Shown here: in pieces, positions 1 to 64,000 of the stretch
Layout of the letters: every line of letters starts with the position of its first letter
How positions within the stretch are numbered: the first letter of the stretch is position 1
Assembly (NCBI GenBank): GCA_046292465.1
Contig: JBKBRB010000012.1
Location: 7,282 to 71,281 of the forward strand
Source of the DNA: Chloroherpetonaceae bacterium
GTDB taxonomy: Bacteria; Bacteroidota; Chlorobiia; Chlorobiales; Thermochlorobacteraceae
DNA: 64,000 nucleotides
Direction: 5' to 3'
Position numbers and translations under genes: made by a program
Notes under the pieces: model-generated
What the model was told of the DNA's origin: nothing
Database searches by the model: none
What the model saw: the letters and a program-made list of their open reading frames with translations, nothing else

Positions 1-2578
1 CTGAGTTCGCATTTGCTTCCCAACTAAATTCGCTTGTGGCAAACTTGAAGTTTTCAAGCAGAATGACGTATTGCTGGTCAAAAACGCCTGCGAGCATATC
101 CATTTCCAACCTGCCGCGCGTGTTGACATGAGAGGAGCGAACTTCGACCTGCACGGCTTGTTTGTCGTAGCGCATCTCGAACTTCGTGTCCAAAAATCGC
201 TGGTCGCCCGTCTTCAATCGGAACACCGAGAGATTAAGTTTGGCGCGAAGTTGATGCTCCTTTTCATCGACCACATCATCGACATATCCGAAGGTTGCTT
301 TGAAGTTTTGCGTAAAAAACAAGTCGCTGTAAGTCGTCGAGTCAATATCCACAATCGCTGTGATTGAGCATTGCGTTGGTTGGCTTGTAATTTTTCCACG
401 CATCTGGGCTTTGGCGTTGAAGTAACCCGCCTTTGCAATCAGCGAGACTGCCGCAAGGCTTTTGAGCGAAATGTTGAAATTGACATTCAGCGTTGGCAAC
501 ACAACCTTCGCCGTCTCCACTTTTTTCTTGACGGATTTTTCCAACGTCTTTACCTTTTTGCTGACTTCTTGAAACCGTGCTTCTTGCGCTTGGGTGCGGA
601 AAATGTTGTTTTTGTATATCTCGCGCTCAATGACGCCCGATTCCAACTGCACGAGCTTAACGAGTTGACCTAAATCATACTGGCCTTCGACCTCGATGTC
701 GAGCAAATCGCTATGAAAGACGAACGTTGCAGACGAATCGAGTTTGTCTTGCACGAGTGTCGCCTGTGCTTTCGTGCCTTTGCGAATCGGAAGTTTGCCA
801 ATGATTGAAGAATCAAGTTCCAATTTGAAGTCAAGCATAATGTCGCCAAGCGCAAACCCGCTCCCGTTCAGTGTATAGCCCAAGTTGAGGTTGCTTCTGA
901 GGCTGTCGTCTTTGGTGAAAGTTGCAATATCAAACTTTCCTAAACGTCCTTCGCCTTGATAAGAGGGAATCTCTTTGGAGAGGTCGAGTATGCCTGAAAA
1001 TTCGGCGAATTGTTCGCCCATCTCAATGAACAACTCACCATTGAATCGCTTTTGGGAAACGCCTGCATTTGCCACAAAATCCGTGATAGTATATTCACCG
1101 AAGCGCGATTTTTTCATTGTTGCTACAAACTTCGCGCTCATGGTTTCCAGCGAGTTTCCTCTTCCTTCAAGTTTGGCGGAAAGGTTCAAATCGCTGGTCA
1201 GCGCAGGGTTTTTCAAGGCTTTGCCGATGTTGAGATGCTCGAGGTTGAGCACGCCTGCGTATTCAGGCAAGCGATTTTTGGGGAGCGCGATTTCAACATC
1301 AGCATTGACCGCGCCAACTTGCGATGTAGCATCAAGCCTTGCTCGGAAGCGATTGAGCCTACCGTTAAACCTTCCTCTCAATTCCAATCGCCCGACCTCG
1401 CTCAAATCAGGCAGAGATAGCGACGGCATTATTTTCGTCGCATCAGAAAGGTTCAGATACGTGTTTTGCAGTGAGAGATTTAATTCAGATAACTCAGGTG
1501 AGAAGACTTGCTTAACCGACCCGGAAATGCCGATTCGGCTTCGCTCTGCTTCGAGCACAAGTTCTTCAATCTTGAACGAATCGGGCGTGCCGCGTGCAAC
1601 GGTTTTCGCGCGAAGCGTGCCGTTCAACCCGTAAAGCGTTGGAACAAGGCGTTTGAGGTCGTCAAAGGCAAGCTGCTGAATGTCGAGATTGAAATCAAAT
1701 CCCGCCTGTTTGAGCGAATCCTCTGAATATGGCGCAAATACATCGTAGCGGTGAAGCGCGCCTGTTAGTTGAATCGATGAGCGCGACGTTTTGAGCGTCA
1801 GCCCTGTTACCTCGACGCGTTGCGGCGTGAGCGAAAAGTAAAGGTTCGTTTCTGCGACGGAAAAATCTGCTTCGGGAATCTCAAACGAGAGTTCTTGAAG
1901 CGTGGCAGTGATGAAGTCTCCATTGAGTTCGCCTTTAAGCAGGAAATTTACATTCGCAAGGTGCAGGCTGTCAAAATTGACGGGCGTAATGTTTTGTGCG
2001 CGAAGTGAGTCGAGCGCAATGCGCGTCTCTGCATCTACGGGCGGCGCGGCGCGATTAATCCACCAGAAATCGCCGTTGCGAATCGAGAGTTCGTCGACAA
2101 GAAATTTAATTGGGTTGCCTTCGCTTGTGTCAACCGTTGCGGTTGAATCGGGCTTGAAGAGCCGCATGAGTTGTAGCGTGCTGTCTTGCTCTTGAACGAT
2201 GACGGCTTTCGGCGTTTGCAGTGAAATTCTGCCGATGTGAAGGTCTTTGATGAATCCCTCCTCGATGTTTCGATGAAGCGAAACGCCGACAATGCTGAGT
2301 GAAATTTGCTCGAGCGAAAGGCTTTCGGTGGTGTCGTCCGCAACAAAAACTTTGACTTGATGAAGTGAGAGCGATGTTGGAAATCCGAGTTCGGCGCGCT
2401 CAATCGTGAGCCGTCCGTTGAAGAGTTGCGCGAATTGTTTTTCAGCAAACGATTTCAGAAACCGCTCGCCGAGTTCAGTATTCAAGAAAATATACAGCCC
2501 AATAATGGCGACGAACACCGTTATGGTGAGCGTGTAGAGCGTGCGTCGTATGAACTTAAATATGCGCGGAATAATCAT
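1..2578 (-). CDS. TamB/AsmA-like translocation-and-assembly-module protein, N-terminal ~859 aa (3' end beyond window)
   Basis: Absent from the ORF track because it has no stop in the window. My own minus-strand translation from the ATG (cat at 2576-2578) reads MIIPRIFKFIRRTLYTLTITVFVAIIGLYIFLNTELGERFLKSF... and stays open to position 2. It has an N-terminal TM anchor followed by a long beta-rich repetitive body, as in TamB. Otherwise this 2.5 kb holds only short ORFs in other frames. Confidence 0.6.
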   Translation of the reverse strand, partial: MIIPRIFKFIRRTLYTLTITVFVAIIGLYIFLNTELGERFLKSFAEKQFAQLFNGRLTIERAELGFPTSLSLHQVKVFVADDTTESLSLEQISLSIVGVSLHRNIEEGFIKDLHIGRISLQTPKAVIVQEQDSTLQLMRLFKPDSTATVDTSEGNPIKFLVDELSIRNGDFWWINRAAPPVDAETRIALDSLRAQNITPVNFDSLHLANVNFLLKGELNGDFITATLQELSFEIPEADFSVAETNLYFSLTPQRVEVTGLTLKTSRSSIQLTGALHRYDVFAPYSEDSLKQAGFDFNLDIQQLAFDDLKRLVPTLYGLNGTLRAKTVARGTPDSFKIEELVLEAERSRIGISGSVKQVFSPELSELNLSLQNTYLNLSDATKIMPSLSLPDLSEVGRLELRGRFNGRLNRFRARLDATSQVGAVNADVEIALPKNRLPEYAGVLNLEHLNIGKALKNPALTSDLNLSAKLEGRGNSLETMSAKFVATMKKSRFGEYTITDFVANAGVSQKRFNGELFIEMGEQFAEFSGILDLSKEIPSYQGEGRLGKFDIATFTKDDSLRSNLNLGYTLNGSGFALGDIMLDFKLELDSSIIGKLPIRKGTKAQATLVQDKLDSSATFVFHSDLLDIEVEGQYDLGQLVKLVQLESGVIEREIYKNNIFRTQAQEARFQEVSKKVKTLEKSVKKKVETAKVVLPTLNVNFNISLKSLAAVSLIAKAGYFNAKAQMRGKITSQPTQCSITAIVDIDSTTYSDLFFTQNFKATFGYVDDVVDEKEHQLRAKLNLSVFRLKTGDQRFLDTKFEMRYDKQAVQVEVRSSHVNTRGRLEMDMLAGVFDQQYVILLENFKFATSEFSWEANANS

Positions 2579-2595
2579 CGTATCGCGAAGGCTCT

Positions 2596-3099
2596 TTAAG
2601 TGTAAGCTTTCAGAATTTTTTCAATCGTGCCAGTGGTTGAGCGTCCGTCTAAAAACGAAATCGTTTGAACGCTTCCGCCGTGTGCTTCAACAACGTCTTT
2701 ACCGACGATATTTTCAATCGCCCAATCTGCCCCTTTGACCAACACATCGGGCAAAAGCGTTTCAATTACCGAAAGTGGCGTGTCGTCTTCAAAGAGCAGA
2801 ACAGCATCGACGGCTTTAAGATTTTTGAGAAGATACGCTCTATCTTCTTGTGTATTGATGGGGCGTTTTTCACCCTTCAATCGCTTGACGGACGCATCGC
2901 TGTTGATGGCAACCACGAGCACATCGCCGAGAGATTTGGCTTTGTTCAAATACTGCACATGCCCTGCGTGCAAAATATCGAAACACCCGTTTGTGAAAAC
3001 GACGGTTCTTCCTTGCTGTTGATGAAATCTGACAAAGGCTTTTGCTTCTTCGAGCGTTAAAAGCGGTTTTTCGTGGTCAAGTGAAAGTGCAGTTGCCAT
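2596..3099 (-). CDS. D-glycero-beta-D-manno-heptose-1-phosphate adenylyltransferase (RfaE domain II type cytidylyltransferase)
   Basis: 167 aa. Contains GRTVVFTNGCFDILHAGHVQYL and the INSDASVKRLKG motif of RfaE/HldE domain II. Ends 17 nt upstream of the tamB-like start on the same strand. Confidence 0.85.
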   Translation of the reverse strand: MATALSLDHEKPLLTLEEAKAFVRFHQQQGRTVVFTNGCFDILHAGHVQYLNKAKSLGDVLVVAINSDASVKRLKGEKRPINTQEDRAYLLKNLKAVDAVLLFEDDTPLSVIETLLPDVLVKGADWAIENIVGKDVVEAHGGSVQTISFLDGRSTTGTIEKILKAYT

Positions 3100-3191
3100 T
3101 ATTTTTTGTTTAATTTCTGTGCGCGGACGAGGTGCGTGAAGATACGAAATTGCACGCCTTCTTCTGTCAAGAAAAACTCAATGTGTTTTCA

Positions 3192-4148
3192 ATGAAGCGT
3201 CTTTTCAAAACCCTTATTGATGCGTTGGTCTACGGCGTCTTTATGCTGATTGGTGCAATCGTGCGTCGGCTCTCGATTGAGCGCGTGTATCGGCTTGGCG
3301 AAGTTGTTGGCAACTGGCTTTATGAACGGGTAAAGTTGCGCCGCAAGTTGGTAGAAACCAATCTTCGCTTGTGTTTCCCTGAAAAATCTGAAGCCGAACG
3401 TTCAAAAATTGCGCGTCAAGTTTACATCGAGCAAGCGCAATCGCTTTTTGAAATTATGCGTGCGCCGCTGATTCGCTCAAAAGCCGATGCGGAAAGAATG
3501 TTTGAGGTAGAAAATTTTCACCTTATTGAGAAGTGTTATGCCGAAGGCAAGGGCGCGATTGTCGTATCGGCGCATTTCGGAAATTGGGAACTCAAAGCCA
3601 TGTGCTGGGCATTTTTGGCGAAGCCGTGCGCGATTGTCTATAAACCCTTCTCCAACAAGTTTCTTGACAAGAAGATGCTCGAGTGGCGCACGCTCGGTGG
3701 CAATGAATTTATCTCGATGAGCGACGCGCCAAAACTCGGCTTAAAACGACTGCGCGAAGGCAAACTGCTCGCCCTGCTTAGCGACCAAGCCGCACACAGC
3801 GACGATTACTTCACCACATTTCTCGGACGCGACGCCGCCATTTTTCTCGGTGCCGCCGTCTTTGCGCTTCGCACAAAATTGCCGGTCATTCTTTCAATGC
3901 CGCGCCGCATTGGTGTTGGTCGCCACCGTTTAGAACTCACGGAAATCAAAACCGACGACCTCACTTTTTCAGCCGATAATGTCAAAGTGTTAGCCGAGCG
4001 ATATACTCGTGCGATTGAATCCTACATTCGACGCTATCCCGACCAATGGTTCTGGCTCCACAACCGATGGAAACGCACGCCGCCACACAAGGCATCTCCG
4101 CAACTTGCTGAAGAAGCGACGCAATCGGCACAAACGCAATCGGCTTAA
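3192..4148 (+). CDS. Lipid A biosynthesis acyltransferase (LpxL/HtrB lysophospholipid acyltransferase family)
   Basis: N-terminal TM segment, then NLRLCFPEKSE and the HFGNWE catalytic motif. Start moved to ATG 3192 (MKRLFKTLIDAL), inside the track ORF 3132..4148. Confidence 0.8.
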   Translation: MKRLFKTLIDALVYGVFMLIGAIVRRLSIERVYRLGEVVGNWLYERVKLRRKLVETNLRLCFPEKSEAERSKIARQVYIEQAQSLFEIMRAPLIRSKADAERMFEVENFHLIEKCYAEGKGAIVVSAHFGNWELKAMCWAFLAKPCAIVYKPFSNKFLDKKMLEWRTLGGNEFISMSDAPKLGLKRLREGKLLALLSDQAAHSDDYFTTFLGRDAAIFLGAAVFALRTKLPVILSMPRRIGVGRHRLELTEIKTDDLTFSADNVKVLAERYTRAIESYIRRYPDQWFWLHNRWKRTPPHKASPQLAEEATQSAQTQSA

Positions 4149-5443
4149 AAGAAAATCAACTGCACCGATACAAAGAGCGGCAGGAGTATCACGAGCGAAA
4201 ACTTCCCCACATATCCCATAAAACTTGGCATTTCCACACTTTGCTCTTCGGCAATGGCTTTGACCATAAAATTTGGCGCGTTGCCGATGTAAGTCATCGC
4301 TCCAAAAAAGACTGCACCAATGCAAATCGCTTTGAGCGTAACTTCGGGAATACCTGCAATCATCACATTGGCTTGTTGCGCTAAGCCCAACGCCAAAGAG
4401 TAGAAAGTAACGGCAGTCGGCGTGTTATCTAAAACGCCGCTCAAAACACCTGTTGCGTAGAAGAATTGCACAGGGCTTGTTACGCCCAGCGTGGGCGCGT
4501 TGGCTTCCAAGAAGAGCAAGCAAGGAATCATCGTAATGAAAATGCCCAAGAAGAGGTAAGCGACTTCTTCAATCGGATGCCATGAGAATTTATTTGCCTC
4601 GCGCACTTCTTTTTTCGTTAGCCAAAGCGACAATCCGAGCAAAATCAAAATCACAAGTTCGCGCAAAAACTTCGCATATTCATTTTGCTTAAAGAGCGAG
4701 ATGTATTGCTCATTGAGAAACGCGACCGACAACACCACCCCCAAAAGCAACACGAAGTTGATGCTACCTGTAATTTTTATGGGTCGAATTTCTTCAATAT
4801 CGCGCTTCAACGCGGCGAGGCTTTCTTTTTGATAGTAGTAATAAGAATCCACGCCGAAGTAGGTTGCAAGCAGAATAATGTTCGCAAAGAGCCACACGGG
4901 CAAAAGGTTCAAAAACCATTCAAACGGCACGCCGCGCAAATAGAGCACAAAGAGCGGCGGGTCTCCGAGCGGCGTTACCAATCCGCCACAATTAGCCACC
5001 ACGGCGATAAAAAAGAGCACCGTGTGGACTTTGAACTGTCGCTCAGCGTTGGTTTCCAAGAGCGGACGAATAAGGAGCATTGCCGCGCCTGTCGTGCCCA
5101 TTAGCGAAGCGAGCACCGCGCCGATTGCCATAAATGTTGTGTTAATAATCGGCTTTGCTTCAATATCGCCTGTGATGTTGATTCCGCCCGTAATGACAAA
5201 GAGCGCGCCGAGCAAAATCAGAAACGGCACATAGTCGAAGAGAAGCGCGTGTTTGAGTTCGCCCCACATGGCGTTGTAAATTAAAAATCCTAACACAGGC
5301 AGACTACACACCAATGCCACAATGAGTTTATTGCGGTTGCTTTCCCAAAAGTGTGCGAACGTCAGCGGCATTACAGCGATTGCCGCTAAAAGCAGTGCAA
5401 ACGGTATGAGAAGGACAAGAGGAATCTCGTGCTGGTCGTGCAT
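4145..5443 (-). CDS. ArsB/NhaD-superfamily permease (putative Na+/H+ antiporter, CitMHS-like)
   Basis: 432-aa polytopic membrane protein. The GGLVTPLGDPPLFVLYLRG segment is typical of NhaD-like sodium:proton antiporters. Confidence 0.6.
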   Translation of the reverse strand: MHDQHEIPLVLLIPFALLLAAIAVMPLTFAHFWESNRNKLIVALVCSLPVLGFLIYNAMWGELKHALLFDYVPFLILLGALFVITGGINITGDIEAKPIINTTFMAIGAVLASLMGTTGAAMLLIRPLLETNAERQFKVHTVLFFIAVVANCGGLVTPLGDPPLFVLYLRGVPFEWFLNLLPVWLFANIILLATYFGVDSYYYYQKESLAALKRDIEEIRPIKITGSINFVLLLGVVLSVAFLNEQYISLFKQNEYAKFLRELVILILLGLSLWLTKKEVREANKFSWHPIEEVAYLFLGIFITMIPCLLFLEANAPTLGVTSPVQFFYATGVLSGVLDNTPTAVTFYSLALGLAQQANVMIAGIPEVTLKAICIGAVFFGAMTYIGNAPNFMVKAIAEEQSVEMPSFMGYVGKFSLVILLPLFVSVQLIFF

Positions 5444-5482
5444 AGTTGGATTTGATTTCAGAGATGCTGTTGAAAAACGCTG

Positions 5483-5864
5483 TTGATGGCGGTAAAAATA
5501 CGGTATGTTCGTGCTTTCGGAAATCCGTTAGAGAAAAATGGGAATATCGAGCAACTCTGGCTCGCGTTCTTTTTGTCGGCTTGGGCGCGATTGGCATTAT
5601 GTCTTATTCCTGAATCGCTCAAACCTGAATTGCTCAAAGAAACGCCGTCGAGACAAGCACACATACCTACGCTAACGGAGCGCGAAAAAGAAATTCTTCA
5701 TTCATTATGTTGCCGAAGGATTGTCGACGGAACAAATTGCTAGCAAACTTTTCATCAGTCCTCGCACGGTCGAAGTGCATCGAAGCAACATGATTAAAAA
5801 ATTAGGTGCACAAAACGCCGCTGAACTTATCGAACTCGCCATTCAGCATGGTCTACTTGCGTAA
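5483..5864 (+). pseudogene. Frameshifted remnant of a LuxR/NarL-type HTH regulator
   Basis: Frame 1 reads ...PTLTEREKEILHSL, then runs off into nonsense. After a +1 shift at ~5708, the sequence from 5709 reads VAEGLSTEQIASKLFISPRTVEVHRSNMIKKLGAQNAAELIELAIQHGLLA* (stop 5862-5864). The second frame has a stop at 5673-5675 and no ATG/GTG/TTG before 5709. There is no room upstream for a receiver domain. Confidence 0.55.
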
Positions 5865-5913
5865 AATTGCATGTGGTTTAATAGGACATGAAAAAAATTT
5901 TTTCGAAATGCTC

Positions 5914-5943
5914 TTGACAAACTTTCAAAAATTTGTATTTTTG
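5914..5943 (+). promoter_or_regulatory. Promoter of the sRNA gene (-35 TTGACA, 16-nt spacer, -10 TATTTT; also fits the Bacteroidetes-type TAnnTTTG)
   Basis: TTGACA at 5914-5919 and TATTTTTG at 5936-5943. It lies just upstream of a structured, terminator-ended non-coding segment. Confidence 0.6.
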
Positions 5944-5947
5944 CAGT

Positions 5948-6131
5948 GGCAACAAAGCAATGGACGCCCTGTTCATTGTGGTAGGTGATGTGGGGGACAC
6001 CTACTAGTTGCATAGCGGACGCGAGTCCGCTATCTATTTGGGTAGCAGTAAAGTAGTAGGCACCCTGTCTACTATGGCAAGTGATGTGGGGGACACTTGT
6101 CAACTGCGGGGCGACTTCGGTCGCCCTTTTT
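5948..6131 (+). ncRNA. ~185-nt small RNA with two repeated hairpin + G-rich-box modules, a central GNRA hairpin and an intrinsic terminator (possibly Chlorobi-1-like)
   Basis: Promoter at 5914-5943. Module 1 spans 5957-6000 and module 2 spans 6053-6096. Each is a hairpin with a ..CCCTGT loop followed by TGG(T/C)A(G/A)GTGATGTGGGGGACAC. A 9-bp hairpin ATAGCGGAC-GCGA-GTCCGCTAT sits at 6012-6033, and a terminator at 6109-6131. The overlapping 60-86 aa track ORFs have no recognisable protein features. Confidence 0.7.
6109..6131 (+). terminator. Rho-independent terminator of the sRNA
   Basis: GGGCGAC-TTCG-GTCGCCC followed by TTTTT. Confidence 0.85.
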
Positions 6132-6260
6132 ATTTCGACTCGATTTAATTTCAGATTGATTTAATCTCGGCCCGACTTACTCGGGGGCGCGCTCACTCGA
6201 GCATGCCGCAAGCCATGTCGACAAGCCATGTCCACACGCGCGTAACATCAAAAACAAGTC

Positions 6261-6980
6261 ATGCTTGAACTGCTCTTGCTCTTCGCTCTCAGCTATCTTG
6301 CCGCAACGCTTTCAGGCGCGGCAGGATTTGGCGGCGCGCTTGTCTTGCTCCCTGCTCTGACCAACCTTGTGGGAATCAGTGCCGCCGTTCCAATTCTGAC
6401 CATCGGACAGATTTTTGGAAATGCGTCAAGAGTGTGGTTCGGCAGAGATGATTTACAGTGGAAGCCCATCCTCTTCTTTCTACTGACGGCTGTTCCTTTA
6501 ACGATTCTTGGCAGTTACCTCTTTGGCGAGATTGAACGCGACAAGGTCAAAATTGGCATTGGTATCTTTCTCATCCTTTTAGTCCTCTATCGCAGAACAA
6601 ACATCAAAAAAGTTGCGCTTGGCGAAAAAGGGCTCTTGCTTGGCGGCGGACTAACAGGGTTTATCTCGGGCATTGCAGGCAGTGCAGGACCGCTTAGCGC
6701 GGCTTTCTTTCTCGGACTCGACCTCACCGCAAAAGCCTACATCGCCAGCGAAGCCTTCACGGCTTTGGTCATTCATCTCACCAAAACCATCATCTACAAC
6801 GCCTTTGCTCTTATCAACTGGACTGAACTTTACTACGGACTCTTCATTGGCGGAGCAATGATTTTGGGAAGTTGGACGGGCAGGAAAATCATTGAAAAAT
6901 TGAGCAGAGAAAAATTCATTCTGCTTGTTGAAGTGTTGCTCATCATCTCAGGACTGCAGTTGATATGGACTGCTCTGTGA
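6261..6980 (+). CDS. TauE/SafE family sulfite/anion exporter (DUF81)
   Basis: 239-aa multi-TM protein with glycine-rich repeats (GAAGFGGALVLLP, GIAGSAGPL) typical of TauE/SafE. Confidence 0.75.
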   Translation: MLELLLLFALSYLAATLSGAAGFGGALVLLPALTNLVGISAAVPILTIGQIFGNASRVWFGRDDLQWKPILFFLLTAVPLTILGSYLFGEIERDKVKIGIGIFLILLVLYRRTNIKKVALGEKGLLLGGGLTGFISGIAGSAGPLSAAFFLGLDLTAKAYIASEAFTALVIHLTKTIIYNAFALINWTELYYGLFIGGAMILGSWTGRKIIEKLSREKFILLVEVLLIISGLQLIWTAL

Positions 6981-7020
6981 AAGCGAGAACAGATTGGACG
7001 GATTAAAGAGATGATTCGCA

Positions 7021-8004
7021 TCACTCGATGGGCGGGCGCACCAAATTTCCAGCCGTGTCGATATATCCGATAGCCCCTTCATTCAGCACTTGTGCTAATC
7101 CATCAACGAACTTTCCGACATAGTCATATTTCGGCTCAACAATCCACTTGCCGTTTGTATCAATCACGCCGACTTTGCCATTTTGCCTAACCGACGCATA
7201 GCCGCGATTGAACGACTCAACCACACTTTCAAATTGCGGCGCAATCACCATTGTGCCCTGCTTATTGATGAATCCCCAACGATGCGAAGCCGTGTCTTGC
7301 ACGGCGGTGAGCCCTTCGCTAAACGAGAGCGCGTTTTCAAATTTCAACTCGATAACAGGCTTTGCGCCGAAATTCACATAGCCCCACAAGTTTCCGATGC
7401 GAACGGCACAAAGGCTATCCGAGAAATCGCGTGCATCGTCGAATTGCGGCTTAATGACGAGCGTTCCTTGTTTATCAATGAATCCGCACTTGCCGTTTAT
7501 CATCACCATTGCGCGCCCTTGCGAAAAGCGGGAGGCTAAGTCATACTGCGGCAAAATCACCTTGCGTCCTTCTTTATTGATGAACCCCCACTTGGCGGAA
7601 TCCATGGTTTCAACAGCGGCGAGTCCTTCGCTAAATCGCATCGCATTTCGGTAGTCAGGCTTAATGGCGAGCGAACCTTCAGCATCGAAGTAGCCAAATG
7701 TTTTGCCGATACGCACTACTGCAAAGCCTTCGGAGTAAGAGCGAATATCGCTGTATTGAATTTGCGTGAGAAGCGAGCCTTTTTCGTTCATCACGCCGAA
7801 GTTGCCTTTCTGCCCCACAATCGCCAGACCTTCGGAGAACGGCATAGCGGCATCGTATTGTGGCACAATGATGACCTTGCCCGTTCTATCCATGTAGCCA
7901 TATTGACGGTTTTCAGAAATCACATACAAGCCGCCTTCACGGCGCGAACAAGATGAAAGAAGCAACACTAACGCGCAAGCCAGCAATCTAATTTTCAACG
8001 GCAT
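7021..8004 (-). CDS. WG/KWG-repeat lipoprotein
   Basis: Lipoprotein signal LLLSSCS, then about 9 repeats of the ..GKxGxIDxxGxxVIxPxYDxAxxFSEGLAxV type (WG-containing repeat). Confidence 0.75.
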   Translation of the reverse strand: MPLKIRLLACALVLLLSSCSRREGGLYVISENRQYGYMDRTGKVIIVPQYDAAMPFSEGLAIVGQKGNFGVMNEKGSLLTQIQYSDIRSYSEGFAVVRIGKTFGYFDAEGSLAIKPDYRNAMRFSEGLAAVETMDSAKWGFINKEGRKVILPQYDLASRFSQGRAMVMINGKCGFIDKQGTLVIKPQFDDARDFSDSLCAVRIGNLWGYVNFGAKPVIELKFENALSFSEGLTAVQDTASHRWGFINKQGTMVIAPQFESVVESFNRGYASVRQNGKVGVIDTNGKWIVEPKYDYVGKFVDGLAQVLNEGAIGYIDTAGNLVRPPIE

Positions 8005-9196
8005 TGAAGTGATAGTCGACCGATTTAAGGATGTTGTAGAAAGTTTGAGCCGGATTATCGGAGCGGTAAAGTTCGTCCATAATCATTGCCTTGCCGATGG
8101 GATAGGTGAGCATGTAGGCGCGGAAGTTGTCGTCGCGCAGGCGCGAAACAGTTCGGCGAATCAATGTGTCTTCGCTTGGAAGGTATTGGCGCAAGTAGGC
8201 GAAAACAGCATCATCGGTTTCGTTCTCGTCATACATCAAGAGTGCGGCATTGACAACGGGCTTGCGTCCGAGTTCTTCGACAAGTTCAATCAGGCGCGCG
8301 TCGTTGTCGGAAATGGTGCGTTGGTGCAACGGCTCGTGCGCTCGAAGCCACTCAATAACGGCAGGGGTTTCGCCGAAGATGATGTAGTTTGCCGCTTCGG
8401 CAAGTCCTTCCGAGATGGTGCTACACGGCGCGCCAAGCAAGTTAATGCTGAACTCAATCAGTCCTTGCTTGCGAACGAGTTCCGATTCTTTGACAATCGC
8501 TTCGGTGTGATGTCCGCAAAAGGCTTCGTGCGTGGTGGTGTGTAATACGCCCCAAATGGTCGTCGGCACATCAATGTTGAGTTCGTAGAGCGATTGATAA
8601 TTGCCTCGATACCAATGGTAGCCTGCCCAAGGCTTTTCGCGCACAAGGCTAACCTCGACCGAATTTTCAGGAAGCGGAAAGAGCGATTCAGTCTTTGCTT
8701 TGGCAAACGTCATTGAGGCTTGAATGAAGTTCATCAGTTCATCGCCTTTGAGCTCGAACTGCGCGCGCCATTGGGTAAATCGTTCGGGAAGACTTCCGTT
8801 ACCAAAATGCTCTGCACGAAGGCGTTCATCGATTTCCGCGATGCGTTCCGTGAACTCGCGTTCGTTGGCATAGTCAATCGTTGAAATGCCGTAGCAAAGC
8901 CGCGCTTCCTCGCGGTAGGAAATCGGTTTATGTTGTTTCTTTTCAATGATGGTTTTAAGCGCGACTAATTGTTTGCGGAGGTAGTTTGCGCGTTCCGACT
9001 CGTCGCCATTGAGCACGCTCAAGAGTTTTTCGGCGTCGGAGTAAAGCGAGTCGAGCGGGCGTATTGGTTCGGCATCAATAATCGATTTAAGTTCAGAAGA
9101 TTTGCCATAATGCGCATCGACTAACCCGTGATAGTGTTTATCTAATCGGTGAGAAAGCAAAATGTATTCTTCGGCGACGTGGTTCAAGGCGTTCAT
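7988..9196 (-). CDS. DUF885-like putative metallopeptidase
   Basis: HEAFCGHHTE resembles the DUF885 HExxPGHH motif. Start set to ATG 9196 (MNALNHVAEEY). The longer track ORF would overlap the divergent deaminase gene. Confidence 0.5.
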   Translation of the reverse strand: MNALNHVAEEYILLSHRLDKHYHGLVDAHYGKSSELKSIIDAEPIRPLDSLYSDAEKLLSVLNGDESERANYLRKQLVALKTIIEKKQHKPISYREEARLCYGISTIDYANEREFTERIAEIDERLRAEHFGNGSLPERFTQWRAQFELKGDELMNFIQASMTFAKAKTESLFPLPENSVEVSLVREKPWAGYHWYRGNYQSLYELNIDVPTTIWGVLHTTTHEAFCGHHTEAIVKESELVRKQGLIEFSINLLGAPCSTISEGLAEAANYIIFGETPAVIEWLRAHEPLHQRTISDNDARLIELVEELGRKPVVNAALLMYDENETDDAVFAYLRQYLPSEDTLIRRTVSRLRDDNFRAYMLTYPIGKAMIMDELYRSDNPAQTFYNILKSVDYHFNAVEN

Positions 9197-9311
9197 GAGC
9201 GGTAATTTTTGAAGTGATTGTAAATATACGATGTGCGTTGGGCTTTGGACAAGAACAAAGTTTATGAAAAAAGTTTGGCATATTTGAAGTTCAATCAAAT
9301 TCAATGTTGTT

Positions 9312-9782
9312 ATGACCCACGAAGCCTTGATGCGCGAAGCGATTCGGCTCTCGCTTGAAAATGTCAAAAACGGAACAGGTGGACCGTTTGCCGCGCTTGT
9401 CGCTCGCAACGGAGAAATTGTGGCTACAGGCACAAATCAAGTAACAACTTTGAACGACCCAACCGCCCACGCCGAAGTTACCGCCATTCGCAATGCGTGC
9501 CGCGCGCTTCAAACCTTTGAACTTCGTGGGTGCGACCTCTACACCACTTGTGAGCCATGTCCGATGTGCCTTGGCGCGATTTATTGGGCGCGACTCGAGC
9601 GCATTTACTTCGGCAACACTCGCATCGACGCCGCCAACATCGGCTTCGACGACGCGTTTATTTACGACGAAATTCCGCGCGACCTTTCCGCACGCAAAAT
9701 TCCCACACGGCAACTCTTGCGCGACGAAGCCCTCGCCGCGTTCCGCGCTTGGCAACAATCAACCACCAAAAAGCCATATTGA
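9312..9782 (+). CDS. CDA-fold nucleoside/guanine deaminase
   Basis: HAEVTAIRNA and PCPMCLGAI zinc-binding motifs. 156 aa, GuaD/TadA-like size. Confidence 0.85.
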   Translation: MTHEALMREAIRLSLENVKNGTGGPFAALVARNGEIVATGTNQVTTLNDPTAHAEVTAIRNACRALQTFELRGCDLYTTCEPCPMCLGAIYWARLERIYFGNTRIDAANIGFDDAFIYDEIPRDLSARKIPTRQLLRDEALAAFRAWQQSTTKKPY

Positions 9783-9788
9783 CTGGAC

Positions 9789-10412
9789 ATGCCTGCCATC
9801 GTTTTAGCCACACATAACCACGACAAAGTCAAAGAAATTGCTCACGCCTTGAATCAACTCTCGAGCATTCAGATTTATTCACTTGACGATTTGCCCGACT
9901 TGCCCGAAGTCATTGAGGACGCGCCCACGCTTGAAGGCAATGCGCTCAAAAAAGCGCGTGAAATTTATCGCTTTGCACAAGCGAAACTCAAAGACATCTT
10001 GGTGCTTGCCGATGATACAGGCTTGGAAGTTGATGCGCTGAACGGCGCGCCCGGCGTCTATTCCGCGCGCTACGCCGAAGCCGACTTAGGCAGAAAGCCC
10101 ACCTACGCCGAAAATGTCGAGAAACTGCTTCGCGACCTTTCAGGCAAGGCGAATCGCGCCGCGCGATTTCGAACCGTGATTGCGCTTGTTGGAACTTGGA
10201 ACGGAACATTCCTTGAAACCACTGTGGAAGGCGTTGCCGAAGGCGAGATTCTTACCGAGCCTTGTGGGACGAGCGGATTTGGATACGACCCCGTGTTCTT
10301 TTCAACCGATGCGCAGAAATCGTTTGCCGAACTTTCGCTCGACGAAAAAAATGCGGTGAGTCATCGTGGCAGAGCACTTCGGGCGGTTTTCGACTTGCTC
10401 ACCGAAGCGTGA
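9789..10412 (+). CDS. rdgB: dITP/XTP pyrophosphatase (RdgB/HAM1)
   Basis: IVLATHNxxKVKE, the DDTGLEVDALNGAPGVYSARY motif and GFGYDPVF. Confidence 0.9.
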   Translation: MPAIVLATHNHDKVKEIAHALNQLSSIQIYSLDDLPDLPEVIEDAPTLEGNALKKAREIYRFAQAKLKDILVLADDTGLEVDALNGAPGVYSARYAEADLGRKPTYAENVEKLLRDLSGKANRAARFRTVIALVGTWNGTFLETTVEGVAEGEILTEPCGTSGFGYDPVFFSTDAQKSFAELSLDEKNAVSHRGRALRAVFDLLTEA

Positions 10413-10499
10413 GCGATGATTTTGAAACAAAGCACCAATGAATATCGCCTAAATCGTTACATTTGCAAGCCAATTTTAACAAACGAACTCTTTTGAAAC

Positions 10500-11381
10500 A
10501 TGAGCGATACCCTCAATGCCGTCCAATTCGCCAAGCAAGCACTTTTGGATAGCGTGGAAAACGAGGCGGAATACAAGTCGGTTTTGAGCCGTCTTGACGC
10601 AAAACAACTCAAAGACCTTCAAAAACAGTATTGGGATTTTTTAATTGAAGAATCTCAAACGACGAAGAAGCCGATTTCGCGTGGCGACATTCTCGCGTGC
10701 TTGGAGCCAACGGCGAAGTATCAACAGCGCGCGCGATGCAAAGAGCCAGAAGGTTATTGCACGATTTCTATGTGTGTGCGCATCAACCCACAGTGTGCTA
10801 AAACGCGCATTTCTGAAATTATGCTGGCGATTCGTCCGCTCATCGTTTCATTGCTCAATGAGCGACCGGAATTGCGTCAACATTTCAAGCCGCCTGAAGT
10901 TGCACCCGCGCTTTCAGCGCCAATGCCCAACGTATTGAGCGAGCCGACACTTTTAGAAGAAAAACCGCTTGTGAGGCGCGAGCGCGTGCCCGAAGTCATT
11001 CCCGACACGGTGCGCCAAAAGTTTCAGAAGTATAAAGAGCATCTTGGCAGAATGATTGAGACCGAAGGGCTGGAACACGCGATTTTAATGAGCGAAGGCG
11101 GAACAATTTTAGTTCATGCGTCGTCGAAGCCACACGAGTTGGAAAAACTTTCCGCAACTGTCGGCGACGAAATTTTTGCCGTTACTGAACAAGGCGAAGC
11201 GGCACACTTGCATCATTTGCTAACCGTTACTAAAGAATACAGCGAAGGTGTGGTCGCCATTCGTTCAATTGGCAAAAAACTGTATCTTGTTGGCGTGTCG
11301 CGCATCGTGTTGCCTGCCAGAATTCATAGTTTAATAATTAAACTCGGCAACGAACTCTCAGAAGAAGTCTCTAACACTTAA
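10500..11381 (+). CDS. Hypothetical protein with a 4-Cys cluster and a C-terminal Roadblock/LC7 (MglB-like) domain
   Basis: Cys cluster CKEPEGYCTISMCVRINPQC. The C-terminal ~110 aa (GLEHAILMSEGGTILVHAS...VVAIRSIGKKLYLVGVS) looks Roadblock-like by eye. Confidence 0.4.
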   Translation: MSDTLNAVQFAKQALLDSVENEAEYKSVLSRLDAKQLKDLQKQYWDFLIEESQTTKKPISRGDILACLEPTAKYQQRARCKEPEGYCTISMCVRINPQCAKTRISEIMLAIRPLIVSLLNERPELRQHFKPPEVAPALSAPMPNVLSEPTLLEEKPLVRRERVPEVIPDTVRQKFQKYKEHLGRMIETEGLEHAILMSEGGTILVHASSKPHELEKLSATVGDEIFAVTEQGEAAHLHHLLTVTKEYSEGVVAIRSIGKKLYLVGVSRIVLPARIHSLIIKLGNELSEEVSNT

Positions 11382-11395
11382 TCATCGTATTATCA

Positions 11396-11731
11396 ATGAA
11401 ATACACCGAGTCGGAACAAAACGGCGTTGTAATTTTGCACCTTAAAGGAGATTTGCTTGGCGGCAGCGATATTGCCGAGTTCAAAGAAAAATTGAAATCG
11501 CTTCTCGATGCGGGCAAGAAAAACATTCTCATCGATATGAGCGATGTTACATATGTTAATTCCTCGGGCATTGGCATGTTGATTGCGGGCATGACAACGG
11601 TTGTGCAAGCGGGCGGAAAGTTCAAAATTTGCAACATTGAAAAAAACATCAAGAACGTCTTCGTCATCACCAACCTCGTCAAGGTCTTCGACACGTTCAA
11701 CACGGTCGATGAAGCGATTGCGACCTTTTAG
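11396..11731 (+). CDS. STAS-domain anti-sigma-factor antagonist (SpoIIAA/RsbV-like)
   Basis: 111 aa. ILIDMSDVTYVNSSGIGMLI with the conserved phosphorylatable Ser context. Starts 14 nt after the preceding gene. Confidence 0.85.
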   Translation: MKYTESEQNGVVILHLKGDLLGGSDIAEFKEKLKSLLDAGKKNILIDMSDVTYVNSSGIGMLIAGMTTVVQAGGKFKICNIEKNIKNVFVITNLVKVFDTFNTVDEAIATF

Positions 11732-11834
11732 CGATTTGCACGCATCGTCAATCCTAAAAAGACGTAAGGCACGGAGCGAGACAATTGGCGTCCCCCGTTC
11801 AAAGTTTATTTGACAACCTTAACTTTTTACTGCA

Positions 11835-13145
11835 TTGACACACGTAATTAAACAGATAGGCTCTACGGAGCAAGAAATGACGCTCACGCTTGAGCCGTCA
11901 GAGTATCAACCGAAGCTCGACGAAAACTATAAACTCGCACAAGCCAACGTTCAAGTCAAAGGCTTTCGCAAAGGCAAAGTGCCGATGCACATGGTCAAAC
12001 GCCTTGTTGGCAAAGAAATTGAGTCCGAAACCGTTGAAACGCTGGCGAGTGAAATGTTCTCAAAAGTTGCAGCGGAGCAAAAGTTGAAACTCGTCGGACG
12101 CGCGCGCATTCGCCACTTCGAATTCACCGACGATAAACTGCTGAACATCTACTTGATGTATGAAGTCCAACCCGAATTTGACCTCGCGCCTTACAAAGAC
12201 TACGCGTTCAAGAAGGCGGAGTATCAAATTACACCAGAAGACATTGAGCGCGAAGTAAAAAACATTTTGAGAGAACAAGGCGTGTGGATGAGTAAAGACG
12301 GCGAAGCGACGGAAGACGATTTAGTCGTTGCCGATTCGCAAGAGTTGGACGCAAACGGTATGCCGATTATCGGAAGACGGTTTGAAAATCAAGAGATTGT
12401 GCTACGAATGATTCGCAAGGAATCCCCCTTGCGTGCAGCACTAACGGGCGTGAAAGCAGGAGACGAGCGCATTGTTGAACTCAAATCCAACGACGCCAAT
12501 CAGCCAAACGTGTCTAAACAATACAAGTTCTACATCAAAGAAGTCAAGCAATTAGACCTGCCCGAGCTCACCGACGACCTTGCCAAAGAACTCACCCAAG
12601 GGCATCTGCAAACCGCAGCAGAGTTCAGAGCCGATATTGAGTCGCGCCTTAAAGCCACCTTCAAACGCAAAGCCGAAGAGGATTTGCTCGAAGAAATTGC
12701 TAAAAAATTTATTGAGGACAATCCCATTGAAGTGCCACAAACCATGATTCGCTCCTTTGAGGATATGATCATTGAAAATGCAGCGCGGCAACTCGGCGGA
12801 AAATTCCCGAAAGGCTTCGATATACAAGCCTTCCGACGTGAAATCAGCCAGAATGCGAAACGCCAAGCACAGTGGGCGCTTATTCGCCACAAACTCGCCG
12901 AAGTTATCGGCATTAAAATCGACGAGCAAAGCATACGCGACATCGCCGAAGCCGACGCCAAAGAAATGGGCATCGACAACCCCGACCAAGTGCTTCAAGC
13001 CTATCTCAAAGAAGACATGCAGAACTACATCATTGAGCGTGCAATGCGAGAAAAACTTTTTGCCTACCTTACCTCGACTTTGAAAATTACACCTGAACCC
13101 AAGCGTATTTCTGACACGATGATGAGCGAAGAAGTTGTCAGCTAA
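11835..13145 (+). CDS. tig: Trigger factor
   Basis: The N-terminal ribosome-binding signature GFRKGKVP is in the expected position. 436 aa. TTG start as in the track. Confidence 0.85.
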   Translation: MTHVIKQIGSTEQEMTLTLEPSEYQPKLDENYKLAQANVQVKGFRKGKVPMHMVKRLVGKEIESETVETLASEMFSKVAAEQKLKLVGRARIRHFEFTDDKLLNIYLMYEVQPEFDLAPYKDYAFKKAEYQITPEDIEREVKNILREQGVWMSKDGEATEDDLVVADSQELDANGMPIIGRRFENQEIVLRMIRKESPLRAALTGVKAGDERIVELKSNDANQPNVSKQYKFYIKEVKQLDLPELTDDLAKELTQGHLQTAAEFRADIESRLKATFKRKAEEDLLEEIAKKFIEDNPIEVPQTMIRSFEDMIIENAARQLGGKFPKGFDIQAFRREISQNAKRQAQWALIRHKLAEVIGIKIDEQSIRDIAEADAKEMGIDNPDQVLQAYLKEDMQNYIIERAMREKLFAYLTSTLKITPEPKRISDTMMSEEVVS

Positions 13146-13167
13146 CTCAACAGCCACAAGAAATCAT

Positions 13168-13198
13168 AAGGCAATGTGTATGGCTCACATTGCCTTTT
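13168..13198. terminator. Bidirectional terminator between convergent tig and meaB
   Basis: AAGGCAATGTG-tatggct-CACATTGCCTT (11 bp) followed by TT. Confidence 0.6.
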
Positions 13199-13203
13199 CC
13201 GTT

Positions 13204-14241
13204 TCACTCGTTAGACGCCAACGATTGTGAGTAAAAAGTTTTGAGCAAATCTTTGGCAGCGCGAAACGGACTTAACTCACCTTTGCGCACCGCGCTTTCT
13301 AACTCATGCAATCTCGATTTAATCTGTTCAGAGTTGTAAAAGCGCAGTAAGAGTTCATATTCCAGCGTCTGACGAAGCCAATACGCCGCTTGTGTTTCGC
13401 GCTTTCGCTCCATCCACCCATTTTCCATCATTTTCTTTTCAAAGTCAAAAATGATGTCGCGCACTTCTAAAATGCCGTCGCCGGTTAATGCCGAGCAGGT
13501 CAGCGTTTTCGGAATCCAACCATTTGGATTAGGCGGAAACAGATGCAGGGCTTGTTGGTATTCTTGTTGGGCGAGTTTGGCTTTGGTGAGGTTTGCGCCA
13601 TCGGCTTTGTTGATGGCAATTAAATCAGCCATTTCCATAATGCCGCGCTTAATCCCTTGCAATTCGTCGCCCGCACCTGCAAGCATGAGCAAGAGGAAAA
13701 AGTCGGTCATGGAATGAACGGCAACTTCGGACTGCCCGACGCCGACCGTTTCAACAATCACCGCATTGTAGCCTGCCGCTTCGCACAGGAGCATCGCTTC
13801 GCGCGTTTTAGGTGCAATGCCCCCCAGCGAGCCCGACGATGGCGACGGACGAATAAATGCCTGCTCATGCGTTGAGAGTTTTTCCATTCGAGTTTTATCG
13901 CCTAAAATGCTTCCGCGCGATTTTTCGCTTGTTGGGTCAATGGCTAACACTGCCACGCGCCGCCCTGCTTCAATGAGCGACAGTCCAAAGGCTTCAATGA
14001 ATGTGCTTTTGCCCACGCCCGGCACGCCCGTAATCCCAATGCGAATCGACTTGCCGCTATGCTTCAAACACGTCCCAACAACTTCTTCGGCAATCGCTTG
14101 ATGCTCAGCACGATGGCTCTCTACAAGCGTAATTGCGCGCGAGAGCACGGTCCGATTCCCGTTCAAAATGCCTTCCACATACTCCGACGGTGAGAGGAGC
14201 GGTTTTCGCTTGGCAACAAATGACGATTGAGGTTCTGACAC
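13204..14241 (-). CDS. meaB: Methylmalonyl-CoA mutase-associated GTPase MeaB/ArgK
   Basis: GITGVPGVGKSTFIEAFG P-loop, VETVGVGQSE, INKAD. 345 aa. Confidence 0.9.
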   Translation of the reverse strand: MSEPQSSFVAKRKPLLSPSEYVEGILNGNRTVLSRAITLVESHRAEHQAIAEEVVGTCLKHSGKSIRIGITGVPGVGKSTFIEAFGLSLIEAGRRVAVLAIDPTSEKSRGSILGDKTRMEKLSTHEQAFIRPSPSSGSLGGIAPKTREAMLLCEAAGYNAVIVETVGVGQSEVAVHSMTDFFLLLMLAGAGDELQGIKRGIMEMADLIAINKADGANLTKAKLAQQEYQQALHLFPPNPNGWIPKTLTCSALTGDGILEVRDIIFDFEKKMMENGWMERKRETQAAYWLRQTLEYELLLRFYNSEQIKSRLHELESAVRKGELSPFRAAKDLLKTFYSQSLASNE

Positions 14242-14407
14242 TGCAAATGTTTGTTTGAGATTCTTTCGTCGAAGTTACCGCTTTTTGAGAGAGATATTCA
14301 ACCAACGAAATGAATAGTGAAGAATGAACAATGAAAAGTTGCTTTGCGATGGATTCTTTGCGCCGCTCGGTGTGGCGCAGAAGGGCGATGAACGAATGAA
14401 GGAGCAA

Positions 14408-14908
14408 TTACTCGATGAACACGTCGCCGTAGGTGATGATGTTTCCAGCAACGTCAATAACGCGCACGCGGAAGAGCCGTCCGCGCAGGTCGGCGAGGTT
14501 GCGGTTCGGGGAGATTTTCACGAGGTCAATCAGGTAATTTTTCGCGCCGAAGTTCGGCACATTCACATCGGTCTCGAGAATGACGGGATAATTGACGGGA
14601 AAGCCGTCGCGCGTGATGCCGAGAAAATCAAGTCGCGGAAATCCGACCGTCGAGGAAAATTGCATGGTCAGTTGCACTTGCCCGTTGCGCGTTGGATTGG
14701 GAAACGCGACTTGGGAAATTTGCACTTCGCCCGCAAAGCGTGCAGCGATGCGCCAATCGTTCGGGTCTTCGCTTAAAATCTGTCCGTTTTGATTGGTGCG
14801 CGTGAAGTTTTCGATTGGGTCATCTTCGGTATCTGGCTCTCCGCAAGAAAACAGCATGAGCAAACCAAGAAGCATAATCCCTTTTGAGAAAAGGCGATAA
14901 ACGGTCAT
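14408..14908 (-). CDS. Small lipoprotein, unknown function
   Basis: Signal plus lipobox LLMLFSCG. Its start overlaps the stop of the upstream kinase (ATGA at 14905-14908). Confidence 0.6.
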   Translation of the reverse strand: MTVYRLFSKGIMLLGLLMLFSCGEPDTEDDPIENFTRTNQNGQILSEDPNDWRIAARFAGEVQISQVAFPNPTRNGQVQLTMQFSSTVGFPRLDFLGITRDGFPVNYPVILETDVNVPNFGAKNYLIDLVKISPNRNLADLRGRLFRVRVIDVAGNIITYGDVFIE

Positions 14909-15969
14909 TCGGATTCAGATGTGCTTTTAGGCAAGATGGGCAACTCGACGATAAATGTCGCCCCTTTCTCTTTTCCCTCCGACTCTGCCCACAATTTTCC
15001 GTTGTGCAGTTCAACAAGTTGTTTAGCAATAGAAAGTCCCAACCCTGTTGAGGATTCGCCGCCGGTGGGTCTTGCCGACAGGCGTTGAAAGCGTCCGAAT
15101 AGTTTCTTCATATCGTCTTCGGTTAGCCCTTGCCCTTCGTCGCGCACCGTAAATCGAATAACGGGCAGTTGCTCATCGCTCGATAGCGTGCGAAAGATGC
15201 GAATCCAAATTGTCTTACCGATTGCGCTGTATTTAATGGCGTTGCTCACAAGGTTATCGAAGACTTCGCGAATGCGCTCGGCATCAACTTCGGCAATGCA
15301 GTCGGGTTCGGCGTGGAAGTCAATGCGCTGTTCTTTTTGGTTGGCTTGTTGAAGATTAGCGGCAAGCACGAAGGAAGCAAGTTCGCCGAGACTGCATGGA
15401 AAGCGATGGAGCGTGAGTTTACCTGCATCAATCGCCGTCGTGTTTAGAAGTTCATTGATGAGTTTGAACATGCGTTGCGCGGCGTTCTGAATCGTCGTGG
15501 CATACTTTTGCATATCGGCAGGTCTTTCCGCACATTCTTGTATTAAGGAAGCAAATCCGATGATCGATTGAAGCGGATTTTTGAGGTCGTGTGCGGCGAT
15601 AGAGAGCAGTTCGGTTTTGAATCGGCTAGCTTCTTCGGCACGGCGTTTTTCGGCTTCGGCGATGCTGAGGGCACGGGCGAGTTCGGCGTTGAGCGCGTTC
15701 AGGGCTTCTTGGGTGCGGCGCAATTTGAGCTGCGTGCTATCGCTGATGCGCGTAATTTTCGCCGTTTGTTGAAGCAGTTTCTCGTAGTGTTCAATGAGCG
15801 TCTCGTATTCGTTTTGAAGGTCTTTTTTGGAAATGGAAGCCTGTGAGGCGATTGCCCGCGCTCGTTTGGCAAATTCCATTTCGGCTTGAAAGACGCTTTC
15901 GGCGTCTCGCTCGCTGATTTTCTTTTCTCGCTGAGATTTCGGCAAGGCTTCGCTTGGTTTTATTGTCAT
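14905..15969 (-). CDS. Soluble histidine kinase (coiled-coil N-terminus, HisKA + HATPase_c, no sensor or TM domain)
   Basis: H-box FKTELLSIAAHDLKNPL, N-box DNLVSNAIKYS, G-boxes DEGQGL and GLGLSI. The first ~110 aa are predicted helical/coiled-coil. Confidence 0.9.
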   Translation of the reverse strand: MTIKPSEALPKSQREKKISERDAESVFQAEMEFAKRARAIASQASISKKDLQNEYETLIEHYEKLLQQTAKITRISDSTQLKLRRTQEALNALNAELARALSIAEAEKRRAEEASRFKTELLSIAAHDLKNPLQSIIGFASLIQECAERPADMQKYATTIQNAAQRMFKLINELLNTTAIDAGKLTLHRFPCSLGELASFVLAANLQQANQKEQRIDFHAEPDCIAEVDAERIREVFDNLVSNAIKYSAIGKTIWIRIFRTLSSDEQLPVIRFTVRDEGQGLTEDDMKKLFGRFQRLSARPTGGESSTGLGLSIAKQLVELHNGKLWAESEGKEKGATFIVELPILPKSTSESE

Positions 15970-16043
15970 TCATCGCAAGAGGCATACTTTTTCAGACCGT
16001 GTGCCTCTTGTTACTTGGCGTTATTTTCATCAATACGATTTCA

Positions 16044-16418
16044 TCAATACGCTACAAGGCTAAACGGAAGATTAATGTCTTGCGCAAATTCTTCGCCGCT
16101 TTCCTGCATGTCTTCGTCGTCTTGTCGGTAATGCCATATCACTTCAATTTTTCTGCCTTTGGCATGTGCGGATTCCAAAAGGCTGAGCATATCTAAAATG
16201 CACTTTGAAGTGCTAGTGTTGAAGTAAGAGAATTTAAAGTTCATCACAATCGGTTGTGTGGATTCAGAAAGATATTGATTGAGCCAATCGAGAACTTGCT
16301 GATAAAACTGCATGGCAGAGTCGGGATAGGATTCTCCCGTGATATTGAGCACGCCAGTTTGTACGTCAAAGTTAATGCTGGGCGTGGTTTTCGTCTCGGC
16401 AATCGTGAGATTGGTCAT
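16044..16418 (-). CDS. DUF1987 protein (SiaC-like partner-switch phosphoprotein)
   Basis: 124 aa. INFDxxTGxLxIxGESYPD and FKFSYFNTSTSK, the motif bearing the phospho-Thr in P. aeruginosa SiaC. Confidence 0.8.
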   Translation of the reverse strand: MTNLTIAETKTTPSINFDVQTGVLNITGESYPDSAMQFYQQVLDWLNQYLSESTQPIVMNFKFSYFNTSTSKCILDMLSLLESAHAKGRKIEVIWHYRQDDEDMQESGEEFAQDINLPFSLVAY

Positions 16419-16443
16419 AAAAATTTTGAATCGAGTTTGAGGT

Positions 16444-16992
16444 TTATTTAGCAGTCTTGCAGATGCTGACGTTTAGGGTGAAAAACGACTTATCGTCCGT
16501 GAGCGGTTGCAGGCTGAACTCCAATGGTTTATCGGATTTTCGCGCCATGTCGATGAGCCCCAGTCCGGCGCCCTTGCTTCCTTCGGGCGGCATTTGCTTA
16601 CGGCGTTCTTGGTAGAGTTTCTTTAACTTGTCTTTCGTGAGCGCGTTGAGGTAGCGACAATGGGCTTCCAAACGCTCGGCATCGGCGTTGGTTACCGCAT
16701 TTCCGGAACTGATGGAATACATTTCTTCTTGCTCGCTAATAACAATAACGCCAACCCCAACTTCCTTGCCAATGTGTTGCAGCAAATCTTTTTCTGCCGA
16801 GTAGTGCAAGATGTTTTGCGCCATTTCCACGAACACGGCGAAAATGCGTTGGATTTTGTCGTCGTGTCGGAGTTGGTTGCGGACCAGCGAACCCAATTCA
16901 ACTAAGAGTTCTTGTGAAATCGCGCCTTTGAACGTCATCAAAATGCGCGACTTGTTCATGTCGTTGTAGTATTTGAGCAAGTCAAAGGACAT
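16444..16992 (-). CDS. SiaB-family protein kinase (GHKL-like, anti-sigma-kinase fold)
   Basis: 182 aa. ILMTFKGAISQELL, VEMAQNILHYS, KGAGLGLIDMARKS. Size and motifs match the SiaB family. Lies immediately upstream of the DUF1987 gene. Confidence 0.75.
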   Translation of the reverse strand: MSFDLLKYYNDMNKSRILMTFKGAISQELLVELGSLVRNQLRHDDKIQRIFAVFVEMAQNILHYSAEKDLLQHIGKEVGVGVIVISEQEEMYSISSGNAVTNADAERLEAHCRYLNALTKDKLKKLYQERRKQMPPEGSKGAGLGLIDMARKSDKPLEFSLQPLTDDKSFFTLNVSICKTAK

Positions 16993-17151
16993 CGTTATCC
17001 GAGAAACATTTTTGAAAATAAATGTTTGAAATTACGTTTTTCAACTGACTTTTGCGGGAAGAAATAAAACCGCATGGAGTCGAGAATTTTTTGCACCTTG
17101 CTTTCTAAAAGTCGTGCGAATTGTTTTTGCTGCAATCTTTCCGTTTTTGTT

Positions 17152-18252
17152 ATGAGTGAGACGCCAAACGCCTCGTCGGAGCAATCTTCAAATCAATCCA
17201 ATCTTCCGCCAGAGCAACTTCCTGATTTGCCGGTTGGCAGTGATGCTTCGGGCGGAATTTTTCCGAATCGGAATCGCGGATGCGCTATTACGTTTGTTGT
17301 AATTGTCGTTCTCTTTTTTGGGTGGCTCGCGCTTCTTGTCAATCTACCGGCTTCGCGCCCTGATTCTGAACCGCTATCCCCGTATTTGCAAAAAAAGTTC
17401 GACGCCTTGCCGCTCGGCGCAAATGTGATTGCGTTTATCAACCTTCACGCCATTCGCCAAACCGATTTTTGGAACACGTTTCTTCCCGACAGCATCAAAA
17501 CCAAACCGCTTGTTTCCGATTCAAGCACGGTTGGCAAATTGATGCGCCTCGCCGATTTCAATCTCACGCGCGACACTGATACGCTCATCTACGCTGCTGT
17601 CAATCGGCTCGATGCGCCTGAACTGACCTTCGCCGTCCTTCTCGCTTCTTTCGACACGGCAAAAGTTTTCAGAGGGTTGTCGCTCTTTGCCAAAGAACGT
17701 AAATCCATTTCGCCGATGCACACTGCATTTCGCCTTGACGAACAGCAATGGATGAGTTTCATTTCGGCAACGGAACTTGTCATTGCAAACGATGTGAGTT
17801 TGATTGAGCGATATATCGCGCCACAAGAAAGTTTCTTTGCCGCCGATACCGTTATGAAGCCGCTTCTTGATGAAGTGCGCTATAAGTCGCAGTTGTGGTT
17901 GGCTCTTGGCTCAACGCGCTGGGCGATGGAAGCCTTGCGCGGCTTAACTGCATCGAGCGAGGGGCTTTCCGAATCAGGCAACATCAGCAAGATTGAGCGG
18001 CTCACCCTTTGCACGCAATTCTCTGACGGAGTTGCCGTCGAGACCGTTTGGCACTACGACTCACGCACGAGCGCGTTTTTTGCGGGGGGATTAATTCGAC
18101 TTGCCGCATGGGTTTCAAAGCAGTTTAGCCAACGGCAAAGCCAAGCCATCAAGAAGATTCTGGCTGAATTGAAAATTACGCAAAATTTAGAAACGCTGAT
18201 TTTCGAAGCCGATATTGAGCGCACCTTGCTCAATGAACTGCGAAGCAATTAG
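17152..18252 (+). CDS. Hypothetical membrane-anchored protein
   Basis: Ser/Pro-rich N-terminus, one TM segment (ITFVVIVVLFFGWLALLV), then ~300 aa of unknown fold. Start moved to ATG 17152. Confidence 0.5.
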   Translation: MSETPNASSEQSSNQSNLPPEQLPDLPVGSDASGGIFPNRNRGCAITFVVIVVLFFGWLALLVNLPASRPDSEPLSPYLQKKFDALPLGANVIAFINLHAIRQTDFWNTFLPDSIKTKPLVSDSSTVGKLMRLADFNLTRDTDTLIYAAVNRLDAPELTFAVLLASFDTAKVFRGLSLFAKERKSISPMHTAFRLDEQQWMSFISATELVIANDVSLIERYIAPQESFFAADTVMKPLLDEVRYKSQLWLALGSTRWAMEALRGLTASSEGLSESGNISKIERLTLCTQFSDGVAVETVWHYDSRTSAFFAGGLIRLAAWVSKQFSQRQSQAIKKILAELKITQNLETLIFEADIERTLLNELRSN

Positions 18253-18274
18253 GTCTGCACAAATAAGCCTTGTG

Positions 18275-18742
18275 TTAAACCTTAATGCTAGCAATCACTT
18301 CTACCTCGACGCTCGCTGAGAGTGGCAGTTCGGCAACGCCTACCGCACTGCGCGCGTGCCGTCCATTTTCACCAAAGACTTCCTGAAAAAACTCTGACGC
18401 GCCATTGGCGACAAATGGCTGTTCTGAAAATCCGCTTTCGCTGGCGACGAAGACCGTTACCTTCACGATGCGCTCAATTTTTTCAACGTCGCCCGCGCAT
18501 GCCGCTATCGCTGCAAGCGCATTGATGGCACATTGCCGAGCCGCCATTTTCGCCTCTTCTTTTGTAACCGCACGCCCAACCTTGCCCTTTCCGCCTGAGA
18601 CGAGCACGCCATCGGCGAGCGGCAACTGCCCCGACGAATAAATCAAATTTCCAAGTTGAACCGCAGGAAGATATGCCGCCAGCGGCTTCGGCGGCACAGG
18701 CAACACCACGCCAAGCGCGGCGAGCGTTTCTTTTATTGACAT
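18275..18742 (-). CDS. RidA/YjgF family protein
   Basis: The ...SGQLPL..., CAINAL, VKVTVFV and SAVGVAELPLxxxVEVE motifs. Start set to ATG 18742 (MSIKETLAALG). Confidence 0.85.
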   Translation of the reverse strand: MSIKETLAALGVVLPVPPKPLAAYLPAVQLGNLIYSSGQLPLADGVLVSGGKGKVGRAVTKEEAKMAARQCAINALAAIAACAGDVEKIERIVKVTVFVASESGFSEQPFVANGASEFFQEVFGENGRHARSAVGVAELPLSASVEVEVIASIKV

Positions 18743-18781
18743 GTTAGAATCCTTGTTTGAAAAAGCCTGACATAAAAAACT

Positions 18782-18800
18782 AAACACGCATCAAGTGTTT
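18782..18800 (-). terminator. Possible weak terminator after the TPR kinase gene
   Basis: Minus strand reads AAACAC-ttgatgc-GTGTTT followed by AGTTTTTTAT, directly after the stop at 18801-18803. The stem is AT-rich. Confidence 0.35.
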
Positions 18801-20870
18801 TTATTGTGTTGGCAGTTCGACAAAAAACGTCGCGCCTTTATCCTTCCCTTCCGACTCTGCCCACACTTTGCCGCCGTGCAATTCCACGATTTGCTTCACG
18901 ATGGATAAGCCCAGACCTGTTGAACTTTCGCCGCCCGTTGGTCGCGCCGAAAGCCGCTGAAATTTTCCGAAGAGTTTGGCTTTGTCTGCTTCCGTCAAGC
19001 CTTGTCCTTCGTCTTTGACGGCTATACGAATCGCACCTTTTTCTACCTGCTTCAAACTCACGCGAATTGTCTTACTTCTTGGCGAATACTTGATGGCGTT
19101 GGAAATGAGATTTTCAAAGACTTCGCGCATGCGCTCTGCATCGAGTTCAGCGAGGCAATTTTCGTCAAGGTCGAGTTCGATGGTTTGCGATTTCCTTTCA
19201 GCGTTTGCTTGATAATTTGCAACAACCGCACGAAGGAGGTCCGCAACAACGACTTTGGATTTACACAGTGCAATCCCTGTCATCTCGAGTTTAACATTGT
19301 TCAGCAATTCTTCAATGAGTTTATACATTCGTTGAGCAACGCGCTCAATGGTTGCAGCGGCAGCATGGGTTTTGGGTTTGTTGTCTTTGTCTTCTTGAAT
19401 GAGTTGTGCAAAGCCAATGACAGATTGAAGCGGGTTTTTAAGGTCGTGCGCGGCAATGCCGAGAAGTTCGGTCTTGAAAGTGTTGGCTTCTTCGGCGATG
19501 GCTTTCAGGCGTTTCGTTTCGGCAAGGGCTTTGGTTAGTTCGATGTTCTGTTGCTTGTGTCGCTCGGCTTCTTTGCGTGCAAGTTCGTTCTCGAAGAGGG
19601 CCTGTTGGACCGCAATTTTTTTGCCTTGCTCTTCGTTGAAGACGGCTTCTCTGATGGTGTGATAATTTTGGTAAGCGCGATACGCCGATTCAAAGTCGCC
19701 TAATTGCTCATAGAGAATTGCCAGTTGCTCAAAGGCTTCATAAGATTGGCGGCGCATCGAGTGTTTTTCGCTTGCGGCAATTGCTTCGGTGAGATAGGTT
19801 TTGGCAAGGTCATAATTTTTTTGTGCAATCAAAGTTTTGCCAATCAAAATCATGACGCGAACGATGTTGCTTTGGTCGCCGAGTTCGCACAAGCGTTGAA
19901 GACTTTGTTGGTAGTATTCAAACGCGAGATTGTGCTCACCTTTGGATTCATAAATGCCAGCAATGTTGCCGAGTTCTGTTGCAATGCTGTTTTGTAAGCC
20001 GATTTCTTCAAAGCGTGCAAGAGCTTCTTGATAAAAGCCGAGGGCTTTATCAAACTCTTTGAGGGCATTATAGACGTTTCCGAGCGAGCTCGTCGCAATG
20101 GCTTCCAAGCGTTTATCTCCGCTTTCACGGCTCATCGTTAAGGCTTCTTCAAAGAGTTGAAGCGCCTTGTAGTGATTGCCGAGCGAGAGATAGACTTCGC
20201 CAATGTTGAGTTGAATGTTGGTAATTTCGCGTATCTCTGTTTTGGGGTCGCGTAGGTTGAGGCTTTCAGTGTAGCATTCAATCGCCTTTGGATAATCACT
20301 CAACAGCACATGAATCATGCCGATGTTGTTAAGCGTTGATGCCATTCCTTTTTTGTCGCCCAGTTCCCGCTTGAGCGCGAGGCTTTCTTCATAACATTTG
20401 AGCGCAGCAGCATGATTTTCAATCGAGTAGTAAATCAACCCGATGTTGTTGAGTGCGGCGGCAATGCCTTTCTTATCGCCTAACTCTCGCCGAAGTGTGA
20501 GGCTGTCGTTGTAAAAATCAAGGGATTTGTGGTAGTAGGCACGGTAGTATTCAATGCGTCCAAGGTTGTTTAACACCGATGCCATCATGTCGCGCTTGTT
20601 GAGTTGTTTGAACAGTAGCAACGCTTTTCGTCCCGATTGCACTGCTTCGTCGTAAGAAGCCGATGCAGTTTGCGCTAAACTCAAACAATAGTAAGCTTCT
20701 GCTTTTACTTCACACCACTCGTCAGTTTCAGCCTGTTGATTGATGCTTGCGACGATTTCTTCAACTTGTGGCATGGCTTCCTTTGGCTTTTGAGCCGCAT
20801 GCTCTTTAAGCCACGCTAATTTGGCTCTCACTTCTTCAAGCGCAACGTTTTCTCTCTGGCGGTGCTCCAT
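18801..20870 (-). CDS. TPR-repeat sensor histidine kinase
   Basis: About 9 TPR units (..LNNIGxIYxxxxxYxxALxxYExSL..), a coiled coil, then an HK core. The core is paralogous to 14905..15969 (FKTELLGIAAHDLKNPLQSVIGF; RPTGGESSTGLGLSI). Start could be ATG 20870 or GTG 20927. Confidence 0.9.
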   Translation of the reverse strand: MEHRQRENVALEEVRAKLAWLKEHAAQKPKEAMPQVEEIVASINQQAETDEWCEVKAEAYYCLSLAQTASASYDEAVQSGRKALLLFKQLNKRDMMASVLNNLGRIEYYRAYYHKSLDFYNDSLTLRRELGDKKGIAAALNNIGLIYYSIENHAAALKCYEESLALKRELGDKKGMASTLNNIGMIHVLLSDYPKAIECYTESLNLRDPKTEIREITNIQLNIGEVYLSLGNHYKALQLFEEALTMSRESGDKRLEAIATSSLGNVYNALKEFDKALGFYQEALARFEEIGLQNSIATELGNIAGIYESKGEHNLAFEYYQQSLQRLCELGDQSNIVRVMILIGKTLIAQKNYDLAKTYLTEAIAASEKHSMRRQSYEAFEQLAILYEQLGDFESAYRAYQNYHTIREAVFNEEQGKKIAVQQALFENELARKEAERHKQQNIELTKALAETKRLKAIAEEANTFKTELLGIAAHDLKNPLQSVIGFAQLIQEDKDNKPKTHAAAATIERVAQRMYKLIEELLNNVKLEMTGIALCKSKVVVADLLRAVVANYQANAERKSQTIELDLDENCLAELDAERMREVFENLISNAIKYSPRSKTIRVSLKQVEKGAIRIAVKDEGQGLTEADKAKLFGKFQRLSARPTGGESSTGLGLSIVKQIVELHGGKVWAESEGKDKGATFFVELPTQ

Positions 20871-21026
20871 TATCAGTTGATTAAAAAGAAAAATTACGAC
20901 AATTTGACGGTAAGTGTAAGCAAGCACGGCTCTTAACGCTGTGCGCCTGCGGCGAACGTTCTAACTTAAATTTCGCTTCCTGACCTGAACAGCGTAACTT
21001 GCGCCCGAATCATTTTTTCACTGTCT

Positions 21027-21572
21027 ATGCAAATTGTCTTCATCATTATCGCTATTCTCATCGCTGACCAGCTCACCAAGTATTGGGCAAAGCAAACCCT
21101 CGAGCCGATTGGGCAAATTTCGCTTATCGGCGATTGGCTCAAACTTACCTTTACGGAAAATACGGGGATTGCGTTCGGAATTGATTTGGGCGGACAAGCA
21201 GTGGTAACGGTTCTTTCGGTTTTAGCGACGATTGGCATTAGCATCTACCTCTATTCGCTTCGGCGCGATAACATCTACTACAAACTTGCCTTTGCGTGCA
21301 TTTTGGGCGGGGCAATCGGCAACCTCATCGACCGCGCACTTTACGGGCGCGTTGTGGATTTCATTCACTTCGATTTGTATCGTGGATACATCGGGACTTA
21401 TTACCTCTCGCTTTGGCCGATTTTCAATATCGCCGACATTGCTATTTCAACGGGCATCGGCATTATGTTCGTTTGGTATAAGCGCATTTTTGAGCCTGAA
21501 CCTATCGCTACGCCAAGCGAAAATGCACCAACCACTCCCATGGTCCAAACAAATAGAGAGTCTCAGAATTGA
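21027..21572 (+). CDS. lspA: Lipoprotein signal peptidase II
   Basis: ADQLTKYWA, NTGIAFG, GNLIDR, VVDFI, FNIADIAIS. Confidence 0.9.
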   Translation: MQIVFIIIAILIADQLTKYWAKQTLEPIGQISLIGDWLKLTFTENTGIAFGIDLGGQAVVTVLSVLATIGISIYLYSLRRDNIYYKLAFACILGGAIGNLIDRALYGRVVDFIHFDLYRGYIGTYYLSLWPIFNIADIAISTGIGIMFVWYKRIFEPEPIATPSENAPTTPMVQTNRESQN

Positions 21573-21579
21573 GATTGAA

Positions 21580-22689
21580 TTATTTCAATCGCGTATCAAA
21601 CGCATCGCGCAGTCCATCGCCGAGAAGGTTAATGGCAAGTACGGCAAGCATAATGGCAAGTCCGGGAAAAACGGTTAGCCACCAGCCGTTGCCCGAGACG
21701 ATGTAGGCGTAGCCGTCGCGCAACATTGAGCCCCACGACGCCGTCGGCGGCTGAACGCCGAAGCCAAGAAACGAAAGGCTTGCTTCGGCAATGATGGCAG
21801 TTGCAAAGCCTGCCGTTGCGACAACCGTTACAGGTCCAACCGTGTTCGGCAAGATGTGTTTGAAAATCGTGCGTGCCGCACTGAATCCTAATGCCTTTGT
21901 GGCTTCGACGAATTCGCGCTCACGGAGCGAGAAAAATTGCCCGCGCACAATTCGCGCTGTATCGACCCACGACGCCAATCCAACCGCTAAAAACACCTGC
22001 CAAAATCCACGCCCCAACGCCACGCTGATGGCAATCACCAACAAGAGTTCAGGGAACGACCACACCACATTCATCACCCACATCACGATGGCGTCAACTT
22101 TGCCGCGAAAATATCCCGCCACTGCGCCGAGCGTTAGCCCAATGAGAAGCGAAATGCTTGTGGCAATCACGCCAACTGCAAGCGAGACGCGCGTGCCGTA
22201 AATAATGCGCGAACAGACATCGCGTCCGTATTTGTCCGTCCCCATCAAATAAATCGGCGTTTTGTGCCAATCAGATTCTTTTGTGCCAAAAAGTTCACTT
22301 GTTGGAATTTTTTCCTCTCGTCCCTCAAAATCTGTGATGAAGAGCGTGTCGCCTTGTTGCGCGTAGGAGCGAATCGGAATGGCTTTGAATGGGTCTCCTT
22401 CGCTTGCATCGATTTTCTTCAAAATCAAATTTCCCTTGAACAACGGCGGTTTGATTTCATACTCGTAAATCTGCGCGTTGGGGTTCATTGGCGATAGAAC
22501 AGGCGCGAAGAGCGCGACAACGATGAAGAAAACCACAAGGATTAAGCCTCCAAACGCAAGGCGATTGCGCCGAAGCCGTCGCCACGATTGGTAAAGCGGA
22601 CTATGCGGCACGGCGTCCGCAAGTTGTGCATCGTATTCAGCACTCGCAGAATTGGCTTTTGCAGAAATAGGTTCGGAAGGATTCATCAT
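21580..22689 (-). CDS. ABC transporter permease, oligopeptide/dipeptide type (OppC/DppC-like)
   Basis: Long N-terminal loop, GTDxxGRDVxSRIIYG, and an EAA-like FVEATKALG motif. Confidence 0.8.
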   Translation of the reverse strand: MMNPSEPISAKANSASAEYDAQLADAVPHSPLYQSWRRLRRNRLAFGGLILVVFFIVVALFAPVLSPMNPNAQIYEYEIKPPLFKGNLILKKIDASEGDPFKAIPIRSYAQQGDTLFITDFEGREEKIPTSELFGTKESDWHKTPIYLMGTDKYGRDVCSRIIYGTRVSLAVGVIATSISLLIGLTLGAVAGYFRGKVDAIVMWVMNVVWSFPELLLVIAISVALGRGFWQVFLAVGLASWVDTARIVRGQFFSLREREFVEATKALGFSAARTIFKHILPNTVGPVTVVATAGFATAIIAEASLSFLGFGVQPPTASWGSMLRDGYAYIVSGNGWWLTVFPGLAIMLAVLAINLLGDGLRDAFDTRLK

Positions 22690-23132
22690 TCAACTGCAAC
22701 TTTGAAGATGGCTTTTTTAACGAACGATTTCGGCGCGTTAGGCGCGTGCGCGTCGTCAGGAAAAAAGATGGCAAAGGTGTTCGGCGCGAGCGTGATTTGA
22801 AAGTCGGGCACGTCGGCAAAGAGCATGAAATCGTTTTCTTCGCTGTAAGGCGTATCGAGCGTTTGGCATTGGTGAAGCGGCTTCCAGCCGATGTCGAAGG
22901 CACCGTCGAGGGTAAGTTGAATGTCGATGTATTTGCGATGGGCTTCGAGTTTGGCGTTGTGCGCGCGTGCGTGGTCGTCGGCGATAATGACGAAAAGGTC
23001 ATCGCCTTGAAGCGTGTGCGTGCCGACGGGCAAGGTTTTGAAGTTGGACGAAGTGGCAAACGTGAAGGCTTGTTCAAATAGACGATGGTTGCCGTAATAG
23101 CGCGCGGCGCGCTCGAGTGTATCCACAATCAT
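22686..23132 (-). CDS. YhcH/YjgK/YiaL (DUF386) family protein
   Basis: MIVDTLERAARY... and EAHRKYIDIQLTLDG, a hallmark segment of the family. Overlaps the permease start by 4 nt. Confidence 0.8.
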   Translation of the reverse strand: MIVDTLERAARYYGNHRLFEQAFTFATSSNFKTLPVGTHTLQGDDLFVIIADDHARAHNAKLEAHRKYIDIQLTLDGAFDIGWKPLHQCQTLDTPYSEENDFMLFADVPDFQITLAPNTFAIFFPDDAHAPNAPKSFVKKAIFKVAVE

Positions 23133-23277
23133 GGTTTGGTTGAGTTAATAGTTGAATTTGAAGATACTTCGCAAACAACCTTTGTCAAATTCTGACGGTT
23201 CTTTTCCGTCGAGCGAATCGCTATATTCGAGCCTGTTTGGAAATCTGTTTTTTCAATCTTCAAAATCTGCAACAAAA

Positions 23278-24366
<1,089 letters not shown>

Positions 24367-24390
24367 GCGTTCAGAAGCAGAAATGAAAAG

Positions 24391-24417
24391 GGGCGCACAA
24401 TCGCGCCCTTTTTGTTT
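24391..24417 (+). terminator. Rho-independent terminator after the aldolase gene
   Basis: GGGCGC-acaatc-GCGCCC followed by TTTTTGTTTT. Confidence 0.8.
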
Positions 24418-24461
24418 TGGCGTTGTTTGCCAAAAAGTTACGAGAAAAGAAAAATTAAAAT

Positions 24462-24532
24462 CACCGCGTTGGATTTTCTCGGGAATCGCTGCTGCTGCCC
24501 CAGCGACTCAACCTATCAAAACCCAAGCGGTG
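24462..24532 (-). ncRNA. Structured RNA element, copy A (unassigned family)
   Basis: Closing stem CACCGC(G)TTGG / CCAAGCGGTG. Inner hairpin TCGCTG-ctgctgccc-CAGCGA. The 42-nt core at 24477-24518 is identical to copy B. On the minus strand a U-rich run follows. Confidence 0.5.
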
Positions 24533-24643
24533 AAACTCTATGAATAGAAGCCTTAAATCTTACTTCGTTTTTTCTTCTGCCATGCGTTTGTCGTTTTCTT
24601 TTTCACACAACTAAACTCACTTATCACACACATAAAAATAAAA

Positions 24644-24709
24644 CCGCCTGAAGGCTCTCGGGAATCGCTGCTGCTGCCCCAGCGACTCAACCTATCAGCG
24701 TTCAGACGG
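24644..24709 (-). ncRNA. Structured RNA element, copy B
   Basis: Core 24656-24697 is identical to copy A. The closing stem CCGCCTGAA / TTCAGACGG is unrelated in sequence. Its single C.A mismatch on the plus strand is a G.U on the minus strand. Minus-strand U-run TTTTATTTTTAT follows. Confidence 0.5.
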
Positions 24710-24804
24710 CAAAGAACGAAATTCGCTGTAATAATACTCGCGAATCGCTTTTTCGGATATGATTTATATCACAACCCTTGACAAGCATTTTTTGCCTGAA
24801 ATCA

Positions 24805-24880
24805 GCGCCGCTCACGCCTTTGGGGATTCGCGAGACGCTGCTGCCCCATCTCCGACTCAACCTACTCGGCGCAAGCGGCA
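24805..24880 (-). ncRNA. Structured RNA element, copy C (diverged)
   Basis: Keeps GGGGAT, the loop GCTGCTGCCCC and CGACTCAACCTA. The inner stem is replaced by CG(C)GAGA/TCTCCG. The closing stem GCCGCTCACGCC/GGCGCAAGCGGC is a continuous 12 bp only if read on the minus strand (two G.U pairs). Confidence 0.45.
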
Positions 24881-25036
24881 TAGCCTTTCATCAAACGACG
24901 CTGAAATGATACGCCTCTCTTTCATATGTGATATTGCGCTACGTAACCGCTTGTGATAAACACATTTTGTGAACTACAGCACAACGCTTGCAGTCCCATT
25001 TGAAATGCGTAATTTTCCCAAACTATCAACAACGCA

Positions 25037-26353
25037 ATGAAAAAGTTACTTTCAGTTCTTGTCTATCTTTTGACTTTGCTCCCGCATACAATTCTTGCAC
25101 AATCCAAGCCGATTGCCTTTACAGGCGCAACGATTTATCCGATTGCTTCTCCGCCGATTGAGAACGGCACGCTCGTGATTCAGAACGGGAAAATTCTTGC
25201 CGTTGGTGCAAGCGTTGCAATTCCTTCCGATGCCACACGCATTGACGCCAGCGGCAAAATCATCACGGCGGGATTTGTCGATACGCACTCGCATATCGGT
25301 GGCGGCGATGGCGGCGACGCTTCCGCACCGATTCACCCCAGCGTGCGCATTTTAGACGCGATTGACGTTCGTAACGACACTTTCAAAAAAGCCCTCGCAG
25401 GCGGCATTACAACCGTGAATGTGATGCCCGGCTCCGGACACTTGCTTAGCGGTCAGACGGTTTATCTCAAACTGCGCAACGCAAACACCATTTCTCAAAT
25501 GCTCTTCTGCAACGACGAAACGAAGGAAATTTGCGGCGGCATTAAAATGGCAAACGGCACAAACCCCATGCGCGGCGGCGTCTTTCCCGGAACACGCGCC
25601 AAGTCGGCGGCAATGATTCGAAGCATTTTTATCAAAGCGCAAGACTATCAAAAGAAACAGAAAGACGCCGGCGGCAATCCTGATAAAATGCCCAAACGCG
25701 ATTTAGAGTTGGAAGCGTTAGTTGAAGTGTTGGAGGGCAAGCGAATTGTTCAGCACCACACGCACCGCGCCGATGATATTCTCACCGTGCTACGCATTGC
25801 CAAAGAGTTCGGCTACAAGGTCGTCCTGCACCATGTCAGCGAAGGGTGGAAGGTTGCAAACGAAATTGCCGAAGCCAAAGTCCCTTGCTCCATCATTGTG
25901 ATTGATTCGCCCGGCGGAAAGTTGGAAGCAAGCGAACTGCGCTACGAAACCGGCGGCATTTTGGAGAAAGCCGGCGTCGATGTTGCCTTTCACACCGACG
26001 ACGGCATTACGGATTCGCGGCTCTTTATGCGCTCGGCGGCGTTTGGCGTGCGTGCAGGAATGTCGGAACAAAAAGCCCTCGAAGGTTTAACGCTTGCAGG
26101 TGCGCGTATGCTCGGCTTGGAAAAGCGTATCGGCTCGCTTGAAGTCGGCAAAGATGCCGATTTCGTGATTCTCTCGGGAAGTCCGTTCAGCGTCTATACC
26201 AAAGTGCTTGAAACTTGGGTAGAAGGCGAAAAGCGATTCGACCGAAACAATCCTGACGACTACAAGTATGCTGTCGGCGGTTATCAAGTTTATCGCGGCG
26301 AAGTGTTTAATCACTATCAAAGCGTGATGCAAAACGAAGGAGGCGAGCAGTGA
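25037..26353 (+). CDS. Secreted amidohydrolase-superfamily metallohydrolase (dipeptidase/prolidase-like)
   Basis: Signal peptide, GFVDTHSHIG metal-binding HxH motif, VAFHTDD near the C-terminus. Confidence 0.8.
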   Translation: MKKLLSVLVYLLTLLPHTILAQSKPIAFTGATIYPIASPPIENGTLVIQNGKILAVGASVAIPSDATRIDASGKIITAGFVDTHSHIGGGDGGDASAPIHPSVRILDAIDVRNDTFKKALAGGITTVNVMPGSGHLLSGQTVYLKLRNANTISQMLFCNDETKEICGGIKMANGTNPMRGGVFPGTRAKSAAMIRSIFIKAQDYQKKQKDAGGNPDKMPKRDLELEALVEVLEGKRIVQHHTHRADDILTVLRIAKEFGYKVVLHHVSEGWKVANEIAEAKVPCSIIVIDSPGGKLEASELRYETGGILEKAGVDVAFHTDDGITDSRLFMRSAAFGVRAGMSEQKALEGLTLAGARMLGLEKRIGSLEVGKDADFVILSGSPFSVYTKVLETWVEGEKRFDRNNPDDYKYAVGGYQVYRGEVFNHYQSVMQNEGGEQ

Positions 26354-27567
26354 GGCATTTAAGGCTTTCTTCTTTGTTGCTCGTTTTTTGTTGTGCATCG
26401 TTTCAGGTTTCCTTCGCGCAACTTGCAATCAAAGGCGAGATGATTTACACGATGGCAGGCGCGCCGATTCAAAACGGCGTTGTGCTGGTGAATGGCGGCA
26501 AAATTGAGCGCGTCGGTTCGCAAACGGAAATTTCAATTCCAAGCCATTACAAAGTCATAACCGCAAAAGTCATTACGCCCGGACTGATTGATGCGCACAG
26601 CGTTGTGGGACTTGCCGGCATTTTTAATTACAACCACGACCAGGATCAATTAGAAAAATCCGACCCTATTCAGCCCGACCTTCGCGCCGTCGACGCTTAC
26701 AACGCCAATGAACGACTTGTAGGATTTCTCCGTGACTTCGGCATTACCACGCTTCACACTGGACACGGCACGGGCGCGCTCATTTCAGGACAAACGATGA
26801 TTGTTAAAACTCTCGGCACAACCGTTGAACAAGCCCTCGTTCAGCCTGTCTCCGCCGTTGCATTTACGCTGGGCGCAACCGTGCGCGAGAACTTCCAAAA
26901 GCCGGGCACGCGCTCAAAAGGCGTTGCTATGCTGCGCGAAAAATTTATCGAAGCGCAAGACTATGCGAAGAAGATGAAAACCAAAGACGCCTCAAAGCGT
27001 CCAACAAGAGATTTAAAGTTGGAAGTCCTCGCCGACATTCTCGACAAGAAAATTCCTGCGCTCATCACGGCTAATAAAGCCACCGAAATTATGACGGCTT
27101 TGCGCTTGCAAAAAGAATTTGGGTTCAGAATGATTTTGGACGGCGCGGCGGAAGCCTACCTGGTTTTGGAAGAACTCAAAGCCGCCAATGTGCCTGTGAT
27201 TTTGCACCCAACAATGGTGCGCACTTACGGCGATACGCGCAACGCCTCCTTTGAGACGGCGGCGAAATTGAAACAAGCAGGAATTAAATTCGCGCTTCAA
27301 TCGGGCTACGAAAGTTATGTTCCGAAAACGCGCGTTGTGCTTTACGAAGCCGCGCTTGCCGTCGCCAACGGGCTTCCTTTTGAAGACGGACTTCGCGCCA
27401 TTACGATTGATGCGGCAGACATTTTAGGCATTGCCAATCGCGTCGGCTCACTTGAAAAAGGCAAAGATGCTGATATTGTTTGCTTCGACGGCGACCCATT
27501 TGAATACACCTCTCACGTTTGCCAAGTTATTATCAACGGATACCTCGTCAAAGAGCAGTGTAATTAA
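26350..27567 (+). CDS. Secreted amidohydrolase-superfamily metallohydrolase, paralogous partner
   Basis: Signal peptide, GLIDAHS motif. GTG start overlaps the upstream stop (GTGA at 26350-26353). Confidence 0.8.
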   Translation: MRHLRLSSLLLVFCCASFQVSFAQLAIKGEMIYTMAGAPIQNGVVLVNGGKIERVGSQTEISIPSHYKVITAKVITPGLIDAHSVVGLAGIFNYNHDQDQLEKSDPIQPDLRAVDAYNANERLVGFLRDFGITTLHTGHGTGALISGQTMIVKTLGTTVEQALVQPVSAVAFTLGATVRENFQKPGTRSKGVAMLREKFIEAQDYAKKMKTKDASKRPTRDLKLEVLADILDKKIPALITANKATEIMTALRLQKEFGFRMILDGAAEAYLVLEELKAANVPVILHPTMVRTYGDTRNASFETAAKLKQAGIKFALQSGYESYVPKTRVVLYEAALAVANGLPFEDGLRAITIDAADILGIANRVGSLEKGKDADIVCFDGDPFEYTSHVCQVIINGYLVKEQCN

Positions 27568-27652
27568 ATACCTCAACCCCAAGGCATACCTCATCACAAG
27601 ACACACCTTATGAGTTTGTTTGTCATTAACTTAAAAAAGAAAGGAACACATC

Positions 27653-28051
27653 ATGTCATTCATTCAAGAGTTCAAACAATTTGCCGTGCGCGGCAATGTC
27701 ATCGACCTCGCCATTGGGGTTGTGATTGGTGGGGCGTTTGGGAAAATCGTCAATTCGCTTGTGGCGGACATTATCACGCCGCCGCTTGGATTGCTGATTG
27801 GTGGAGTTGATTTCTCGAACTTAGTTATCAACCTCAATAGTCCGATTGGCGATTTGAAGCCTGTTACGATTAACTACGGCAAATTTTTGCAAGCCTCGTT
27901 CGACTTCATCATCATTGCGTTTGCGCTCTTTTTGATTATTCGCACGGTCAATCGCTTGCAGAAAAAGGAGAAAGAAAAGCCCGCGCCTCCGCCTGAAATT
28001 CCTGCCGATGTCAAACTGCTGACGGAAATTCGAGACCTGTTAAAAAAATAA
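27653..28051 (+). CDS. mscL: Large-conductance mechanosensitive channel
   Basis: EFKQFAVRGNVIDLAIGVVIGGAFGKIVNSLVADIITPP is near-consensus MscL. Confidence 0.95.
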   Translation: MSFIQEFKQFAVRGNVIDLAIGVVIGGAFGKIVNSLVADIITPPLGLLIGGVDFSNLVINLNSPIGDLKPVTINYGKFLQASFDFIIIAFALFLIIRTVNRLQKKEKEKPAPPPEIPADVKLLTEIRDLLKK

Positions 28052-28132
28052 CTTTACAAACCCTAACAAGAAAACTTATATGAACAAACATCTACTTCTC
28101 GCGCTCTTGCTTTTCTTGTTGGACTTTGATTC

Positions 28133-28161
28133 AAAAGGAGAGTTCGTGGCTCTCCTTTTTT
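28133..28161. terminator. Bidirectional terminator between mscL and the alanine dehydrogenase gene
   Basis: AAAAGGAGAG-ttcgtgg-CTCTCCTTTTTT. It has an A-run upstream and a T-run downstream. Confidence 0.75.
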
Positions 28162-28162
28162 G

Positions 28163-29386
28163 TTAGAGGTCGGTGGCAAGCAGCATTTGAATTTCACGGA
28201 AAGTTAGTCCTGAAAGGTCGGAGAGGACTTTTTTGGTGAGGTAGCCTTTGTAAGCATATGCGCCGTTGCGCAGGCTGGTGCTTCTCCAAAGGGCGTCGGA
28301 GGCGCTGGCATATTGTCCGATTTTAAGGATGAACGGAATCAAGGCGTTTGTGAGCGCATATGAGGCGGTGCGTGCAACGGCAGAGGGCATATTCGGAACG
28401 CAGTAGTGCGTTACGCCATATTTGACGAACACGGGGTCGGAGTGTGAGGTGCGCCGACTGGTTTCGAAACAACCGCCTTGGTCAATGGAGACGTCGATAA
28501 TCACAGAGCCTTTGTGCATGGTCATGACGATTTCTTCGCTGACGAGCGGTTTCATGACTTTCCCGCGCGGGTTCATGGCACCAATCATCACGTCGGCGAT
28601 TTTGGCGGCTTTGGAGATGTAGTGGTCGTTAGCGATGGCAGTTGTTACGCGTCGGTTGAAGATGGTTTCGAATCGGCGCAATCGGTTGAGTTCTTTATCA
28701 ATAACCATAACATGTGCGCCGAGACCGAGTGCGGCTTGCGTAGCATAATGTCCGACTGTGCCTGCCCCGAGAATCACGACTGTTGCAGGGGGGACGCCAG
28801 CACATCCGCCGAGAATAATGCCACGACCGCCGTTGCCTGTCTCCAAATACTTTGCGGCGGTTTGAACGGCAAGCGCACCAGCAATTTCGCTCATAGAGCG
28901 CACGACGGGTAATTCACCGTCTCGAGTCTCGATAAATTCAAATGCGAGTGCAGTGATGCCTTTGCGCAAAAGGGTTTCAATCAATTCTGTTTTCAGGCTA
29001 CCAAGATGCAGCGCGGAAATGAGAATTTGGTTGCGCTGTAAAAGGTCGTACTCGCTTGGAAGTGGCGGTGCAATTTTGACAATCAGGTTTGATTTTTTGT
29101 AGACTTCTTCGGCAGAGCTCACAACAATCGCCCCGGCCTCGATATACTCTTCGTTTGTGAAGTTGCAATGCACTCCAGCATCTCGCTCAACGACAACACT
29201 GTGCCCTTGTTGGACAATAATTTTCACGCCTGATGGTGCAAGCGCGACCCGTTTTTCATCGCTGATGGTTTCTTTTGGAACGCCCAAGTCGATGTGCATC
29301 TTTTTTTCGCTTTTCATCACGATGCGCTCGAGGGTTTCAAGCCCAACATCGAACTCTTGATATCCGAAATCGCTCGTATATGCCAT
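28163..29386 (-). CDS. ald: Alanine dehydrogenase (AlaDH/PNT family)
   Basis: GVPKETISDEKRVALAP, NAD fold VVILGAGTVGHYA. Start uncertain: ATG 29386, 29317 and 29299 are all possible. Confidence 0.8.
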   Translation of the reverse strand: MAYTSDFGYQEFDVGLETLERIVMKSEKKMHIDLGVPKETISDEKRVALAPSGVKIIVQQGHSVVVERDAGVHCNFTNEEYIEAGAIVVSSAEEVYKKSNLIVKIAPPLPSEYDLLQRNQILISALHLGSLKTELIETLLRKGITALAFEFIETRDGELPVVRSMSEIAGALAVQTAAKYLETGNGGRGIILGGCAGVPPATVVILGAGTVGHYATQAALGLGAHVMVIDKELNRLRRFETIFNRRVTTAIANDHYISKAAKIADVMIGAMNPRGKVMKPLVSEEIVMTMHKGSVIIDVSIDQGGCFETSRRTSHSDPVFVKYGVTHYCVPNMPSAVARTASYALTNALIPFILKIGQYASASDALWRSTSLRNGAYAYKGYLTKKVLSDLSGLTFREIQMLLATDL

Positions 29387-29497
29387 TGTGGTTTTGTGTT
29401 GATAGATATCGAAGTAAAAAAGACTACCAGAGGCAATTGAACTCCGATAGCCTTTCAAACTTGTAACTCCTTTTCTTGCCTACTCGTTTGCGGTTTT

Positions 29498-30199
29498 TTA
29501 GTATCGCTCGCTAACGACTTTTCGCTTCAACGCAGAAATATGCTTAGTAATGTCAATTTCTTTTGGGCAGGCTTGAACACAATTAAAAATGGTGTAACAC
29601 TTCCACAAGCCTTTGTGGTTATCGATAATCCGAAGGCGTTGGTCAGCGGCTTGATCACGGCTGTCGAAGATAAATCGGTAGGCTTTCAGAAGTGCAGCAG
29701 GACCCAAATACTCTTCATCGCTCCATGTTGAGGGGCATGAGAATGTGCATGCGCCGCACAAAATACAGCGCGTTGATTCTTCAATGATTTCTTGGTCTTT
29801 TGCACTTTGATAGCGTTCTGTTTCTGGGGGAGGGTCGTCGTTGCAAAGGTAGGGCATGATGGTTTCATAACTCTTCCAGAACCGCGTCATATCAATAACG
29901 AGGTCTTTGATAACCGACGCCCCTGGCACAGGTTCGATTTTCAGTTTTGTTGTCTTTAAGTCTTTCACGAGTGTAACGCAGGCAAGACGATTTTCGCCAT
30001 TAATCATCATTGCGTCGCTGCCACAAACGCCATGCGCGCACGATTTGCGGTAGGTGAGCGTGCCGTCTTGCTCCCACTTGATTTTATTGAGCACATCGAG
30101 AACGCGCTCCATCGGGTCTGCCTCAACCTTGTAGGTTTCCCAATGAGGCGCGTTGTCTTTTTCAGGATTAAACCGCTTGAGCATTACTTCCAACTGCAT
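29498..30199 (-). CDS. sdhB: Succinate dehydrogenase/fumarate reductase iron-sulfur subunit
   Basis: SCAHGVCGSDAMMINGENRLAC (2Fe-2S), CILCGACTFSCP (4Fe-4S), CVQACPK (3Fe-4S). Confidence 0.9.
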   Translation of the reverse strand: MQLEVMLKRFNPEKDNAPHWETYKVEADPMERVLDVLNKIKWEQDGTLTYRKSCAHGVCGSDAMMINGENRLACVTLVKDLKTTKLKIEPVPGASVIKDLVIDMTRFWKSYETIMPYLCNDDPPPETERYQSAKDQEIIEESTRCILCGACTFSCPSTWSDEEYLGPAALLKAYRFIFDSRDQAADQRLRIIDNHKGLWKCYTIFNCVQACPKEIDITKHISALKRKVVSERY

Positions 30200-30227
30200 A
30201 CTACAAAACTACCTTTCCCTTATGTGA

Positions 30228-31040
30228 TTAGCCTTTTTTGATTTCAACTTTTACAGGCGTTACTTCTTGTGCTTGTGCCGCTGAGCCTGTGCTTTGCGTC
30301 GCGCTTCCAATCACTTTTGATACCGTGTTAGTTAATCCTTTGACAACGTCTGAAACGCTGTTCACAACAGGCTCAAGCGTTTTATTTAAGTCGGTCGACG
30401 AGACGGAATTGCTAATGTTTTTCAGCAAATCGCCTGTGCTGTTGATGACGGGTTCAAGCCCTTTGCCCAAATCGCTGGCAATTTTGGGGACATTGTTGGC
30501 AATCTCAGTTACAATTTGATTGATTTCAGGGAAGCGTTCGTTGGCGGCGTTGATGGTATCGCTGACGGCTTGCAAGGTCAATTTTCCGTCAATCACGCGT
30601 TGAATCACATTCACGCTGACCATCGGCACGGCGGCAAGGTGCGACAGCGTTTCTCTTCCAAGCCAAGTAAAAAACTCTCCGACATAGCCTTGTGGATGCG
30701 TTGAGGGCTCTTTGGGTTGCTCTTTGAAGGCGCGATTGAAGACTTGTCGGGCTTTTTCGGCACGGGTCAATACTTTTACGGGCTTATCGGCAGTGAACCG
30801 ACATTGGCAGGCAAGGCGATGTCCGTTTTGTTGTTTTTCCGCCGTTAGCCATGCCTTTTCTACGTCGTTCATCGGTGAGAGTGCATCCATTCCGCTTTCT
30901 ACAATCACTTCACAAGTTTGGCACAAGCCGTTTCCACCACAGACATAGCCAATGTGCGCTTTGTTTTTGCGTGCAACCGCTAAAAGCGTTTCATCAACAA
31001 GAGCATCGTATATTTGCCCGTTCATTTCGATTTTTGGCAT
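30228..31040 (-). CDS. 2Fe-2S ferredoxin-domain protein with a low-complexity repeat tail
   Basis: N-terminal VCGGNGLCQTCEV...LACQC. The C-terminal ~110 aa carry LEPV(I/V)NSxxD(L/V)(L/V)K-type repeats. Confidence 0.7.
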   Translation of the reverse strand: MPKIEMNGQIYDALVDETLLAVARKNKAHIGYVCGGNGLCQTCEVIVESGMDALSPMNDVEKAWLTAEKQQNGHRLACQCRFTADKPVKVLTRAEKARQVFNRAFKEQPKEPSTHPQGYVGEFFTWLGRETLSHLAAVPMVSVNVIQRVIDGKLTLQAVSDTINAANERFPEINQIVTEIANNVPKIASDLGKGLEPVINSTGDLLKNISNSVSSTDLNKTLEPVVNSVSDVVKGLTNTVSKVIGSATQSTGSAAQAQEVTPVKVEIKKG

Positions 31041-31157
31041 CGGAGTATGTGTTTAAGGTTTGTGATTAGCACTAATGAATCGGCACTACTTGTTGTGTTA
31101 AAGTCGTTAGCAACTTAAAAAAATTCCTTTGCTTTCCAAAAAGAGAAGCGTTCTCTC

Positions 31158-33080
31158 TTACTTTCCGAAAAATCTATCGTGCCACATCGACACAACCAAG
31201 AGCGACCACAAATGCTTACTCCGATTCACCTTCCCACTTCGGTGTTCCTCGAAAAGACGCTGGATAAACTTTTTGTGAAAGAGATTTCGCTTCATCAAAC
31301 CTGAATTGAGAATTGCGTCTTCAGCAATCGGCGAGAGTTTACCATTTCGTAGCCACTCCACTGCGGGCAGGGCAAAGCCTTGTTTTTTTCGGTAAATGAT
31401 GTTGTGTGGAATAATGCCTTCCGCCGCTTTTTTCAAAATGTATTTCGGAACACCGTGTTTGATTCTCAGCGATTCAGGAATCTGCATCGCGAACTCCACA
31501 AGGCGATGGTCTAAAAACGGCACACGCGCTTCAATCGAGACAGCCATCGACATTTTATCGACGCGCATGAGAAGCAGCTCCGCCAAGCGATGTTTATAGT
31601 CTGTGTAAATCATCTTTCGCAGAAAGTCGGCACTCTCCGACGGCGGCACGAGCGTTTCAAATTGCTCGAAGTTTTCTTTTGCAATCCTTGCCGATGAGCG
31701 CACTTCGTTGTAAAAATGGCTGGTGCAGAGTGCGGCTTTTTGCTCTTCACTGAAACTGACGGCGAGCCCATAAAAGGTTGGTTCGTGCCGCACACTTCGA
31801 CCAGCATAATCGGAGAAAGGCGAAAACGGCTTTAGACGGCGCAGAACTTGATGCGACAAGACTTTCAGCGCATCCGGCATCAGTGCGTCATAATACTTGT
31901 GAAACCACAGTTCTTGAAGGTATTGCTGGTAGCCAGAAAAAGATTCGTCTGACCCCTCGCCGACTTGCGCGACAATTGTTCCCGATTCACGGCAGAGTTT
32001 GCTCACATAGTAAAACGGTATGCAGACTGGGTCAGCATTCGGTTCATCTTGGTGCCATACCATTTCAGGAAGGAAGTCAATCGCATCTTGCTCTGTGAGT
32101 AAAATTTCGTGATGATTGGTTTTGAACTGTTCTGCAACTTGACGCGCGTAGCCGAGTTCGTTGTATTTCTCTAAATCCTTGAAGCCAACCGTGAAAGTTT
32201 CAACCGGACGATTCATCAATTCGCTCATGAGCGCAACATTGAGCGAGGAGTCAATTCCGCCCGAAAGCATTGCGCCGAAAGGCACATCTGACATCATTCG
32301 GAGTTTGATAGAATCGCGCAGCAATCGACGAATGTTTTCAATGCAAAAGGCTTCGGAATAAAACTTTTCTTTCGGGAAAATTTCCGTGCGGTGATTCACT
32401 TCCCACCACTGCTGTTTCTTCATTTCGCCGTTGCGATTGATAACGGCATAATGCCCTGCTTCCAATTTGTAAATGCCTTTGAAGAGCGATTCACCCGGAG
32501 GCACCGCGAAAAGCGAGAGATAATCGTAAAGTGCCTGTAAATTGAGGTCGCGCGAAACTGACGGATGCTCGAGAATCGATTTAATTTCAGAGCCAAAGAT
32601 GAGCGCGCCATTGGCAAATGTGTAGTAGAGCGGCTTAATGCCAATTCTATCGCGAATTAAAATGAGTTCTTCCTTGCGCGAATCCCATATTGCAATCGCG
32701 AACATGCCGTAAAGTTTCTCGACAAAGTCAAGTCCATATTCTTGATAGGCGTAAAGAATGGTTTCAGTGTCGGTGCGAGAGTTGTAGCGATAGCCTTTGG
32801 CTTCAAGGTCTTGGCGCAGGTCGAGATGATTGTAGACTTCGCCATTAAAAACAATCCAAATTGAGCCGTCGTGATTGCGCATCGGTTGATGTCCCGCAGG
32901 GGAGAGGTCGATGATGGCAAGGCGGCGGAAGCCGAAGCCAAGCCGTTGGTCAGGGGAAATGTAGATGCCGTCGTCGTCAGGTCCGCGATGCGCGATGACG
33001 CGAGTCATTTTTTTCAGCAGGTCTTCTGAGAGGGCGTTTGGAGATTGGCTGTAATTAAACACGCCTGTAATGCCGCACAT
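31158..33080 (-). CDS. asnB: Asparagine synthase (glutamine-hydrolysing)
   Basis: MCGITGVF N-terminal nucleophile Cys, SGGIDSS PP-loop. 640 aa. Confidence 0.9.
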   Translation of the reverse strand: MCGITGVFNYSQSPNALSEDLLKKMTRVIAHRGPDDDGIYISPDQRLGFGFRRLAIIDLSPAGHQPMRNHDGSIWIVFNGEVYNHLDLRQDLEAKGYRYNSRTDTETILYAYQEYGLDFVEKLYGMFAIAIWDSRKEELILIRDRIGIKPLYYTFANGALIFGSEIKSILEHPSVSRDLNLQALYDYLSLFAVPPGESLFKGIYKLEAGHYAVINRNGEMKKQQWWEVNHRTEIFPKEKFYSEAFCIENIRRLLRDSIKLRMMSDVPFGAMLSGGIDSSLNVALMSELMNRPVETFTVGFKDLEKYNELGYARQVAEQFKTNHHEILLTEQDAIDFLPEMVWHQDEPNADPVCIPFYYVSKLCRESGTIVAQVGEGSDESFSGYQQYLQELWFHKYYDALMPDALKVLSHQVLRRLKPFSPFSDYAGRSVRHEPTFYGLAVSFSEEQKAALCTSHFYNEVRSSARIAKENFEQFETLVPPSESADFLRKMIYTDYKHRLAELLLMRVDKMSMAVSIEARVPFLDHRLVEFAMQIPESLRIKHGVPKYILKKAAEGIIPHNIIYRKKQGFALPAVEWLRNGKLSPIAEDAILNSGLMKRNLFHKKFIQRLFEEHRSGKVNRSKHLWSLLVVSMWHDRFFGK

Positions 33081-33091
33081 TTAGTTAAAAA

Positions 33092-33628
33092 TCAAGGTTG
33101 AAGGAGACACTCGCCAACAGCAATGAGTTTTTCCGCCCCGTCTTTTGTGAGCGATTTGCTTGCCCATACTTCAAGACGCAGTCGCACAGGTTCAGGTGGT
33201 AGGGTATCGTATCCTTCTTGAAGTGCGTCAGGCAGTTGAATCATCCACGACGACCATTCGGGCAACGGTAGGTAATCGTCTGTCAGTTCTTTTTCATAGT
33301 GTAATTTGCCTTCTACAATCATTCGGTAGATGATGCGCTTTGGCATGCCGTCGGGCAATGCGCCAAGATGTTTTGGCAAAAAAAATCGCGCCCAAACGGA
33401 TTGGTATCGACGAAACTCATTTCCCAGCATCGGCTCAATTTCTTTAACCGTGCCGAGACGCGGAATTTCTTGCGCCGCAAAAACCACCACCCCAATTTCT
33501 GGCGATGCCTTTGCGCGCTTACCGGATTTTTTGAACAACTGTTGATGGAATTCGCCTTGCGGCTGCGGTTGCGCAAGCAGAGACTTTGCTATAAGCAGCA
33601 AGGTTGTCAGCAGTAAAAGTTGGTTCAT
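33092..33628 (-). CDS. Secreted hypothetical protein
   Basis: Signal peptide MNQLLLLTTLLLIAKSLLAQ. No recognisable domain. Ends 11 nt upstream of asnB. Confidence 0.5.
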   Translation of the reverse strand: MNQLLLLTTLLLIAKSLLAQPQPQGEFHQQLFKKSGKRAKASPEIGVVVFAAQEIPRLGTVKEIEPMLGNEFRRYQSVWARFFLPKHLGALPDGMPKRIIYRMIVEGKLHYEKELTDDYLPLPEWSSWMIQLPDALQEGYDTLPPEPVRLRLEVWASKSLTKDGAEKLIAVGECLLQP

Positions 33629-33689
33629 TCAATCGCTGGCTTTTTTGTGATGTCTTAGGTAAATATACAGCGAAAACCCTTGCTCCCAA

Positions 33690-34880
33690 CTACTTCGCAA
33701 AGGACTTGGCTAATTGCGCACGGTATTGATTCACTCGTTCCTCGATTTCCGATAAACTATCGCCGCCGAATTTTTCAAGCATCGCGTTCATCAAGACTGG
33801 CGCAATAACGGCTTCTGCAATCACGCCGCAAGCAGGCGCGGCGCATGCATCGGAGCGTTCAATCAAGGAGAGTTCTTCTTCCATTGACTCCAAATTCACA
33901 GAACGAAGCGGATTCATCAAGGTCGAAATGGGTTTCATGGCAACGCGCAAATGAAGCGGTTCGCCGTTGGTCATGCCGCCTTCAATGCCGCCTGCACGAT
34001 TGGTTTTGCGATATGGCTTGCCGTGTGCATCTACAAAAATTTCGTCGTGCACTTCTGAGCCGAAACTCACTGCATTGCGAAACGCCGTGCCAATTTCAAC
34101 GCCTTTAACGGCTTGAATGGAAATAATCGCGGCGGCAAGTTGCGCGTCGAGTTTGCGGTCGTGCTGTGTGTAAGAGCCAAGTCCAATCGGCAAGCCTGTA
34201 ACAAAAACCTCGATAATTCCGCCGAGTGTATCGCCGCGCTGTTTGGCGTCATCAATGAGCGCAATCGCTTTTTCTTCGGTGGCTTTGTCAAGCATGCGCA
34301 CAGGCGAAGTGTCGGCGCGTTGCATTAGGGTTTCTGCACCTTCGGAGAGCAGTTCAAGCGCGGGCGAGGGGTCGGGTTCAATCGCGCTTCCAATCGCGGA
34401 AAGATACGAGCCGATTTCAATGCCGAGTTGTTTGAGAAATTGACGCGCCACAGAGCAAGCCGCTACGCGCGCCGCCGTCTCTCGTGCCGACGAGCGTTCA
34501 ATGACAGGGCGAATATCATCAAAGCCGTATTTCAATCGTCCTGTAAAATCGGCATGTCCCGGACGTGGCACGTGTAATTTCTTGACCGTGTCGGATTTAT
34601 CCTCAAATTGGCTCATCTTTTCCGTCCAATTTTTCCAATCACGATTTTCAATCAAGAGCGTAATCGGCGCGCCGATGGTTTTGCCAAAACGCACTCCGTT
34701 GAGAATATCGACCGTGTCGGTCTCGATTTTCATTCGATGACCGCGTCCGTAGCCTTGTTGGCGTCGCGCTAAGTGATGATTGATGACGTCGGGCGAGAGC
34801 GGAACACCAGCAGGCATTCCATCGACAATAGCAGAAAGCGCACGCCCATGCGACTCTCCGGCTGTGAAATATCTAAACAT
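33690..34880 (-). CDS. aroC: Chorismate synthase
   Basis: FTAGESHGRAL, GYGRGHRM, RPGHADF, ERSSARETA. Confidence 0.95.
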   Translation of the reverse strand: MFRYFTAGESHGRALSAIVDGMPAGVPLSPDVINHHLARRQQGYGRGHRMKIETDTVDILNGVRFGKTIGAPITLLIENRDWKNWTEKMSQFEDKSDTVKKLHVPRPGHADFTGRLKYGFDDIRPVIERSSARETAARVAACSVARQFLKQLGIEIGSYLSAIGSAIEPDPSPALELLSEGAETLMQRADTSPVRMLDKATEEKAIALIDDAKQRGDTLGGIIEVFVTGLPIGLGSYTQHDRKLDAQLAAAIISIQAVKGVEIGTAFRNAVSFGSEVHDEIFVDAHGKPYRKTNRAGGIEGGMTNGEPLHLRVAMKPISTLMNPLRSVNLESMEEELSLIERSDACAAPACGVIAEAVIAPVLMNAMLEKFGGDSLSEIEERVNQYRAQLAKSFAK

Positions 34881-35027
34881 CGTTGGTTTGCTTCATTGAA
34901 CTCACAAGGAAGTGAGAATCACGGGAAATTGCAAATTTACGCTCAACTCTCTCGCACACTTTCTTGAACGAATTGGCGCAACATCGTCGTTTATTTCGTT
35001 TCTATCAACATTAACCATTCAAATTCC

Positions 35028-36011
35028 ATGCTCTATGACAACCATGGGCGACCGATTACTTACCTTCGCCTCTCCGTAACCGACCGATGTAACTTGCGAT
35101 GCGTTTATTGCATGCCTGCACACGGCATTGATGTCATTCCCAAAGATGAAATTCTCTCGTTTGAAGAAATGGAACGATTGCTTCACCTTGTTTGCACGAT
35201 GGGCATTACAAAAGTGCGCATTACCGGCGGCGAGCCGTTTGTCCGACGAGACCTCATCCAATTCCTTTGGCGGATTCATCACCTTCCGAAAGAATTACAC
35301 CTAACCACGAATGGCTTATGGTCAGCGCAATATGTTCCCGAACTCAAAGTGATGGGCGTTAAGGGCGTCAATTTAAGCCTCGACACCTTAGACCGTGAGC
35401 GGTTTCAACGCATCACGCGGCGCGACGAACTCCACAAAGTGATGGAAACTTTCTACGCGCTCCTGAACGCGGAAATTCCTGTCAAACTCAATGCTGTGGT
35501 GATGAACGGCATAAACGATGTTGATATTGTGCCGCTGGCTGAACTCACCAAAGATTATCCGATTGACGTTCGATTCATTGAAGAAATGCCCTTCAACGGC
35601 GAAGGCGCAAGCGAGCCAGTCTTGATTTGGGATTACAAAAAAATTCTCTCCGTTCTCAAATCTCACTATCCCGACTTGCAAAAATTAGACGACGCGCCAC
35701 ACAGCACATCGATGGAATACAAAATTCCGAGCTACAAGGGCACAGTCGGCGTGATTGCCGCGTTTTCGCGCACTTTTTGCGGCACATGCAATCGAATTCG
35801 TGTAACGGCAAGCGGCATGCTGAAAACTTGCCTTTATGACGACGGCGTGCTCAACATCAAAACCCTTATGCGCAGCGGCGCAAGCGACGACGACTTGCGA
35901 ACCGCCTTGCTCGAGGCGTTCAACAACCGTCCTAAAAACGGCTTCGAAGCCGAAGCACGTCGAAAGAACTTCGCCCCTGTTTCAGAATCGATGTCAACGA
36001 TTGGCGGATAA
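35028..36011 (+). CDS. moaA: GTP 3',8-cyclase (molybdenum cofactor biosynthesis protein A)
   Basis: YLRLSVTDRCNLRCVYCMP radical-SAM motif, C-terminal CGTCNRIRVTASG cluster. Confidence 0.95.
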   Translation: MLYDNHGRPITYLRLSVTDRCNLRCVYCMPAHGIDVIPKDEILSFEEMERLLHLVCTMGITKVRITGGEPFVRRDLIQFLWRIHHLPKELHLTTNGLWSAQYVPELKVMGVKGVNLSLDTLDRERFQRITRRDELHKVMETFYALLNAEIPVKLNAVVMNGINDVDIVPLAELTKDYPIDVRFIEEMPFNGEGASEPVLIWDYKKILSVLKSHYPDLQKLDDAPHSTSMEYKIPSYKGTVGVIAAFSRTFCGTCNRIRVTASGMLKTCLYDDGVLNIKTLMRSGASDDDLRTALLEAFNNRPKNGFEAEARRKNFAPVSESMSTIGG

Positions 36012-36014
36012 GCG

Positions 36015-37355
36015 TTATTGAGCCAATAGCCGTTCAGCCGTTTCTTCGGCTTGCGCGATGGTGTCGGGAACGGAAATGCCGCCGCGCCAATTTCCAACAA
36101 ACGCCAGCGTTTTTTCGCGCGCTTCCAGTGCATCGACCTTCGCCAAAATTTCAGAATGTCCAACCCGATATTGCGGAATGGCGCGTTCCCACTTGGCGAC
36201 GCTTTCAACCACAGGGCGCGCCTTGATGTTCAGAATGGATTGTAGTTCTGCCGTCGCGACTTCAATCAGCGTGCCGTCGCTATACTTCACGAGTTCTGGC
36301 TTGCGCGAACCACCAAGAAACACCGTAAACGCTACGGTTTGATAGCGCGAAGGGAAAATCGTGCTGTTATAGACCGCGCCTAAAATCTGCCGTTCTTCTT
36401 TTTCAGGCACAAGAAATCCGAAGCCTTGTGGTTGATCGACTTCCTCTTTTGTAAATCCCAAAAAGACTTGCGCCACAGGCGAATAGGGAATTTTTGATAA
36501 GGCTTCTGAAACTTGCTTATCCAAGCCTTGAATCAAATTTGCGGTTACATCGGCAGGTGTTGCAAAAACAAGGTGCGTTGCCGTGAGCGATTTCATTTCG
36601 TTCTGTTGCACATAAAAGACGCGCCACTGTGTCGCCTCGCGCTGAACGTCTTGCACGTCTGCGCCGCGTTCAATCGATGCGCCGAGCGTTCCTGAAAGCT
36701 TTTGAATAACCGTATAGAAACCGCCTGCAAAAGAGAACATTTTTCCCGAATAAGGTTTCGGATTTTGCTTTGCCTCTTTGGCGCGTGCGATTGCGCCCTT
36801 AATCACGCTTCCATACTTTGCTTCCAACTCGCTCATCACTTTGAATGCGGCGTGTGCGGAAAGGTCTTCGGGCTTTGCGGCGTAAGTGCCAATCAAAAAG
36901 GGATTGATGGCATAATCCAAAATTTCTTTTCCAAATCGGCGCGTTACAAATTCGGCGATGGTTTCTTCACGCGAGGCTTTGGCGATGAACGGCTCACGAA
37001 GCAAACGCAGTTTTGCGCCCAGCGAAAAAAGAGGCGTTGTGAGAAAAGCAGGCGGGGAAGTCGGCAAGGCAACGAGTTTGCCGTTTTTCATTATCCAGCG
37101 TGCGTTGGCGTGTGGCGATGCGCCGAGCATTTCACGGCGCAACCCTAATTCGTCGATGAGTTTGTGAACGGCGTCGTTCGATTCCAGCACCGTGTTTGCG
37201 CCGACATCAAACGGTTCGCCACCAACCTTTCGTGCGCCGATTTTTCCGCCGACGACTTTTGACGCCTCGAGCACTTGAACCTCAATGCCGCGTTGCTTCA
37301 AGCGATAAGCGACGGTCAAGCCTGCAAGCCCTCCGCCAATTACGATTACATTCAT
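36015..37355 (-). CDS. hemY: Protoporphyrinogen/coproporphyrinogen oxidase (HemY type, FAD)
   Basis: VIVIGGGLAGLTVAYRL dinucleotide fold, VLEASKVVGGKI. 446 aa. Confidence 0.8.
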   Translation of the reverse strand: MNVIVIGGGLAGLTVAYRLKQRGIEVQVLEASKVVGGKIGARKVGGEPFDVGANTVLESNDAVHKLIDELGLRREMLGASPHANARWIMKNGKLVALPTSPPAFLTTPLFSLGAKLRLLREPFIAKASREETIAEFVTRRFGKEILDYAINPFLIGTYAAKPEDLSAHAAFKVMSELEAKYGSVIKGAIARAKEAKQNPKPYSGKMFSFAGGFYTVIQKLSGTLGASIERGADVQDVQREATQWRVFYVQQNEMKSLTATHLVFATPADVTANLIQGLDKQVSEALSKIPYSPVAQVFLGFTKEEVDQPQGFGFLVPEKEERQILGAVYNSTIFPSRYQTVAFTVFLGGSRKPELVKYSDGTLIEVATAELQSILNIKARPVVESVAKWERAIPQYRVGHSEILAKVDALEAREKTLAFVGNWRGGISVPDTIAQAEETAERLLAQ

Positions 37356-37371
37356 TGAATTGGGTGATGAA

Positions 37372-38622
37372 TTACGAAAAACTCACATCGCGCCGATGCT
37401 TGTAAAAATTCAGCACAATGCCAAACGCAACCATATTTGCTAACATTGACGAGCCACCGTAAGAAAGAAACGGCAACGGAATGCCGACAACAGGCATAAG
37501 CCCAATCGTCATGCCGATATTGACAATCACGTGTCCGAGTAAAAGCGAAACGAAGCCTGTAAGCACGAGAATCGCAAACCGATTTTTAATTTTTTCCGCA
37601 AGGCGAATCAAGCGAAGCACAAGCAAGAGATACGCGCTAACAACAATCGATGTGCCGAAAAAGCCGAACTCTTCGCCGATAACGCAAAAAATGAAATCCG
37701 TCCACTGCGCAGGAATAAAGCGAAGTTGCGTTTGTGTGCCTTGCAAAAATCCTTTTCCCCACAAGCCGCCCGAGCCAATGGCGATTTTGGCTTGAAGTGC
37801 GTTATAGCCTGCACCTTGTGGGTCGCTCATTGGGTCCAAAAAGGTTTGAATACGTTTGAGTTGATGTGGCTTTAAGAGTTTGGCGGCATACACGTTTGAA
37901 GCAATTCCCGCACCTGCACCTACCAGAATCGACGTGAGCGACCAAGCAAAATCGCGTCGCATAACGAGCATCAACGCGATAACACAGAGTTCAAGCACGA
38001 TAAATCCAATGAGGCTAATGAAGCCCAACAAAGCACAAACGAGCGGCACGCCTAAGAGCAAAATGTAGTAGAAGTCGAAGCCTGCGACGACAATCATCGG
38101 CACGATGAAGGTGAGATATGTAAGGGCTGTGCCTGTGTCGGGTTGAAGCAAGACGAGCACACACGGCACAAGCACAATCGCAATGGCAATCGCAAAGTTT
38201 TTCGGTTGCCGAATGTCGTTTTCTTTGTTGGAGAGAAATCGCGCAAGGGCAAGAATCGTTGTGATTTTAGCAAGTTCAGAAGGCTGAAAACTCGCGCCGC
38301 CAATTTGAAGCCACGCCGCATTGCCTGCAATTTTGCGTGCGAAAATCAGCACGGCAATGAGCGCGACGATTGACAAGCCGTAAGCCAAATAAGCAAAATC
38401 TTGAAACGTGCGGAGCGGCAAAAAAAATACCACCACGATTGCCAAAAGGCTAATCACTACCCAAGTTGCTTGTTTATAGAAAATCGAGAGATTTCCCACG
38501 CCGTTGGACGCGCTGTAAATGGCGAGCAACCCAAAACACACAAGTAAGGCAATCGCGAGCAAGACGCTCCAATCGACGGTCTTCCAGAATCCTTCTCGCT
38601 GTTCGTAGTTTGATTCAATCAT
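37372..38622 (-). CDS. SEDS-family peptidoglycan glycosyltransferase (RodA/FtsW)
   Basis: About 10 TM segments, PSELAK, the [13 protein letters not shown] and PAQWTDFIF motifs. Start set to ATG 38622. The upstream 145 aa of the track ORF overlap era and look spurious. Confidence 0.85.
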
Positions 38623-38643
38623 AGCGCGGCGTTTGTGTTGTAT

Positions 38644-38673
38644 ATTGGCAGTTTCAACATTGGCAGTTTCAAC
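38644..38673. repeat. Perfect 2 x 15-nt tandem direct repeat (ATTGGCAGTTTCAAC) in the rodA-era divergent intergenic region
   Basis: 38644-38658 equals 38659-38673. The sub-motif CAGTTTCA occurs a third time at 38689-38696. Confidence 0.9.
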
Positions 38674-38697
38674 TTTGATGCGAAAATACAGTTTCAG

Positions 38698-39651
38698 ATG
38701 AACGAATCCGAACTTCTTGGCGAAAAGCCTTATCCGTTCAAGTCGGGCTATGCGTGCATTGTGGGCGAGCCAAATGCAGGCAAATCGACATTGCTCAACG
38801 CCGCTCTCGGTCAAAAACTTTCTATCGTTACGCCAAAGCCTCAAACCACGCGCAAGCAAATTGTCGGCATTTTCACCGATGAACGCGGAGAGCGTCCGTG
38901 CCAGATTGTTTTTATCGATACGCCCGGCGTCATGAAGCCGAAGTATAAACTTCACAAAGCGATGCTCAAATTTGCCGACACTGCCATTAGCGACGCTGAT
39001 GTGGTTATTCTGATTATTGATGCAAAACGCTATCACGATGAAAATCGCACGCTCCAAACCGACCTTGCCTTTCAGCGCATTGCCAGCAGTTCAAAGCCGA
39101 AGGTTTTAGTGATGAACAAAATTGACTTGCTTCGCAAGGAAGATGTGTTGCCGTTGCTCGGTCGGCTTTCCCAAGAAGCCTCGTTTAGCGAGATAGTGCC
39201 GCTTTCTGCAATCAAATCGTTCAATTTAACGGAACTGATTAAAGCCATTTATCCCTATTTGCCGCACGATGCGCCGCTGTATCCAACGGATATTTTGAGC
39301 ACTGCGCCTGAACGCTTTTTTGTGAGCGAACTTATTCGAGAAAAAATTTTCAAGCAGTTCAGCGAGGAAATTCCGTATTCGACGGAGGTCGTCGTAGAAT
39401 CGTTTGAGGAAAACTTTGAGAAGAATCCGAAGCGAAAAGATGTGATTCGGTGTGCGATTGTCGTCGAGCGCGACTCTCAAAAGGCGATTTTAATTGGCGA
39501 AGGTGGCTCGGCAATTCGCAAAATTGGCGAAACGGCGCGTCGTGAAATTGAAGCCTTTTTACAACGCCCAGTGTTTCTTGAACTCTTCGTTAAGGTGCGC
39601 GAAAATTGGCGCGAGCGCGACCAGCAACTGCGCGACTTCGGTTACCAATAG
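38698..39651 (+). CDS. era: GTPase Era
   Basis: [27 protein letters not shown]-terminal KH domain. Start set to ATG 38698. Confidence 0.95.
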
Positions 39652-39762
39652 TTCCCATCGAGAAATTGGTTTTCAGCCGACATTTCATTTTATTCCGAAA
39701 ATTTTTCCCCTGCATTTTCTGTTTTCATTCGTATATCAACAACACAACAAACGAACTGATCG

Positions 39763-41973
39763 ATGCTTACGCAGATTGAAGAAGAACATTATGTCAAATT
39801 AGATGAGTTAATTTCGCTCTGTCGGAAACGCTTGCGCAAGTGCGATGAGGATTTAATCCGCCGAGCATTTTTCCTTTGCTACCGAGCGCATAGTGCGGAA
39901 AAACGCGCGTCGGGCGAGCCGTATTTTTATCACCCCGTAGAAGTCGCGCGCATTATGTTGGAAGAAATTCCGCTTGATGATGTTTCCGTCGCCGCCGCGC
40001 TTTTGCACGATGTTGTTGAAGACACCGACTACACGCTCGACGATTTGCGCGATGAATTTGGCAACGATGTCGCCCGACTGGTCGAAGGGCTAACGAAAAT
40101 TTCGGGCATCTTTGCCAATCGCGAAATCAAAGAGGCGGAAAGTTTCCGCAAAATGTTGCTTTCGATGATTGACGACATTCGCGTCATTCTCATCAAGTTC
40201 TGCGACCGATTGCACAACATGCGCACGCTCGATGCGCTTCCGCCGCACCGCCAAGTGAAAATTGCCACCGAAACACGCGACATCTACGCACCGTTTGCTC
40301 ATCGCTTCGGTTTGGGGAAAATCAAAATTGAACTCGAAAACCTTGCTCTCAAATATCTTGACCGTGAAGCCTACGAAGACATTTCAGCGCGCCTTGCCCT
40401 GACGCGCACTGAACGAATTGCGTTCTTGGAGAAAATTTCACTCCCAATCCAAAAAGAACTCACGCAACGCGGCTTCAAATTCACCATCGAGCGCCGACCA
40501 AAGCACATCTTTTCCATCTATAACAAGATGCGCCAGCAAAACAAAGCATTTGAAGAGATTTATGACATTTACGGACTTCGTGTGATTTTAGACACCGATA
40601 ATTCTTCCGACTGCTTCGGTGCTTACGGCTACATCACGCAAATTTATCAGCCTGTTCCAGAACGCTTCAAGGACTACATTTCAGTGCCGAAACACAACGG
40701 CTATCAATCGCTTCACACCACGGTGATTGTTCCCGGCGGCAAGATGGTCGAGATTCAAATTCGCACGCGCAAAATGCACGAGTTTGCCGAAAGTGGGATT
40801 GCTGCACATTGGCGATACAAAGAAAAAGTAACATCTGCCGATGAAGGGATTGATGAACTGATTAAGTGGGCACGTGACCTTGTCAATAATGCCAATACGG
40901 CACGAGACTTCATGGAAGGCTTCCGCCTGAACTTGTATCAAGACGAGATTTATGTTTTTACACCAAAAGGCGACATGAAAGTGCTTCCAGCAGGCGCTAC
41001 AGCCTTGGACTTTGCCTTTGAGATTCATACCGAAGTGGGCTCAAAGTGTATTGGTGCGAAAATCAACGGCAAAATGGTTAGCCTGCAAACTCGCTTGAAA
41101 TCAGGCGACCAAGTCGAGATTCTCACTTCAAAGAATCAAACCCCAAAAGCCGATTGGGAAAAATTCGTCGTAACGCACAAGGCGAAACTGAAAATCAAAC
41201 AGTTCCTCAATGAAACGCGCCGCAAAGAAATCGAAGAAGGGCGAAACATTTGGAACAAACTCGTCTCCAAAACCAAGCGTCTGTTTTCAGACAGCGATTT
41301 GGTTAAACTTGCACGATTCCATGGGCTTCCAACGCCCGCCGATTTCTTCCGCGCACTCGGCGCAAAAGAAATTGATAGCGAAAAGGTGCTCGATCATATC
41401 GAGCCGAAATCAGAGCCGAAGCCCGAAGCCAAACCTGAAAATCGCAACGGCGTGCCACCCGTTACCGCCGACGACTTTGCACGACAAGCTCGCGAAGTTC
41501 ACGGCTTAAAAGCCGATAACTCGAGCGACGCCGTCGTCATTTCAGGACTTTCTAACGTCGCCCATAGCTACGCCAAATGCTGTAACCCCGTCCCAGGCGA
41601 CGATGTGATTGGGCTTGTAACCGCAGGCGGCACGGTGAAGATTCATCGTAGAAATTGCGTCAATGTCAATAATGAGCAAATCCTCAAAAGCCCAAAAGTG
41701 GTTACAGTTCAGTGGAAAGCGACTTCTTCAAACGACTTCCTCGCCGGCTTGCGCATTTATGGCGAAGACAAAATCGGCATGACCAACGAAATCACACAAG
41801 TCATCGTAAAATCTGACATCAACATTCGCTCCATTTCGCTTAACGCCAAAGACGGCATCTTTGAAGGCACGGTCATTCTTTATGTCAAAAACATTGAGCA
41901 CCTGCAGCGCGTTGTCGAGCGCATCAAAAAAGTAGAAGGCGTTTTCACCGTCGAGCGATTCTCAAACAATTAA
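39763..41973 (+). CDS. rel: Bifunctional (p)ppGpp synthetase/hydrolase (RelA/SpoT homolog)
   Basis: HD hydrolase motif (LLHDVVEDT), synthetase YQSLHTTV, plus TGS and ACT regions. 736 aa. Confidence 0.95.
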   Translation: MLTQIEEEHYVKLDELISLCRKRLRKCDEDLIRRAFFLCYRAHSAEKRASGEPYFYHPVEVARIMLEEIPLDDVSVAAALLHDVVEDTDYTLDDLRDEFGNDVARLVEGLTKISGIFANREIKEAESFRKMLLSMIDDIRVILIKFCDRLHNMRTLDALPPHRQVKIATETRDIYAPFAHRFGLGKIKIELENLALKYLDREAYEDISARLALTRTERIAFLEKISLPIQKELTQRGFKFTIERRPKHIFSIYNKMRQQNKAFEEIYDIYGLRVILDTDNSSDCFGAYGYITQIYQPVPERFKDYISVPKHNGYQSLHTTVIVPGGKMVEIQIRTRKMHEFAESGIAAHWRYKEKVTSADEGIDELIKWARDLVNNANTARDFMEGFRLNLYQDEIYVFTPKGDMKVLPAGATALDFAFEIHTEVGSKCIGAKINGKMVSLQTRLKSGDQVEILTSKNQTPKADWEKFVVTHKAKLKIKQFLNETRRKEIEEGRNIWNKLVSKTKRLFSDSDLVKLARFHGLPTPADFFRALGAKEIDSEKVLDHIEPKSEPKPEAKPENRNGVPPVTADDFARQAREVHGLKADNSSDAVVISGLSNVAHSYAKCCNPVPGDDVIGLVTAGGTVKIHRRNCVNVNNEQILKSPKVVTVQWKATSSNDFLAGLRIYGEDKIGMTNEITQVIVKSDINIRSISLNAKDGIFEGTVILYVKNIEHLQRVVERIKKVEGVFTVERFSNN

Positions 41974-41997
41974 ACTCACTTGCCTCTTTTTATACAG

Positions 41998-42020
41998 ACG
42001 CGCTTGTGATGCGCGTTTGT
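41998..42020 (+). terminator. Possible terminator after rel
   Basis: ACGCGC-ttgtgat-GCGCGT followed by TTGT. The U-tract is short. Confidence 0.4.
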
Positions 42021-42058
42021 ATGTTCAGTTGCATTTTTCCAATCAACCATCAATCACA

Positions 42059-43759
42059 ATGAGCAACCACGCCTCTGTCTCTTCAAAACCGAAAACCGAC
42101 CTTGAAATCGCTCGCGAAATTCCACTCAAACACATCAACACGATTGCGGAAAAACTTGGCGTTTCGCCTGACGACCTCGAGCATTACGGCAAACACAAAG
42201 CCAAATTGCCACTTCACCTCATTGATGAAGCCAAACTCAAACGGTGCAAGTTGATTCTCGTTTCTGCCATTACGCCAACGCCCGCAGGCGAAGGCAAAAC
42301 CACAACCACCATCGGCTTAACCGAAGGTTTAAACCGCTTGAAGAAAAAAGCCACTGCCGTTCTGCGTGAGCCTTCGCTCGGTCCTGTCTTCGGAATCAAA
42401 GGCGGCGCAACCGGTGGCGGCTACGCACAAGTCGTGCCAATGGAAGACATCAACCTGCACTTCAACGGCGATTTCAGCGCAGTTGAAAAAGCCAATAACC
42501 TGCTCGCCGCGCTCATCGATAACAACATTCAAAACAAGAAAAATACGCTCGGCATTGATTCGCGTACCGTGCGATGGAAGCGATGCATGGATATGAACGA
42601 CCGCGCCTTGCGCAAAATCATCGTCGGACTCGGCGGCAAGAACGGTGGCTATCCACGCGAAACAGGCTTCGATATCACCGCCGCTTCGGAGGTGATGGCG
42701 ATTCTCTGCATGTCGCAAAGCCCCGAACACTTGAAGGAAAAACTTGGCAACATCTTCGTCGGCTACACCAAAGAAAAAAAGCCCGTCTTCGCGCGCGATT
42801 TGAAAGCCGAAGGCTCTATGGCAGTGCTCCTCAAAGACGCCATCAAACCCAATCTCGTTCAAACGCTCGAAGGTAATCCTGCTATTATTCACGCAGGACC
42901 GTTTGCCAACATTGCGCAAGGCACGAATACCATTCTCGCCACGAAAATGGGCATGAGCCTTTCAGATTACGCTGTAACCGAAGCAGGATTCGGATTTGAT
43001 TTGGGCGGCGAAAAATTTCTCAATATCAAATGCGGCTATGCAGGCATTGCGCCTGATGCGGTCGTGATTGTTGCTACCGTTCGCGCACTCAAATATCACG
43101 GCGGCGTTGGCTTGAAAGAACTTAAATCGCCAAATGTGGAAGCCGTCAAGAAAGGCTTTGCAAATTTGGAAAAGCATTTGGAAAATGCGCGCAAGTTTAA
43201 CCTCTCACCTGTTGTGGCTATCAATCGCTTTCCGACCGACACAGAAGAAGAATTGCAAACCGTCAAAGCCCTTTGCCAAAGCATCGGCGTGAAAGCCTCT
43301 ATTTCAGAAGTCTGGGCAAAAGGTGGCGAAGGCGCATTAGAACTTGCAGAGTTTGTGCTTGACGAAATCGAGAACAAGCAAGAAAACTTCAAACCGCTCT
43401 ACGATTGGAATTGGAGCGTTGAACAGAAAATTGAAACCGTTGCCAAAGAAATTTATGGTGCCGCCGATGTGCAATACAGCGCGCAAGCCAAAACTGACTT
43501 GAAAGTCATTTCTGAACTCGGCTTCGATAAACTGCCAATTTGCATTGCCAAAACGCAAAAGTCGCTTTCTGACAACGAAGCCCTTATCGGCAGACCGCAA
43601 GGCTTTACGCTCACGGTTCGCGAAATTGAAATTGCATCGGGCGCAGGATTTCTCGTGCCTATCACAGGTGACATGATGCGCATGCCCGGCTTGCCTGAAT
43701 CGCCTGCCGCCGAAATGATTGATATCGACAAAAATGGTGTGATTTCAGGACTCTTCTAA
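42059..43759 (+). CDS. fhs: Formate-tetrahydrofolate ligase
   Basis: PTPAGEGKTTTTIGL, the GGGYAQV and EAGFGxDLGxEKF motifs. Start set to ATG 42059. Confidence 0.95.
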   Translation: MSNHASVSSKPKTDLEIAREIPLKHINTIAEKLGVSPDDLEHYGKHKAKLPLHLIDEAKLKRCKLILVSAITPTPAGEGKTTTTIGLTEGLNRLKKKATAVLREPSLGPVFGIKGGATGGGYAQVVPMEDINLHFNGDFSAVEKANNLLAALIDNNIQNKKNTLGIDSRTVRWKRCMDMNDRALRKIIVGLGGKNGGYPRETGFDITAASEVMAILCMSQSPEHLKEKLGNIFVGYTKEKKPVFARDLKAEGSMAVLLKDAIKPNLVQTLEGNPAIIHAGPFANIAQGTNTILATKMGMSLSDYAVTEAGFGFDLGGEKFLNIKCGYAGIAPDAVVIVATVRALKYHGGVGLKELKSPNVEAVKKGFANLEKHLENARKFNLSPVVAINRFPTDTEEELQTVKALCQSIGVKASISEVWAKGGEGALELAEFVLDEIENKQENFKPLYDWNWSVEQKIETVAKEIYGAADVQYSAQAKTDLKVISELGFDKLPICIAKTQKSLSDNEALIGRPQGFTLTVREIEIASGAGFLVPITGDMMRMPGLPESPAAEMIDIDKNGVISGLF

Positions 43760-44574
43760 TGAAAACAGATAAACTCGTTTATCTTCTCTTACAATTTGCG
43801 CCGGAAAGTTTTTTCTCGCTGATTGGCAGAGCCGAGTCAGAGGCAGAAGACTACGAATTCAAATCCATCGAGCTGAAAGAAACGTCGTTTCGGCTCGATG
43901 GCGTTTTCACGCCAAGAAACAAAACGGACATTACGTATTTCGTCGAGGCACAATTTCAACTCGATGAAGACTTTTACGCGCGCTTTTTCGCCGAGATTTT
44001 TTTGTATCTGAAACAGTATCGTGCGAAGAAATGGCGCGCTGTTGCGATTTATCCTTCCCGAAGCGTTGAACAACGCTCGTTCGACGGCTACGCAGAACTG
44101 CTTGAAACAGGATTAGTTTTGCGCGTATATTTGGACGAACTACCAAGCCTTGACACGGTCAGTAAAAATGTTGGGCTTTTCAAGTTGCTGGTTGCACCAG
44201 AAAAACAAGCACCGAGTATTGCCAAAATGCTTGTTCAAGACGCAACCTTGACACAGGTCAACCTAATTGAGCAAATCGTTTCATACAAGTTTCCCAAACT
44301 TACACGAGAGGAGGTCAAATCTATGCTGGGCATACAGGAAGAACTTTTGAAAGATACACAGTTCTACAAAGACATCTACAACGAAGCCCGTAAGGAAATT
44401 TATGAGCAGGCTAAAAAAGAAGGACTGAAAGAAGGCTTCGCAAAAGGGATTAACAAAGGCGAGATTGAAGGCAAACTTTCAACCGTGCCGATTTTTCGCA
44501 AGTTAGGTCTTTCCGACGAAGCGATTGCCGAAACCTTGAACTTGCCGTTAGACTCAATAAAGAGCGTGCGTTGA
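43759..44574 (+). CDS. Rpn-family recombination-promoting nuclease / putative transposase (PD-(D/E)XK, DUF2887/DUF4351-like), paralog 1
   Basis: MKTDKLVYLLLQ..., FRLDGVF...YFVEAQFQ (D...ExQ nuclease motif), and a C-terminal helical tail. The ATG overlaps the fhs stop (TAATG). Confidence 0.7.
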   Translation: MKTDKLVYLLLQFAPESFFSLIGRAESEAEDYEFKSIELKETSFRLDGVFTPRNKTDITYFVEAQFQLDEDFYARFFAEIFLYLKQYRAKKWRAVAIYPSRSVEQRSFDGYAELLETGLVLRVYLDELPSLDTVSKNVGLFKLLVAPEKQAPSIAKMLVQDATLTQVNLIEQIVSYKFPKLTREEVKSMLGIQEELLKDTQFYKDIYNEARKEIYEQAKKEGLKEGFAKGINKGEIEGKLSTVPIFRKLGLSDEAIAETLNLPLDSIKSVR

Positions 44575-44608
44575 ACTGCGCACACTCGTTAATGAAAAAA
44601 TCTTTGAG

Positions 44609-47600
44609 TTACTTCTCGCCAACAACCAATCGCGCCGTGCCGGTTCTGCCAAACACTTCGGGCTGATACATTTTTTCGGCGGTGCTCGGCGGCATGGTGA
44701 ATGTGCCGTAGGTTGTAGCGCGTGCGAAGTAAGTGAAGGTATGCACGCCGCGCCCAAGCCGTTCAGCAAAGAGCGTTACACGCTCATCTCTAAGCTCGAT
44801 GTGGTCAAAGGTGTAGGACGGTGTTCCGCTTTCTTCATCATATCCTTCGCCTTCGGCTTGCATTGGCATACCACCCAGAGAGCCCGATGTTTTCAGCGTT
44901 GGGTTAATAGCTTCCAACCCTGCCGCGAGCGCGTCGTTAATCGCCACGAAATTCATCTCTTCCGCAACGGCAATTTGCAAAGTAATTTTCACTATCTCGC
45001 CTGCTTTTACTGAACCGTCTTTGCTCGTGCCCGAAAGCGGCTCAATTTTTTTAGAAAGTGCAATACCATTGTCTCGCGGCTCGAGCGCATAGGTTGGGAA
45101 ATAGGCAAGGCGAATCCCGTAATAAAGTTTGCCGGTGCCACTCTTTTCAATGTTGAGCGCAAGATTTTCACCTTTGGCGAACTTCTCCAATCCTGTCTCC
45201 TGAACTTTCACATCAAGCGTGCGACCTTTGAACGATTGCACGAGCAAGGGTTGCGAGGCAAGCATAATTTTTGCCGAGAAATTCGGCTCTTGGCTTTCAT
45301 ACTTTTTGAAATAAAGGTTAAGGGCTTCGAGCGCGAAGATGTTCTCTTGCGTATTGCTCCAGCGTCCGTTCTTCTGCGAAGCGAGTAGCCAATTAACGGC
45401 TTTTTCAGCAAAGGTTTTGTCTTGATTGGCTTCCATCAAAGCGGAAAGGGCGGCGGCAGTCGTTTTCACATTCGAGCCGAATGTCCAAGTGTAATCTTGC
45501 TCTGTGCCATCTTCAAAATGAACGGTCGCTTCTTGCACTTTCGCCATGTTCATGAGTTCGCGTGCGAGCGTTTCGGCGCGTTCAGACGCATTACTGCCGA
45601 ACTTGATTTTGCCTTTAGATTTTGAAGCCAAGAGCGGCGTGCCTTGTCGCGCATACACACGAAGCAAATAGGCCTTCGCTTCTGCTGAAAGTCTTGAGCG
45701 TTCACGATAAAGCCCTTCCGCCGCTGACGCATTGAACTCACCTGCGATTGCAAGCACATAAAGCGCGTAGGCTTTTGTTACCGACATCGCACGAAATCCG
45801 TAAGTTGACTCGTTGGCTTTGTTCAGCACCGTGCGCAAATAGTTCAATCCATTTCGCAAAACCGTTTCATCAACATCGTAGCCTGCCTCGTTGGCTTTGA
45901 GCATGGCGTAAGTCGCATAGACCGACACATAATCGTTTGGTTGATAGCCACCTTGCCAATAAGCAAATCCGCCGCTGTAAGTTTGATACTTTTCAAATTC
46001 TGCCAATGTCGTTTCCACAACGGCTTTGATGTCACCTTTGGCTGTATCGGCTTGCGTTTTCAGGTTGAAGGACGAGATAAGGTCATTTGCGACGATATAC
46101 GGCAAAACTCTCGACGCCTTTTGCTCCAAACATCCAAACGGATACTCAAACACATAGCGCGCCGCTTCGCGTAAGCCCACGAGTGCTGTTGCTGACGCTT
46201 GCGCCGTTACATCGCCCAAATTTGGATAAGAATTTTTTGGAATGCGCACCGTCTCGGAAACGCTCAACTCCGTTGAGCCAACAAGCGCAAGCACTTCTTT
46301 GACGTAAGGCGTTTGAATTTGAATCGTGGTTTTCAAGGCATCGCGATTGCCTGCATCGCTTTCAGCCGCAAATGCAAACTCGGCTTTGCCTTCCGCTTCG
46401 GCTTCGAACTTGAATCGAACTTCTTTGGACTCGTTGGCATTAAGCGAAACGCTTTTCGTTAAATCGCCGACGGATTTAATTCCACTTGCCGATACGCTCA
46501 CTTTGACGCTCGTTTTTTGATTCGTGTAATTGCTTACGGTTACGCCGGCTTCGAACTTATCGCCAATGCGCGCAAATCGTGGCAGAGCCGCAATCATGGT
46601 GAGCGGTTGATTGACGAGAACATCGGCTTGCGCTTTTCCAAAGGCTTCGACGGTGCTTGCCGACGCCATCAAGCGGAAAGTTGTGAGGTTATCAGGCAGT
46701 TTGAAAGTGATTTTCGCTTTGCCATTTGCGTCTGTAATCATCGACGGATTCCAATACGGCGTGGTAATCATGTTCTGTCGGAACGCATAGCCACCGGTGC
46801 CTTCGCCGCCTTTATCGCCGCCACGCGCTTCGCCCTTTTCGCCGTAGTTGCGTTGCTCGACAAGGTGCAAGAGACTTTGCGAAGTTTTCACGCCTAAGCC
46901 GCGCTCGCGATAAAAGGTCTCAAACGCATCAGGAAGGGTGTAGCCGATAAGGTTCAAGACGCCGGCATCGACTGCGGCAAGCGCAACTTCACTTCTCACG
47001 CCTTTGCCTTTCGCATCGGTTACTTCAAGTTCTGCCTCGAGCGTTTCACCTGCGCGAAACTCTTTTTTGTTCGGCGTTATGCGAACTTGCAACCTGCGCC
47101 CTGTTGCTTCAATGGAAAGTTTGGCATAGCCGATTTTGAACGACGGCTTGCCTAAATCGCTCTCGCCTGTTTTCGGCAGTGAGGTTCTGCCTTTGGTGAG
47201 CATTACAGAAACGTAAATGTTCGGCAAATACTCTTCCTTGATGGGAATTTCAATCGCAGGGGCTGTGCCTTTGAGTTCAAAGACTTTATGCTCTAAAATG
47301 CCTTCGCGCTCAATGGTGAGCAATGCGGTGGCGGTTTCGTAAGGCGATTGAACCAGAATTGTGGCGGTTTCGTTTGGCTTGTAAGTTTTCTTGTTGGGTG
47401 TGAGTATGAGGCGGTCGTCGTCGGAGCGTTCCCAAGCTGAGTAGCCACTGCCGTAGGCGTAGGTGTAGGCTTCGCTTCGCGCCGTATTGCCTTTGGAATC
47501 TTTCGCTGTTGCTTTGATGAAATAAAGTCCCGCGCCTTTGATGGGAGCGTTGAAACTCACAGTGCCTGACTCTTTTGTAGAGACTTCGGTTTTGAAAATC

Positions 47601-50323
47601 GTGCTATCGACTTGCTCCGACTGCCATTCGTATCTGCCGCCTACGCCCGCACGTTTCACACTTACCCATTGACGATGCACCACTTCCACCGCGACTTTCT
47701 GCGACGCCTGTTTGCCATCAACACTCACAGCGACCACTTCTACGGGCAGTTCTGAATTTTCTTTCGTGAAAGTTGTTTTCGGTTTTAAGCCGATGTAAAA
47801 CGACGCAGGGTGAAACTTGAAACTCTGACGCTCCGCAATCGCCTGACGCGAAGGCGAGATGACTTCGGCTTCAAGCGTGAGCAACGAGGGCGAGGCAATG
47901 TTGAACTCTAACTTTTGAGAGAGCGAAAATTGACCGAGTTTATCGAGCGTGCCTGAACCTGACGCCAAAAGCGAACTCGATTGGTCTTCACTTCGATTGT
48001 GCCATGAAAGCGGTTGCCAGAAGTAGCCCTCGTAGTCGGGAAAGGAGAAATTCTCGAGCGTGCTTCGCGTGAGCGTCCAAGTCGTGTTGTCGCCAATCAT
48101 CGGTGCGCCGAAGAGGTATCGTCCTTCAATCGTGGCGACGAACAAATCGCCTCGAACAAATGAACTTTGTGATGAAGAAATTTTCGTTTCAAACGTCGCG
48201 GGGCGATAGGCTTCAACGCGGAAGTCGTCTGTTGCAAAGATGTTGTAATCGCTTTCACTGTTTGAGCCTTTCACTTGAATGATGTAGTAGCCGAGCGGCG
48301 CGTTGGGCTTTGTGGTGAGCGAATCGCTAAACGAACCGAATTCACTGGAAAGGTTGAGAAATTTGCTGTAAATCGTTTCGCTTTTGCTATTGCGCACTTC
48401 CACATAAACCTGCTTGCGTGTGGGCAATTTCCATTTGCCTTGTTTCAACTCGCGAAGAATGCCTTTGAAAAATATCGTTTCGCCTGCACGATAAATGCCT
48501 CGCTCTGTGAACACACGCCCGACCGTCGTTTTCGGGCTGTAATCCATTTCGCCGCCGATGTCGTAAAATCCGAATCGATACGGCTCAATGCCATAATCCC
48601 AACCTGATGTGGTGTAGGCAAGTTGATTTTCGAAGAAGGCAAAGGCGTAAATCGGTGCGCCATTCAAGTCCATGCTCTTTGCAATTTCAGCCACGCCGTT
48701 TTGCGCAGTATTGCCTGACCAGATGAGTTTTCCGCCTTGATAAACGCGCACCGTTGCATTTGCCACAGGCGCGCCGTCTTTGAGACGCGTAACCATCACC
48801 AACGAATTTTCCTTCGACCACTTTGCCGATACGCCAAGCGATGACACTTGAACCAGCGTCGAGAGTTTCTCAAACTTGCCTTTTTCGTAGAGCGAGGGCG
48901 ACTGCACTTCCAAATACGCAATGCCTGAATTTTCTCCGCCGAAGACTTGACGCAAATCGAACTTGCGCACAGAACTTTCGTTTTTCTTGTTCTCAAACTC
49001 AATCGTCGTGAATTTGAGTTTTGAGGCAGGCACATTGAAGTTGCTACCGTAGTAATCGGTCTTTAAGTTCATTACGTCTTCGGGTGAGAGCGCGGCATAT
49101 TTGAGTTCGGTCGAAGGCACATTCATACCACGAACCGCAAGGCTCGGATAAAAACTCGTATCGCTAAACTCGTTTTCCACAAGTCCAACGCCAGTCGGAA
49201 TAACGACGCGCGGCGCGTAATCGCCGACTTTGATTTTCAGTTCAACATCTCTGCCAAGTTTGTTGCCGAAGCGGTCGGTAAGATTTTTTGAAATCGTTGC
49301 CGTGTAGGTCGTGGCGGCTTTGAACGGCGGATAAAGCGCAGGCGATTGCGTGTAGTATGACGACTCTGCATCGTCAGTGCCGAAGTCTATTTTCGGAGAG
49401 AAGCTAATGTTCGCCTTCAAATCTTTCATTGAAACTGGGTTTGAAAATGCGAGGCTAATTCCTTCGGTTGGTTTAAGGTCAAACGCCGTTGCGCTTTCGA
49501 TGTTAAACGGCTTGAAGGGTGCAAAGTCAAACGATGCTTTTCCCTCGTCAAATGTGAGTTTGTAAGTTTCGCCTGCGGTCATTGGAAGCGTGAGAAAGAG
49601 AATCTTATCGGCGTTTTTGCTTTGCTCGAACCAATAAGCAGGCGTGTAGCGGTCGGTCTTTCGGTAAAAGTCAATGAGCTTTCTGAGGTCGTCAGCACTT
49701 TTTTGCGAGAGTGAAAATTTGATGTTGTTGCCTTTTGAATCCGTGATTTTGATTCGGCTTGCGATGTTGAGGTCGACTTTTTGATTGAATTTCAAGACGA
49801 GCGTGTCGTTCAAGCCGAGTTGTTGATAGGTGCCGTAAGGATAATGCTCAACGAGTTTGACGCTTGGCGTTGAAAAGGTAAAGGTGTAATCGTGGCTCAG
49901 CGATTTTCCCGAACGCGATTGAATGGTTTTCGGAACGGTAACGGTGAAAGTGGTTGCAAATGGAAGCGAATCGCTTGGCGTGAAGATGAGCGCGCGTGAG
50001 CCAATCCATCTTGCTGAGCCTTTCACTTCGGGTTTGATTTGAAGCAGAGATTTCTGAACAGCCGTTTGCGATTCATCGGTGAGGGCAATCATCGGTTGAT
50101 TGAACATAATCGCGATGCTTTGTGCTTGGTCGGGCGAATCGATTTCGCCTTGTGGCGTTGCCGAGATGATTTCAAGCGGTGTTGAAGTCTCTTGTAAATC
50201 CGATACTTTTGTCGTCAGCGAGGCAAGTCGCCCTTCTTCAAAGTCCGCAAAGTCTTGTGTGGATTTGGTTGGATTGCACGTGGCAAGAGTTATCGAGCAG
50301 AAGAGAAGCAAGAGTGCGCGCAT
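44609..50323 (-). CDS. Alpha-2-macroglobulin family lipoprotein with an intact thioester
   Basis: 1904 aa. Lipobox ITLATC, repeated MG domains, thioester motif GCLEQ (YPFGCLEQKASR). Start set to ATG 50323. Confidence 0.9.
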   Translation of the reverse strand: MRALLLLFCSITLATCNPTKSTQDFADFEEGRLASLTTKVSDLQETSTPLEIISATPQGEIDSPDQAQSIAIMFNQPMIALTDESQTAVQKSLLQIKPEVKGSARWIGSRALIFTPSDSLPFATTFTVTVPKTIQSRSGKSLSHDYTFTFSTPSVKLVEHYPYGTYQQLGLNDTLVLKFNQKVDLNIASRIKITDSKGNNIKFSLSQKSADDLRKLIDFYRKTDRYTPAYWFEQSKNADKILFLTLPMTAGETYKLTFDEGKASFDFAPFKPFNIESATAFDLKPTEGISLAFSNPVSMKDLKANISFSPKIDFGTDDAESSYYTQSPALYPPFKAATTYTATISKNLTDRFGNKLGRDVELKIKVGDYAPRVVIPTGVGLVENEFSDTSFYPSLAVRGMNVPSTELKYAALSPEDVMNLKTDYYGSNFNVPASKLKFTTIEFENKKNESSVRKFDLRQVFGGENSGIAYLEVQSPSLYEKGKFEKLSTLVQVSSLGVSAKWSKENSLVMVTRLKDGAPVANATVRVYQGGKLIWSGNTAQNGVAEIAKSMDLNGAPIYAFAFFENQLAYTTSGWDYGIEPYRFGFYDIGGEMDYSPKTTVGRVFTERGIYRAGETIFFKGILRELKQGKWKLPTRKQVYVEVRNSKSETIYSKFLNLSSEFGSFSDSLTTKPNAPLGYYIIQVKGSNSESDYNIFATDDFRVEAYRPATFETKISSSQSSFVRGDLFVATIEGRYLFGAPMIGDNTTWTLTRSTLENFSFPDYEGYFWQPLSWHNRSEDQSSSLLASGSGTLDKLGQFSLSQKLEFNIASPSLLTLEAEVISPSRQAIAERQSFKFHPASFYIGLKPKTTFTKENSELPVEVVAVSVDGKQASQKVAVEVVHRQWVSVKRAGVGGRYEWQSEQVDSTIFKTEVSTKESGTVSFNAPIKGAGLYFIKATAKDSKGNTARSEAYTYAYGSGYSAWERSDDDRLILTPNKKTYKPNETATILVQSPYETATALLTIEREGILEHKVFELKGTAPAIEIPIKEEYLPNIYVSVMLTKGRTSLPKTGESDLGKPSFKIGYAKLSIEATGRRLQVRITPNKKEFRAGETLEAELEVTDAKGKGVRSEVALAAVDAGVLNLIGYTLPDAFETFYRERGLGVKTSQSLLHLVEQRNYGEKGEARGGDKGGEGTGGYAFRQNMITTPYWNPSMITDANGKAKITFKLPDNLTTFRLMASASTVEAFGKAQADVLVNQPLTMIAALPRFARIGDKFEAGVTVSNYTNQKTSVKVSVSASGIKSVGDLTKSVSLNANESKEVRFKFEAEAEGKAEFAFAAESDAGNRDALKTTIQIQTPYVKEVLALVGSTELSVSETVRIPKNSYPNLGDVTAQASATALVGLREAARYVFEYPFGCLEQKASRVLPYIVANDLISSFNLKTQADTAKGDIKAVVETTLAEFEKYQTYSGGFAYWQGGYQPNDYVSVYATYAMLKANEAGYDVDETVLRNGLNYLRTVLNKANESTYGFRAMSVTKAYALYVLAIAGEFNASAAEGLYRERSRLSAEAKAYLLRVYARQGTPLLASKSKGKIKFGSNASERAETLARELMNMAKVQEATVHFEDGTEQDYTWTFGSNVKTTAAALSALMEANQDKTFAEKAVNWLLASQKNGRWSNTQENIFALEALNLYFKKYESQEPNFSAKIMLASQPLLVQSFKGRTLDVKVQETGLEKFAKGENLALNIEKSGTGKLYYGIRLAYFPTYALEPRDNGIALSKKIEPLSGTSKDGSVKAGEIVKITLQIAVAEEMNFVAINDALAAGLEAINPTLKTSGSLGGMPMQAEGEGYDEESGTPSYTFDHIELRDERVTLFAERLGRGVHTFTYFARATTYGTFTMPPSTAEKMYQPEVFGRTGTARLVVGEK

Positions 50324-50458
50324 CGTTCGGAGCAGGTTGGTTTTAATTGAAATGAAGATTGGCACTGCAAAGTGTCAAATGCAATATACAGCCCGAATGC
50401 TATTTGACGGAATTGGCAACGCAAATTTATTATCTTGATTTGAACTTCAACAACAGCG

Positions 50459-52240
50459 ATGCGACACGTTTTCACTTTACTTCTCGCCTTTTTTTCGGGC
50501 GTTGCGTTTAGTTCTTTGCTCTTAGCGCAACCGATTGCCGATGCGTTTTCAAAGCCGCCACTAACGCCTGAAATTTTCGCACAACGTTGGCAGTGGGCAG
50601 ATTCGGTTCTCTCGGCGATGACGCTTGAAGAAAAAGTCGGGCAAGTGTTTTGCGTGCAAAGTTACACGCGCTACAAGAGCGATGATGAAGATGTGTTCGT
50701 CAAAAATTCTGAACTCATTCGGCAAGGCAAAGTAGGTGGTGTGATGTTTTCGCGCGGCGATGTCTATGAAGCCGCCATGCTTGCCAATCGCTACCAACGG
50801 TTGGCGAAATTCCCCTTACTCATTTCTGCGGATATGGAGTGGGGCGTTTCAATGCGCATCGACCGCACAACCGAGTTTCCGTGTGCAATGGCAATCGCCG
50901 CGACGCGCAATCCCGACTATGCTTTTAAGGTCGGCGAAATTACTGCCAAAGAAGCCCGTGCGCTCGGCATCCATCAAAACTATGCGCCAACGGTCGACCT
51001 CAACAACAATCCTTACAATCCTATCATCAACACGCGCGCGTTCAGCGAAGATGTTTCTTTGACGGCGACAATGGCGTCTGCCTTCATCAACGGCACGCAA
51101 AAAGCCGGCATGATTGCTACCGCCAAACATTTCCCCGGACACGGAGACACCGATATTGACAGCCATAAAGATTTACCCGTTCTGAACTTCGAGAAAACGC
51201 GCCTTCAAAACCTTGAACTCAAACCGTTCAAATATGCCGTCGACGGCGGCGTGATGAGCGTGATGGTCGGACATTTGGCATTGCCGAAACTCAACAACAA
51301 TTCATACATTTTGCCGGCTTCGCTTTCGCCTGCTATTACGACCGACATCTTGAAGTCGGAACTGGGTTTCAAAGGCTTAACCGTAACCGACGGCATGGGT
51401 ATGCGTGGCGTGAAGAAAAATTTTCCCGCAGGCGAAGCCGCCGTCAAAGCCTTTCTCGCAGGCAACGACGTGATTCTTCTTTCACCTGATTCCGACATTG
51501 CTTACAGTGCGTTGCTCGATGCAGTACGCAACGGCACAATCCCCGAAGCACGTCTGAACGAATCCGTCCGAAAATTGCTCGTGCTTAAAGAGTGGTTCGG
51601 ACTTCATCGGAACCGATTCACGTCTTTGGATTCTATTTCTGCTATCGTTGGTATTAAAGCACATAAAGCCGTTGCACAGGAAATTGCCGATAAATCTATC
51701 ACGCTTCTTTCCAACAAGAACGGGCTTTTGCCGCTCGGTGAGTATCAAGGCAAAATCGTCAATATCTCGCTTCAAAATTCGGCGTCGTGCGAAGTTGGAA
51801 AAATTTTTCACGAAGAATTGCAAAAGCGATTCAGCAACACGCTTCGCTACCAACTTGGCGCACAAAGCAACAAAATGAATTACGACATGGCACTCTTTTC
51901 AGCCGAGCGCGCCGATGTGGTGGTGGTTTCCAGCTACGCCGATACGCGCGCGTGGCAAGGTAAATTCGGCTTAGATAAAGAGCAGGATAAATTCCTCAAA
52001 AAACTCATCGACCGATTGAACAAGAAAGGCATTCTGCTTGTGCTTGTTTCGTTCGGCACGCCGTATCTGATTATGGGATACAGCGAACCAGATGCGTATA
52101 TCTGCGCGTATTCAGCAGGCACAGCCAGTGAAACCGCCGTTGCTAAACTGCTTAAAGGCGAAATAGAGCCGTCAGGAAAATTGCCTGTTACGATTCCGAA
52201 TCGGTATAAGTTTGGTGACGGAAAAATCGGCTGGAAGTAA
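50459..52240 (+). CDS. Secreted glycoside hydrolase family 3 (NagZ-like beta-N-acetylhexosaminidase with extra C-terminal domain)
   Basis: Signal peptide, KHFPGHGDTDIDSH, and a GFKGLTVTD motif carrying the catalytic Asp. Confidence 0.85.
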   Translation: MRHVFTLLLAFFSGVAFSSLLLAQPIADAFSKPPLTPEIFAQRWQWADSVLSAMTLEEKVGQVFCVQSYTRYKSDDEDVFVKNSELIRQGKVGGVMFSRGDVYEAAMLANRYQRLAKFPLLISADMEWGVSMRIDRTTEFPCAMAIAATRNPDYAFKVGEITAKEARALGIHQNYAPTVDLNNNPYNPIINTRAFSEDVSLTATMASAFINGTQKAGMIATAKHFPGHGDTDIDSHKDLPVLNFEKTRLQNLELKPFKYAVDGGVMSVMVGHLALPKLNNNSYILPASLSPAITTDILKSELGFKGLTVTDGMGMRGVKKNFPAGEAAVKAFLAGNDVILLSPDSDIAYSALLDAVRNGTIPEARLNESVRKLLVLKEWFGLHRNRFTSLDSISAIVGIKAHKAVAQEIADKSITLLSNKNGLLPLGEYQGKIVNISLQNSASCEVGKIFHEELQKRFSNTLRYQLGAQSNKMNYDMALFSAERADVVVVSSYADTRAWQGKFGLDKEQDKFLKKLIDRLNKKGILLVLVSFGTPYLIMGYSEPDAYICAYSAGTASETAVAKLLKGEIEPSGKLPVTIPNRYKFGDGKIGWK

Positions 52241-52242
52241 CA

Positions 52243-52806
52243 ATGCTCCTCGCATTTCACAAGCCTTACGGTGTGCTTTCGCAATTCACCCCCGACGGCT
52301 CGCCGAATCGCACGCTTGCCGAATTTGGATTTCCGAAATCAGTTTATCCGCTTGGTCGGCTCGATGCCGATAGCGAAGGGTTGTTGCTTCTTTCGGACGA
52401 AAAATCTTTGAATGTTCGACTTTTGCTTCCTGAACATGAACATCGACGTGTATATTGGGCGCAAGTTGAGCGTGTGCCATCTGGGCTTGATTTAGCAAGG
52501 CTTGAGCAAGGCGTGATGATTCAAGGCTACAAAACAAAGCCGTGCAAAGCGCGTTTGATTGAGCCGCATAATTTGCCTGAACGCACCCCGCCAATTCGCT
52601 TTCGCAAAAGCGTTCCGACAAGTTGGATTGAATTGGTTTTAACCGAAGGCAAAAATCGACAAGTGCGACGCATGACGGCGGCAATTGGATTTCCGACGCT
52701 TCGCTTGGTGCGCGTGCAAATCGGAGATTTTCATTTGGGCGATTTAGCGCAAGGCACTTGGAAAGTGCTCACCGATGCCGAGCGTCAGGCAGTTTTTGCT
52801 AAGTAA
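52243..52806 (+). CDS. rluE: 23S rRNA pseudouridine synthase RluE-type (RsuA family, no S4 domain)
   Basis: FHKPYGVLSQFT and GRLDADSEGLLLLSDE catalytic Asp motif. 187 aa. Confidence 0.85.
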   Translation: MLLAFHKPYGVLSQFTPDGSPNRTLAEFGFPKSVYPLGRLDADSEGLLLLSDEKSLNVRLLLPEHEHRRVYWAQVERVPSGLDLARLEQGVMIQGYKTKPCKARLIEPHNLPERTPPIRFRKSVPTSWIELVLTEGKNRQVRRMTAAIGFPTLRLVRVQIGDFHLGDLAQGTWKVLTDAERQAVFAK

Positions 52807-52846
52807 AACAACACGTCGGCGAGCATCGGAAGTTGTGTCTTGCTCT

Positions 52847-54064
52847 TCATTCGTAGCGCAAGGCTTCGATGGTGTTTGATGAGGCGGCTTTTTGTGCGGG
52901 ATAGAGTCCGAAGAAAATTCCAACAAGTCCACTAAAAAGAAAACTCACGAAAATGGGTTTGAGTGAGATGACGGTTCGGAATGAAGAAACACGTCCCAAA
53001 AATTCAGAGACGCCGATGCCGAGCAAAATGCCAATCACGCCACCAAGCAACGCCAGCACGGTCGATTCAATCAAGAATTGCAGGAGAATATCGCGCTTCT
53101 TTGCGCCGATGGCTTTGCGAATGCCAATTTCGCGCGTGCGTTCGGTTACAGTTACCAGCATAATGTTCATAATGCCGATGCCGCCGACAATCAGCGAGAC
53201 AATCGCCACTGAGGTAAGCAAGAAGGCAAGAATTTTTGAAGTTTCGGAAAAGGCAGAGACAAGGTCGCTTTGGTTGCGAATGGTGAAGTCGTTGTCTTGT
53301 TCGTTTCGGAGGCGATGCTGTTTGCGCAAAATCTGTTCGACTTCGACGAGTGCGTCGTTCATCTTGTCTTCGGAAGCGACTTTAATCGTCATGCCTGAAA
53401 TCCACGATGCGCCCGTGAGCCGTTTCTGCACCGTGTTAAGCGGCGCGAGAATCTGGTCGTCTGGATTTTGCCAGCCCGAAGAGCCTTTTTCTTCCAACAC
53501 GCCCACAACTTGAAAGCCGATATTATTGATGCGAATGGTTTGCCCGATTGGGTTTGTGCCACGCTCGAAGAGATTTTGCGCGACGGTCGGACCAATAACA
53601 CAGACGGCGTTCATGGCTTTGTTATCGGCGTCAGTGAAATAGCGTCCCGCGCTCAATGTGGCATTGCGGACGAATTCATATTCAGGATAAACGCCAACGA
53701 CGGTGGTATTCCAATTCTTATTGCCAAACTTGGCTTGCACGCCACGTCGCGATTCAGGCGAGAGGCTTTCGATGAACTTTGCTTTTTGTTTAATCGCGAT
53801 TGCATCTTCTTCGGTAAGCGTAATGCTACTGCCTGTGCTAATGACAATGCCGCCCGACATCTGACTGCCCGGTCGCACGAAGAGCAAATTTGAGCCGAGT
53901 TTCTGCAAGTTCTCTTTCACGCTGACTTGCGCGCCTTCGCCAAGCGCAACGGTTGTAATCACCGCGCCAACGCCGATGATAATGCCCAGCATGGTGAGCA
54001 ACGAGCGCATCAGGTTTGCGCGTAGCGAAAGAATCGCACTCAAAAAACTTTCTGAAAGGTGCAT
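52847..54064 (-). CDS. ABC transporter permease, MacB/FtsX family (no adjacent ATPase)
   Basis: N-terminal TM, MacB periplasmic domain, and a C-terminal FtsX module (ERTREIGIRKAIGA). Start set to ATG 54064. Confidence 0.85.
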   Translation of the reverse strand: MHLSESFLSAILSLRANLMRSLLTMLGIIIGVGAVITTVALGEGAQVSVKENLQKLGSNLLFVRPGSQMSGGIVISTGSSITLTEEDAIAIKQKAKFIESLSPESRRGVQAKFGNKNWNTTVVGVYPEYEFVRNATLSAGRYFTDADNKAMNAVCVIGPTVAQNLFERGTNPIGQTIRINNIGFQVVGVLEEKGSSGWQNPDDQILAPLNTVQKRLTGASWISGMTIKVASEDKMNDALVEVEQILRKQHRLRNEQDNDFTIRNQSDLVSAFSETSKILAFLLTSVAIVSLIVGGIGIMNIMLVTVTERTREIGIRKAIGAKKRDILLQFLIESTVLALLGGVIGILLGIGVSEFLGRVSSFRTVISLKPIFVSFLFSGLVGIFFGLYPAQKAASSNTIEALRYE

Positions 54065-54113
54065 AGTGTCTTGTGTTTGAATCGAGTTGTGGTTAGAACG
54101 CACTTGCAATCCT

Positions 54114-54926
54114 TCACTGTTTCGGCACACTTTGAACTTGGGCAAGTGTTAGTTGAAGTTTCTCGGCAATCTGCTCATCGCTTAACCCTAACTCTCTCAA
54201 AAGCGGAACAGTAGACAGTTTCCCAATACGCTCGCCTTCTTGCTTGCCCTTCAGCATGCCTTGCGCTTCACCTTTCAACATGCCTTGTGCTTCGCCTTCC
54301 TGCTTTCCTTCTTCAAAGGCTTCTTTGTAAAAGGCGGTATCTTTGAGTAGTTCTTCTTGAATCTGCAACATCTTCTTTATGTCCTCTCGTGTTAAAGTTC
54401 TGAATTTGTATGTAAGAATCTGCTCAATCAAATCTAACTCAATCACACTTGCTTTTTGTGCCATCTTGCGTGCCTGTTCACCTGCAGTTTTCTCTGACGC
54501 AATCAGTAGCTTGAACAGTTGAACCTCTGTCGCTTCTGCTTCGGGCAACTCGTCCAAATATACGCGCTTGAACCGATTGAGTTCAAGCAAGTCGGCGTAA
54601 GGCGCAATCTGCTTTTGCTCGACACTTCGCGAAGGATAAATCACGACGGCTTGCCACTTGTTGGTCGGATATTGTTTGAGGTAAAGAAAAATTTCGGCAA
54701 AGAGTCGGGCGTAGAACTGTTCGTCGGTTTGGAATTGCGCCTCGACGAAATATGTAATATCGTCCGTCTTCGGAATAAAGATGCCATCAATGCGGAAGGC
54801 AACTTCTTTAAGCTCAATAGAGTTGAACTCGTAGCGTAAGGCATCGTCGGGATTTCTGCCTATGAGCGAAAAGAAGCCTTGCGGGGCAAGCTGAAGCAAG
54901 AGATAAACGAGTTTATCCGTGCGCAT
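54114..54926 (-). CDS. Rpn-family recombination-promoting nuclease / putative transposase, paralog 2
   Basis: Roughly 60% identical by eye to 43759..44574 (MRTDKLVYLLLQLAP..., YFVEAQFQ, IYPSRSVEQ). Contains an internal GEAQGMLK tandem duplication. ATG 54926 is preferred over TTG 54935. Confidence 0.7.
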   Translation of the reverse strand: MRTDKLVYLLLQLAPQGFFSLIGRNPDDALRYEFNSIELKEVAFRIDGIFIPKTDDITYFVEAQFQTDEQFYARLFAEIFLYLKQYPTNKWQAVVIYPSRSVEQKQIAPYADLLELNRFKRVYLDELPEAEATEVQLFKLLIASEKTAGEQARKMAQKASVIELDLIEQILTYKFRTLTREDIKKMLQIQEELLKDTAFYKEAFEEGKQEGEAQGMLKGEAQGMLKGKQEGERIGKLSTVPLLRELGLSDEQIAEKLQLTLAQVQSVPKQ

Positions 54927-54951
54927 TGCAGTCAAATCTGAATGATGAAGA

Positions 54952-55473
54952 TTATCGCTCCATCTGGGCGAGTTCTTCTTTAATGCGCTCGATATGTTTG
55001 AGATGCGTTTCGGCGTGGTCGGCGTAGTAACTTACCATTTCTGCAAGCGTGAGTTTGCCGCGCTCTTCGTGCATGCCGAATTTCTCAAACATTTCATTTG
55101 GCAAACTTTTGAGAATGGCCGTTTGATGTTTGCGTAAGGCTTTGAAGAGCGAGAGTGCTAAGAGTTCATCTTGCGAGTTGTATTGTGCGCGTTCTGCAAG
55201 CAAATCTTGGTCATAGGCAACGAGCGTTGGCGGCGTTGCGCCCGAGGCAATGATGAGGTTCATTCGTGCGACTGCAATCACTTCCGAATCGGCTAAGTGC
55301 AACAGGGTTTCGCGAATCGACCATTTTTTTGGATTCGGCTTCCAGCGTAGTTTCGCGCCGGAAAGTTTCTCGAGTGCGAAGTCTAATTTTTGTGGCGCGG
55401 CGGCGTAGCGCGCAATTTCATTTTTGAACGAGTGTTCTTCTGTTTCGCCGAAAGGATTTTTTACTTTTGCCAT
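54952..55473 (-). CDS. DinB-family (DinB_2) four-helix-bundle metalloprotein
   Basis: HLADSE..., YYADHAETHLKHI His triad spacing. Confidence 0.75.
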   Translation of the reverse strand: MAKVKNPFGETEEHSFKNEIARYAAAPQKLDFALEKLSGAKLRWKPNPKKWSIRETLLHLADSEVIAVARMNLIIASGATPPTLVAYDQDLLAERAQYNSQDELLALSLFKALRKHQTAILKSLPNEMFEKFGMHEERGKLTLAEMVSYYADHAETHLKHIERIKEELAQMER

Positions 55474-55526
55474 TTTTCAAGTGCATTAAATTTTCAAAAA
55501 ATAACTTAAATCGCGCTTTACAACCT

Positions 55527-55877
55527 ATGTTTCAACTGCCAATTTGGCTCAAAACGGTTCTACTGCTCACTGCGTCGAATGTGTTCATGACCTTTGCATG
55601 GTATGGGCATTTGAAAAACCTACAATCACGTGCGTGGTATGTCGCGGCGGTGGTCAGTTGGAGCATCGCCTTGTTTGAATACCTTTTGCAAGTGCCTGCC
55701 AATCGCATTGGTTATCAAGCCATGTCGCTCTCGCAACTGAAAATTTTGCAAGAAGTCATTACGCTTTCGGTGTTTGTGCTATTTGCGATGGTGTATATGA
55801 AAGAGCCATTCAAGTGGGACTATGTCTGGGCAGGGCTTTGTTTGCTTGGCGCGGTTTATTTCATGTTTCGTTCATAA
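55527..55877 (+). CDS. DMT-superfamily small membrane protein (DUF486)
   Basis: FMTFAWYGHLK and QVPANRIGY motifs, 4 TM segments. Start set to ATG 55527. Confidence 0.75.
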   Translation: MFQLPIWLKTVLLLTASNVFMTFAWYGHLKNLQSRAWYVAAVVSWSIALFEYLLQVPANRIGYQAMSLSQLKILQEVITLSVFVLFAMVYMKEPFKWDYVWAGLCLLGAVYFMFRS

Positions 55878-55889
55878 ATCCAACAAGAA

Positions 55890-56636
55890 ATGTTACGATG
55901 TATTTTGGTCGATGATGAACAATTGGCGCGTGAGCGGTTTCGCGCGCTTTTAGCAAAAGCAGAAGCCGATGTCGAAATCGTTGGCGAAGCCGAAAGCGGC
56001 AAACAAGCCGTGCCGATGATTTATGAACTCAAGCCCGACCTCGTGTTTTTGGATATTCAAATGCCGGGACTAACGGGCTTTGAAGTTTTAGACCTGCTCG
56101 CCGCGCCGCGCCCCTACATCGTTTTCGTTACTGCCTACGACGACTATGCCCTCAAAGCCTTTGAAGTTCACGCGCTCGACTATCTCACCAAGCCGGTCAA
56201 ACTTGAACGCCTCACGCGCACGCTCGATTACTTGAACGACCTTCACGCACGCGAACAACATCACGAAAAAATTGAATCGCTTCGAGAATCGCGCATGGCT
56301 GAACCGCTCTCTCGGCTCACGGTGCATATCGGGCAACGCCTGCGCGTCGTCGGTTTGAACGAAATCAAACGCATTGAAGCCGAAGATAAACTCGTTTATG
56401 TCTATCTCGCCGACGGCAAATTCCGAACCGACTTCACGCTCAATGAACTTGAGGTGCGATTAAGTCCGAAAGAATTTGTTCGAATTCATCGCGCTCATCT
56501 TGTTCGACTCGATGCCGTTCGCGAACTTGTGCCTTGGTTCAATGGCACCTATTGCATTCGTTTGGACGATGGCGTTCAACTGCCTGTGGCGCGTCGCCGC
56601 TCGGCAACTGTCAAAGGTTTATTCGGGAAAGGATAA
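55890..56636 (+). CDS. LytR/AlgR-family response regulator (REC + LytTR)
   Basis: ILVDDE, DLVFLDIQMPGLTG, the C-terminal LytTR segment FVRIHRAHLV. Confidence 0.9.
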   Translation: MLRCILVDDEQLARERFRALLAKAEADVEIVGEAESGKQAVPMIYELKPDLVFLDIQMPGLTGFEVLDLLAAPRPYIVFVTAYDDYALKAFEVHALDYLTKPVKLERLTRTLDYLNDLHAREQHHEKIESLRESRMAEPLSRLTVHIGQRLRVVGLNEIKRIEAEDKLVYVYLADGKFRTDFTLNELEVRLSPKEFVRIHRAHLVRLDAVRELVPWFNGTYCIRLDDGVQLPVARRRSATVKGLFGKG

Positions 56637-56642
56637 TGCGAT

Positions 56643-57179
56643 GTGAACACAGAACTTTCCATCTTGCGCGATGTCGCTCATCGATTAAACTCACGAGGCA
56701 TTTCGTATATGCTCACGGGGTCAATGGCGATGAACCTTTACGCCGAACCACGAATGACACGCGACCTTGACATCGTTCTTGAATTGAGCACAACCGATGT
56801 ATCTCTGCTTCTCACGCTCTTTGAACCTGACTACTACATTTCACAAGAAGAAATTAACCTTGCGCTTCGCACAATGGGAATGTTTAACTTGATTCATCAA
56901 GCCAGCGTTACCAAAATTGATTGCATCATCAAAAAAACAGATGCCTATTCGCTTGGCGCATTTTCACGTCGCAAGAAAATGAACATCGACGGCTTCGAGG
57001 TTGATGTGATTTGTAAAGAGGATTTGATTATCGCCAAACTCTTGTGGCTCAAAGAAACGGATTCAGGACAACAGAAACGAGATATTCAAAACTTGCTTCA
57101 AACCGATTACGATGCTACGCTCCTGCAAACGCTTGCTGACGCGCTCGGCTTAACTTATCTACTCAACCAACTGCGATGA
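56643..57179 (+). CDS. Pol-beta-fold nucleotidyltransferase-like protein
   Basis: YMLTGSMAMNLY (G-S motif) followed by RDLDIVL (DxD). 178 aa. GTG start. Confidence 0.5.
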   Translation: MNTELSILRDVAHRLNSRGISYMLTGSMAMNLYAEPRMTRDLDIVLELSTTDVSLLLTLFEPDYYISQEEINLALRTMGMFNLIHQASVTKIDCIIKKTDAYSLGAFSRRKKMNIDGFEVDVICKEDLIIAKLLWLKETDSGQQKRDIQNLLQTDYDATLLQTLADALGLTYLLNQLR

Positions 57180-57478
57180 AAAGCGATACTTCACCCGAAA
57201 TGCAAGCGCGATACCGCCAAATGCTGATGGCGCGCACGCCCGAAGAACGCTTCAAGATGGGACTCAGCGCATGCGAAGCCGCTCGCAAACTTGTGCTGGC
57301 GTCGCTTCCGCCTGACCTTGACGAAACCGAACGCCGCGTTCAACTTTTCCTTCGCTACTACAAAAACGATTTCACGCCGTCGCAACAGGAGAAAATCATC
57401 GCCTCGCTCCGCCAATACGGAAAAGCCCACGCCAATCCGACACCACCGCTCACTTCGGCAGAAGTTCCGTCTTCATAA
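57176..57478 (+). CDS. Small helical hypothetical protein, translationally coupled to the nucleotidyltransferase
   Basis: 100 aa. ATGA overlap at 57176-57179. No motif recognised. Confidence 0.45.
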   Translation: MKSDTSPEMQARYRQMLMARTPEERFKMGLSACEAARKLVLASLPPDLDETERRVQLFLRYYKNDFTPSQQEKIIASLRQYGKAHANPTPPLTSAEVPSS

Positions 57479-59966
57479 ATTTTTGCGATTGGAACAGTTC
57501 GGGATTGGTTACAAAATCGCGCAATTCGCCTTTTCGCCACAAAGGAAGTTGGTCGCTGTAATGCGGGCTGGCAGGCTCGCCGCTGTTGCCGCCGGGCAAA
57601 ACAGAACGGAACATATTCGGATTGCTTAAATCAATTACACGGCGTGAACTCGGACCGACTTTGTGCTCCAAGTTCACAAGGGCTCTGCCGTCGGGGTCGG
57701 ATTGTCGGAAGTAGTATTCGCCGTTGTTGATGGTTGTGGCAGTGCCGATTGAGGGAATGGTCTCGAAGTTGAAAAATTTCGCAATGCCGTCATTGGACTT
57801 CTGACCGAAAAGATGCCGAACCGTGAGCGTGTGTGCTTTTCCCCATTGCCAATTCGCATCGTCGGGGCTGAGTTTTTCTGTTAAAATTTCAACGGCTTCG
57901 CGAAAACTTTTGCGAATGATGTCGTCGCGCGTTTCTCGTCTGTCGCTGGTGCGAGTGTCGTCGAACCAATCGCTGAACATCACTTCTTCAACCATGATGG
58001 AATCGCGCTGAACGAGATTGATGGAGGAATCGGCAAGCAAGCGTTGAATGGTGCGCGTCGGCGAGTTAATGAGCGCAAGGTAGTTTTGATAGGCGTCGTC
58101 GCCGAGTTCATCGTGAAAGGTGTTTCGCAAAAGTTGTTTGAGGAACTGCGCGAAAATGGTCGGCGCAATTTCTTTTTCGGAGAAATCATATTGCCAATTT
58201 TTGAGATACTGAATGGCGCGTTGATGAGCGGCGGTCGTATCGTTTGCAATCGCGTTCATCAAATAGGGCATCAGGTCGCGTGCCATTGGCGAGACGACAT
58301 CGAACTGCATGGCTTCCATTTCTTTGACGCTCAACGTTTCTTTGGCTTGAATTAACTCTGTAATGCGCTCGGCACGCGAGGGTGGCTCCCACAACGCAGA
58401 GAGGTAGTATGGATAATCATCGCCGACGAGTTTGTTATTAGCATTGACGATGAAATCATTTGGCGGATTGAATAAGCGCGGTAAGGAATCAAACGGAATA
58501 AAGCCGCGCCACGCTTGAAGCGAATCGTCGGCATTGCGGAGCGAAAAGCCTTGCTTATCGAGGCGAATCGGAATTTTGACCGCAGGTTGATAGCCGATGT
58601 TGCCTGCTGTGTCGGCATAAAGGAAGTTCTGACCCGGCACGGCGAAATGTTTGAGCGCGGCGCGAAAATCGTCCCAATTCTTTGCCAAGAGAATATCGTG
58701 CATGGCTTTGAGTTCATCTGATTTCTCGAAGCCTGTCCATTGCATCACGACGACTTTTTTTTCTCGTGCAAGCGAAGGAATTGCCGTCGTCTTCAGACCT
58801 TGAAAACTGCGCCGAACATCTTCCGAAATCACCACGCCTGAAACGCCGTTTTTGCTGTAAAGCCTGACGAGAAGCGGTATCGGCTCACCATTTTTGACTT
58901 TGATTTCTTCCACAATTTCGGTGAAGGTGGTGTCGCTTGTAAGGAAGAAGTCGCAATCGTCTGCCATCACGTTGGTTAAGCCCCACGCGAGTTTATCGGT
59001 TTTGCCTAAGACGAGTGCAGGCGTTCCGGGAAGCGAACAGCCTGACGCATTAAGATTTTCCGATTTGCAAACAAGTTGAACTTCATACCATCGAGAAGGC
59101 GTCATGAAGCCCAAGTGGGGGTCGTTGGCAAGAATGGCGTTGCCGGTTGCGGATTTCGTGCGCGTTACTGCCCACGCATTGCTACCGATGTGCGAACCCA
59201 GCGCACCGAACATGGCGCGAAACTCTGAATCACACTCGCGAAAGGCAACGAGCGATTGCACGGCTTGCGGATTTGTTTCAGCGGCAACGATAATCGGCTT
59301 GTTTTTGGGATAGTCGGGGTAAAGTTCCATCGCTTTGGCTTTACCGAGTTTATGCTCGATTTCGGCAAGGGCAATATCGATATGCCAAGCGATGTTGAGT
59401 TCCCAGCCCATGAGGCGCACGATGGCAAGGCAATCTTCGGGCGTCCATGCTTCGGGCTCGTAGCCGAGTATATCGAATTCAATCGGCAGGCTTGATTCCT
59501 TGCGACGCACTTCGTCGAGAAAGGCATTAACGCCGTCGCTATAAGCAGAGAGTGCGATGCGTGAGTTTTCTGAAAGTCCGTCCCACGCCCAAAGGGCTTT
59601 TGCCAAGCGGTTAATGCCGACAGTGCGAAAGAGTTTATCAAATCCGATTGCGCCTTCGCCTAAAATTTCGGCAAGCCGTCCAGTTGCGGCGCGGCGTTGA
59701 AGTTCCATTTGCCAGAGCCGCTCGCGTGCGTGTGCGTAGCCTTGTGCGAAAAAGAGGTCGCGCTTGGTTTCAGCAACGATGTGCGCGGCTTTGAACTCGT
59801 CGTAAAAAATTTGAACAGGGGCGGAAAGTCCTTCAAGTCGCTTAGTTGCTTGGTAATCGGGAATGCTTCGCTTGACGAGATGATTGACGGCAAACGCGCC
59901 GCCTAATGCAATTAACATCAAGGCGACTACCACGCCAATGATAATTTTTACGATAGGTGATTTCAT
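57450..59966 (-). CDS. Penicillin/AHL acylase family Ntn-hydrolase
   Basis: 838 aa. N-terminal TM/signal, and the GSNAW autoprocessing site (Ser nucleophile) at the alpha/beta junction. Confidence 0.85.
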   Translation of the reverse strand: MKSPIVKIIIGVVVALMLIALGGAFAVNHLVKRSIPDYQATKRLEGLSAPVQIFYDEFKAAHIVAETKRDLFFAQGYAHARERLWQMELQRRAATGRLAEILGEGAIGFDKLFRTVGINRLAKALWAWDGLSENSRIALSAYSDGVNAFLDEVRRKESSLPIEFDILGYEPEAWTPEDCLAIVRLMGWELNIAWHIDIALAEIEHKLGKAKAMELYPDYPKNKPIIVAAETNPQAVQSLVAFRECDSEFRAMFGALGSHIGSNAWAVTRTKSATGNAILANDPHLGFMTPSRWYEVQLVCKSENLNASGCSLPGTPALVLGKTDKLAWGLTNVMADDCDFFLTSDTTFTEIVEEIKVKNGEPIPLLVRLYSKNGVSGVVISEDVRRSFQGLKTTAIPSLAREKKVVVMQWTGFEKSDELKAMHDILLAKNWDDFRAALKHFAVPGQNFLYADTAGNIGYQPAVKIPIRLDKQGFSLRNADDSLQAWRGFIPFDSLPRLFNPPNDFIVNANNKLVGDDYPYYLSALWEPPSRAERITELIQAKETLSVKEMEAMQFDVVSPMARDLMPYLMNAIANDTTAAHQRAIQYLKNWQYDFSEKEIAPTIFAQFLKQLLRNTFHDELGDDAYQNYLALINSPTRTIQRLLADSSINLVQRDSIMVEEVMFSDWFDDTRTSDRRETRDDIIRKSFREAVEILTEKLSPDDANWQWGKAHTLTVRHLFGQKSNDGIAKFFNFETIPSIGTATTINNGEYYFRQSDPDGRALVNLEHKVGPSSRRVIDLSNPNMFRSVLPGGNSGEPASPHYSDQLPLWRKGELRDFVTNPELFQSQKFMKTELLPK

Positions 59967-60130
59967 TTCACTACTGCTGAAAATTCATTCGCGAAATATA
60001 CGCATTTGCTCCGCCCTCGCTGAGATTCATTGTGGATTCTGCGCCTTTGCTTTGACTGCATAATGGCGGCTTATTGAAGCGGGTTTGCACAGATAATTGA
60101 GACGAATCAGTGGCGACCTGTCTAATCCAT

Positions 60131-60727
60131 CTAATCCGTGCTCTCTTTTGAGAACGGTGAAATGTGAGAAGAAACAATGCGGTGAGCATGAATTTGAGTG
60201 AATTCTTTCCAAGTTTTGACTTTGGTTGAAGCGCGAGAAGTTATAGCCTCTTGGAATGGTATTGAGAAAAGCGCGTCGCAAAGTGCGATGGCAAGCGCAT
60301 CGAAAGCGTCGGCGCGGGCTTTTGCACCTTGAAGCGCGAGCAAACTCTTCACCATAAATTCAACTTGTGCTTTTGCCGAATTGCCGTTGCCTGTAATGGC
60401 TTTCTTAACTTCACGCGGCGCATATTCCGAAATTGCAAGTCCGTAGTTCATCGATAAAACCATCACCACGCCGCGCACTTGTCCTAACTTCAATGCCGAC
60501 TGCACATTCTTTCCACAAAACGCCGTCTCGAGCGAAACCTTCGTGGGACGATACTGCTCGATAACACGCGCTAACTCGTCATAAATTTGCTTTAAGCGTT
60601 TTGGCATCTCATCTTTGGCACGGGTTGAAATCACGCCGTAATGCACGGCGCGACATGTGTTGCCCTTTTTTTCAACCAAGCCGAAGCCTGTAAAGAGCGT
60701 GCCGGGGTCTATGCCGAGCGTAATCAT
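60131..60727 (-). CDS. ruvC: Holliday junction resolvase RuvC
   Basis: ITLGIDPGTLFTGFGL, ETAFCGKNVQSALKLGQVRG, DAFDALAIALC. Start set to ATG 60727. Confidence 0.9.
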   Translation of the reverse strand: MITLGIDPGTLFTGFGLVEKKGNTCRAVHYGVISTRAKDEMPKRLKQIYDELARVIEQYRPTKVSLETAFCGKNVQSALKLGQVRGVVMVLSMNYGLAISEYAPREVKKAITGNGNSAKAQVEFMVKSLLALQGAKARADAFDALAIALCDALFSIPFQEAITSRASTKVKTWKEFTQIHAHRIVSSHISPFSKESTD

Positions 60728-60754
60728 TATCAATTCTGTTCTGAAAAAATTATC

Positions 60755-61516
60755 ATGCAAAAAAAGCCGTTGCGCGTAGGCTTTCAAGGCGAGTTCGGTG
60801 CATATTCAGAAATTGCCGCTGAAAAAATCGGCAAGCCAATTCCGTTTCCAACATTCGAGCGCGTCTTCGAAGCCGTCCTCAACAAACAAGTCGATTGCGC
60901 CGTCATTCCAATTGCCAACGCGATTGCAGGCATGGTGAAGGAAAATGCAGAACTTTTATGGCGATTTCAAAAACGCATCAAAATTTTAGCCGAATCAACG
61001 ATTCCAATTCTACACTGCTTGCTTGGCGTGCAAGGGAGTTCAATAAAAACAGCAACCGAAGTTCACTCGCATTGGCAAGCCCTCGCACAGTGCCAAAAAC
61101 TTTTTCAACGCCACAAGCACTTAAAGCCTGTTGAAACTTACGACACGGCGGGTAGCGCAAAATGGCTTGCCGAATCAGGCAAGAGCACGCAACTCGTCAT
61201 TGCCTCTGAACGCGCCGCTGAACGATACGGACTGCATGTGTTGAAGCGCGCCATCAACGACATAAAAGAAAATAAAACACAGTTTTACATCATCGCCTCA
61301 GCCACATCGCGCTTGAACCTTTCGCAAGAAAACGAAAAGAGCGTCATCATCTGCAAGTCGCTACAAGAAGCACTGCCCTACATTCCGCACGCGCTACGAT
61401 GCGACGCCATTCCAACGCGCAGGAAACCTTTTGAGATGAACTACCTGCTCGAAGTTCGTGGCGAAATTTCCGACAAGCACGTCGCGCACTTGGGAACATT
61501 TGGTAATGTGCAATAA
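60755..61516 (+). CDS. pheA: Prephenate dehydratase
   Basis: VGFQGEFGAYSE, the IPIANAIAGMV segment, and NxTQFYII (equivalent to the TRF motif region). Start set to ATG 60755. Confidence 0.75.
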   Translation: MQKKPLRVGFQGEFGAYSEIAAEKIGKPIPFPTFERVFEAVLNKQVDCAVIPIANAIAGMVKENAELLWRFQKRIKILAESTIPILHCLLGVQGSSIKTATEVHSHWQALAQCQKLFQRHKHLKPVETYDTAGSAKWLAESGKSTQLVIASERAAERYGLHVLKRAINDIKENKTQFYIIASATSRLNLSQENEKSVIICKSLQEALPYIPHALRCDAIPTRRKPFEMNYLLEVRGEISDKHVAHLGTFGNVQ

Positions 61517-61560
61517 AACAAATAGCATTAAAAGGCTAATCACACAACTAACGCTTGACT

Positions 61561-62361
61561 ATGAAAACACACACTAAAACACTGCTGACATTCTTACTCA
61601 GTTCGGTCTTGACATTGGGCTACGCGCTCTATGTGCAAGGCAATTCGGGCGGACGAACAGGCGCAACACAACTCAACGGCGACGGGTGCATTTGTCATGG
61701 TGCCGCCTCTTCTGCTGTGAGCGTAACCATCACAGGACCTGATACGGTCTTAATCGGCTCAACCAATACCTACACCGTAACCATCACAGGCGGACCGTTG
61801 GTGCGCGGCGGAACAAACATCGCCACCTCATCTGGAACGCTCGATGTGGTGCAAGGAAGCGGACTGCGAAAAGTCGGAAATGAGCTCACGCACAGCACGC
61901 CAAAAGCCCCTGCAAATAACGCCGTTACATTCGACTTCACGTTCACAGCGCCAAACACCGCAGGAAACGCCATTCTTTATGCTAACGGCAACAGTGTCAA
62001 TTTCAACGGCAACAGCGCAGGCGACGCATGGAACTTTGCACCAAACAAAACCGTCGTCGTTTCAGCCACAAGCACGGCACCCACGCAAAACCGTCCTGCG
62101 GGATTTGAACTTGCGCAAAACTTCCCGAACCCATTTAATCCGTCTACAACAATTCAATTCACGTTGCCGCAAGATGATGTTGTGCGATTAAAAGTCTACG
62201 ATGCAAGCGGTCGCGAAGTGCAAACGCTCTTGAACGGACGCACATCGAGAGGAACACACACGGTTTCGTTTAATGCCACGAATTTAGCCAGTGGGGTCTA
62301 TCTCTATCGCTTGGAAACGAGCGCGTTTTCAGAGACGAAGAAAATGTTGCTCATCAAGTAA
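61561..62361 (+). CDS. Secreted protein with a T9SS C-terminal sorting domain
   Basis: Signal peptide. The C-terminus ELAQNFPNPFNPSTTIQFTL...SGVYLYRLET...KKMLLIK is a canonical Por/T9SS CTD. The N-domain contains DGCICHG. Confidence 0.85.
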   Translation: MKTHTKTLLTFLLSSVLTLGYALYVQGNSGGRTGATQLNGDGCICHGAASSAVSVTITGPDTVLIGSTNTYTVTITGGPLVRGGTNIATSSGTLDVVQGSGLRKVGNELTHSTPKAPANNAVTFDFTFTAPNTAGNAILYANGNSVNFNGNSAGDAWNFAPNKTVVVSATSTAPTQNRPAGFELAQNFPNPFNPSTTIQFTLPQDDVVRLKVYDASGREVQTLLNGRTSRGTHTVSFNATNLASGVYLYRLETSAFSETKKMLLIK

Positions 62362-62383
62362 GCAAGAAGAGGTAGGCAAAAAG

Positions 62384-62415
62384 AAGGCGGATGAAAAGTC
62401 CGCCTTTTAATTTTT
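62384..62415. terminator. Bidirectional terminator between convergent genes
   Basis: AAGGCGGA-tgaaaag-TCCGCCTT followed by TTAATTTTT, with an A-run upstream. Confidence 0.7.
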
Positions 62416-62781
62416 CGGTTGGAGCACCATGCCCAAAATCCACGAGACAACCGTAATGACGATTGAGCCTAAGACAGCCGCGCCGAAACTTTCCACACGA
62501 AACTCGGGCACAAAGTAAGCCGCAACGACGAGAATCACGGCGTTGATGACAAGCAAGAACAATCCAAATGTCAAGGCAATCAGCGGAATTGAAAAGATAA
62601 TGAAAACAGGCTTCACAATCGCGTTGAGCAAGCCAATAACAAGGGCGGCAAGAAGCGTTGTGCCTAAGCCTTTAATCGTAATCCCATCGATGAAGGTGGC
62701 GGCGCAATAGACGGCAACTGCATCAACGAGCCAAGTAATGAGAAATCTCGAGAAGAAGGACATGGTGGTTAGTTTATTCAA
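62407..62781 (-). CDS. DUF360 / phage-holin-4_2 family 4-TM membrane protein
   Basis: 124 aa. LLNAIVKPVFIIFSIPLIALTFGLFLLVINA is typical of the YvlD/DUF360 family. Confidence 0.75.
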   Translation of the reverse strand: MNKLTTMSFFSRFLITWLVDAVAVYCAATFIDGITIKGLGTTLLAALVIGLLNAIVKPVFIIFSIPLIALTFGLFLLVINAVILVVAAYFVPEFRVESFGAAVLGSIVITVVSWILGMVLQPKN

Positions 62782-64000
62782 AATGCTTTGTCAAGGTCAG
62801 CGCGAACTTTCTCGCGTTTTTTCTCGCCTTCAAGAGCACCCATGGCTTCATAGAATGCTTGGTCATAGTTGCGCGTTTTCACCACGACGGGCATTGGAAC
62901 GCCGTGTCCCATAATGAGTGCTTGCTGTTTCGTATCCAAACTTGCCAAAATGCTCCGCAAACCGCTGGCGTTAGAAACGCCTGAAAGAACCGCGTTAATA
63001 TCTTTTTCGTCAGAAAGCGCGGCGACGATTTTCGTGCCGATTTGCGAGAGAATTTCATCGTCAATGCCCGACGGACGCTGGTCCACGAGCAAAAGTGAGA
63101 CATAATACTTGCGCAGTTCGCGCGCGATTTTACCAAACGACGTTTGCGCCGCCGCACGCGGATTGAGAAACTTGTGCGCCTCTTCAATGGTGATGACAAG
63201 TTGTTTCGGCTTATCGGCTTCGTTCTGTGTGCGAAGGTAGTTGTCGGTTCGGTCTTTGTAGGTTTCTTCGACGCGGCGCGTGATGATGTTGGCAACGAGC
63301 AAGTAGCTCATCATGTTGTCGTATTTGCCAAACTCGACAACAACGCTGACGCCATTGAGCAAATCGGTAATCAAATGATTAATGACATCGATTTTTTCTT
63401 TGCGCGGGTTGAAGTCCAAAAAGCTGCAAGTCTGTCGAAGCCGTTCTAAGCGTCGCCACAAGGCTTGCATTGACGAAGTGAGAAGGTTGCGGCGGCTGGC
63501 AAAGTCCTCAATCGCCGCTGGGTCGCCGCTATCCATCAGGTTCATGAACTCGGTCAGCCAAGCATTGCCAAAGGCATTTTTCAAGATGTAAGTGTATTCA
63601 GCGGCAGTGGGGTTGAGCCGAAGTTCTTCTTGCAAAAGCAAAATATCTTCGGGTTCGATTTGCTCAACGCTAATGCGGACTTCGTGGTCGCATCGTGCGC
63701 CGCGCCGTTGAGAGCCTTCTTTATCGAGCGAATAGACTTTCACCTTGCCGCGATGTGCAAACAATGGTTGCAAGCCTTTGACGGACGTTTGTCCTGTGCC
63801 TTCGAAAGTGCCTTTCGTGCCGTATTCGTTGTGCATATCGAAGACGAGGTTCACGGCGGCGTCCGTATGAATAAAGCCTGCAAGAAGCAATCGCGTGATG
63901 AAGGTTTTGCCCGTGCCTGTCCGACCAAAAACGGCACTGCTCCGCTCTGAAAATGTTTTCAGGTCTAAGCAAACGGCTTGCTCCATGTCGAGCGGCGTGC
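62778..64000 (-). CDS. HerA-like (DUF87) P-loop ATPase, 5' end beyond the window
   Basis: Walker A FGRTGTGKTF and Walker B region LVITIEEAHKF. The reading frame stays open upstream of the track's internal Met to the window edge (..TPLDMEQAV..). Its stop overlaps the DUF360 start (ATGA). Confidence 0.75.
   Translation of the reverse strand, partial: TPLDMEQAVCLDLKTFSERSSAVFGRTGTGKTFITRLLLAGFIHTDAAVNLVFDMHNEYGTKGTFEGTGQTSVKGLQPLFAHRGKVKVYSLDKEGSQRRGARCDHEVRISVEQIEPEDILLLQEELRLNPTAAEYTYILKNAFGNAWLTEFMNLMDSGDPAAIEDFASRRNLLTSSMQALWRRLERLRQTCSFLDFNPRKEKIDVINHLITDLLNGVSVVVEFGKYDNMMSYLLVANIITRRVEETYKDRTDNYLRTQNEADKPKQLVITIEEAHKFLNPRAAAQTSFGKIARELRKYYVSLLLVDQRPSGIDDEILSQIGTKIVAALSDEKDINAVLSGVSNASGLRSILASLDTKQQALIMGHGVPMPVVVKTRNYDQAFYEAMGALEGEKKREKVRADLDKAF

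Follow-up and report, generated by a model that had tools for sequence, protein, structure and literature searches.

The stretch of DNA analysed here (the window, 64 kb in length) carries, between positions 5914 and 6135 of its plus strand, a predicted promoter, two copies of a structured module and two hairpins of the terminator type, one behind each module. Direct reading of the window recovered every sequence feature that an earlier note had listed for this segment, each at the coordinates assigned to it. Upstream on the same strand lies what is left of a NarL-type response regulator, namely a deletion junction (5609-5629) and a frameshifted GerE/LuxR C-terminal remnant (5609-5864 altogether, with a Pfam GerE match on 5721-5864), which forms the context of the RNA and is not part of it. 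Downstream, a TauE-family gene (6261-6980) is encoded, also on the plus strand.

The promoter consists of the −35/−33 box TTGACA (5914-5919) and, after 16 nt, the −10/−7 box TATTTT(TG) (5936-5943), both identified by a promoter scan in which TTGACA-16 nt-TATTTT attained 10 of 12 consensus matches. As had been pointed out before, TATTTTTG (5936-5943) also agrees with TAnnTTTG, the Bacteroidetes motif. Together with the distal terminator, T2, this promoter is the top-ranking site of its kind within 5000-7200. The boxes agree, furthermore, with the RpoD motif of Chlorobaculum tepidum, TTG-N17-23-TA[ATC][ATC][AT]T, which is located about 4 bp before +1 (dRNA-seq preprint, bioRxiv 10.1101/172254). 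Applying this spacing, with approximately 4 nt between the −7 box and +1, places the predicted transcription start within 5945-5948 on the plus strand, at approximately 5946, 3 nt ahead of the closing stem of the first module.

Each of the two modules is 63 nt long and comprises a closing stem, the hairpin P1 with a C-rich loop and the hairpin P2 with a G-rich loop, all on the plus strand. Module 1 (5949-6011), which is identified by the minimum free energy (MFE) and centroid fold, the Rfam match and pair counts and scores 89 bits with the covariance model R1, contains a 5-bp closing stem GCAAC/GUUGC (5949-5953/6007-6011), a 9-bp P1 (5957-5965/5971-5979) with the loop GCCCU (5966-5970), and an 8-bp P2 (5980-5987/5998-6005) with the loop AUGUGGGGGA (5988-5997). 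Module 2 (6045-6107), identified by the fold and pair counts and scoring 91 bits with R1, repeats this layout with the 5-bp closing stem GCAGU/ACUGC (6045-6049/6103-6107), a 9-bp P1 (6053-6061/6067-6075) with the loop ACCCU (6062-6066), in which A6062 and U6066 may form an extra pair, and an 8-bp P2 (6076-6083/6094-6101) with, again, the loop AUGUGGGGGA (6084-6093). The P2 strands are GGUAGGUG/CACCUACU at 5980-6005 and GGCAAGUG/CACUUGUC at 6076-6101. The plus strand from 5945 to 6131 (187 nt) folds with −80.3 kcal/mol (z = −4.7), and its centroid and MFE structures are the same. The earlier note had delimited two 44-nt modules (5957-6000 and 6053-6096), and these repeats are indeed present, but the fold and the Rfam alignment show that the true unit is 63 nt long and includes two hairpins. 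Likewise, the 22-nt G-rich tail reported for each repeat is identical at 20 of 22 positions as described, but it is not single-stranded, being made up of the 5' strand of P2 and the 10-nt apical loop.

The repeat has a period of 96 nt, and the two 96-nt units, each consisting of a module and the terminator-type hairpin behind it, align base for base, which points to tandem duplication of a [module + terminator] unit behind a single promoter. The 16-mer GTGATGTGGGGGACAC occurs exactly twice in the 64 kb, at 5985-6000 and 6081-6096, and at least two matches were obtained in only 2 of 100 shuffles. No third module was detected in the 64-kb window, either with the module covariance model or with Rfam.

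The first of the two terminator-type hairpins, T1 (6012-6039, plus strand, −15.0 kcal/mol), is the 9-bp GNRA hairpin that had been recognized between the modules; it is confirmed as a GCGA hairpin, AUAGCGGAC-GCGA-GUCCGCUAU (6012-6033), and is followed by the U-rich tail CUAUUU. The copy in the window is one T short of the terminator rule, and the orthologous hairpins in two related loci (L134 and L009) pass it, the tails in passing orthologues being UUAUUU or AUUUUU; the tail is U-rich in all 12 orthologues described below. T1 is a terminator-type element and probably leaky, although as a hairpin it is as stable as T2. The stem of T1 includes two compensatory pairs, and its loop is free to vary (GCGA, GCAA, GUAA, ACAA, CAA, CCU, UAU). 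The second hairpin, T2 (6108-6135, plus strand, −15.5 kcal/mol), was identified by a terminator scan as a strong intrinsic terminator, GGGGCGAC-UUCG-GUCGCCCU followed by UUUUAUUU; at the DNA level, this corresponds to GGGGCGAC-TTCG-GTCGCCCT with a T-run (6108-6131; hairpin 6108-6127, tail UUUUUAUUU), exactly the terminator that had been read from the sequence before. In the orthologues, the T2 stem is conserved and the loop is variable (UUCG, UAU, UUUG), such that the loops of both T1 and T2 vary freely, 1-nt indels included. Under the proposed scheme, transcription would start at about 5946 and end in part at the weak T1, yielding an RNA of approximately 92 nt with one module; the remaining transcription would pass T1 and end at T2, yielding an RNA of approximately 186 nt with two modules.

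Comparative analysis was based on 12 distinct orthologous sequences from Chlorobiales metagenome-assembled genomes (MAGs) and metagenomes (alignment A4). A strict two-loop pattern scan of one genome per species retrieved four MAG records that contain the two-module locus, two from uncultured Chlorobiales (with identical RNA loci), one from Chloroherpetonaceae and one from Ca. Thermochlorobacteriaceae, along with two chance matches in coding DNA. The latter two families belong to Chlorobiota, order Chlorobiales, and the hosts of the orthologues are not Chlorobiaceae. With the response regulator of locus L009 as the anchor, seven more RNA-bearing loci were found, this synteny-based approach being successful in the group with 82-93% identity. 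A scan of metagenomes for the tandem P2-loop pattern returned mostly satellite and tandem repeats; among the matches listed, 1 of 120 loci was real (L045). In 504 kb of decoy DNA, in which each locus contained the G-rich decamer twice, the module covariance model reached at most 16.9 bits, compared to about 90 bits for the true modules. No RNA was found downstream of a regulator orthologue with 61% identity (L133), upstream of TauE in GBChlB-type genomes (76%-identical TauE), or at the syntenic sites of the more distant relatives examined (L133, L010-L012). The element is therefore either confined to a narrow clade or has moved.

All 12 orthologues retain both promoter boxes, the two modules and the terminator, in support of the earlier proposal that this is an independent sRNA gene, about 185 nt long, on the plus strand. 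All 12 sequences are close (at least 90% identical), so the covariation described here derives from few events. The 53 pairs of the seven helices account for 636 cells in A4, and all 636 are standard pairs. Compensatory changes in both partners were found in four pairs, of which two belong to P2 of module 1 and the other two to T1; many more pairs change via G-U intermediates. In the shuffle control, 0 of 500 replicates reached the observed covariation score or the percentage of paired cells, and 2 of 500 reached the number of compensatory pairs, with the caveat that related sequences without a structure can exceed such controls in some cases; slid controls yielded 23-51% pairing. When module 1 was compared with module 2, both partners were found to differ in 9 of the 22 pairs, and pairing was 100%. 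Two of these pairs belong to the closing stem, which does not vary among the orthologues and is supported by this comparison of paralogous modules alone.

None of the 10 positions of the P1 loops is variable, and the 20 positions of the P2 loops are invariant except for one A-to-G substitution, which is shared by the two modules of a single orthologue (L141). By comparison, 14 of the 68 positions in the P1 and P2 stems are variable, and every change keeps the pairing. Invariant loops on stems that change while preserving pairing represent the pattern expected of an RNA with functional loops. As a measure of selection, the RNA in the window is 91-96% identical to that of the relatives, compared to 61-84% at the third codon positions of the neighbouring CitMHS_2 gene. 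The downstream spacer, compared in four relatives, is unalignable in three of them (L134-L136, about 50% identity) and is 84% identical in the closest one (L009).

The same pattern of substitutions bears on the coding potential of the segment. In 8 of the 12 orthologues, the minus strand contains a frame of 76-91 codons without a stop, and in the window this frame could specify a small protein of 86 codons with the internal repeat VPHITxHxxQG (5843-6103), the RNA structure then being incidental. However, 1-nt indels in the loops break this frame in the other 4 of the 12, and the variable sites are distributed over codon positions 1, 2 and 3 as 8, 12 and 12, without an excess in the third position. 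Moreover, nearly all the substitutions alter the encoded amino acid, and all of them preserve base pairing; the scan of the minus strand found neither a promoter nor a terminator, and the frame begins with TTG and lacks a conserved start. We accordingly consider a minus-strand protein to be hardly credible, in agreement with the earlier statement that the segment contains no credible ORF. Plus-strand ORFs were rejected as well.

TTGACA is invariant in 12 of 12 orthologues, as are the 16-nt spacing and the form TAT(T/C)TT of the second box, and TAnnTTTG is kept in 11 of 12, whereas spacer positions and the three nucleotides that follow the box are variable. The predicted start region (5945-5948) is the only transcribed stretch that varies at every position among the orthologues (three of three leader positions). 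Just 5' of the −35 box, the window contains an A7T6 tract (5891-5903, plus strand) which, according to A4, is a shortened version of the AT-rich palindrome AAAAAAAT(T/C)GTTAACTTTTTTTT present in 10 of the 12 orthologues; this tract may serve as an UP-like element or an operator, or mark the end of the transcript of the upstream gene.

A response-regulator gene encoded on the same strand precedes the element by 60-100 nt in 10 of the 12 loci. Hence the possibility, raised in the earlier note as one that would undermine the sRNA interpretation, that the structured region belongs to, or is processed from, the 3' UTR of this LuxR/NarL-type regulator, the match to a promoter being fortuitous. The invariance of TTGACA-16-TAT(T/C)TT in 12 loci, against a background of variation in the spacer and behind the box, argues against this explanation, and so does the fate of the regulator itself. 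In the relatives L134-L141, the HisKA_3 kinase and the NarL-type response regulator at this position are intact, and in L009 both genes are located directly upstream of the RNA. Compared to L009 by blastn, the window lacks about 2.1 kb, which include the receiver domain of the regulator and the greater part of the kinase, and in L006 and L008, a separate deletion took away a larger part; neither event damaged the promoter or the RNA, which remain intact and subject to the same constraint. Because the RNA survived two independent upstream deletions, it requires neither read-through from that operon nor, apparently, that regulator, and a 3' UTR origin appears very improbable.

Downstream of the RNA, the succession of promoter, fold, terminator, fold and terminator, followed after 130 nt by the plus-strand TauE-family gene, is the arrangement of tandem riboswitches that terminate transcription. 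Under this alternative, the RNA would be a cis-acting leader, with two tandem units of a sensor fold and a terminator attenuating the TauE-family gene. However, a plus-strand TauE gene follows T2 only in the window, L009 and L141; it is absent in five loci (L134, L135, L137, L139 and L140), where the next gene is a convergent WG-repeat gene on the minus strand, 40-60 nt past T2, and in L136 there is yet another gene. The downstream gene thus differs from genome to genome, which excludes a leader function; conversely, the TauE orthologues of GBChlB-type genomes are not preceded by such a leader. Conserved antiterminator pairing was not found either. The only alternative helix, a pairing of 6000-6006 with 6054-6060 that had been proposed as a conformational switch, is complementary in the window but contains a C·A mismatch in 10 of the 12 orthologues. 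The substitutions that break the CCTACTA/TAGTAGG complementarity convert G-U to G-C within P2, and because they improve P2, it is this hairpin and not the switch that is the selected structure; the switch was accordingly rejected. Given also that Weinberg et al. classed the motif to which the modules are related (see below) as not cis-regulatory (PMC2864571), we regard attenuation of TauE as very improbable.

Rfam 15 searched at gathering thresholds produced no match in the whole 64-kb window. Below these thresholds, Chlorobi-1 (RF01696) was the sole match with E ≤ 1 among 4227 families on both strands of the 64 kb, with 5954-6020 aligned to model positions 1-67 (full length) at 26.6 bits and E = 0.0038; the gathering score of this family is 50 bits, so module 1 attains about half of it. 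In a search restricted to 701 nt, the E-value of this match was 4e-5. Module 2 had no Chlorobi-1 match with E ≤ 10, even in a 100-nt search. Thus, the affinity to Chlorobi-1 that had been suspected is singled out by Rfam for module 1, albeit at a score short of the gathering cutoff, and module 2 escapes detection. Other sub-threshold matches (isrB, PhrS, MicX, ncS025 and DUF3800-I), which depend for the most part on the terminator hairpin, were discarded.

Chlorobi-1 RNAs were described as restricted to Chlorobi and as composed of two hairpins whose terminal loops are conserved, with terminators predicted after all of them (Weinberg et al., PMC2864571, supplement). We took the 15 seed sequences from this supplement and aligned 14 published seeds jointly with 11 distinct new modules (alignment A5). 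The two sets are colinear with the exception of a single P1-loop nucleotide, and 94.4% of the cells pair in the Rfam structure, with both partners changing in 17 of the 18 pairs; UGGGGG and a single C of a loop do not vary. The compatibility with the published description, two stem-loops followed by a terminator, which the earlier note had mentioned, extends to colinear alignment with the seed in the published structure. The sole systematic misfit is the apical pair of P2, which is A·A or G·A in the new modules, and as a consequence the P2 loop widens from 8 nt (AAUGGGGG in Chlorobi-1) to 10 nt (AUGUGGGGGA). The regions of the P1 loops read ACGCCC in module 1 and GCACCC in module 2, compared to CGCC(C/A) in Chlorobi-1.

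The similarity to Chlorobi-1 encompasses adjacent hairpins P1 and P2 in the same register, concentration of the conservation in the terminal loops, partial agreement in the nucleotides of these loops (P1 loop (A)CGCCC, P2 loop core UGGGGG(A/C)C), the presence of an intrinsic terminator downstream (here, the strong T2), occurrence in the phylum Chlorobi, and tandem multiplicity. Apart from the size of the P2 loop, there are further differences. The P1 stem CCUCAC/GUGRGG of Chlorobiaceae is not kept in the new modules, and an extra 5-bp closing stem surrounds P1 and P2. The new modules follow one promoter with a period of 96 nt, whereas the Chlorobi-1 seeds are separate genes 226-326 nt apart; an arrangement of single-module genes, each preceded by a separate promoter of the sigma-54 type, is our reading of the published flanks and not a curated criterion of the family. 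Furthermore, the host lineage is outside Chlorobiaceae. A pairing between the 5' strand of P1 and the P2 loop, marked as "unclear" by Weinberg et al., is precluded here by the different sequences of the P1 stems. On the strength of these comparisons, we assign the locus to a known family, Chlorobi-1, of which it is a new, divergent two-module form that falls below the Rfam threshold.

The two branches of the family also differ in their promoters. In 13 of the 15 Chlorobi-1 seeds, TGGCA(C/T)-N5-TTG(C/A) is found 16-26 nt upstream of P1, that is, a sigma-54 promoter of the −24/−12 type (TGGCAC-N5-TTGC); the two seeds without this element are the two divergent ones that lack the CCC loop. In contrast, the promoter at the locus analysed here is of the RpoD type, and the sigma-54 element TGGCA[CT]-N5-TTG[CA] was found in 0 of the 12 orthologues, the window locus included. 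The two branches accordingly appear to use different sigma factors. Chlorobi-1 is also present in multiple copies in Chlorobiaceae. A literature search yielded no mention of the Chlorobi-1 motif beyond the 2010 survey, and no function given for any Chlorobi-1 RNA (PMC2864571).

Taken together, these results indicate that the locus is very probably a real, independent sRNA gene, a divergent double version of Chlorobi-1 in a relative of the green sulfur bacteria. Our preferred reading, to which we assign a probability of roughly 0.7, is that 5946-6131 on the plus strand is an independently transcribed non-coding sRNA gene of a member of Chlorobiales, in the Chloroherpetonaceae/Ca. Thermochlorobacteriaceae lineage, a duplicated homologue of Chlorobi-1 with an RpoD promoter, which acts in trans via its loops. 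Each module would be a short closing stem that bears two hairpins and thereby displays two invariant apical loops, the C-rich pentaloop (G/A-CCCU) and the G-rich decaloop AUGUGGGGGA, and both loops would serve as recognition surfaces through which the RNA acts in trans. The most likely default mechanism is base pairing of the G-rich loops, the C-rich loops or both with complementary stretches of mRNA, in which case the partners would be C-rich (UCCCCCAC-like) or G-rich sites, and the long form would present two identical sets of seeds. In the 64-kb window, sites complementary to the G-rich loop occur at the chance level, in a search that has very little power.

Titration of a protein is the main alternative to base pairing with mRNA. 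In this case, the gene would be the same, but the invariant loops, four per long transcript, would sequester an RNA-binding protein without pairing with any mRNA, as CsrB and RsmZ titrate CsrA and as multi-copy sRNA families titrate RRM-type proteins in Bacteroidota. Such a role is compatible with invariant loops on freely covarying stems that are repeated within one transcript, with the P2 loop ending in GGGGGA and hence containing GGA, with the multiplicity of Chlorobi-1 in Chlorobiaceae and, so far as that low-powered test goes, with the lack of an excess of complementary sites in the window. The identical substitution in both modules of L141 is also what would be expected for one shared partner; it fits, however, a partner of either kind, RNA or protein, and can be explained by gene conversion as well. 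Against titration, there are just two loops of each kind per transcript, compared to the many in known sponges, the P2 loop differs from the CsrA consensus A(N)GGA, and a candidate protein was not identified from the 64-kb window alone; to our knowledge, CsrA has not been described in Chlorobi. On balance, we consider protein titration unlikely and retain mRNA pairing as the preferred mechanism.

Several other known systems share some features with the RNA and differ in others. With CsrB, RsmY and RsmZ, the RNA shares repeated hairpins, variable stems and a short, invariant, purine-rich loop motif with GGA in the loop, but it has two G-rich loops per transcript that are not A(N)GGA, and its C-rich loop is without a counterpart there. 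The Qrr1-5 RNAs of Vibrio resemble the Chlorobi-1 genes of Chlorobiaceae in the presence of several near-identical copies, each with an apparent −24/−12 promoter and its own terminator, but the RNA in the window has no −24/−12 element, and there is no sequence relationship; moreover, Qrr RNAs employ a single-stranded, Hfq-dependent seed rather than apical loops. As in RsaE/RoxS and the UCCC loops of the RNAIII type, a stable hairpin exposes a C-rich apical loop with the potential to pair with mRNAs at G-rich, Shine-Dalgarno-like sites; however, there is no homology in sequence or structure, and here the C-rich loop is joined by a better-conserved G-rich loop.

A more elaborate possibility is that the modules are compact three-way junctions, with the C-rich loop of P1 and the G-rich loop of P2 docking within or between the modules, such that the two-module RNA would be a bivalent decoy for a Chlorobi RNA-binding protein or for the C/U-rich anti-Shine-Dalgarno region of the ribosome, the family having switched from the sigma-54 single-module genes of Chlorobiaceae to a constitutive double-module gene. 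The pseudoknot between CCCU and GGGG suggested in the earlier note is sterically conceivable in a three-way junction, but covariation support for it was not found, and the two published seeds without CCC keep GGGGG, and some of the other seeds have CCA. This scenario is speculative, and we hold it to be decidedly doubtful; if true, it would reveal a new class of regulatory RNA-protein system in Chlorobi. We know of no sRNA mechanism in this phylum.

The preferred reading, a trans-acting sRNA of the Chlorobi-1 family, has several implications. Since 2010, Chlorobi-1 had remained an orphan motif, seen only in Chlorobiaceae, and the locus described here carries the family into deep-branching Chlorobiales, a branch that is partly aerobic and photoheterotrophic; the double-module form is, as far as seen, confined to a narrow clade of this order. 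The Rfam threshold overlooks this branch, and gene callers place spurious ORFs over the RNA. The locus also presents a clear case of the growth of an sRNA, by tandem duplication of a module with its terminator behind one promoter. For the copies in Chlorobiaceae, the sigma-54-type promoters provide a testable handle on the timing of the expression of the family. Over the evolutionary distance between the two branches, the register of the two hairpins was kept together with the UGGGGG and C-rich loops, whereas the sequence of the P1 stem, the class of promoter and the layout with one module per gene were not. The search for the functional surface of Chlorobi-1 is thereby narrowed to the two loops.

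In 13 of the 15 published Chlorobi-1 seeds, a sigma-54-type −24/−12 promoter, TGGCA(C/T)-N5-TTG(C/A), lies 16-26 nt 5' of the P1 hairpin; this observation pertains to the seed loci, with flanks taken from Additional file 4 of Weinberg et al. 2010, and not to the window, and the account of the motif in that paper (PMC2864571) makes no mention of such a promoter. The two seeds that lack it are divergent and likewise lack the CCC loop. In the seed flanks of several Chlorobiaceae genomes, the same convergent gene follows the last Chlorobi-1 copy of the array on its 3' side. The end of this gene, we presume, resembles the malate dehydrogenase C-terminus.

Among the 12 distinct orthologous sRNA loci that we aligned, 10 show an AT-rich palindrome, AAAAAAAT(T/C)GTTAACTTTTTTTT, directly 5' of the −35 box (alignment columns 31-53), which in the window is reduced to A7T6 (5891-5903). 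This palindrome could serve as an UP element or operator, or mark where the transcript of the regulator gene ends.

Upstream of the sRNA gene, a frameshifted GerE/LuxR C-terminal remnant occupies positions 5483-5864, with a junction at about 5609-5629; compared to the orthologous locus L009, approximately 2.1 kb is missing from the window, a stretch that spans a histidine kinase of the HisKA_3 type together with the receiver domain of a regulator of the NarL type, and the same operon has undergone a larger, independent deletion in the related loci L006 and L008. Downstream, the presence of the TauE-family gene (6261-6980), which separates the sRNA from the WG-repeat gene, varies among the genomes of the clade (window compared to L134, L135, L137, L139 and L140), an insertion or deletion polymorphism that directly adjoins the sRNA terminator.

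In five loci of relatives, the public annotation includes hypothetical ORFs, 47-95 aa long, that overlie the sRNA (L134, 4759-5046; L135, 4757-5044; L136, 4761-4904; L137, 2259-2402; L141, 1042-1230). None of these ORFs has a Pfam match, and they are likely to be annotation artefacts. Across the window (1-64000), no Rfam family, tRNA included, reached its gathering score, so that tRNA genes and other annotated RNAs appear to be absent from it.

In L141, an identical A-to-G substitution is found in both P2 loops (GUGUGGGGGA; L141 996-1213). This change is concerted across the two modules, its source being either gene conversion or co-selection with one partner.

What the first reader, a model, noticed from the sequence alone, without database searches (positions are those of the whole stretch)
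14408..16992. SiaB/SiaC-like partner-switch pair wired to a sensor-less coiled-coil histidine kinase instead of a diguanylate cyclase
The minus-strand gene order is as follows:
- SiaB-family kinase, 182 aa.
- DUF1987/SiaC-like phosphoprotein, 124 aa, with the YFNTSTSK motif.
- After a 74-nt gap, a soluble histidine kinase whose only N-terminal feature is a ~110-aa coiled coil.
- A small lipoprotein joined to the kinase by an ATGA overlap.

In the characterised P. aeruginosa SiaABCD system, unphosphorylated SiaC binds the helical stalk of the cyclase SiaD and activates it, and SiaA is the PP2C phosphatase. Here the output position holds a histidine kinase with a comparable helical stalk. There is no PP2C phosphatase and no response regulator in the window.

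This would be a Ser/Thr partner switch gating a two-component kinase. The only nearby input candidate is the divergent membrane-anchored protein at 17152..18252.
Basis: partly seen in the sequence, partly recalled or inferred. Interest (0 to 1): 0.6.

Follow-up and report, generated by a model that had tools for sequence, protein, structure and literature searches.

The report
SiaB/SiaC phospho-switch docked on histidine kinase
A small threonine-phosphorylation switch, known only for turning on a biofilm (c-di-GMP) enzyme in Pseudomonas, is joined here to a sensor-less histidine kinase that carries the same docking helix, and sister genera still have the c-di-GMP enzyme at that position, so evolution has rewired the switch into two-component signalling.

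Summary
The minus strand encodes a SiaB-family kinase (16444-16992), a SiaC/DUF1987 phosphoprotein with the N67-T68-S69 phospho-site (16044-16418), a soluble HisKA/HATPase_c kinase (14905-15969) and a lipoprotein joined by an ATGA overlap.

The core interpretation is supported.
- Kinase residues 18-94 form a conserved ~77-aa stalk domain. Its only significant PDB match is the SiaC-binding stalk of P. aeruginosa SiaD (E 3.4e-8).
- The motif K71-ITRISDSTQ-LKLRR keeps SiaD's SiaC contacts S82 and Q86 (here S76 and Q80).
- Sister genera have SiaA-SiaB-SiaC followed by stalk-GGDEF in place of the kinase. Their stalk is 47-49% identical to this one.
- The kinase core comes from this genome's own TPR-kinase paralogues.
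- The stalk occurs only in SiaC-positive genomes (10 of 16, against 0 of 235).
- The spacing from motif to phospho-His keeps one heptad register in this genus and three other lineages; a SiaC-stalk salt bridge shows a charge swap.

- A SiaA-type PP2C exists, but unlinked, on contig C13.
- A LytTR response regulator lies in the window at 55890-56636.
- The divergent membrane protein and the lipoprotein are conserved across the order and are not part of the module.

Stalk-kinase fusions are widespread, and this scan noted the class in at least 8 other genomes. I found no paper describing it. No binding or activity was measured.

The parts
16444..16992 (-). siaB-family protein kinase (182 aa). 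Predicted to phosphorylate T68 of SiaC.
   Evidence: NF038262 scores 197.2 bits against a cut-off of 85, and PF19788 scores 147.8 bits. It matches P. aeruginosa SiaB, 6kko_A, at E 5.4e-26. It falls below the equivalog cut-off of NF038264 (127 against 225).
16044..16418 (-). siaC (DUF1987) phosphoprotein, 124 aa. The phospho-site N67-T68-S69 is at 16212-16220.
   Evidence: PF09345 scores 157.6 bits. It matches 6kko_C/7e6g at E 2.9e-29, gap-free with the same numbering. The coordinates of the NTS site were verified. It is the only SiaC gene in the genome.
14905..15969 (-). Soluble stalk-histidine kinase HK354, 354 aa, the predicted SiaC target.
   Evidence: HisKA and HATPase_c are present. There is no transmembrane segment. 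The AlphaFold2 model has one continuous helix over residues 48-145. The gene is 77-93% identical in four other genomes of the genus, with dN/dS of 0.11-0.15.
15688..15918 (-). SiaC-docking stalk domain (HK354 residues 18-94). No Pfam family covers it.
   Evidence: The alignment A3 has E30, D77 and Q80 invariant. The A3 profile hits only SiaD, 7e6g_A, in the PDB, at E 3.4e-8. It matches 1012 representative clusters. It is the only copy in this genome. It is 47-49% identical to the stalk of the sister-genus cyclases.
15715..15759 (-). Core docking motif K71-I-T-R-I-S76-D-S-T-Q80-L-K-L-R-R85.
   Evidence: It aligns to SiaD K77-D91. K77, R80, I81, S82, D83, Q86 and R90 are identical and V78 is replaced by I. 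In the crystal structure SiaC T68 hydrogen-bonds SiaD S82 and Q86 (PMC8457831).
15421..15618 (-). HisKA (DHp) domain. The phospho-accepting H127 is at 15589-15591.
   Evidence: PF00512 scores 53.5 bits over residues 118-183. H127 lies 47 residues after Q80, on the same predicted helix.
14935..15285 (-). HATPase_c catalytic domain (residues 229-345) with intact N, G1, F and G2 boxes.
   Evidence: PF02518 scores 95.3 bits. The core is 54-58% identical to the genome's own TPR-kinase paralogues and groups with them in the tree.
17015..17044 (-). Promoter-like site just upstream of siaB (weak evidence).
   Evidence: It is the only sigma-70-like match in 14000-17400, and no terminator-like site lies in the SiaC-kinase gap. 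The count is not above the shuffled expectation, and promoters in this phylum may differ from the sigma-70 consensus.
14408..14908 (-). Lipoprotein gene (166 aa) overlapping the kinase stop by ATGA. Probably co-transcribed, but a passenger and not a module member.
   Evidence: Homologues occur across the order, including in genomes without SiaC, and lie elsewhere in sister genera. In G009 the gene follows a glycosyltransferase gene.
18801..20927 (-). TPR-histidine kinase paralogue (708 aa), representing the family that supplied the HK354 catalytic core.
   Evidence: Its residues 461-706 are 57-59% identical to HK354 residues 94-344. DHp helix 1 is nearly identical. The tree places it with HK354.

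Best explanation
This is a SiaABCD-type partner switch whose output enzyme is a histidine kinase instead of a diguanylate cyclase.

**Proposed mechanism (inferred)**
1. Unphosphorylated SiaC docks on the parallel N-terminal stalk of the HK354 dimer, at K71-R85. SiaC T68 contacts S76 and Q80.
2. That site lies on the same continuous helix (residues 48-145) as the phospho-accepting H127, 47 residues downstream and in a conserved heptad register. SiaC binding would therefore set the conformation of the DHp bundle. By analogy with SiaD, it most likely switches autokinase activity on.
3. SiaB phosphorylates T68 and releases SiaC. An unlinked, soluble SiaA-type PP2C (368 aa, contig C13) removes the phosphate.
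4. HK354 then signals to a response regulator that has not been identified. It is probably shared with the paralogous TPR kinases.

**Origin**
The gene is a natural chimera. Its stalk comes from the family's SiaD-like cyclase and its catalytic core from the lineage's TPR-kinase family. The joint is at about residues 86-99.

**Status of each step**
- Shown by sequence and comparison: family membership, stalk homology, the chimeric origin, co-occurrence of stalk and SiaC, and purifying selection.
- Inferred: physical binding, its dependence on phosphorylation, the sign of regulation, and the response-regulator partner.
For: - **Families.** SiaB, SiaC and the kinase match their models and the P. 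aeruginosa structures.
- **Stalk homology to SiaD.**
  - The stalk profile A3 hits only SiaD (7e6g_A) in the PDB, at E 3.4e-8, over both SiaC-binding motifs.
  - HK354 keeps the equivalents of K77, R80, I81, S82, D83, Q86 and R90.
- **Sister genera.** Genera g2, g3 and g6 have [propeller-TM-PP2C SiaA]-SiaB-SiaC-[stalk-GGDEF]. Their stalk is 35-49% identical to that of HK354 (47-49% in g3) up to residue ~99, where homology to the TPR kinase begins at residue 94.
- **Origin of the core.** The HK354 core groups with the genome's own TPR-kinase paralogues (support 91/94). Stalk-kinases of other lineages sit elsewhere in the tree.
- **Single target.** The stalk occurs once in this genome.
- **Co-occurrence.**
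  - In a sample of 251 genomes of the phylum, the stalk was found in 10. All 10 are among the 16 SiaC-positive genomes, and none of the 235 SiaC-negative genomes has it.
  - In the four positive genomes outside this family, the stalk gene lies directly downstream of siaC.
- **Same fusion elsewhere.** Stalk-kinase follows SiaC in Kapaibacterium, Azospirillum, a MAG labelled Chloracidobacterium, and genome G095.
- **Second locus in G004.** It reads TPR-PP2C, SiaC, stalk-kinase, TPR-PP2C.
- **Heptad register.**
  - The distance from motif Q to the phospho-His is 47, 47, 40, 40, 40 and 19 residues, all equal to 5 mod 7.
  - The distance from Q to the start of the GGDEF domain is 17, 24, 31 and 38, all equal to 3 mod 7.
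  - Among representative clusters, 19 of 19 GGDEF proteins and 19 of 25 kinases keep these registers.
- **Charge swap.** The contact SiaC-103: stalk-91 reads R:D in P. aeruginosa, R:E in Azospirillum, D:R in this genus and D:K in Kapaibacterium and Leptospiraceae.
- **Structure model.** AlphaFold2 predicts one helix over residues 48-145, running through both the motif and H127.
- **Phosphatase.**
  - The 368-aa PP2C has a single PDB hit, SiaA (6k4e_A), at E 6e-51.
  - It is present in all five other genomes of the genus (partial, at a contig end, in G002).
  - It matches only the SiaA gene in sister genera.
- **Selection.** dN/dS is 0.075-0.15 for the stalk and 0.08-0.18 for the core.
Against: - No binding, phosphorylation or kinase assay exists for any stalk-kinase, and multimer modelling could not be run here.
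- Several SiaC contact residues differ from P. aeruginosa: Q10K, I71S, D79S and L107S in SiaC, and R74Q, R84S, Y85T and M88K in the stalk.
- HK354 has one clear motif, whereas SiaD has two.
- The phosphatase is unlinked and has lost the sensor domains of the sister-genus SiaA. The input signal is therefore unknown.
- No cognate response regulator is linked.
- The sign of regulation is only an analogy.
- Co-occurrence counts include related genomes and are not independent.
Confidence: 0.75

Rival explanations
1. SiaC does dock on the stalk, but binding inhibits the autokinase or switches HK354 to phosphatase mode. Phosphorylation of SiaC by SiaB would then turn the pathway on.
For: The architecture and all docking evidence are the same as for the main explanation. 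Histidine kinases are already dimers through the DHp bundle. The rationale for SiaD, where SiaC converts an inactive pentamer into an active dimer (PMC8457831), therefore need not carry over.
Against: The only characterised case, SiaC with SiaD, is an activation. The conserved heptad register points to a rigid coiled-coil link, which fits either sign. No data here discriminate between the two.
Confidence: 0.15
2. The adjacency is historical only. SiaB/SiaC act on some other target, or on none, and the HK354 stalk is a leftover signalling helix that no longer binds SiaC.
For: - Several P. aeruginosa contact residues are substituted.
- The SiaA-type phosphatase has left the locus.
- Most of the 80 sampled SiaB-SiaC loci, which are largely from Bacteroidota, have no stalk-bearing gene nearby. 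Linked targets are therefore not universal.
Against: - The stalk is the only one in the genome.
- It is under purifying selection as strong as that on the catalytic core.
- It keeps S76, D77 and Q80.
- It shows a compensatory charge swap with its own SiaC.
- The gene order is kept in the four other genomes of the genus where SiaC was found.
- The stalk is never found without SiaC in the 251-genome sample.
Confidence: 0.07
3. The similarity between the HK354 N-terminus and the SiaD stalk is generic coiled-coil or low-complexity resemblance, not homology.
For: A single-sequence comparison with SiaD is weak (E 0.46), and coiled coils attract spurious matches.
Against: - The profile search of the PDB gives SiaD alone at E 3.4e-8. 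The next hit is at E 0.022.
- The invariant positions E30, D77 and Q80 are polar, not the hydrophobic core positions that generic coiled-coil similarity rests on.
- The domain is almost always N-terminal.
- It is restricted to SiaC-positive genomes.
Confidence: 0.03

Closest known systems
SiaABCD partner-switch system of Pseudomonas aeruginosa (PA0172-PA0169; PDB 6K4E, 6KKO, 6KKP, 7E6G; PMC8457831, PMC7647112)
   Same: - A SiaB-family kinase.
- A SiaC/DUF1987 phosphoprotein with the same N67-T68-S69 site.
- A SiaA-type PP2C present in the genome.
- An output enzyme with an N-terminal helical stalk that carries the K-x-x-R-I-S-D-x-x-Q SiaC-binding motif, in a fixed heptad register to the catalytic domain.
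   Different: - The output is a HisKA/HATPase_c histidine kinase, not a GGDEF cyclase.
- The stalk has one docking motif instead of two.
- The PP2C is unlinked and soluble. It has only a short helical N-terminal region resembling the TPR-to-catalytic-domain linker of the TPR kinases, where SiaA has a membrane/HAMP sensor.
- SiaB and SiaC score below the NCBIfam equivalog cut-offs.
SiaA-SiaB-SiaC-(stalk-GGDEF) loci of sister Chloroherpetonaceae genera
   Same: - SiaB and SiaC are orthologous, at 50-56% identity.
- The stalk is homologous, at 35-49% identity.
- The gene order SiaB-SiaC-output is the same.
   Different: - Their output is a 247-278 aa GGDEF cyclase.
- A 1186-aa propeller-TM-PP2C SiaA lies upstream.
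- Two of these genera (g2, g3) also have an unlinked stalk-class III cyclase.
Partner-switch control of diguanylate cyclases by STAS proteins (HsbA-HsbD in P. aeruginosa; BgrV-BgrR in Sinorhizobium), as discussed in PMC8457831
   Same: A small, STAS-like protein that can be phosphorylated is toggled by a kinase/PP2C pair. It binds and modulates a signalling enzyme rather than a sigma factor.
   Different: Those systems use a canonical STAS fold and an RsbW-type kinase, and their output is a cyclase. No docking-stalk domain of this kind is described for them.
PII (GlnB) control of the soluble histidine kinase NtrB (from general knowledge; not tested here)
   Same: This is a likeness in how it works. 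A small protein binds a sensor-less cytoplasmic histidine kinase, its binding is set by reversible covalent modification, and it acts as the kinase's input.
   Different: The protein families are unrelated. The modification is uridylylation rather than threonine phosphorylation. PII binds the kinase's catalytic region, not an N-terminal stalk.

Membership tests
SiaABCD-type partner switch | SiaB-family GHKL-like protein kinase | tested here: met
   NF038262 scores 197.2 bits against a cut-off of 85. It matches 6kko_A at E 5.4e-26. The equivalog model NF038264 is not reached (127 against 225), so this is a family member and not an equivalog.
SiaABCD-type partner switch | SiaC (DUF1987) protein with the phosphorylatable Thr in the N-T-S motif | tested here: met
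   PF09345 scores 157.6 bits. The alignment to 6kko_C is gap-free with N67-T68-S69 conserved. The equivalog model NF038265 is not reached (125 against 150).
SiaABCD-type partner switch | SiaA-type PP2C phosphatase encoded in the operon | tested here: not met
   No SpoIIE/PP2C gene lies in the window. A SiaA-type PP2C does exist on contig C13: 368 aa, 54% identical to the PP2C domain of the sister-genus SiaA, with SiaA (6k4e_A, E 6e-51) as its only PDB hit.
SiaABCD-type partner switch | GGDEF diguanylate cyclase (SiaD) as the output | tested here: not met
   The output gene has HisKA and HATPase_c and no GGDEF domain. Sister genera have GGDEF directly after siaC.
SiaABCD-type partner switch | SiaC-binding motif on an N-terminal helical stalk of the output enzyme | tested here: met
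   The motif K71-R85 keeps 7 of 13 SiaD contact residues unchanged, among them S82 and Q86, and one more (V78 to I) is conservative. The stalk profile hits SiaD at E 3.4e-8. The motif lies on a predicted continuous helix.
SiaABCD-type partner switch | Phosphorylation-dependent physical binding of SiaC to the output | not testable with these tools
   Only monomer structure prediction was available, and no biochemistry. Indirect support comes from the charge-swap covariation at SiaC-103: stalk-91.
HisKA-family two-component histidine kinase | H-box histidine in a DHp domain, plus a catalytic HATPase_c domain with N, G1, F and G2 boxes | tested here: met
   PF00512 scores 53.5 bits and PF02518 scores 95.3 bits. 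H127 sits in AAHDLKNPL. The boxes DNLVSNAIKY, DEGQGL, FGRF and GLGLSI are read directly from the sequence.
HisKA-family two-component histidine kinase | Cognate response regulator | tested here: inconclusive
   The genome has 54 receiver-domain matches and none is adjacent. The nearest is a LytTR regulator 39 kb away. DHp helix 1 is nearly identical to that of three TPR-kinase paralogues, and none of the core paralogues has a receiver gene nearby.

The most novel reading that the evidence does not exclude
The ~77-aa stalk is an uncatalogued, portable SiaC-docking domain. It lets one Thr phospho-switch drive many kinds of output: histidine kinases, GGDEF cyclases, class III cyclases, PP2C phosphatases, Ser/Thr kinases and HD proteins.

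In this genus, evolution performed the swap in place. The c-di-GMP output of an ancestral SiaABCD operon was replaced by a His-Asp phosphorelay output, by fusing the SiaD stalk in heptad register onto a local kinase core. SiaC then acts as the kinase's only sensor.

If this holds, SiaC targets can be predicted from sequence in any genome. The pair of sister genera would also be a natural test bed for how a coiled-coil stalk transmits the same binding event to two unrelated catalytic domains.
Probability: 0.6. Interest if true: 0.72.

Novelty: new variant of a known kind. Interest (0 to 1): 0.6.

Why it matters
SiaABCD is the only characterised DUF1987 system, and it is known as a c-di-GMP and biofilm switch. 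Full-text searches found no paper that links DUF1987 or SiaC to histidine kinases. The authors of the SiaC-SiaD structure only suggest that DUF1987 proteins may modulate adjacent proteins.

- **A second signalling currency.** This locus and its relatives indicate that the same Thr phospho-switch plugs into two-component signalling through a conserved docking stalk that no Pfam family covers. Among the 150 best stalk-bearing representative clusters, histidine kinases are the commonest output: 43 have HATPase_c and 26 have GGDEF.
- **An input for sensor-less kinases.** This gives a concrete, testable input mechanism for a class of soluble kinases that lack a sensor domain.
- **A sequence rule for finding targets.** The stalk domain, together with its heptad register, can be used to find SiaC targets in other genomes.
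- **A natural domain swap.** Sister genera differ in the output fused to the same stalk, which can be used to study how coiled-coil signals are transmitted.

Tried and rejected
- **Divergent membrane protein (17152-18252) as the input: rejected.** Homologues occur in 14 of 15 related genomes, including Chlorobiaceae without SiaC. In G004, a member of the same genus, the gene lies on a different contig from the Sia locus.
- **Lipoprotein as a module member: rejected.** It is conserved in genomes without SiaC, and in a sister genus it follows a glycosyltransferase gene.
- **Word-indexed protein search with stalk residues 1-105.** It returned only close Chloroherpetonaceae kinases. The exhaustive profile search was needed.
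- **Single-sequence PDB search with the cyclase stalk.** SiaD came up only at E 0.46. The profile was needed.
- **A second, distal SiaC motif in HK354.** None is evident. The N-terminal helix has a conserved F-x-x-E pattern instead.
- **Promoter and terminator scan.** It is uninformative, because the counts do not exceed the shuffled expectation.
- **Finding the cognate response regulator by adjacency to paralogous kinases.** None of the paralogues has a neighbouring receiver gene.
- **Literature.** No paper links DUF1987 to histidine kinases.
- **One Pfam call failed** on a wrong frame and was repeated with corrected coordinates.


Full report
**1. What is in the sequence**

The minus strand of 14408-16992 holds four ORFs exactly as described.

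| Coordinates | Length | Identity | Evidence |
|---|---|---|---|
| 16444-16992 | 182 aa | SiaB-family kinase | NF038262 197.2 bits (cut-off 85); PF19788 147.8 bits; P. aeruginosa SiaB 6kko_A, E 5.4e-26 |
| 16044-16418 | 124 aa | SiaC/DUF1987 | PF09345 157.6 bits; P. aeruginosa SiaC, E 2.9e-29, gap-free |
| 14905-15969 | 354 aa | Histidine kinase "HK354" | HisKA 118-183, HATPase_c 229-345 |
| 14408-14908 | 166 aa | Lipoprotein | No family match; starts inside the kinase stop (ATGA) |

- Because the SiaC alignment has no gaps, the numbering is the same as in P. aeruginosa, and N67-T68-S69 (16212-16220) is conserved.
- HK354 begins 74 nt after the end of siaC. It has no hydrophobic segment. Its H, N, G1, F and G2 boxes are intact.
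- Both small proteins fall below NCBI's equivalog cut-offs. They are family members, not strict equivalogs.
- The organism is a member of the Chloroherpetonaceae. This comes from source names of near-identical proteins and an earlier scan note.
- The genome is 2.70 Mb in 56 contigs. It has a single SiaC gene.

**2. The kinase N-terminus is a SiaD-type stalk**

- *Within the genus.* In four other genomes of the genus (g1), the order SiaB-SiaC-HK354-lipoprotein-MeaB is kept, at 73-96% protein identity.
- *In sister genera.* In genera g2, g3 and g6 the same SiaB-SiaC pair (50-56% identical) is preceded by a protein of about 1186 aa. In g2 and g3 it was read in full: a two-component-regulator propeller, Y_Y_Y, a membrane segment and a SpoIIE PP2C domain, which makes it a SiaA analogue. 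In g6 the contig ends inside siaB, and a SiaA-like PP2C frame of 1257 aa lies on another contig. The pair is followed by a 247-278 aa protein made of a helical N-terminus and a GGDEF domain, a SiaD analogue.
- *Where the homology starts and stops.* tblastn with HK354 matches those cyclases only over its residues ~11-99 (37-51% identity). Its residues 94-344 match the TPR kinase encoded at 18801-20927 (57-59%).
- *The joint.* A multiple alignment shows the stalk homology running to about residue 99. There the cyclases enter the GGDEF domain and HK354 enters the coiled coil that precedes the H-box. The three sequences share N-x-(E/K)-L at the joint.

**3. The link to the solved SiaC-SiaD complex**

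The crystal structure paper reports three points (PMC8457831):
- SiaC binds two conserved motifs on the SiaD stalk.
- SiaC T68 hydrogen-bonds SiaD S82 and Q86.
- T68 phosphorylation blocks binding.

The PDB alignment of the sister-genus cyclase gives the proximal SiaD motif as K77-V-A-R-I-S82-D-R-Y-Q86-Q-M-M-R-D91. HK354 reads K71-I-T-R-I-S76-D-S-T-Q80-L-K-L-R-R85.
- K77, R80, I81, S82, D83, Q86 and R90 are identical, and V78 is replaced by I.
- R74, R84, Y85, M88 and D91 differ.

I built a 77-position profile of stalks from 14 proteins that sit next to SiaC genes (A3). It hits one PDB chain significantly: SiaD 7e6g_A at E 3.4e-8. The match covers the N-terminal helix plus the distal motif, and separately the proximal motif. 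The next hit is at E 0.022. Pfam has no model for this region.

**4. Evidence that the stalk and SiaC belong together**

- *One target.* The stalk occurs once in this genome.
- *Co-occurrence.* In an even sample of 251 genomes of the phylum, all at least 90% complete, SiaC was found in 16 and the stalk (E <= 1e-5) in 10.
  - All 10 are SiaC-positive, and none of the 235 SiaC-negative genomes has a stalk.
  - In the four positive genomes outside this family, the stalk gene lies directly downstream of siaC.
  - These genomes include relatives, so I give counts and no p-value.
- *Neighbours of SiaC elsewhere.* Among 80 SiaC loci fetched from GTDB species genomes, the stalk-bearing neighbours are as follows:

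| Output fused to the stalk | Lineages |
|---|---|
| HisKA/HATPase_c kinase | Two Kapaibacterium MAGs; Azospirillum; a MAG labelled Chloracidobacterium that has both a stalk-GGDEF and a stalk-kinase |
| GAF + class III cyclase | Leptospiraceae |
| Class III cyclase + hemerythrin, and a PP2C | Thiomargarita |
| GGDEF cyclase | Several lineages |
| Stalk-only protein, 150-190 aa | Some Bacteroidia |

- *Caveat.* Most of the 80 sampled loci, which are largely from Bacteroidota, have no stalk gene within reach.
- *Charge swap.* The contact SiaC-R103: SiaD-D91 shows charge reversal across lineages:
  - R:D in P. aeruginosa;
  - R:E on the Azospirillum kinase;
  - D:R in this genus;
  - D:K in Kapaibacterium and Leptospiraceae;
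  - Q:Q, Q:R or Q:K in the sister genera.
- *Heptad register.*
  - The distance from motif Q to the phospho-His is 47 (this genus and the second G004 locus), 40 (three lineages) and 19 (Azospirillum). All equal 5 mod 7.
  - The distance from Q to the first GGDEF motif is 17, 24, 31 and 38. All equal 3 mod 7.
  - In the 150 best representative clusters, 19 of 19 GGDEF proteins and 19 of 25 kinases keep those registers.
- *Structure model.* AlphaFold2 gives a mean pLDDT of 79.9, with 76-87 over the stalk. It predicts a helix at 11-41, a short loop, and then one uninterrupted helix at 48-145 that carries both the docking motif and H127.
- *Selection.* The stalk is as constrained as the catalytic core. 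dN/dS is 0.075-0.15 for the stalk and 0.08-0.18 for the core in three within-genus comparisons.

**5. How widespread the stalk is**

The exhaustive search of 1.84 billion cluster representatives found 1012 clusters at E <= 1e-3 and 205 at E <= 1e-10. The match is nearly always at the N-terminus. The Pfam tally of the best 150 is:

| Pfam domain | Clusters |
|---|---|
| HATPase_c | 43 |
| HisKA | 37 |
| GGDEF | 26 |
| SpoIIE | 10 |
| Guanylate_cyc | 9 |
| Response_reg | 8 |
| Hpt | 4 |
| Pkinase | 3 |
| HD | 1 |
| Fused SiaC | 1 |

The query profile held five kinase stalks among its 14 rows, so the ranking leans toward kinases.

**6. Origin of this kinase**

- The HK354 stalk is closest to the stalks of the g3 cyclases (47-49%). 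It is further from stalk-kinases of other lineages (41% or less) and from the second stalk-kinase of G004 (35%).
- In a maximum-likelihood tree of kinase cores, HK354 falls inside a clade (support 91/94) with this genome's own TPR-kinase paralogues (contigs C12, C2, C8, C14, C13, C7).
- The stalk-kinases of Kapaibacterium L029/G095, the Chloracidobacterium-labelled MAG and Azospirillum sit with other core families. The Azospirillum branch is long and its placement is unsure.
- The simplest reading is an in-place domain swap in the ancestor of this genus, with independent stalk-kinase fusions in other lineages.

**7. The phosphatase**

- The window has no PP2C.
- Contig C13 (44368-45471) encodes a 368-aa soluble protein. 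Its PP2C domain is 54% identical to that of the sister-genus SiaA, whereas the next best PP2C in the genome is 26% identical.
- Its only PDB hit is P. aeruginosa SiaA, 6k4e_A, at E 6e-51.
- It is 81-96% conserved in all five other genomes of the genus (partial, at a contig end, in G002). In g2, g3 and g6 it matches only the SiaA gene itself.
- It is therefore the relocated SiaA orthologue. It has lost the propeller and membrane sensor and keeps a short helical N-terminal region that resembles the TPR-to-catalytic-domain linker of the TPR kinases (read by eye; Pfam finds no TPR there).
- One genome of the genus, G004, has a second locus reading TPR-PP2C, SiaC, stalk-kinase, TPR-PP2C, with no SiaB.

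**8. What does not belong to the module**

- The lipoprotein and the divergent 366-aa membrane protein have homologues across the order, including in genomes without SiaC. They lie elsewhere in sister genera. They are neighbours, not module members.
- A REC+LytTR response regulator lies at 55890-56636. The statement that the window has no response regulator is therefore wrong, although nothing links this regulator to HK354.
- DHp helix 1 of HK354 is nearly identical to that of three TPR-kinase paralogues, and none of the core paralogues has a receiver gene nearby. A shared orphan regulator is plausible but is only an inference.

**9. Mechanism, rivals and novelty**

- *Mechanism (inferred).*
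  - Unphosphorylated SiaC binds the stalk dimer and, through the continuous in-register helix, sets the state of the DHp bundle.
  - SiaB phosphorylation of T68 releases SiaC, and the C13 PP2C resets it.
  - I take activation as the likelier sign, by analogy with SiaD. Inhibition is a live rival.
- *Rivals.* Two further rivals are that the adjacency is a relic, and that the similarity is generic coiled coil. Both are disfavoured by the co-occurrence, selection, covariation and profile-specificity results above.
- *Literature.* Searches found no paper that connects DUF1987 or SiaC with histidine kinases.
- *Earlier scan notes.* These report the same class of locus in at least 8 other genomes. 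I read them after reaching this reading. They agree with it but are not independent evidence.
- *Verdict.* This is a real and conserved new variant of the SiaABCD partner switch. It has good comparative support and no experimental test.

Noticed in passing
window 55890-56636 (+): A REC+LytTR response regulator of 248 aa. Nothing links it to the kinase.
   Followed up: partly
G000 contig C13:44368-45471 (L027:6366-7472, -): A soluble 368-aa SiaA-type PP2C lying between a recX-like gene and priA (gene names by eye). It has a short helical N-terminal region resembling the linker of the TPR kinases, in place of the propeller and membrane sensor of the sister-genus SiaA. It is conserved in all genomes of the genus.
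   Followed up: yes
L119:1477-2457, L125:1438-2385, L124 (sister genera g2 and g3): Sister genera carry a second, unlinked stalk-bearing protein of 315-326 aa: the stalk fused to a class III adenylate/guanylate cyclase (cyclase motifs read by eye in L119 and L125; L124 has the stalk match only). SiaC may therefore have two targets there. The genus of the window has only the stalk-kinase.
   Followed up: partly
L026 (G004:C53) 5728-11624: A second Sia-like locus in one genome of the same genus: TPR-SpoIIE (727 aa), SiaC (44% identical), stalk-kinase (343 aa, 49% identical), TPR-SpoIIE (728 aa). It has no SiaB gene.
   Followed up: partly
window 18801-20927 (-), and G000 contigs C2:63442, C8:89378, C14:51999, C13:56280, C7:6313: A family of six or more paralogous kinases (the window copy is a TPR kinase) with similar DHp helices, nearly identical in three of them. 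None has an adjacent response regulator, which may indicate a many-kinases-to-one-regulator network.
   Followed up: partly
L032:2312-3316 (Thiomargarita MAG): The SiaC-docking stalk is fused to a SpoIIE PP2C phosphatase, next to a stalk-cyclase-hemerythrin protein. This may be feedback of SiaC on its own phosphatase.
   Followed up: no
L045, L051, L081, L100 (Bacteroidia MAGs), just downstream of siaC: Small proteins of 150-190 aa made only of the stalk plus more coiled coil, with no enzymatic domain. They may be adaptors or decoys for SiaC.
   Followed up: no
window 10500-11731 (+): A STAS anti-sigma-antagonist gene (111 aa) follows a 293-aa protein with no family match. This is a second partner-switch component in the window with no kinase or phosphatase beside it. 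Three further SpoIIE phosphatases lie on contigs C4, C10 and C1.
   Followed up: no
L024 (G010:C8) about 7480-8900: In this sister-genus genome the stalk-GGDEF ORF stops after 164 aa, and SiaB matches in two frames. This may be gene decay or assembly error.
   Followed up: no

Follow-up and report, generated by a model that had tools for sequence, protein, structure and literature searches.

What is encoded in the 670-base gap that separates two enzyme genes, an aldolase gene on one side and an amidohydrolase operon on the other, in a hot-spring green-sulfur-type bacterium of the Chloroherpetonaceae? In the stretch of DNA analyzed here (64 kb, referred to as the window) this gap contains three related hairpins of ~70 nt on the minus strand, which a first-pass annotation had described as an array of structured RNA elements. 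Our analysis leads to the conclusion that the gap holds a probable, previously uncatalogued small non-coding RNA gene with a putative regulatory role. The reading that we prefer, and that we hold with about even confidence, is that the array would be transcribed independently as a lineage-specific sRNA gene, and that its hairpins would present a recognition module.

The three copies are located almost exactly where they had first been placed, and folding converted every copy into a long bulged hairpin. Hairpin C (24807..24879; CM match 27.9 bits), which is defined by sequence and fold, comes first in the direction of the RNA; its 12-bp outer stem closes the interval 24807..24879 and encloses an internal loop GAGUA/CAAA, a GG/CC step, a UU bulge, a lower helix GAGUCG/CGAAUC and an extended upper helix GAGAUG/CGUCUC with the apical loop GGGCAGCAG, and a U-tail is absent. 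Hairpin B (24643..24710; CM match 95.4 bits), defined by sequence, fold and covariation, is composed of a 14-bp outer stem, an internal loop GAUA/GAG, GG/CC, a UU bulge and a 9-bp helix, GAGUCGCUG/CAGCGAUUC, which carries the same loop. Hairpin A (24462..24532; CM match 101.3 bits), defined by sequence and fold, is the last in the direction of the RNA and combines a 15-bp outer stem containing one bulged C with a 42-nt core equal to that of B. As the first-pass annotation had pointed out, this core is 100% identical at 24477-24518 and 24656-24697. A gapless comparison of copy C with the core gave 67% identity. Three occurrences of the shared blocks GCTGCCCC...GACTCAACC were counted in the window, compared with none in 100 shuffles. 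Metagenome assemblies break at the locus, which is caused by the identical cores.

All hairpins have in common a module consisting of an internal loop GRUA/SARA, a GG/CC clamp, a UU bulge, a helix GAGUCG/CGAUUC, in which one G.U pair is fixed, and a G-rich apical loop G-N-GCAG(CAG). Two details of the earlier description have to be narrowed in this respect. The closing stems, which had been considered unrelated in sequence, differ between copies in their inner half alone; read on the RNA strand, their outermost parts show homology, with CCGCUUG shared by A and C and CCGUCUG present in B. Likewise, the reported exchange of the inner stem in copy C is limited to its upper part, in which the 3-bp CUG/CAG is replaced by the 6-bp GAGAUG/CGUCUC together with a bulged G, while the lower inner stem GAGUCG/CGA(A)UC is kept.

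The selected RNA fold that was first proposed from the sequence is supported by comparison of homologues. About 40 distinct element sequences share one common fold, which is retained by 29 homologues of the A/B type and 12 of the C type, all of them distinct, with 95.8% (A/B-type) and 98.0% (C-type) of the cells paired versus 31-55% when the partners are slid. Two-sided changes were observed at nine pairs of the A/B-type and five pairs of the C-type; they include double changes in 9 of the 15 pairs of the P1 outer stem, whereas the inner module is invariant. The covariation score was reached by none of 500 shuffles, and RNAalifold applied to an unfitted MAFFT alignment returned the same structure. 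Since a joint MAFFT alignment of the A, B and C types puts the CAG-repeat loop of hairpin C 3 nt out of register, the A/B and C types were analyzed apart with CM-guided alignment. By the generic measure of a structured RNA, compensatory change exceeds the controls among these closely related sequences, in which the inner helix of A and B does not vary. Within the module, both helix strands, the wobble pair and the bulge are frozen, in contrast to the covarying stems on either side. The apical loop occurs as GGG, GAG or GCG followed by CAGCAG and as GAGCAG, so that G, A or C can occupy its second position and GCAG is invariant, and in hairpin B of one locus (L033) three of the nine loop nucleotides are deleted. 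Moreover, a core of ~47 nt is identical between the window and genomes of the Thermochlorobacter aerophilum type, whereas the shared proteins are only ~72-78% identical; judged from these comparisons, the core is under strong purifying selection. Gene conversion between the paralogues could partly explain the invariance of the A/B inner helix and would not account for the identity of the core with that of single-copy genomes.

With respect to the strand, the G.U excess, the folding z scores and the U-tails agree in supporting the assignment of the element to the minus strand of the window, which had been suspected from the mismatches of the three copies. Among the base-pair cells 62 are G.U and 4 are A.C on this strand; newly found variants add further G.U pairs, and in hairpin A of locus L036 two transitions have occurred, each of which produces a G.U pair. 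The three copies gave folding z values of -5.6, -4.3 and -1.6 on the minus strand versus -3.75, -2.2 and -1.7 on the plus strand, and when the whole predicted transcript of 461 nt was folded, the three hairpins were retained (z -5.15). A plus-strand RNA, which would belong to the aldolase 3' UTR or to the 5' UTR of the amidohydrolase operon and would base-pair through its C-rich loops, CUGCUGCCCC, with Shine-Dalgarno-like sequences, appears very improbable to us. C-rich loops are a known type of sRNA seed, copy A folds better than its shuffles also on the plus strand (the z of -3.75), and most loci show the array in linkage with the amidohydrolase side. However, on the plus strand the same 62 paired cells turn into A.C mismatches, the aldolase gene possesses its own terminator at 24391-24408, and U-tracts are absent after the hairpins; in addition, the amidohydrolases are missing from locus L017, which still has the array, and the aldolase is missing from other loci. 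In single-copy loci the element is found on the coding strand of its neighbors, an orientation that corresponds to the minus strand of the window.

On the minus strand, the U-rich runs that had been noticed behind A and B could be confirmed and were seen again in each of the 12 arrays examined. The tail of hairpin B, UUUUAUUUUUAU (24631..24642, minus strand), forms with the outer stem of B an intrinsic-terminator-like end, and the tail of hairpin A, AUUUUAAUUUUUCUUUUC (24444..24461, minus strand), beyond which a convergent gene follows, probably marks where the predicted transcript ends. In the 12 arrays 6-8 U per 8 nt were counted directly after the stem of A and 5-7 after that of B, the weakest B tail being that of locus L007, where B adjoins A. 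A comparable value (7 U per 8 nt) was obtained in the single-copy loci, and the best 8-nt window after hairpin C contains only 3-4 U in 12 of 12 arrays. Hairpins A and B show the stable stem followed by a U-rich tract that is expected of intrinsic terminators. None of these minus-strand features was flagged by a generic scan for sigma-70 promoters and terminators. A simple terminator scan misses A and B because their stems are atypically long and bulged and the hairpins exceed the loop limit, and the blank result of the sigma-70 scan on this strand would be explained by palindromes that take the place of a -35 element.

Such palindromes lie upstream of both C and B on the minus strand. Upstream of C, a CRP/FNR-like palindrome, TGTGCTGTAGTTCACA (24968..24983), in which GTG...CACAA is invariant in eight arrays, is followed by a palindrome TGTG-N5-CACA (24952-24964) and by one of the TTGC-N5-GCAA type (24933-24947), ~41 nt upstream of the putative start; the latter two consist of invariant columns and may likewise be functional. 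A -10-like TATCAT (24906-24911), which might act as a promoter element, and a single-stranded leader, GCGUCGUUUGAUGAAAGG, in the region 24880..24911, with conserved CGTA, GT(C/G)GTT and TG, then run into hairpin C. Between C and B a second CRP/FNR-like palindrome, TGTGATATAAATCATA (24758..24773), contains GTGAT...CATA, which is invariant in eight arrays, and its center is located 29 nt upstream of a -10-like hexamer TATTAT (24731..24736), a class-II-like position. In the eight-array alignment AGTAT of this putative promoter element is invariant, as is GTTCTTT of the conserved leader GUUCUUU (24711-24717) that follows it and precedes hairpin B. Sites of the form TGTGA-N6-TCACA with at most one mismatch were found only twice in the 64-kb window, upstream of C and upstream of B, and locus L017 keeps the GTG...CACAA box despite a different upstream gene. 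In the single-copy loci, which have the unrelated miaB-HU context, a TGTGA-N6-TCACG box is followed after 18 nt by TATCAT and then by the hairpin, so that the spacing of box and hexamer differs with context, being 21 nt for the box before B and 18 nt for that of the single-copy loci. These conserved palindromes and -10-like hexamers are candidate promoters in both genomic contexts, with start sites and promoters assigned by pattern; the generic sigma-70 consensus of the scan may not be that of the host lineage. No CRP homologue was found among the sequences examined.

A plain DNA-level repeat, whether a REP/MITE-like palindrome, an integron attC-like site or a protein-binding palindrome that has no RNA function, would account for imperfect palindromes repeated in an intergenic region and for the breaks in the assemblies there, and copies scattered next to mobile genes would then be anticipated. 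An exact-core scan of 185,579 species genomes, however, identified seven species-representative genomes with one locus each and 1-3 copies per locus, either as a single hairpin or as a fixed C-B-A trio. In public genomes, metagenomes and syntenic loci the element was found only in Chloroherpetonaceae/Ca. Thermochlorobacter, all hosts being Chlorobi MAGs. No further copy was detected by CM search in the 64-kb window or in ~400 kb of loci, phage, plasmid and viral-contig collections contained no copies, and transposase or integrase neighbors were not found at the element loci. The only pattern match on a viral contig (L026) lacks a CM match and was dismissed as chance. Furthermore, the 62:4 excess of G.U and the polar U-tails are unexpected for a double-stranded DNA site, and the conserved center with variable ends is unlike attC, so that we consider a DNA-level repeat very unlikely. 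The dismissal of a plain repeat and of coding sequence by the first-pass annotation thus holds: no conserved ORF extends across the element, and the overlapping 59-aa ORF on the minus strand was rejected as a coding sequence as it has lost its AUG in two loci (L010 and L016) and the C-B spacer contains indels. Pfam domains were not matched by any of the three small ORFs over the region, and ARAGORN predicted no tRNA or tmRNA gene in 24000-25300.

The element also could not be assigned to a known RNA family, in line with the initial failure to recognize its core. None of the 4227 models of Rfam 15 matched anywhere in the window at the gathering score, and at E<=10 the search of 801 nt and 101 nt returned only noise (best 23 bits versus a cut-off of 50), with nothing relevant. 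Fragments of ylbH, S4-Bacteroidia and snoRNA models were discarded as sub-threshold matches that are on the wrong strand or partial, none of them covering the minus-strand core, and Chlorobi-1 (RF01696) gave no match even at E<=10 on 101-801 nt. In the literature searched, no link of Thermochlorobacter to an RNA motif or sRNA of such kind was found.

The genomic context bears on whether the hairpins act on an adjacent gene. In the array loci no protein gene on the same strand lies upstream and the next gene is convergent (12 of 12), which argues for a separate transcription unit. The notion that the elements run against both flanking genes is valid for the clade of the window only; in other genomes the single hairpin is co-oriented between miaB and an HU-like gene. 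In loci of the T. aerophilum type and of GBChlB it is positioned ~75-100 nt upstream of the co-oriented HU-like gene and ruvX. This placement, and a conserved core enclosed by a stem and followed by a U-tract, would be compatible with a cis-acting regulatory terminator, that is an attenuator or a riboswitch-like aptamer inside a terminator stem, which a ligand or protein would tune so as to control read-through to the HU-like gene and ruvX or, in the arrays, antisense transcription into the convergent gene; the tandem arrangement is also reminiscent of tandem riboswitches. Yet we regard such a cis-acting role as improbable, since the convergent gene at every array locus leaves nothing to regulate in cis. 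Additionally, in some related genomes miaB adjoins the HU gene in the absence of the element, an alternative anti-terminator pairing is not evident, and in the single-copy loci the terminator is followed by a TAnnTTTG-like motif that might provide the HU gene with a promoter of its own. The class of riboswitches and cis leaders was likewise set aside, co-orientation with HU being confined to single-copy loci. In Chloroherpeton thalassium and two other Chloroherpetonaceae MAGs, neither CM search of the miaB neighborhoods (~20 kb per genome) nor the exact-core scan gave a match.

In the independently transcribed sRNA gene that we prefer, transcription would most likely start near 24899, ~7 nt after the conserved TATCAT, and may have a second start near 24724, served by a promoter whose CRP/FNR-type box would be positioned at about -41.5. 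The RNA would pass through the modules in the order C, B, A and end at the U-tracts, after B as a short form and after A as a long form, so that the outer stems of B and A would double as intrinsic terminators. The invariant mid-helix module and the G-rich loop are most likely a recognition site for a trans-acting partner, which would more probably be a protein than an mRNA pairing with a seed; a binding site is proposed because the helix strands, the wobble and the bulge are frozen, while the stems covary and the loop tolerates substitutions and a 3-nt deletion. The protein might be sequestered or scaffolded by the RNA, with multivalency arising from the three sites. The more specific version, in which the module, together with the loop, is an aptamer-like site of high affinity for a protein or small ligand and the C-B-A trio a multivalent sponge or sensor switched by the CRP/FNR family, is put forward only tentatively.

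A classical base-pairing sRNA, in which the G-rich apical loop GGGGCAGCAGC, presented three times, would be the seed for C/U-rich, GCUGCUGCCCC-like mRNA sites and the remainder of the hairpin would serve only stability and termination, seems to us somewhat unlikely. The loop is single-stranded and largely conserved, with GCAG invariant in all ~40 variants, a terminator hairpin with a U-tail is typical of trans-acting sRNAs, and families of tandem paralogous sRNAs that share the same seed are widespread (Qrr, LhrC, PrrF). However, more variation is tolerated in the loop than in the paired module below it, as seen in its variable second position and in the L033 deletion, and pairing by the loop would leave the frozen helix, the G.U pair and the bulge unexplained. 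Apart from the elements, no complementary site with at most one mismatch exists in the window (~60 genes), and a scan of 59 start regions in the window for loop targets yielded nothing significant or conserved: the best duplex, with the leader of the neighboring amidohydrolase (-16.7 kcal/mol), deviates by ~2 sd from the mean, and orthologous loci do not conserve its site. An 11-nt similarity in the amidohydrolase leader, CAAACTATCAA, was dropped for its lack of conservation across loci.

To our knowledge, almost nothing is known about RNA regulation in Chlorobi beyond a few bioinformatic motifs, and nothing for Ca. Thermochlorobacter and the other Chloroherpetonaceae that live in hot-spring mats as uncultured, aerobic photoheterotrophs. 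The locus is a well-defined candidate with a clear strand, probable ends and probable regulatory boxes, and its 47-nt core has remained unchanged while neighboring proteins diverged to ~75% identity. Existing mat metatranscriptomes allow direct testing, the hairpin can be used as bait for its partner, and the paired CRP/FNR-like boxes offer an entry point to a regulon of these bacteria. If the sponge or sensor version were correct, aerobic photoheterotrophic Chlorobi would possess a sequestration circuit that resembles Csr/Rsm and arose independently, with the single- and triple-hairpin versions as a natural dosage series.

Among known systems, Chlorobi-1 RNAs consist of hairpins followed by a rho-independent terminator. 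The motif (RF01696) is restricted to the phylum Chlorobi and has been tabulated as neither cis-regulatory nor a switch (Weinberg et al. 2010, PMC2864571), and is thus presumed to be an independent sRNA. The present element is similar in that it occurs in Chlorobi and combines hairpins with U-tails, a resemblance of kind only; in contrast to the two different hairpins of Chlorobi-1, it comprises 1-3 copies of one module and is confined to Chloroherpetonaceae/Thermochlorobacter. With CsrB and RsmX/Y/Z it shares a repeated stem-loop module, a conserved purine-rich apical loop, an end formed by a predicted intrinsic terminator, a putative regulated promoter of its own and multivalency as the proposed logic. 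However, instead of A(N)GGA the loop is G-N-GCAG(CAG), with GGA in GAGCAGCAG variants only, there are only 1-3 modules, and conservation reaches deep into the helix; membership in the Csr/Rsm sponges was rejected on the grounds that most loops are GGGCAGCAG.

Similar to Qrr1-5, PrrF1/2, LhrC1-5 and the Bacteroides FopS RNAs, the array consists of adjacent duplicated modules with identical cores and diverged outer stems, some copies putatively having a promoter and a terminator of their own. While those RNAs have single-stranded seeds and free stems, here the paired module with its G.U pair and bulge is the most conserved part. The HMP-PP/thiS riboswitch likewise has a small conserved core within the stem of an intrinsic terminator, but the array loci have no downstream gene, no Rfam match and no associated class of metabolic genes. 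Finally, REP and MITE sequences are also ~70-nt imperfect palindromes repeated between genes, from which the element differs by its single locus per genome, its fixed C-B-A order, its strand-specific G.U pairs and its polar U-tails.

The intergenic region between a DeoC/LacD-family aldolase gene (23152-24366, plus strand) and two amidohydrolase genes (25037-26353 and 26350-27567, plus strand) contains three related imperfect palindromes, each of which folds into a long bulged hairpin. Their stems, read from the window sequence, lie on the minus strand at 24462-24532 (A), 24643-24710 (B) and 24807-24879 (C). A and B are identical over a 42-nt core (24477-24518 = 24656-24697), which C matches at 67% in gapless register, and two blocks common to all three hairpins occur three times in the window and in none of 100 shuffles, so that the three related elements reported at 24462-24880 by the first-pass annotation were recovered. 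Its description of the stems held only in part, since the outer closing stems (P1), taken to be unrelated, differ in their inner halves alone and have paralogous outer ends (CCGCUUG / CCGUCUG), while C, said to swap its inner stem, retains the lower helix GAGUCG/CGA(A)UC and replaces the 3-bp upper part CUG/CAG with a 6-bp GAGAUG/CGUCUC plus a bulged G. The aldolase gene has a clean plus-strand intrinsic terminator of its own (GGGCGCACAATCGCGCCC + TTTTTGTTTTG; 24391-24408 with a T-run to 24418), and the hairpins are thus not needed to terminate its transcript. The amidohydrolase genes are paralogous (~33% identical), with a 4-nt overlap; within the clade the first has homologues of at least 90% identity, and the next step down is ~73% in Bacteroidota, a drop that hints at lateral acquisition.

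One architecture is shared by all distinct sequences, 30 at first and about 40 later. On the RNA strand it consists of P1 (12-15 bp), an internal loop (5'-GRUA / 5'-SARA), GG/CC pairs, a UU bulge, the inner helix GAGUCG/CGAUUC, in which one G.U is invariant, a variable upper helix (3-6 bp) and an apical loop G-N-GCAG(CAG). In the CM-guided A/B alignment (29 distinct sequences) 95.8% of cells were paired (slid controls 31-55%) and 9 of 15 P1 pairs had changed on both sides, and in the MAFFT alignment of C (12 distinct sequences) 98.0% were paired (slid controls 32-47%) with 5 pairs changed on both sides, none of 500 shuffles reaching the covariation score of either; since the sequences are closely related, these figures are supportive of the previously proposed selected fold with compensatory change rather than a formal test. 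An unfitted MAFFT alignment gave the same pairing result, and RNAalifold predicts the identical structure from it. Natural variants include a 6-nt loop, GAGCAG, in hairpin B of locus L033 (3600-3675) and GAUAGG>GGUGGA in hairpin A of L034 (3474-3553), which moves the GG/CC clamp by one position. Folding z was -5.6 on the minus versus -3.75 on the plus strand for A, and -4.3 versus -2.2 for B. Paired cells comprised 62 G.U versus 4 A.C on the minus strand, with the reversed ratio on the plus strand, and two natural inner-helix transitions in hairpin A of L036 (3383-3462; C>U and A>G) each produce a G.U. By this comparative evidence the RNA strand is the window minus strand, in agreement with the orientation first suggested.

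U-rich tracts immediately follow A, B and the single-copy hairpins of other genomes. In 12 arrays, i.e. loci with the C-B-A trio, the first two tracts, noted earlier in the window alone, contain 6-8 U (A) and 5-7 U (B) per best 8-nt window; single-copy hairpins have 7, and C has 3-4 in 12 of 12 arrays. The B tail is weakest in L007, where B abuts A. No minus-strand protein gene was found upstream of the array, and a convergent gene lies 3' of A in every array locus. Upstream of C, eight arrays, including one with a different upstream gene (L017), conserve on the minus strand TGTG-N8-CACA (24968-24983), TGTG-N5-CACA (24952-24964), a TTGC-N5-GCAA palindrome (24933-24947), TATCAT (24906-24911) and the leader GCGUCGUUUGAUGAAAGG. 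In the C-B spacer these arrays also conserve the box TGTGATATAAATCATA (24758-24773), centred 29 nt before TATTAT (24731-24736), which is followed by a conserved GUUCUUU leader. The boxes at 24758-24773 and 24968-24983 are the sole TGTGA-N6-TCACA matches (<=1 mismatch) in the 64-kb window, and single-copy loci, in unrelated context, show TGTGA-N6-TCACG, 18 nt, TATCAT and then the hairpin. These two CRP-consensus-like boxes sit in the intergenic region common to the divergent amidohydrolase operon and may define a CRP/FNR-type regulon in the clade; no CRP homologue was found in the window or the DNA of the compared loci. A generic sigma-70 scan flagged no minus-strand promoter, and the B-A spacer offered no convincing promoter for A. 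Read on the RNA strand, this spacer contains two imperfect repeat units in direct orientation (24600-24636; UUUAUGUGUGUGAUAA / UUUAGUUGUGUGAAAA), partly conserved in other arrays and absent in L007. The boxes, U-tails and gene arrangement suggest that the array forms a transcription unit of its own under regulated promoters and would yield a short transcript ending after B and a long one ending after A; in the predicted 461-nt whole transcript the three hairpins persist in the minimum-energy fold (z -5.15).

When one genome for each of 185,579 species was scanned for the exact core pattern, the core turned up in seven assemblies, all Chlorobi MAGs named as Ca. Thermochlorobacter, Thermochlorobacteriaceae, Chloroherpetonaceae or Chlorobiales, at one locus each; a metagenome scan yielded 18 extra loci, and four more were reached through homologues of the adjoining amidohydrolase, whose window copy has a 100% identical protein counterpart in a 'Chloroherpetonaceae bacterium' MAG. 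According to a covariance model built from A/B types, all amidohydrolase-adjacent loci carry three hairpins in invariable C-B-A order on the RNA strand; in L017 the trio adjoins an AlaDH/PNT gene and the amidohydrolases are lost. Beyond arrays and single hairpins, neither the window nor ~400 kb of retrieved DNA gave the model a match. Where miaB is followed by an HU-like gene and ruvX, Ca. T. aerophilum-type and GBChlB-type genomes carry just one A-like hairpin, in the same orientation as these genes and within ~250-400 nt that interrupt the gene string and also bear a promoter-like box (L005 4660-5010, L003 2331-2560, L012 7714-7963). In another Chloroherpetonaceae MAG miaB-HU-ruvX is contiguous, with a 40-nt miaB-HU gap devoid of the element (L030 11422-11463), indicating that the position of the RNA gene differs between sister lineages; no element lies in the miaB neighbourhood in Chloroherpeton thalassium either. 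Phage, plasmid and viral-contig collections held no copies, and with one locus per genome in the seven assemblies the dispersed MITE/REP-like copies considered at the outset are absent. Copy number, G.U polarity and U-tails together contradict both a DNA repeat and an RNA read from the plus strand, each of which we regard as very improbable.

A lone A-type hairpin with a P1 identical to that of window hairpin A follows a large FG-GAP/T9SS-tail protein gene in the Chloroherpetonaceae MAG YM_bin1 (L004 7418-7497). The upstream neighbours of that gene have their homologues in window genes 60641-63986, and a further copy might therefore be present in the window's genome just past the window end. 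Several metagenome/Logan contigs begin or stop within the array (L014 1-239, L019 10304-10383, L032 1-47, L035 1-54), L014 and L019 being the two ends of the 19-kb contig Ga0308419_1000997, one of which holds B/C and the other A. Evidently the 42-47-nt cores, being identical, behave as repeats that break assemblies, and MAGs may therefore under-report the locus.

About 47 nt are identical between the window and T. aerophilum-type genomes, whose shared proteins are only ~72-78% identical. This segment takes in the lower inner helix on either strand together with its G.U pair, and also the UU bulge and internal loop, while P1 and the upper helix diverge freely through compensatory substitutions and the apical loop is less constrained (second position G/A/C; one copy minus a CAG). 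Such a pattern is unusual for a seed-pairing sRNA. Seed pairing via the G-rich loop is the main rival, although an unlikely one; a scan of 59 window start regions, too small a search space to decide against it, returned nothing significant or conserved. A cis-acting terminator or aptamer agrees with the single-copy loci but not with the arrays, and is improbable. A frozen paired module between variable stems and loop would instead be expected of a site that a protein specifically recognizes, or possibly of a ligand site or tertiary contact, and we favor the reading that three module copies would form a multivalent sequestering or scaffold RNA. That an independent structured sRNA of some kind is encoded here seems highly probable; a specific protein- or ligand-site mechanism has an even chance or somewhat less.

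Judged from sequence, the minus-strand array is real and conserved and constitutes a structured RNA locus. None of the Rfam 15 families matched at any threshold tried, including Chlorobi-1 (RF01696), the one described Chlorobi sRNA-like motif (PMC2864571), which agrees with the earlier failure to recognize the core as a riboswitch or sRNA family, and our literature search found no description of this hairpin RNA. The RNA is uncatalogued and confined to one Chlorobi family, and the array is best filed as a putative bacterial sRNA specific to this lineage, built of repeated hairpin modules and with terminators at its ends. Its kind is no surprise, yet it is clean, can be tested directly against existing metatranscriptomes, and belongs to a group without known RNA regulators. 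Chlorobi-1 resembles it in kind only, sharing the phylum and the combination of hairpins and terminator. The tandem paralogous Qrr, PrrF, LhrC and FopS RNAs look similar to it, but conserve a seed where the array conserves a helix. Most similar in the presumed way of working are sRNAs such as CsrB/Rsm, likewise composed of repeated modules, although the array is without their GGA loop signature.
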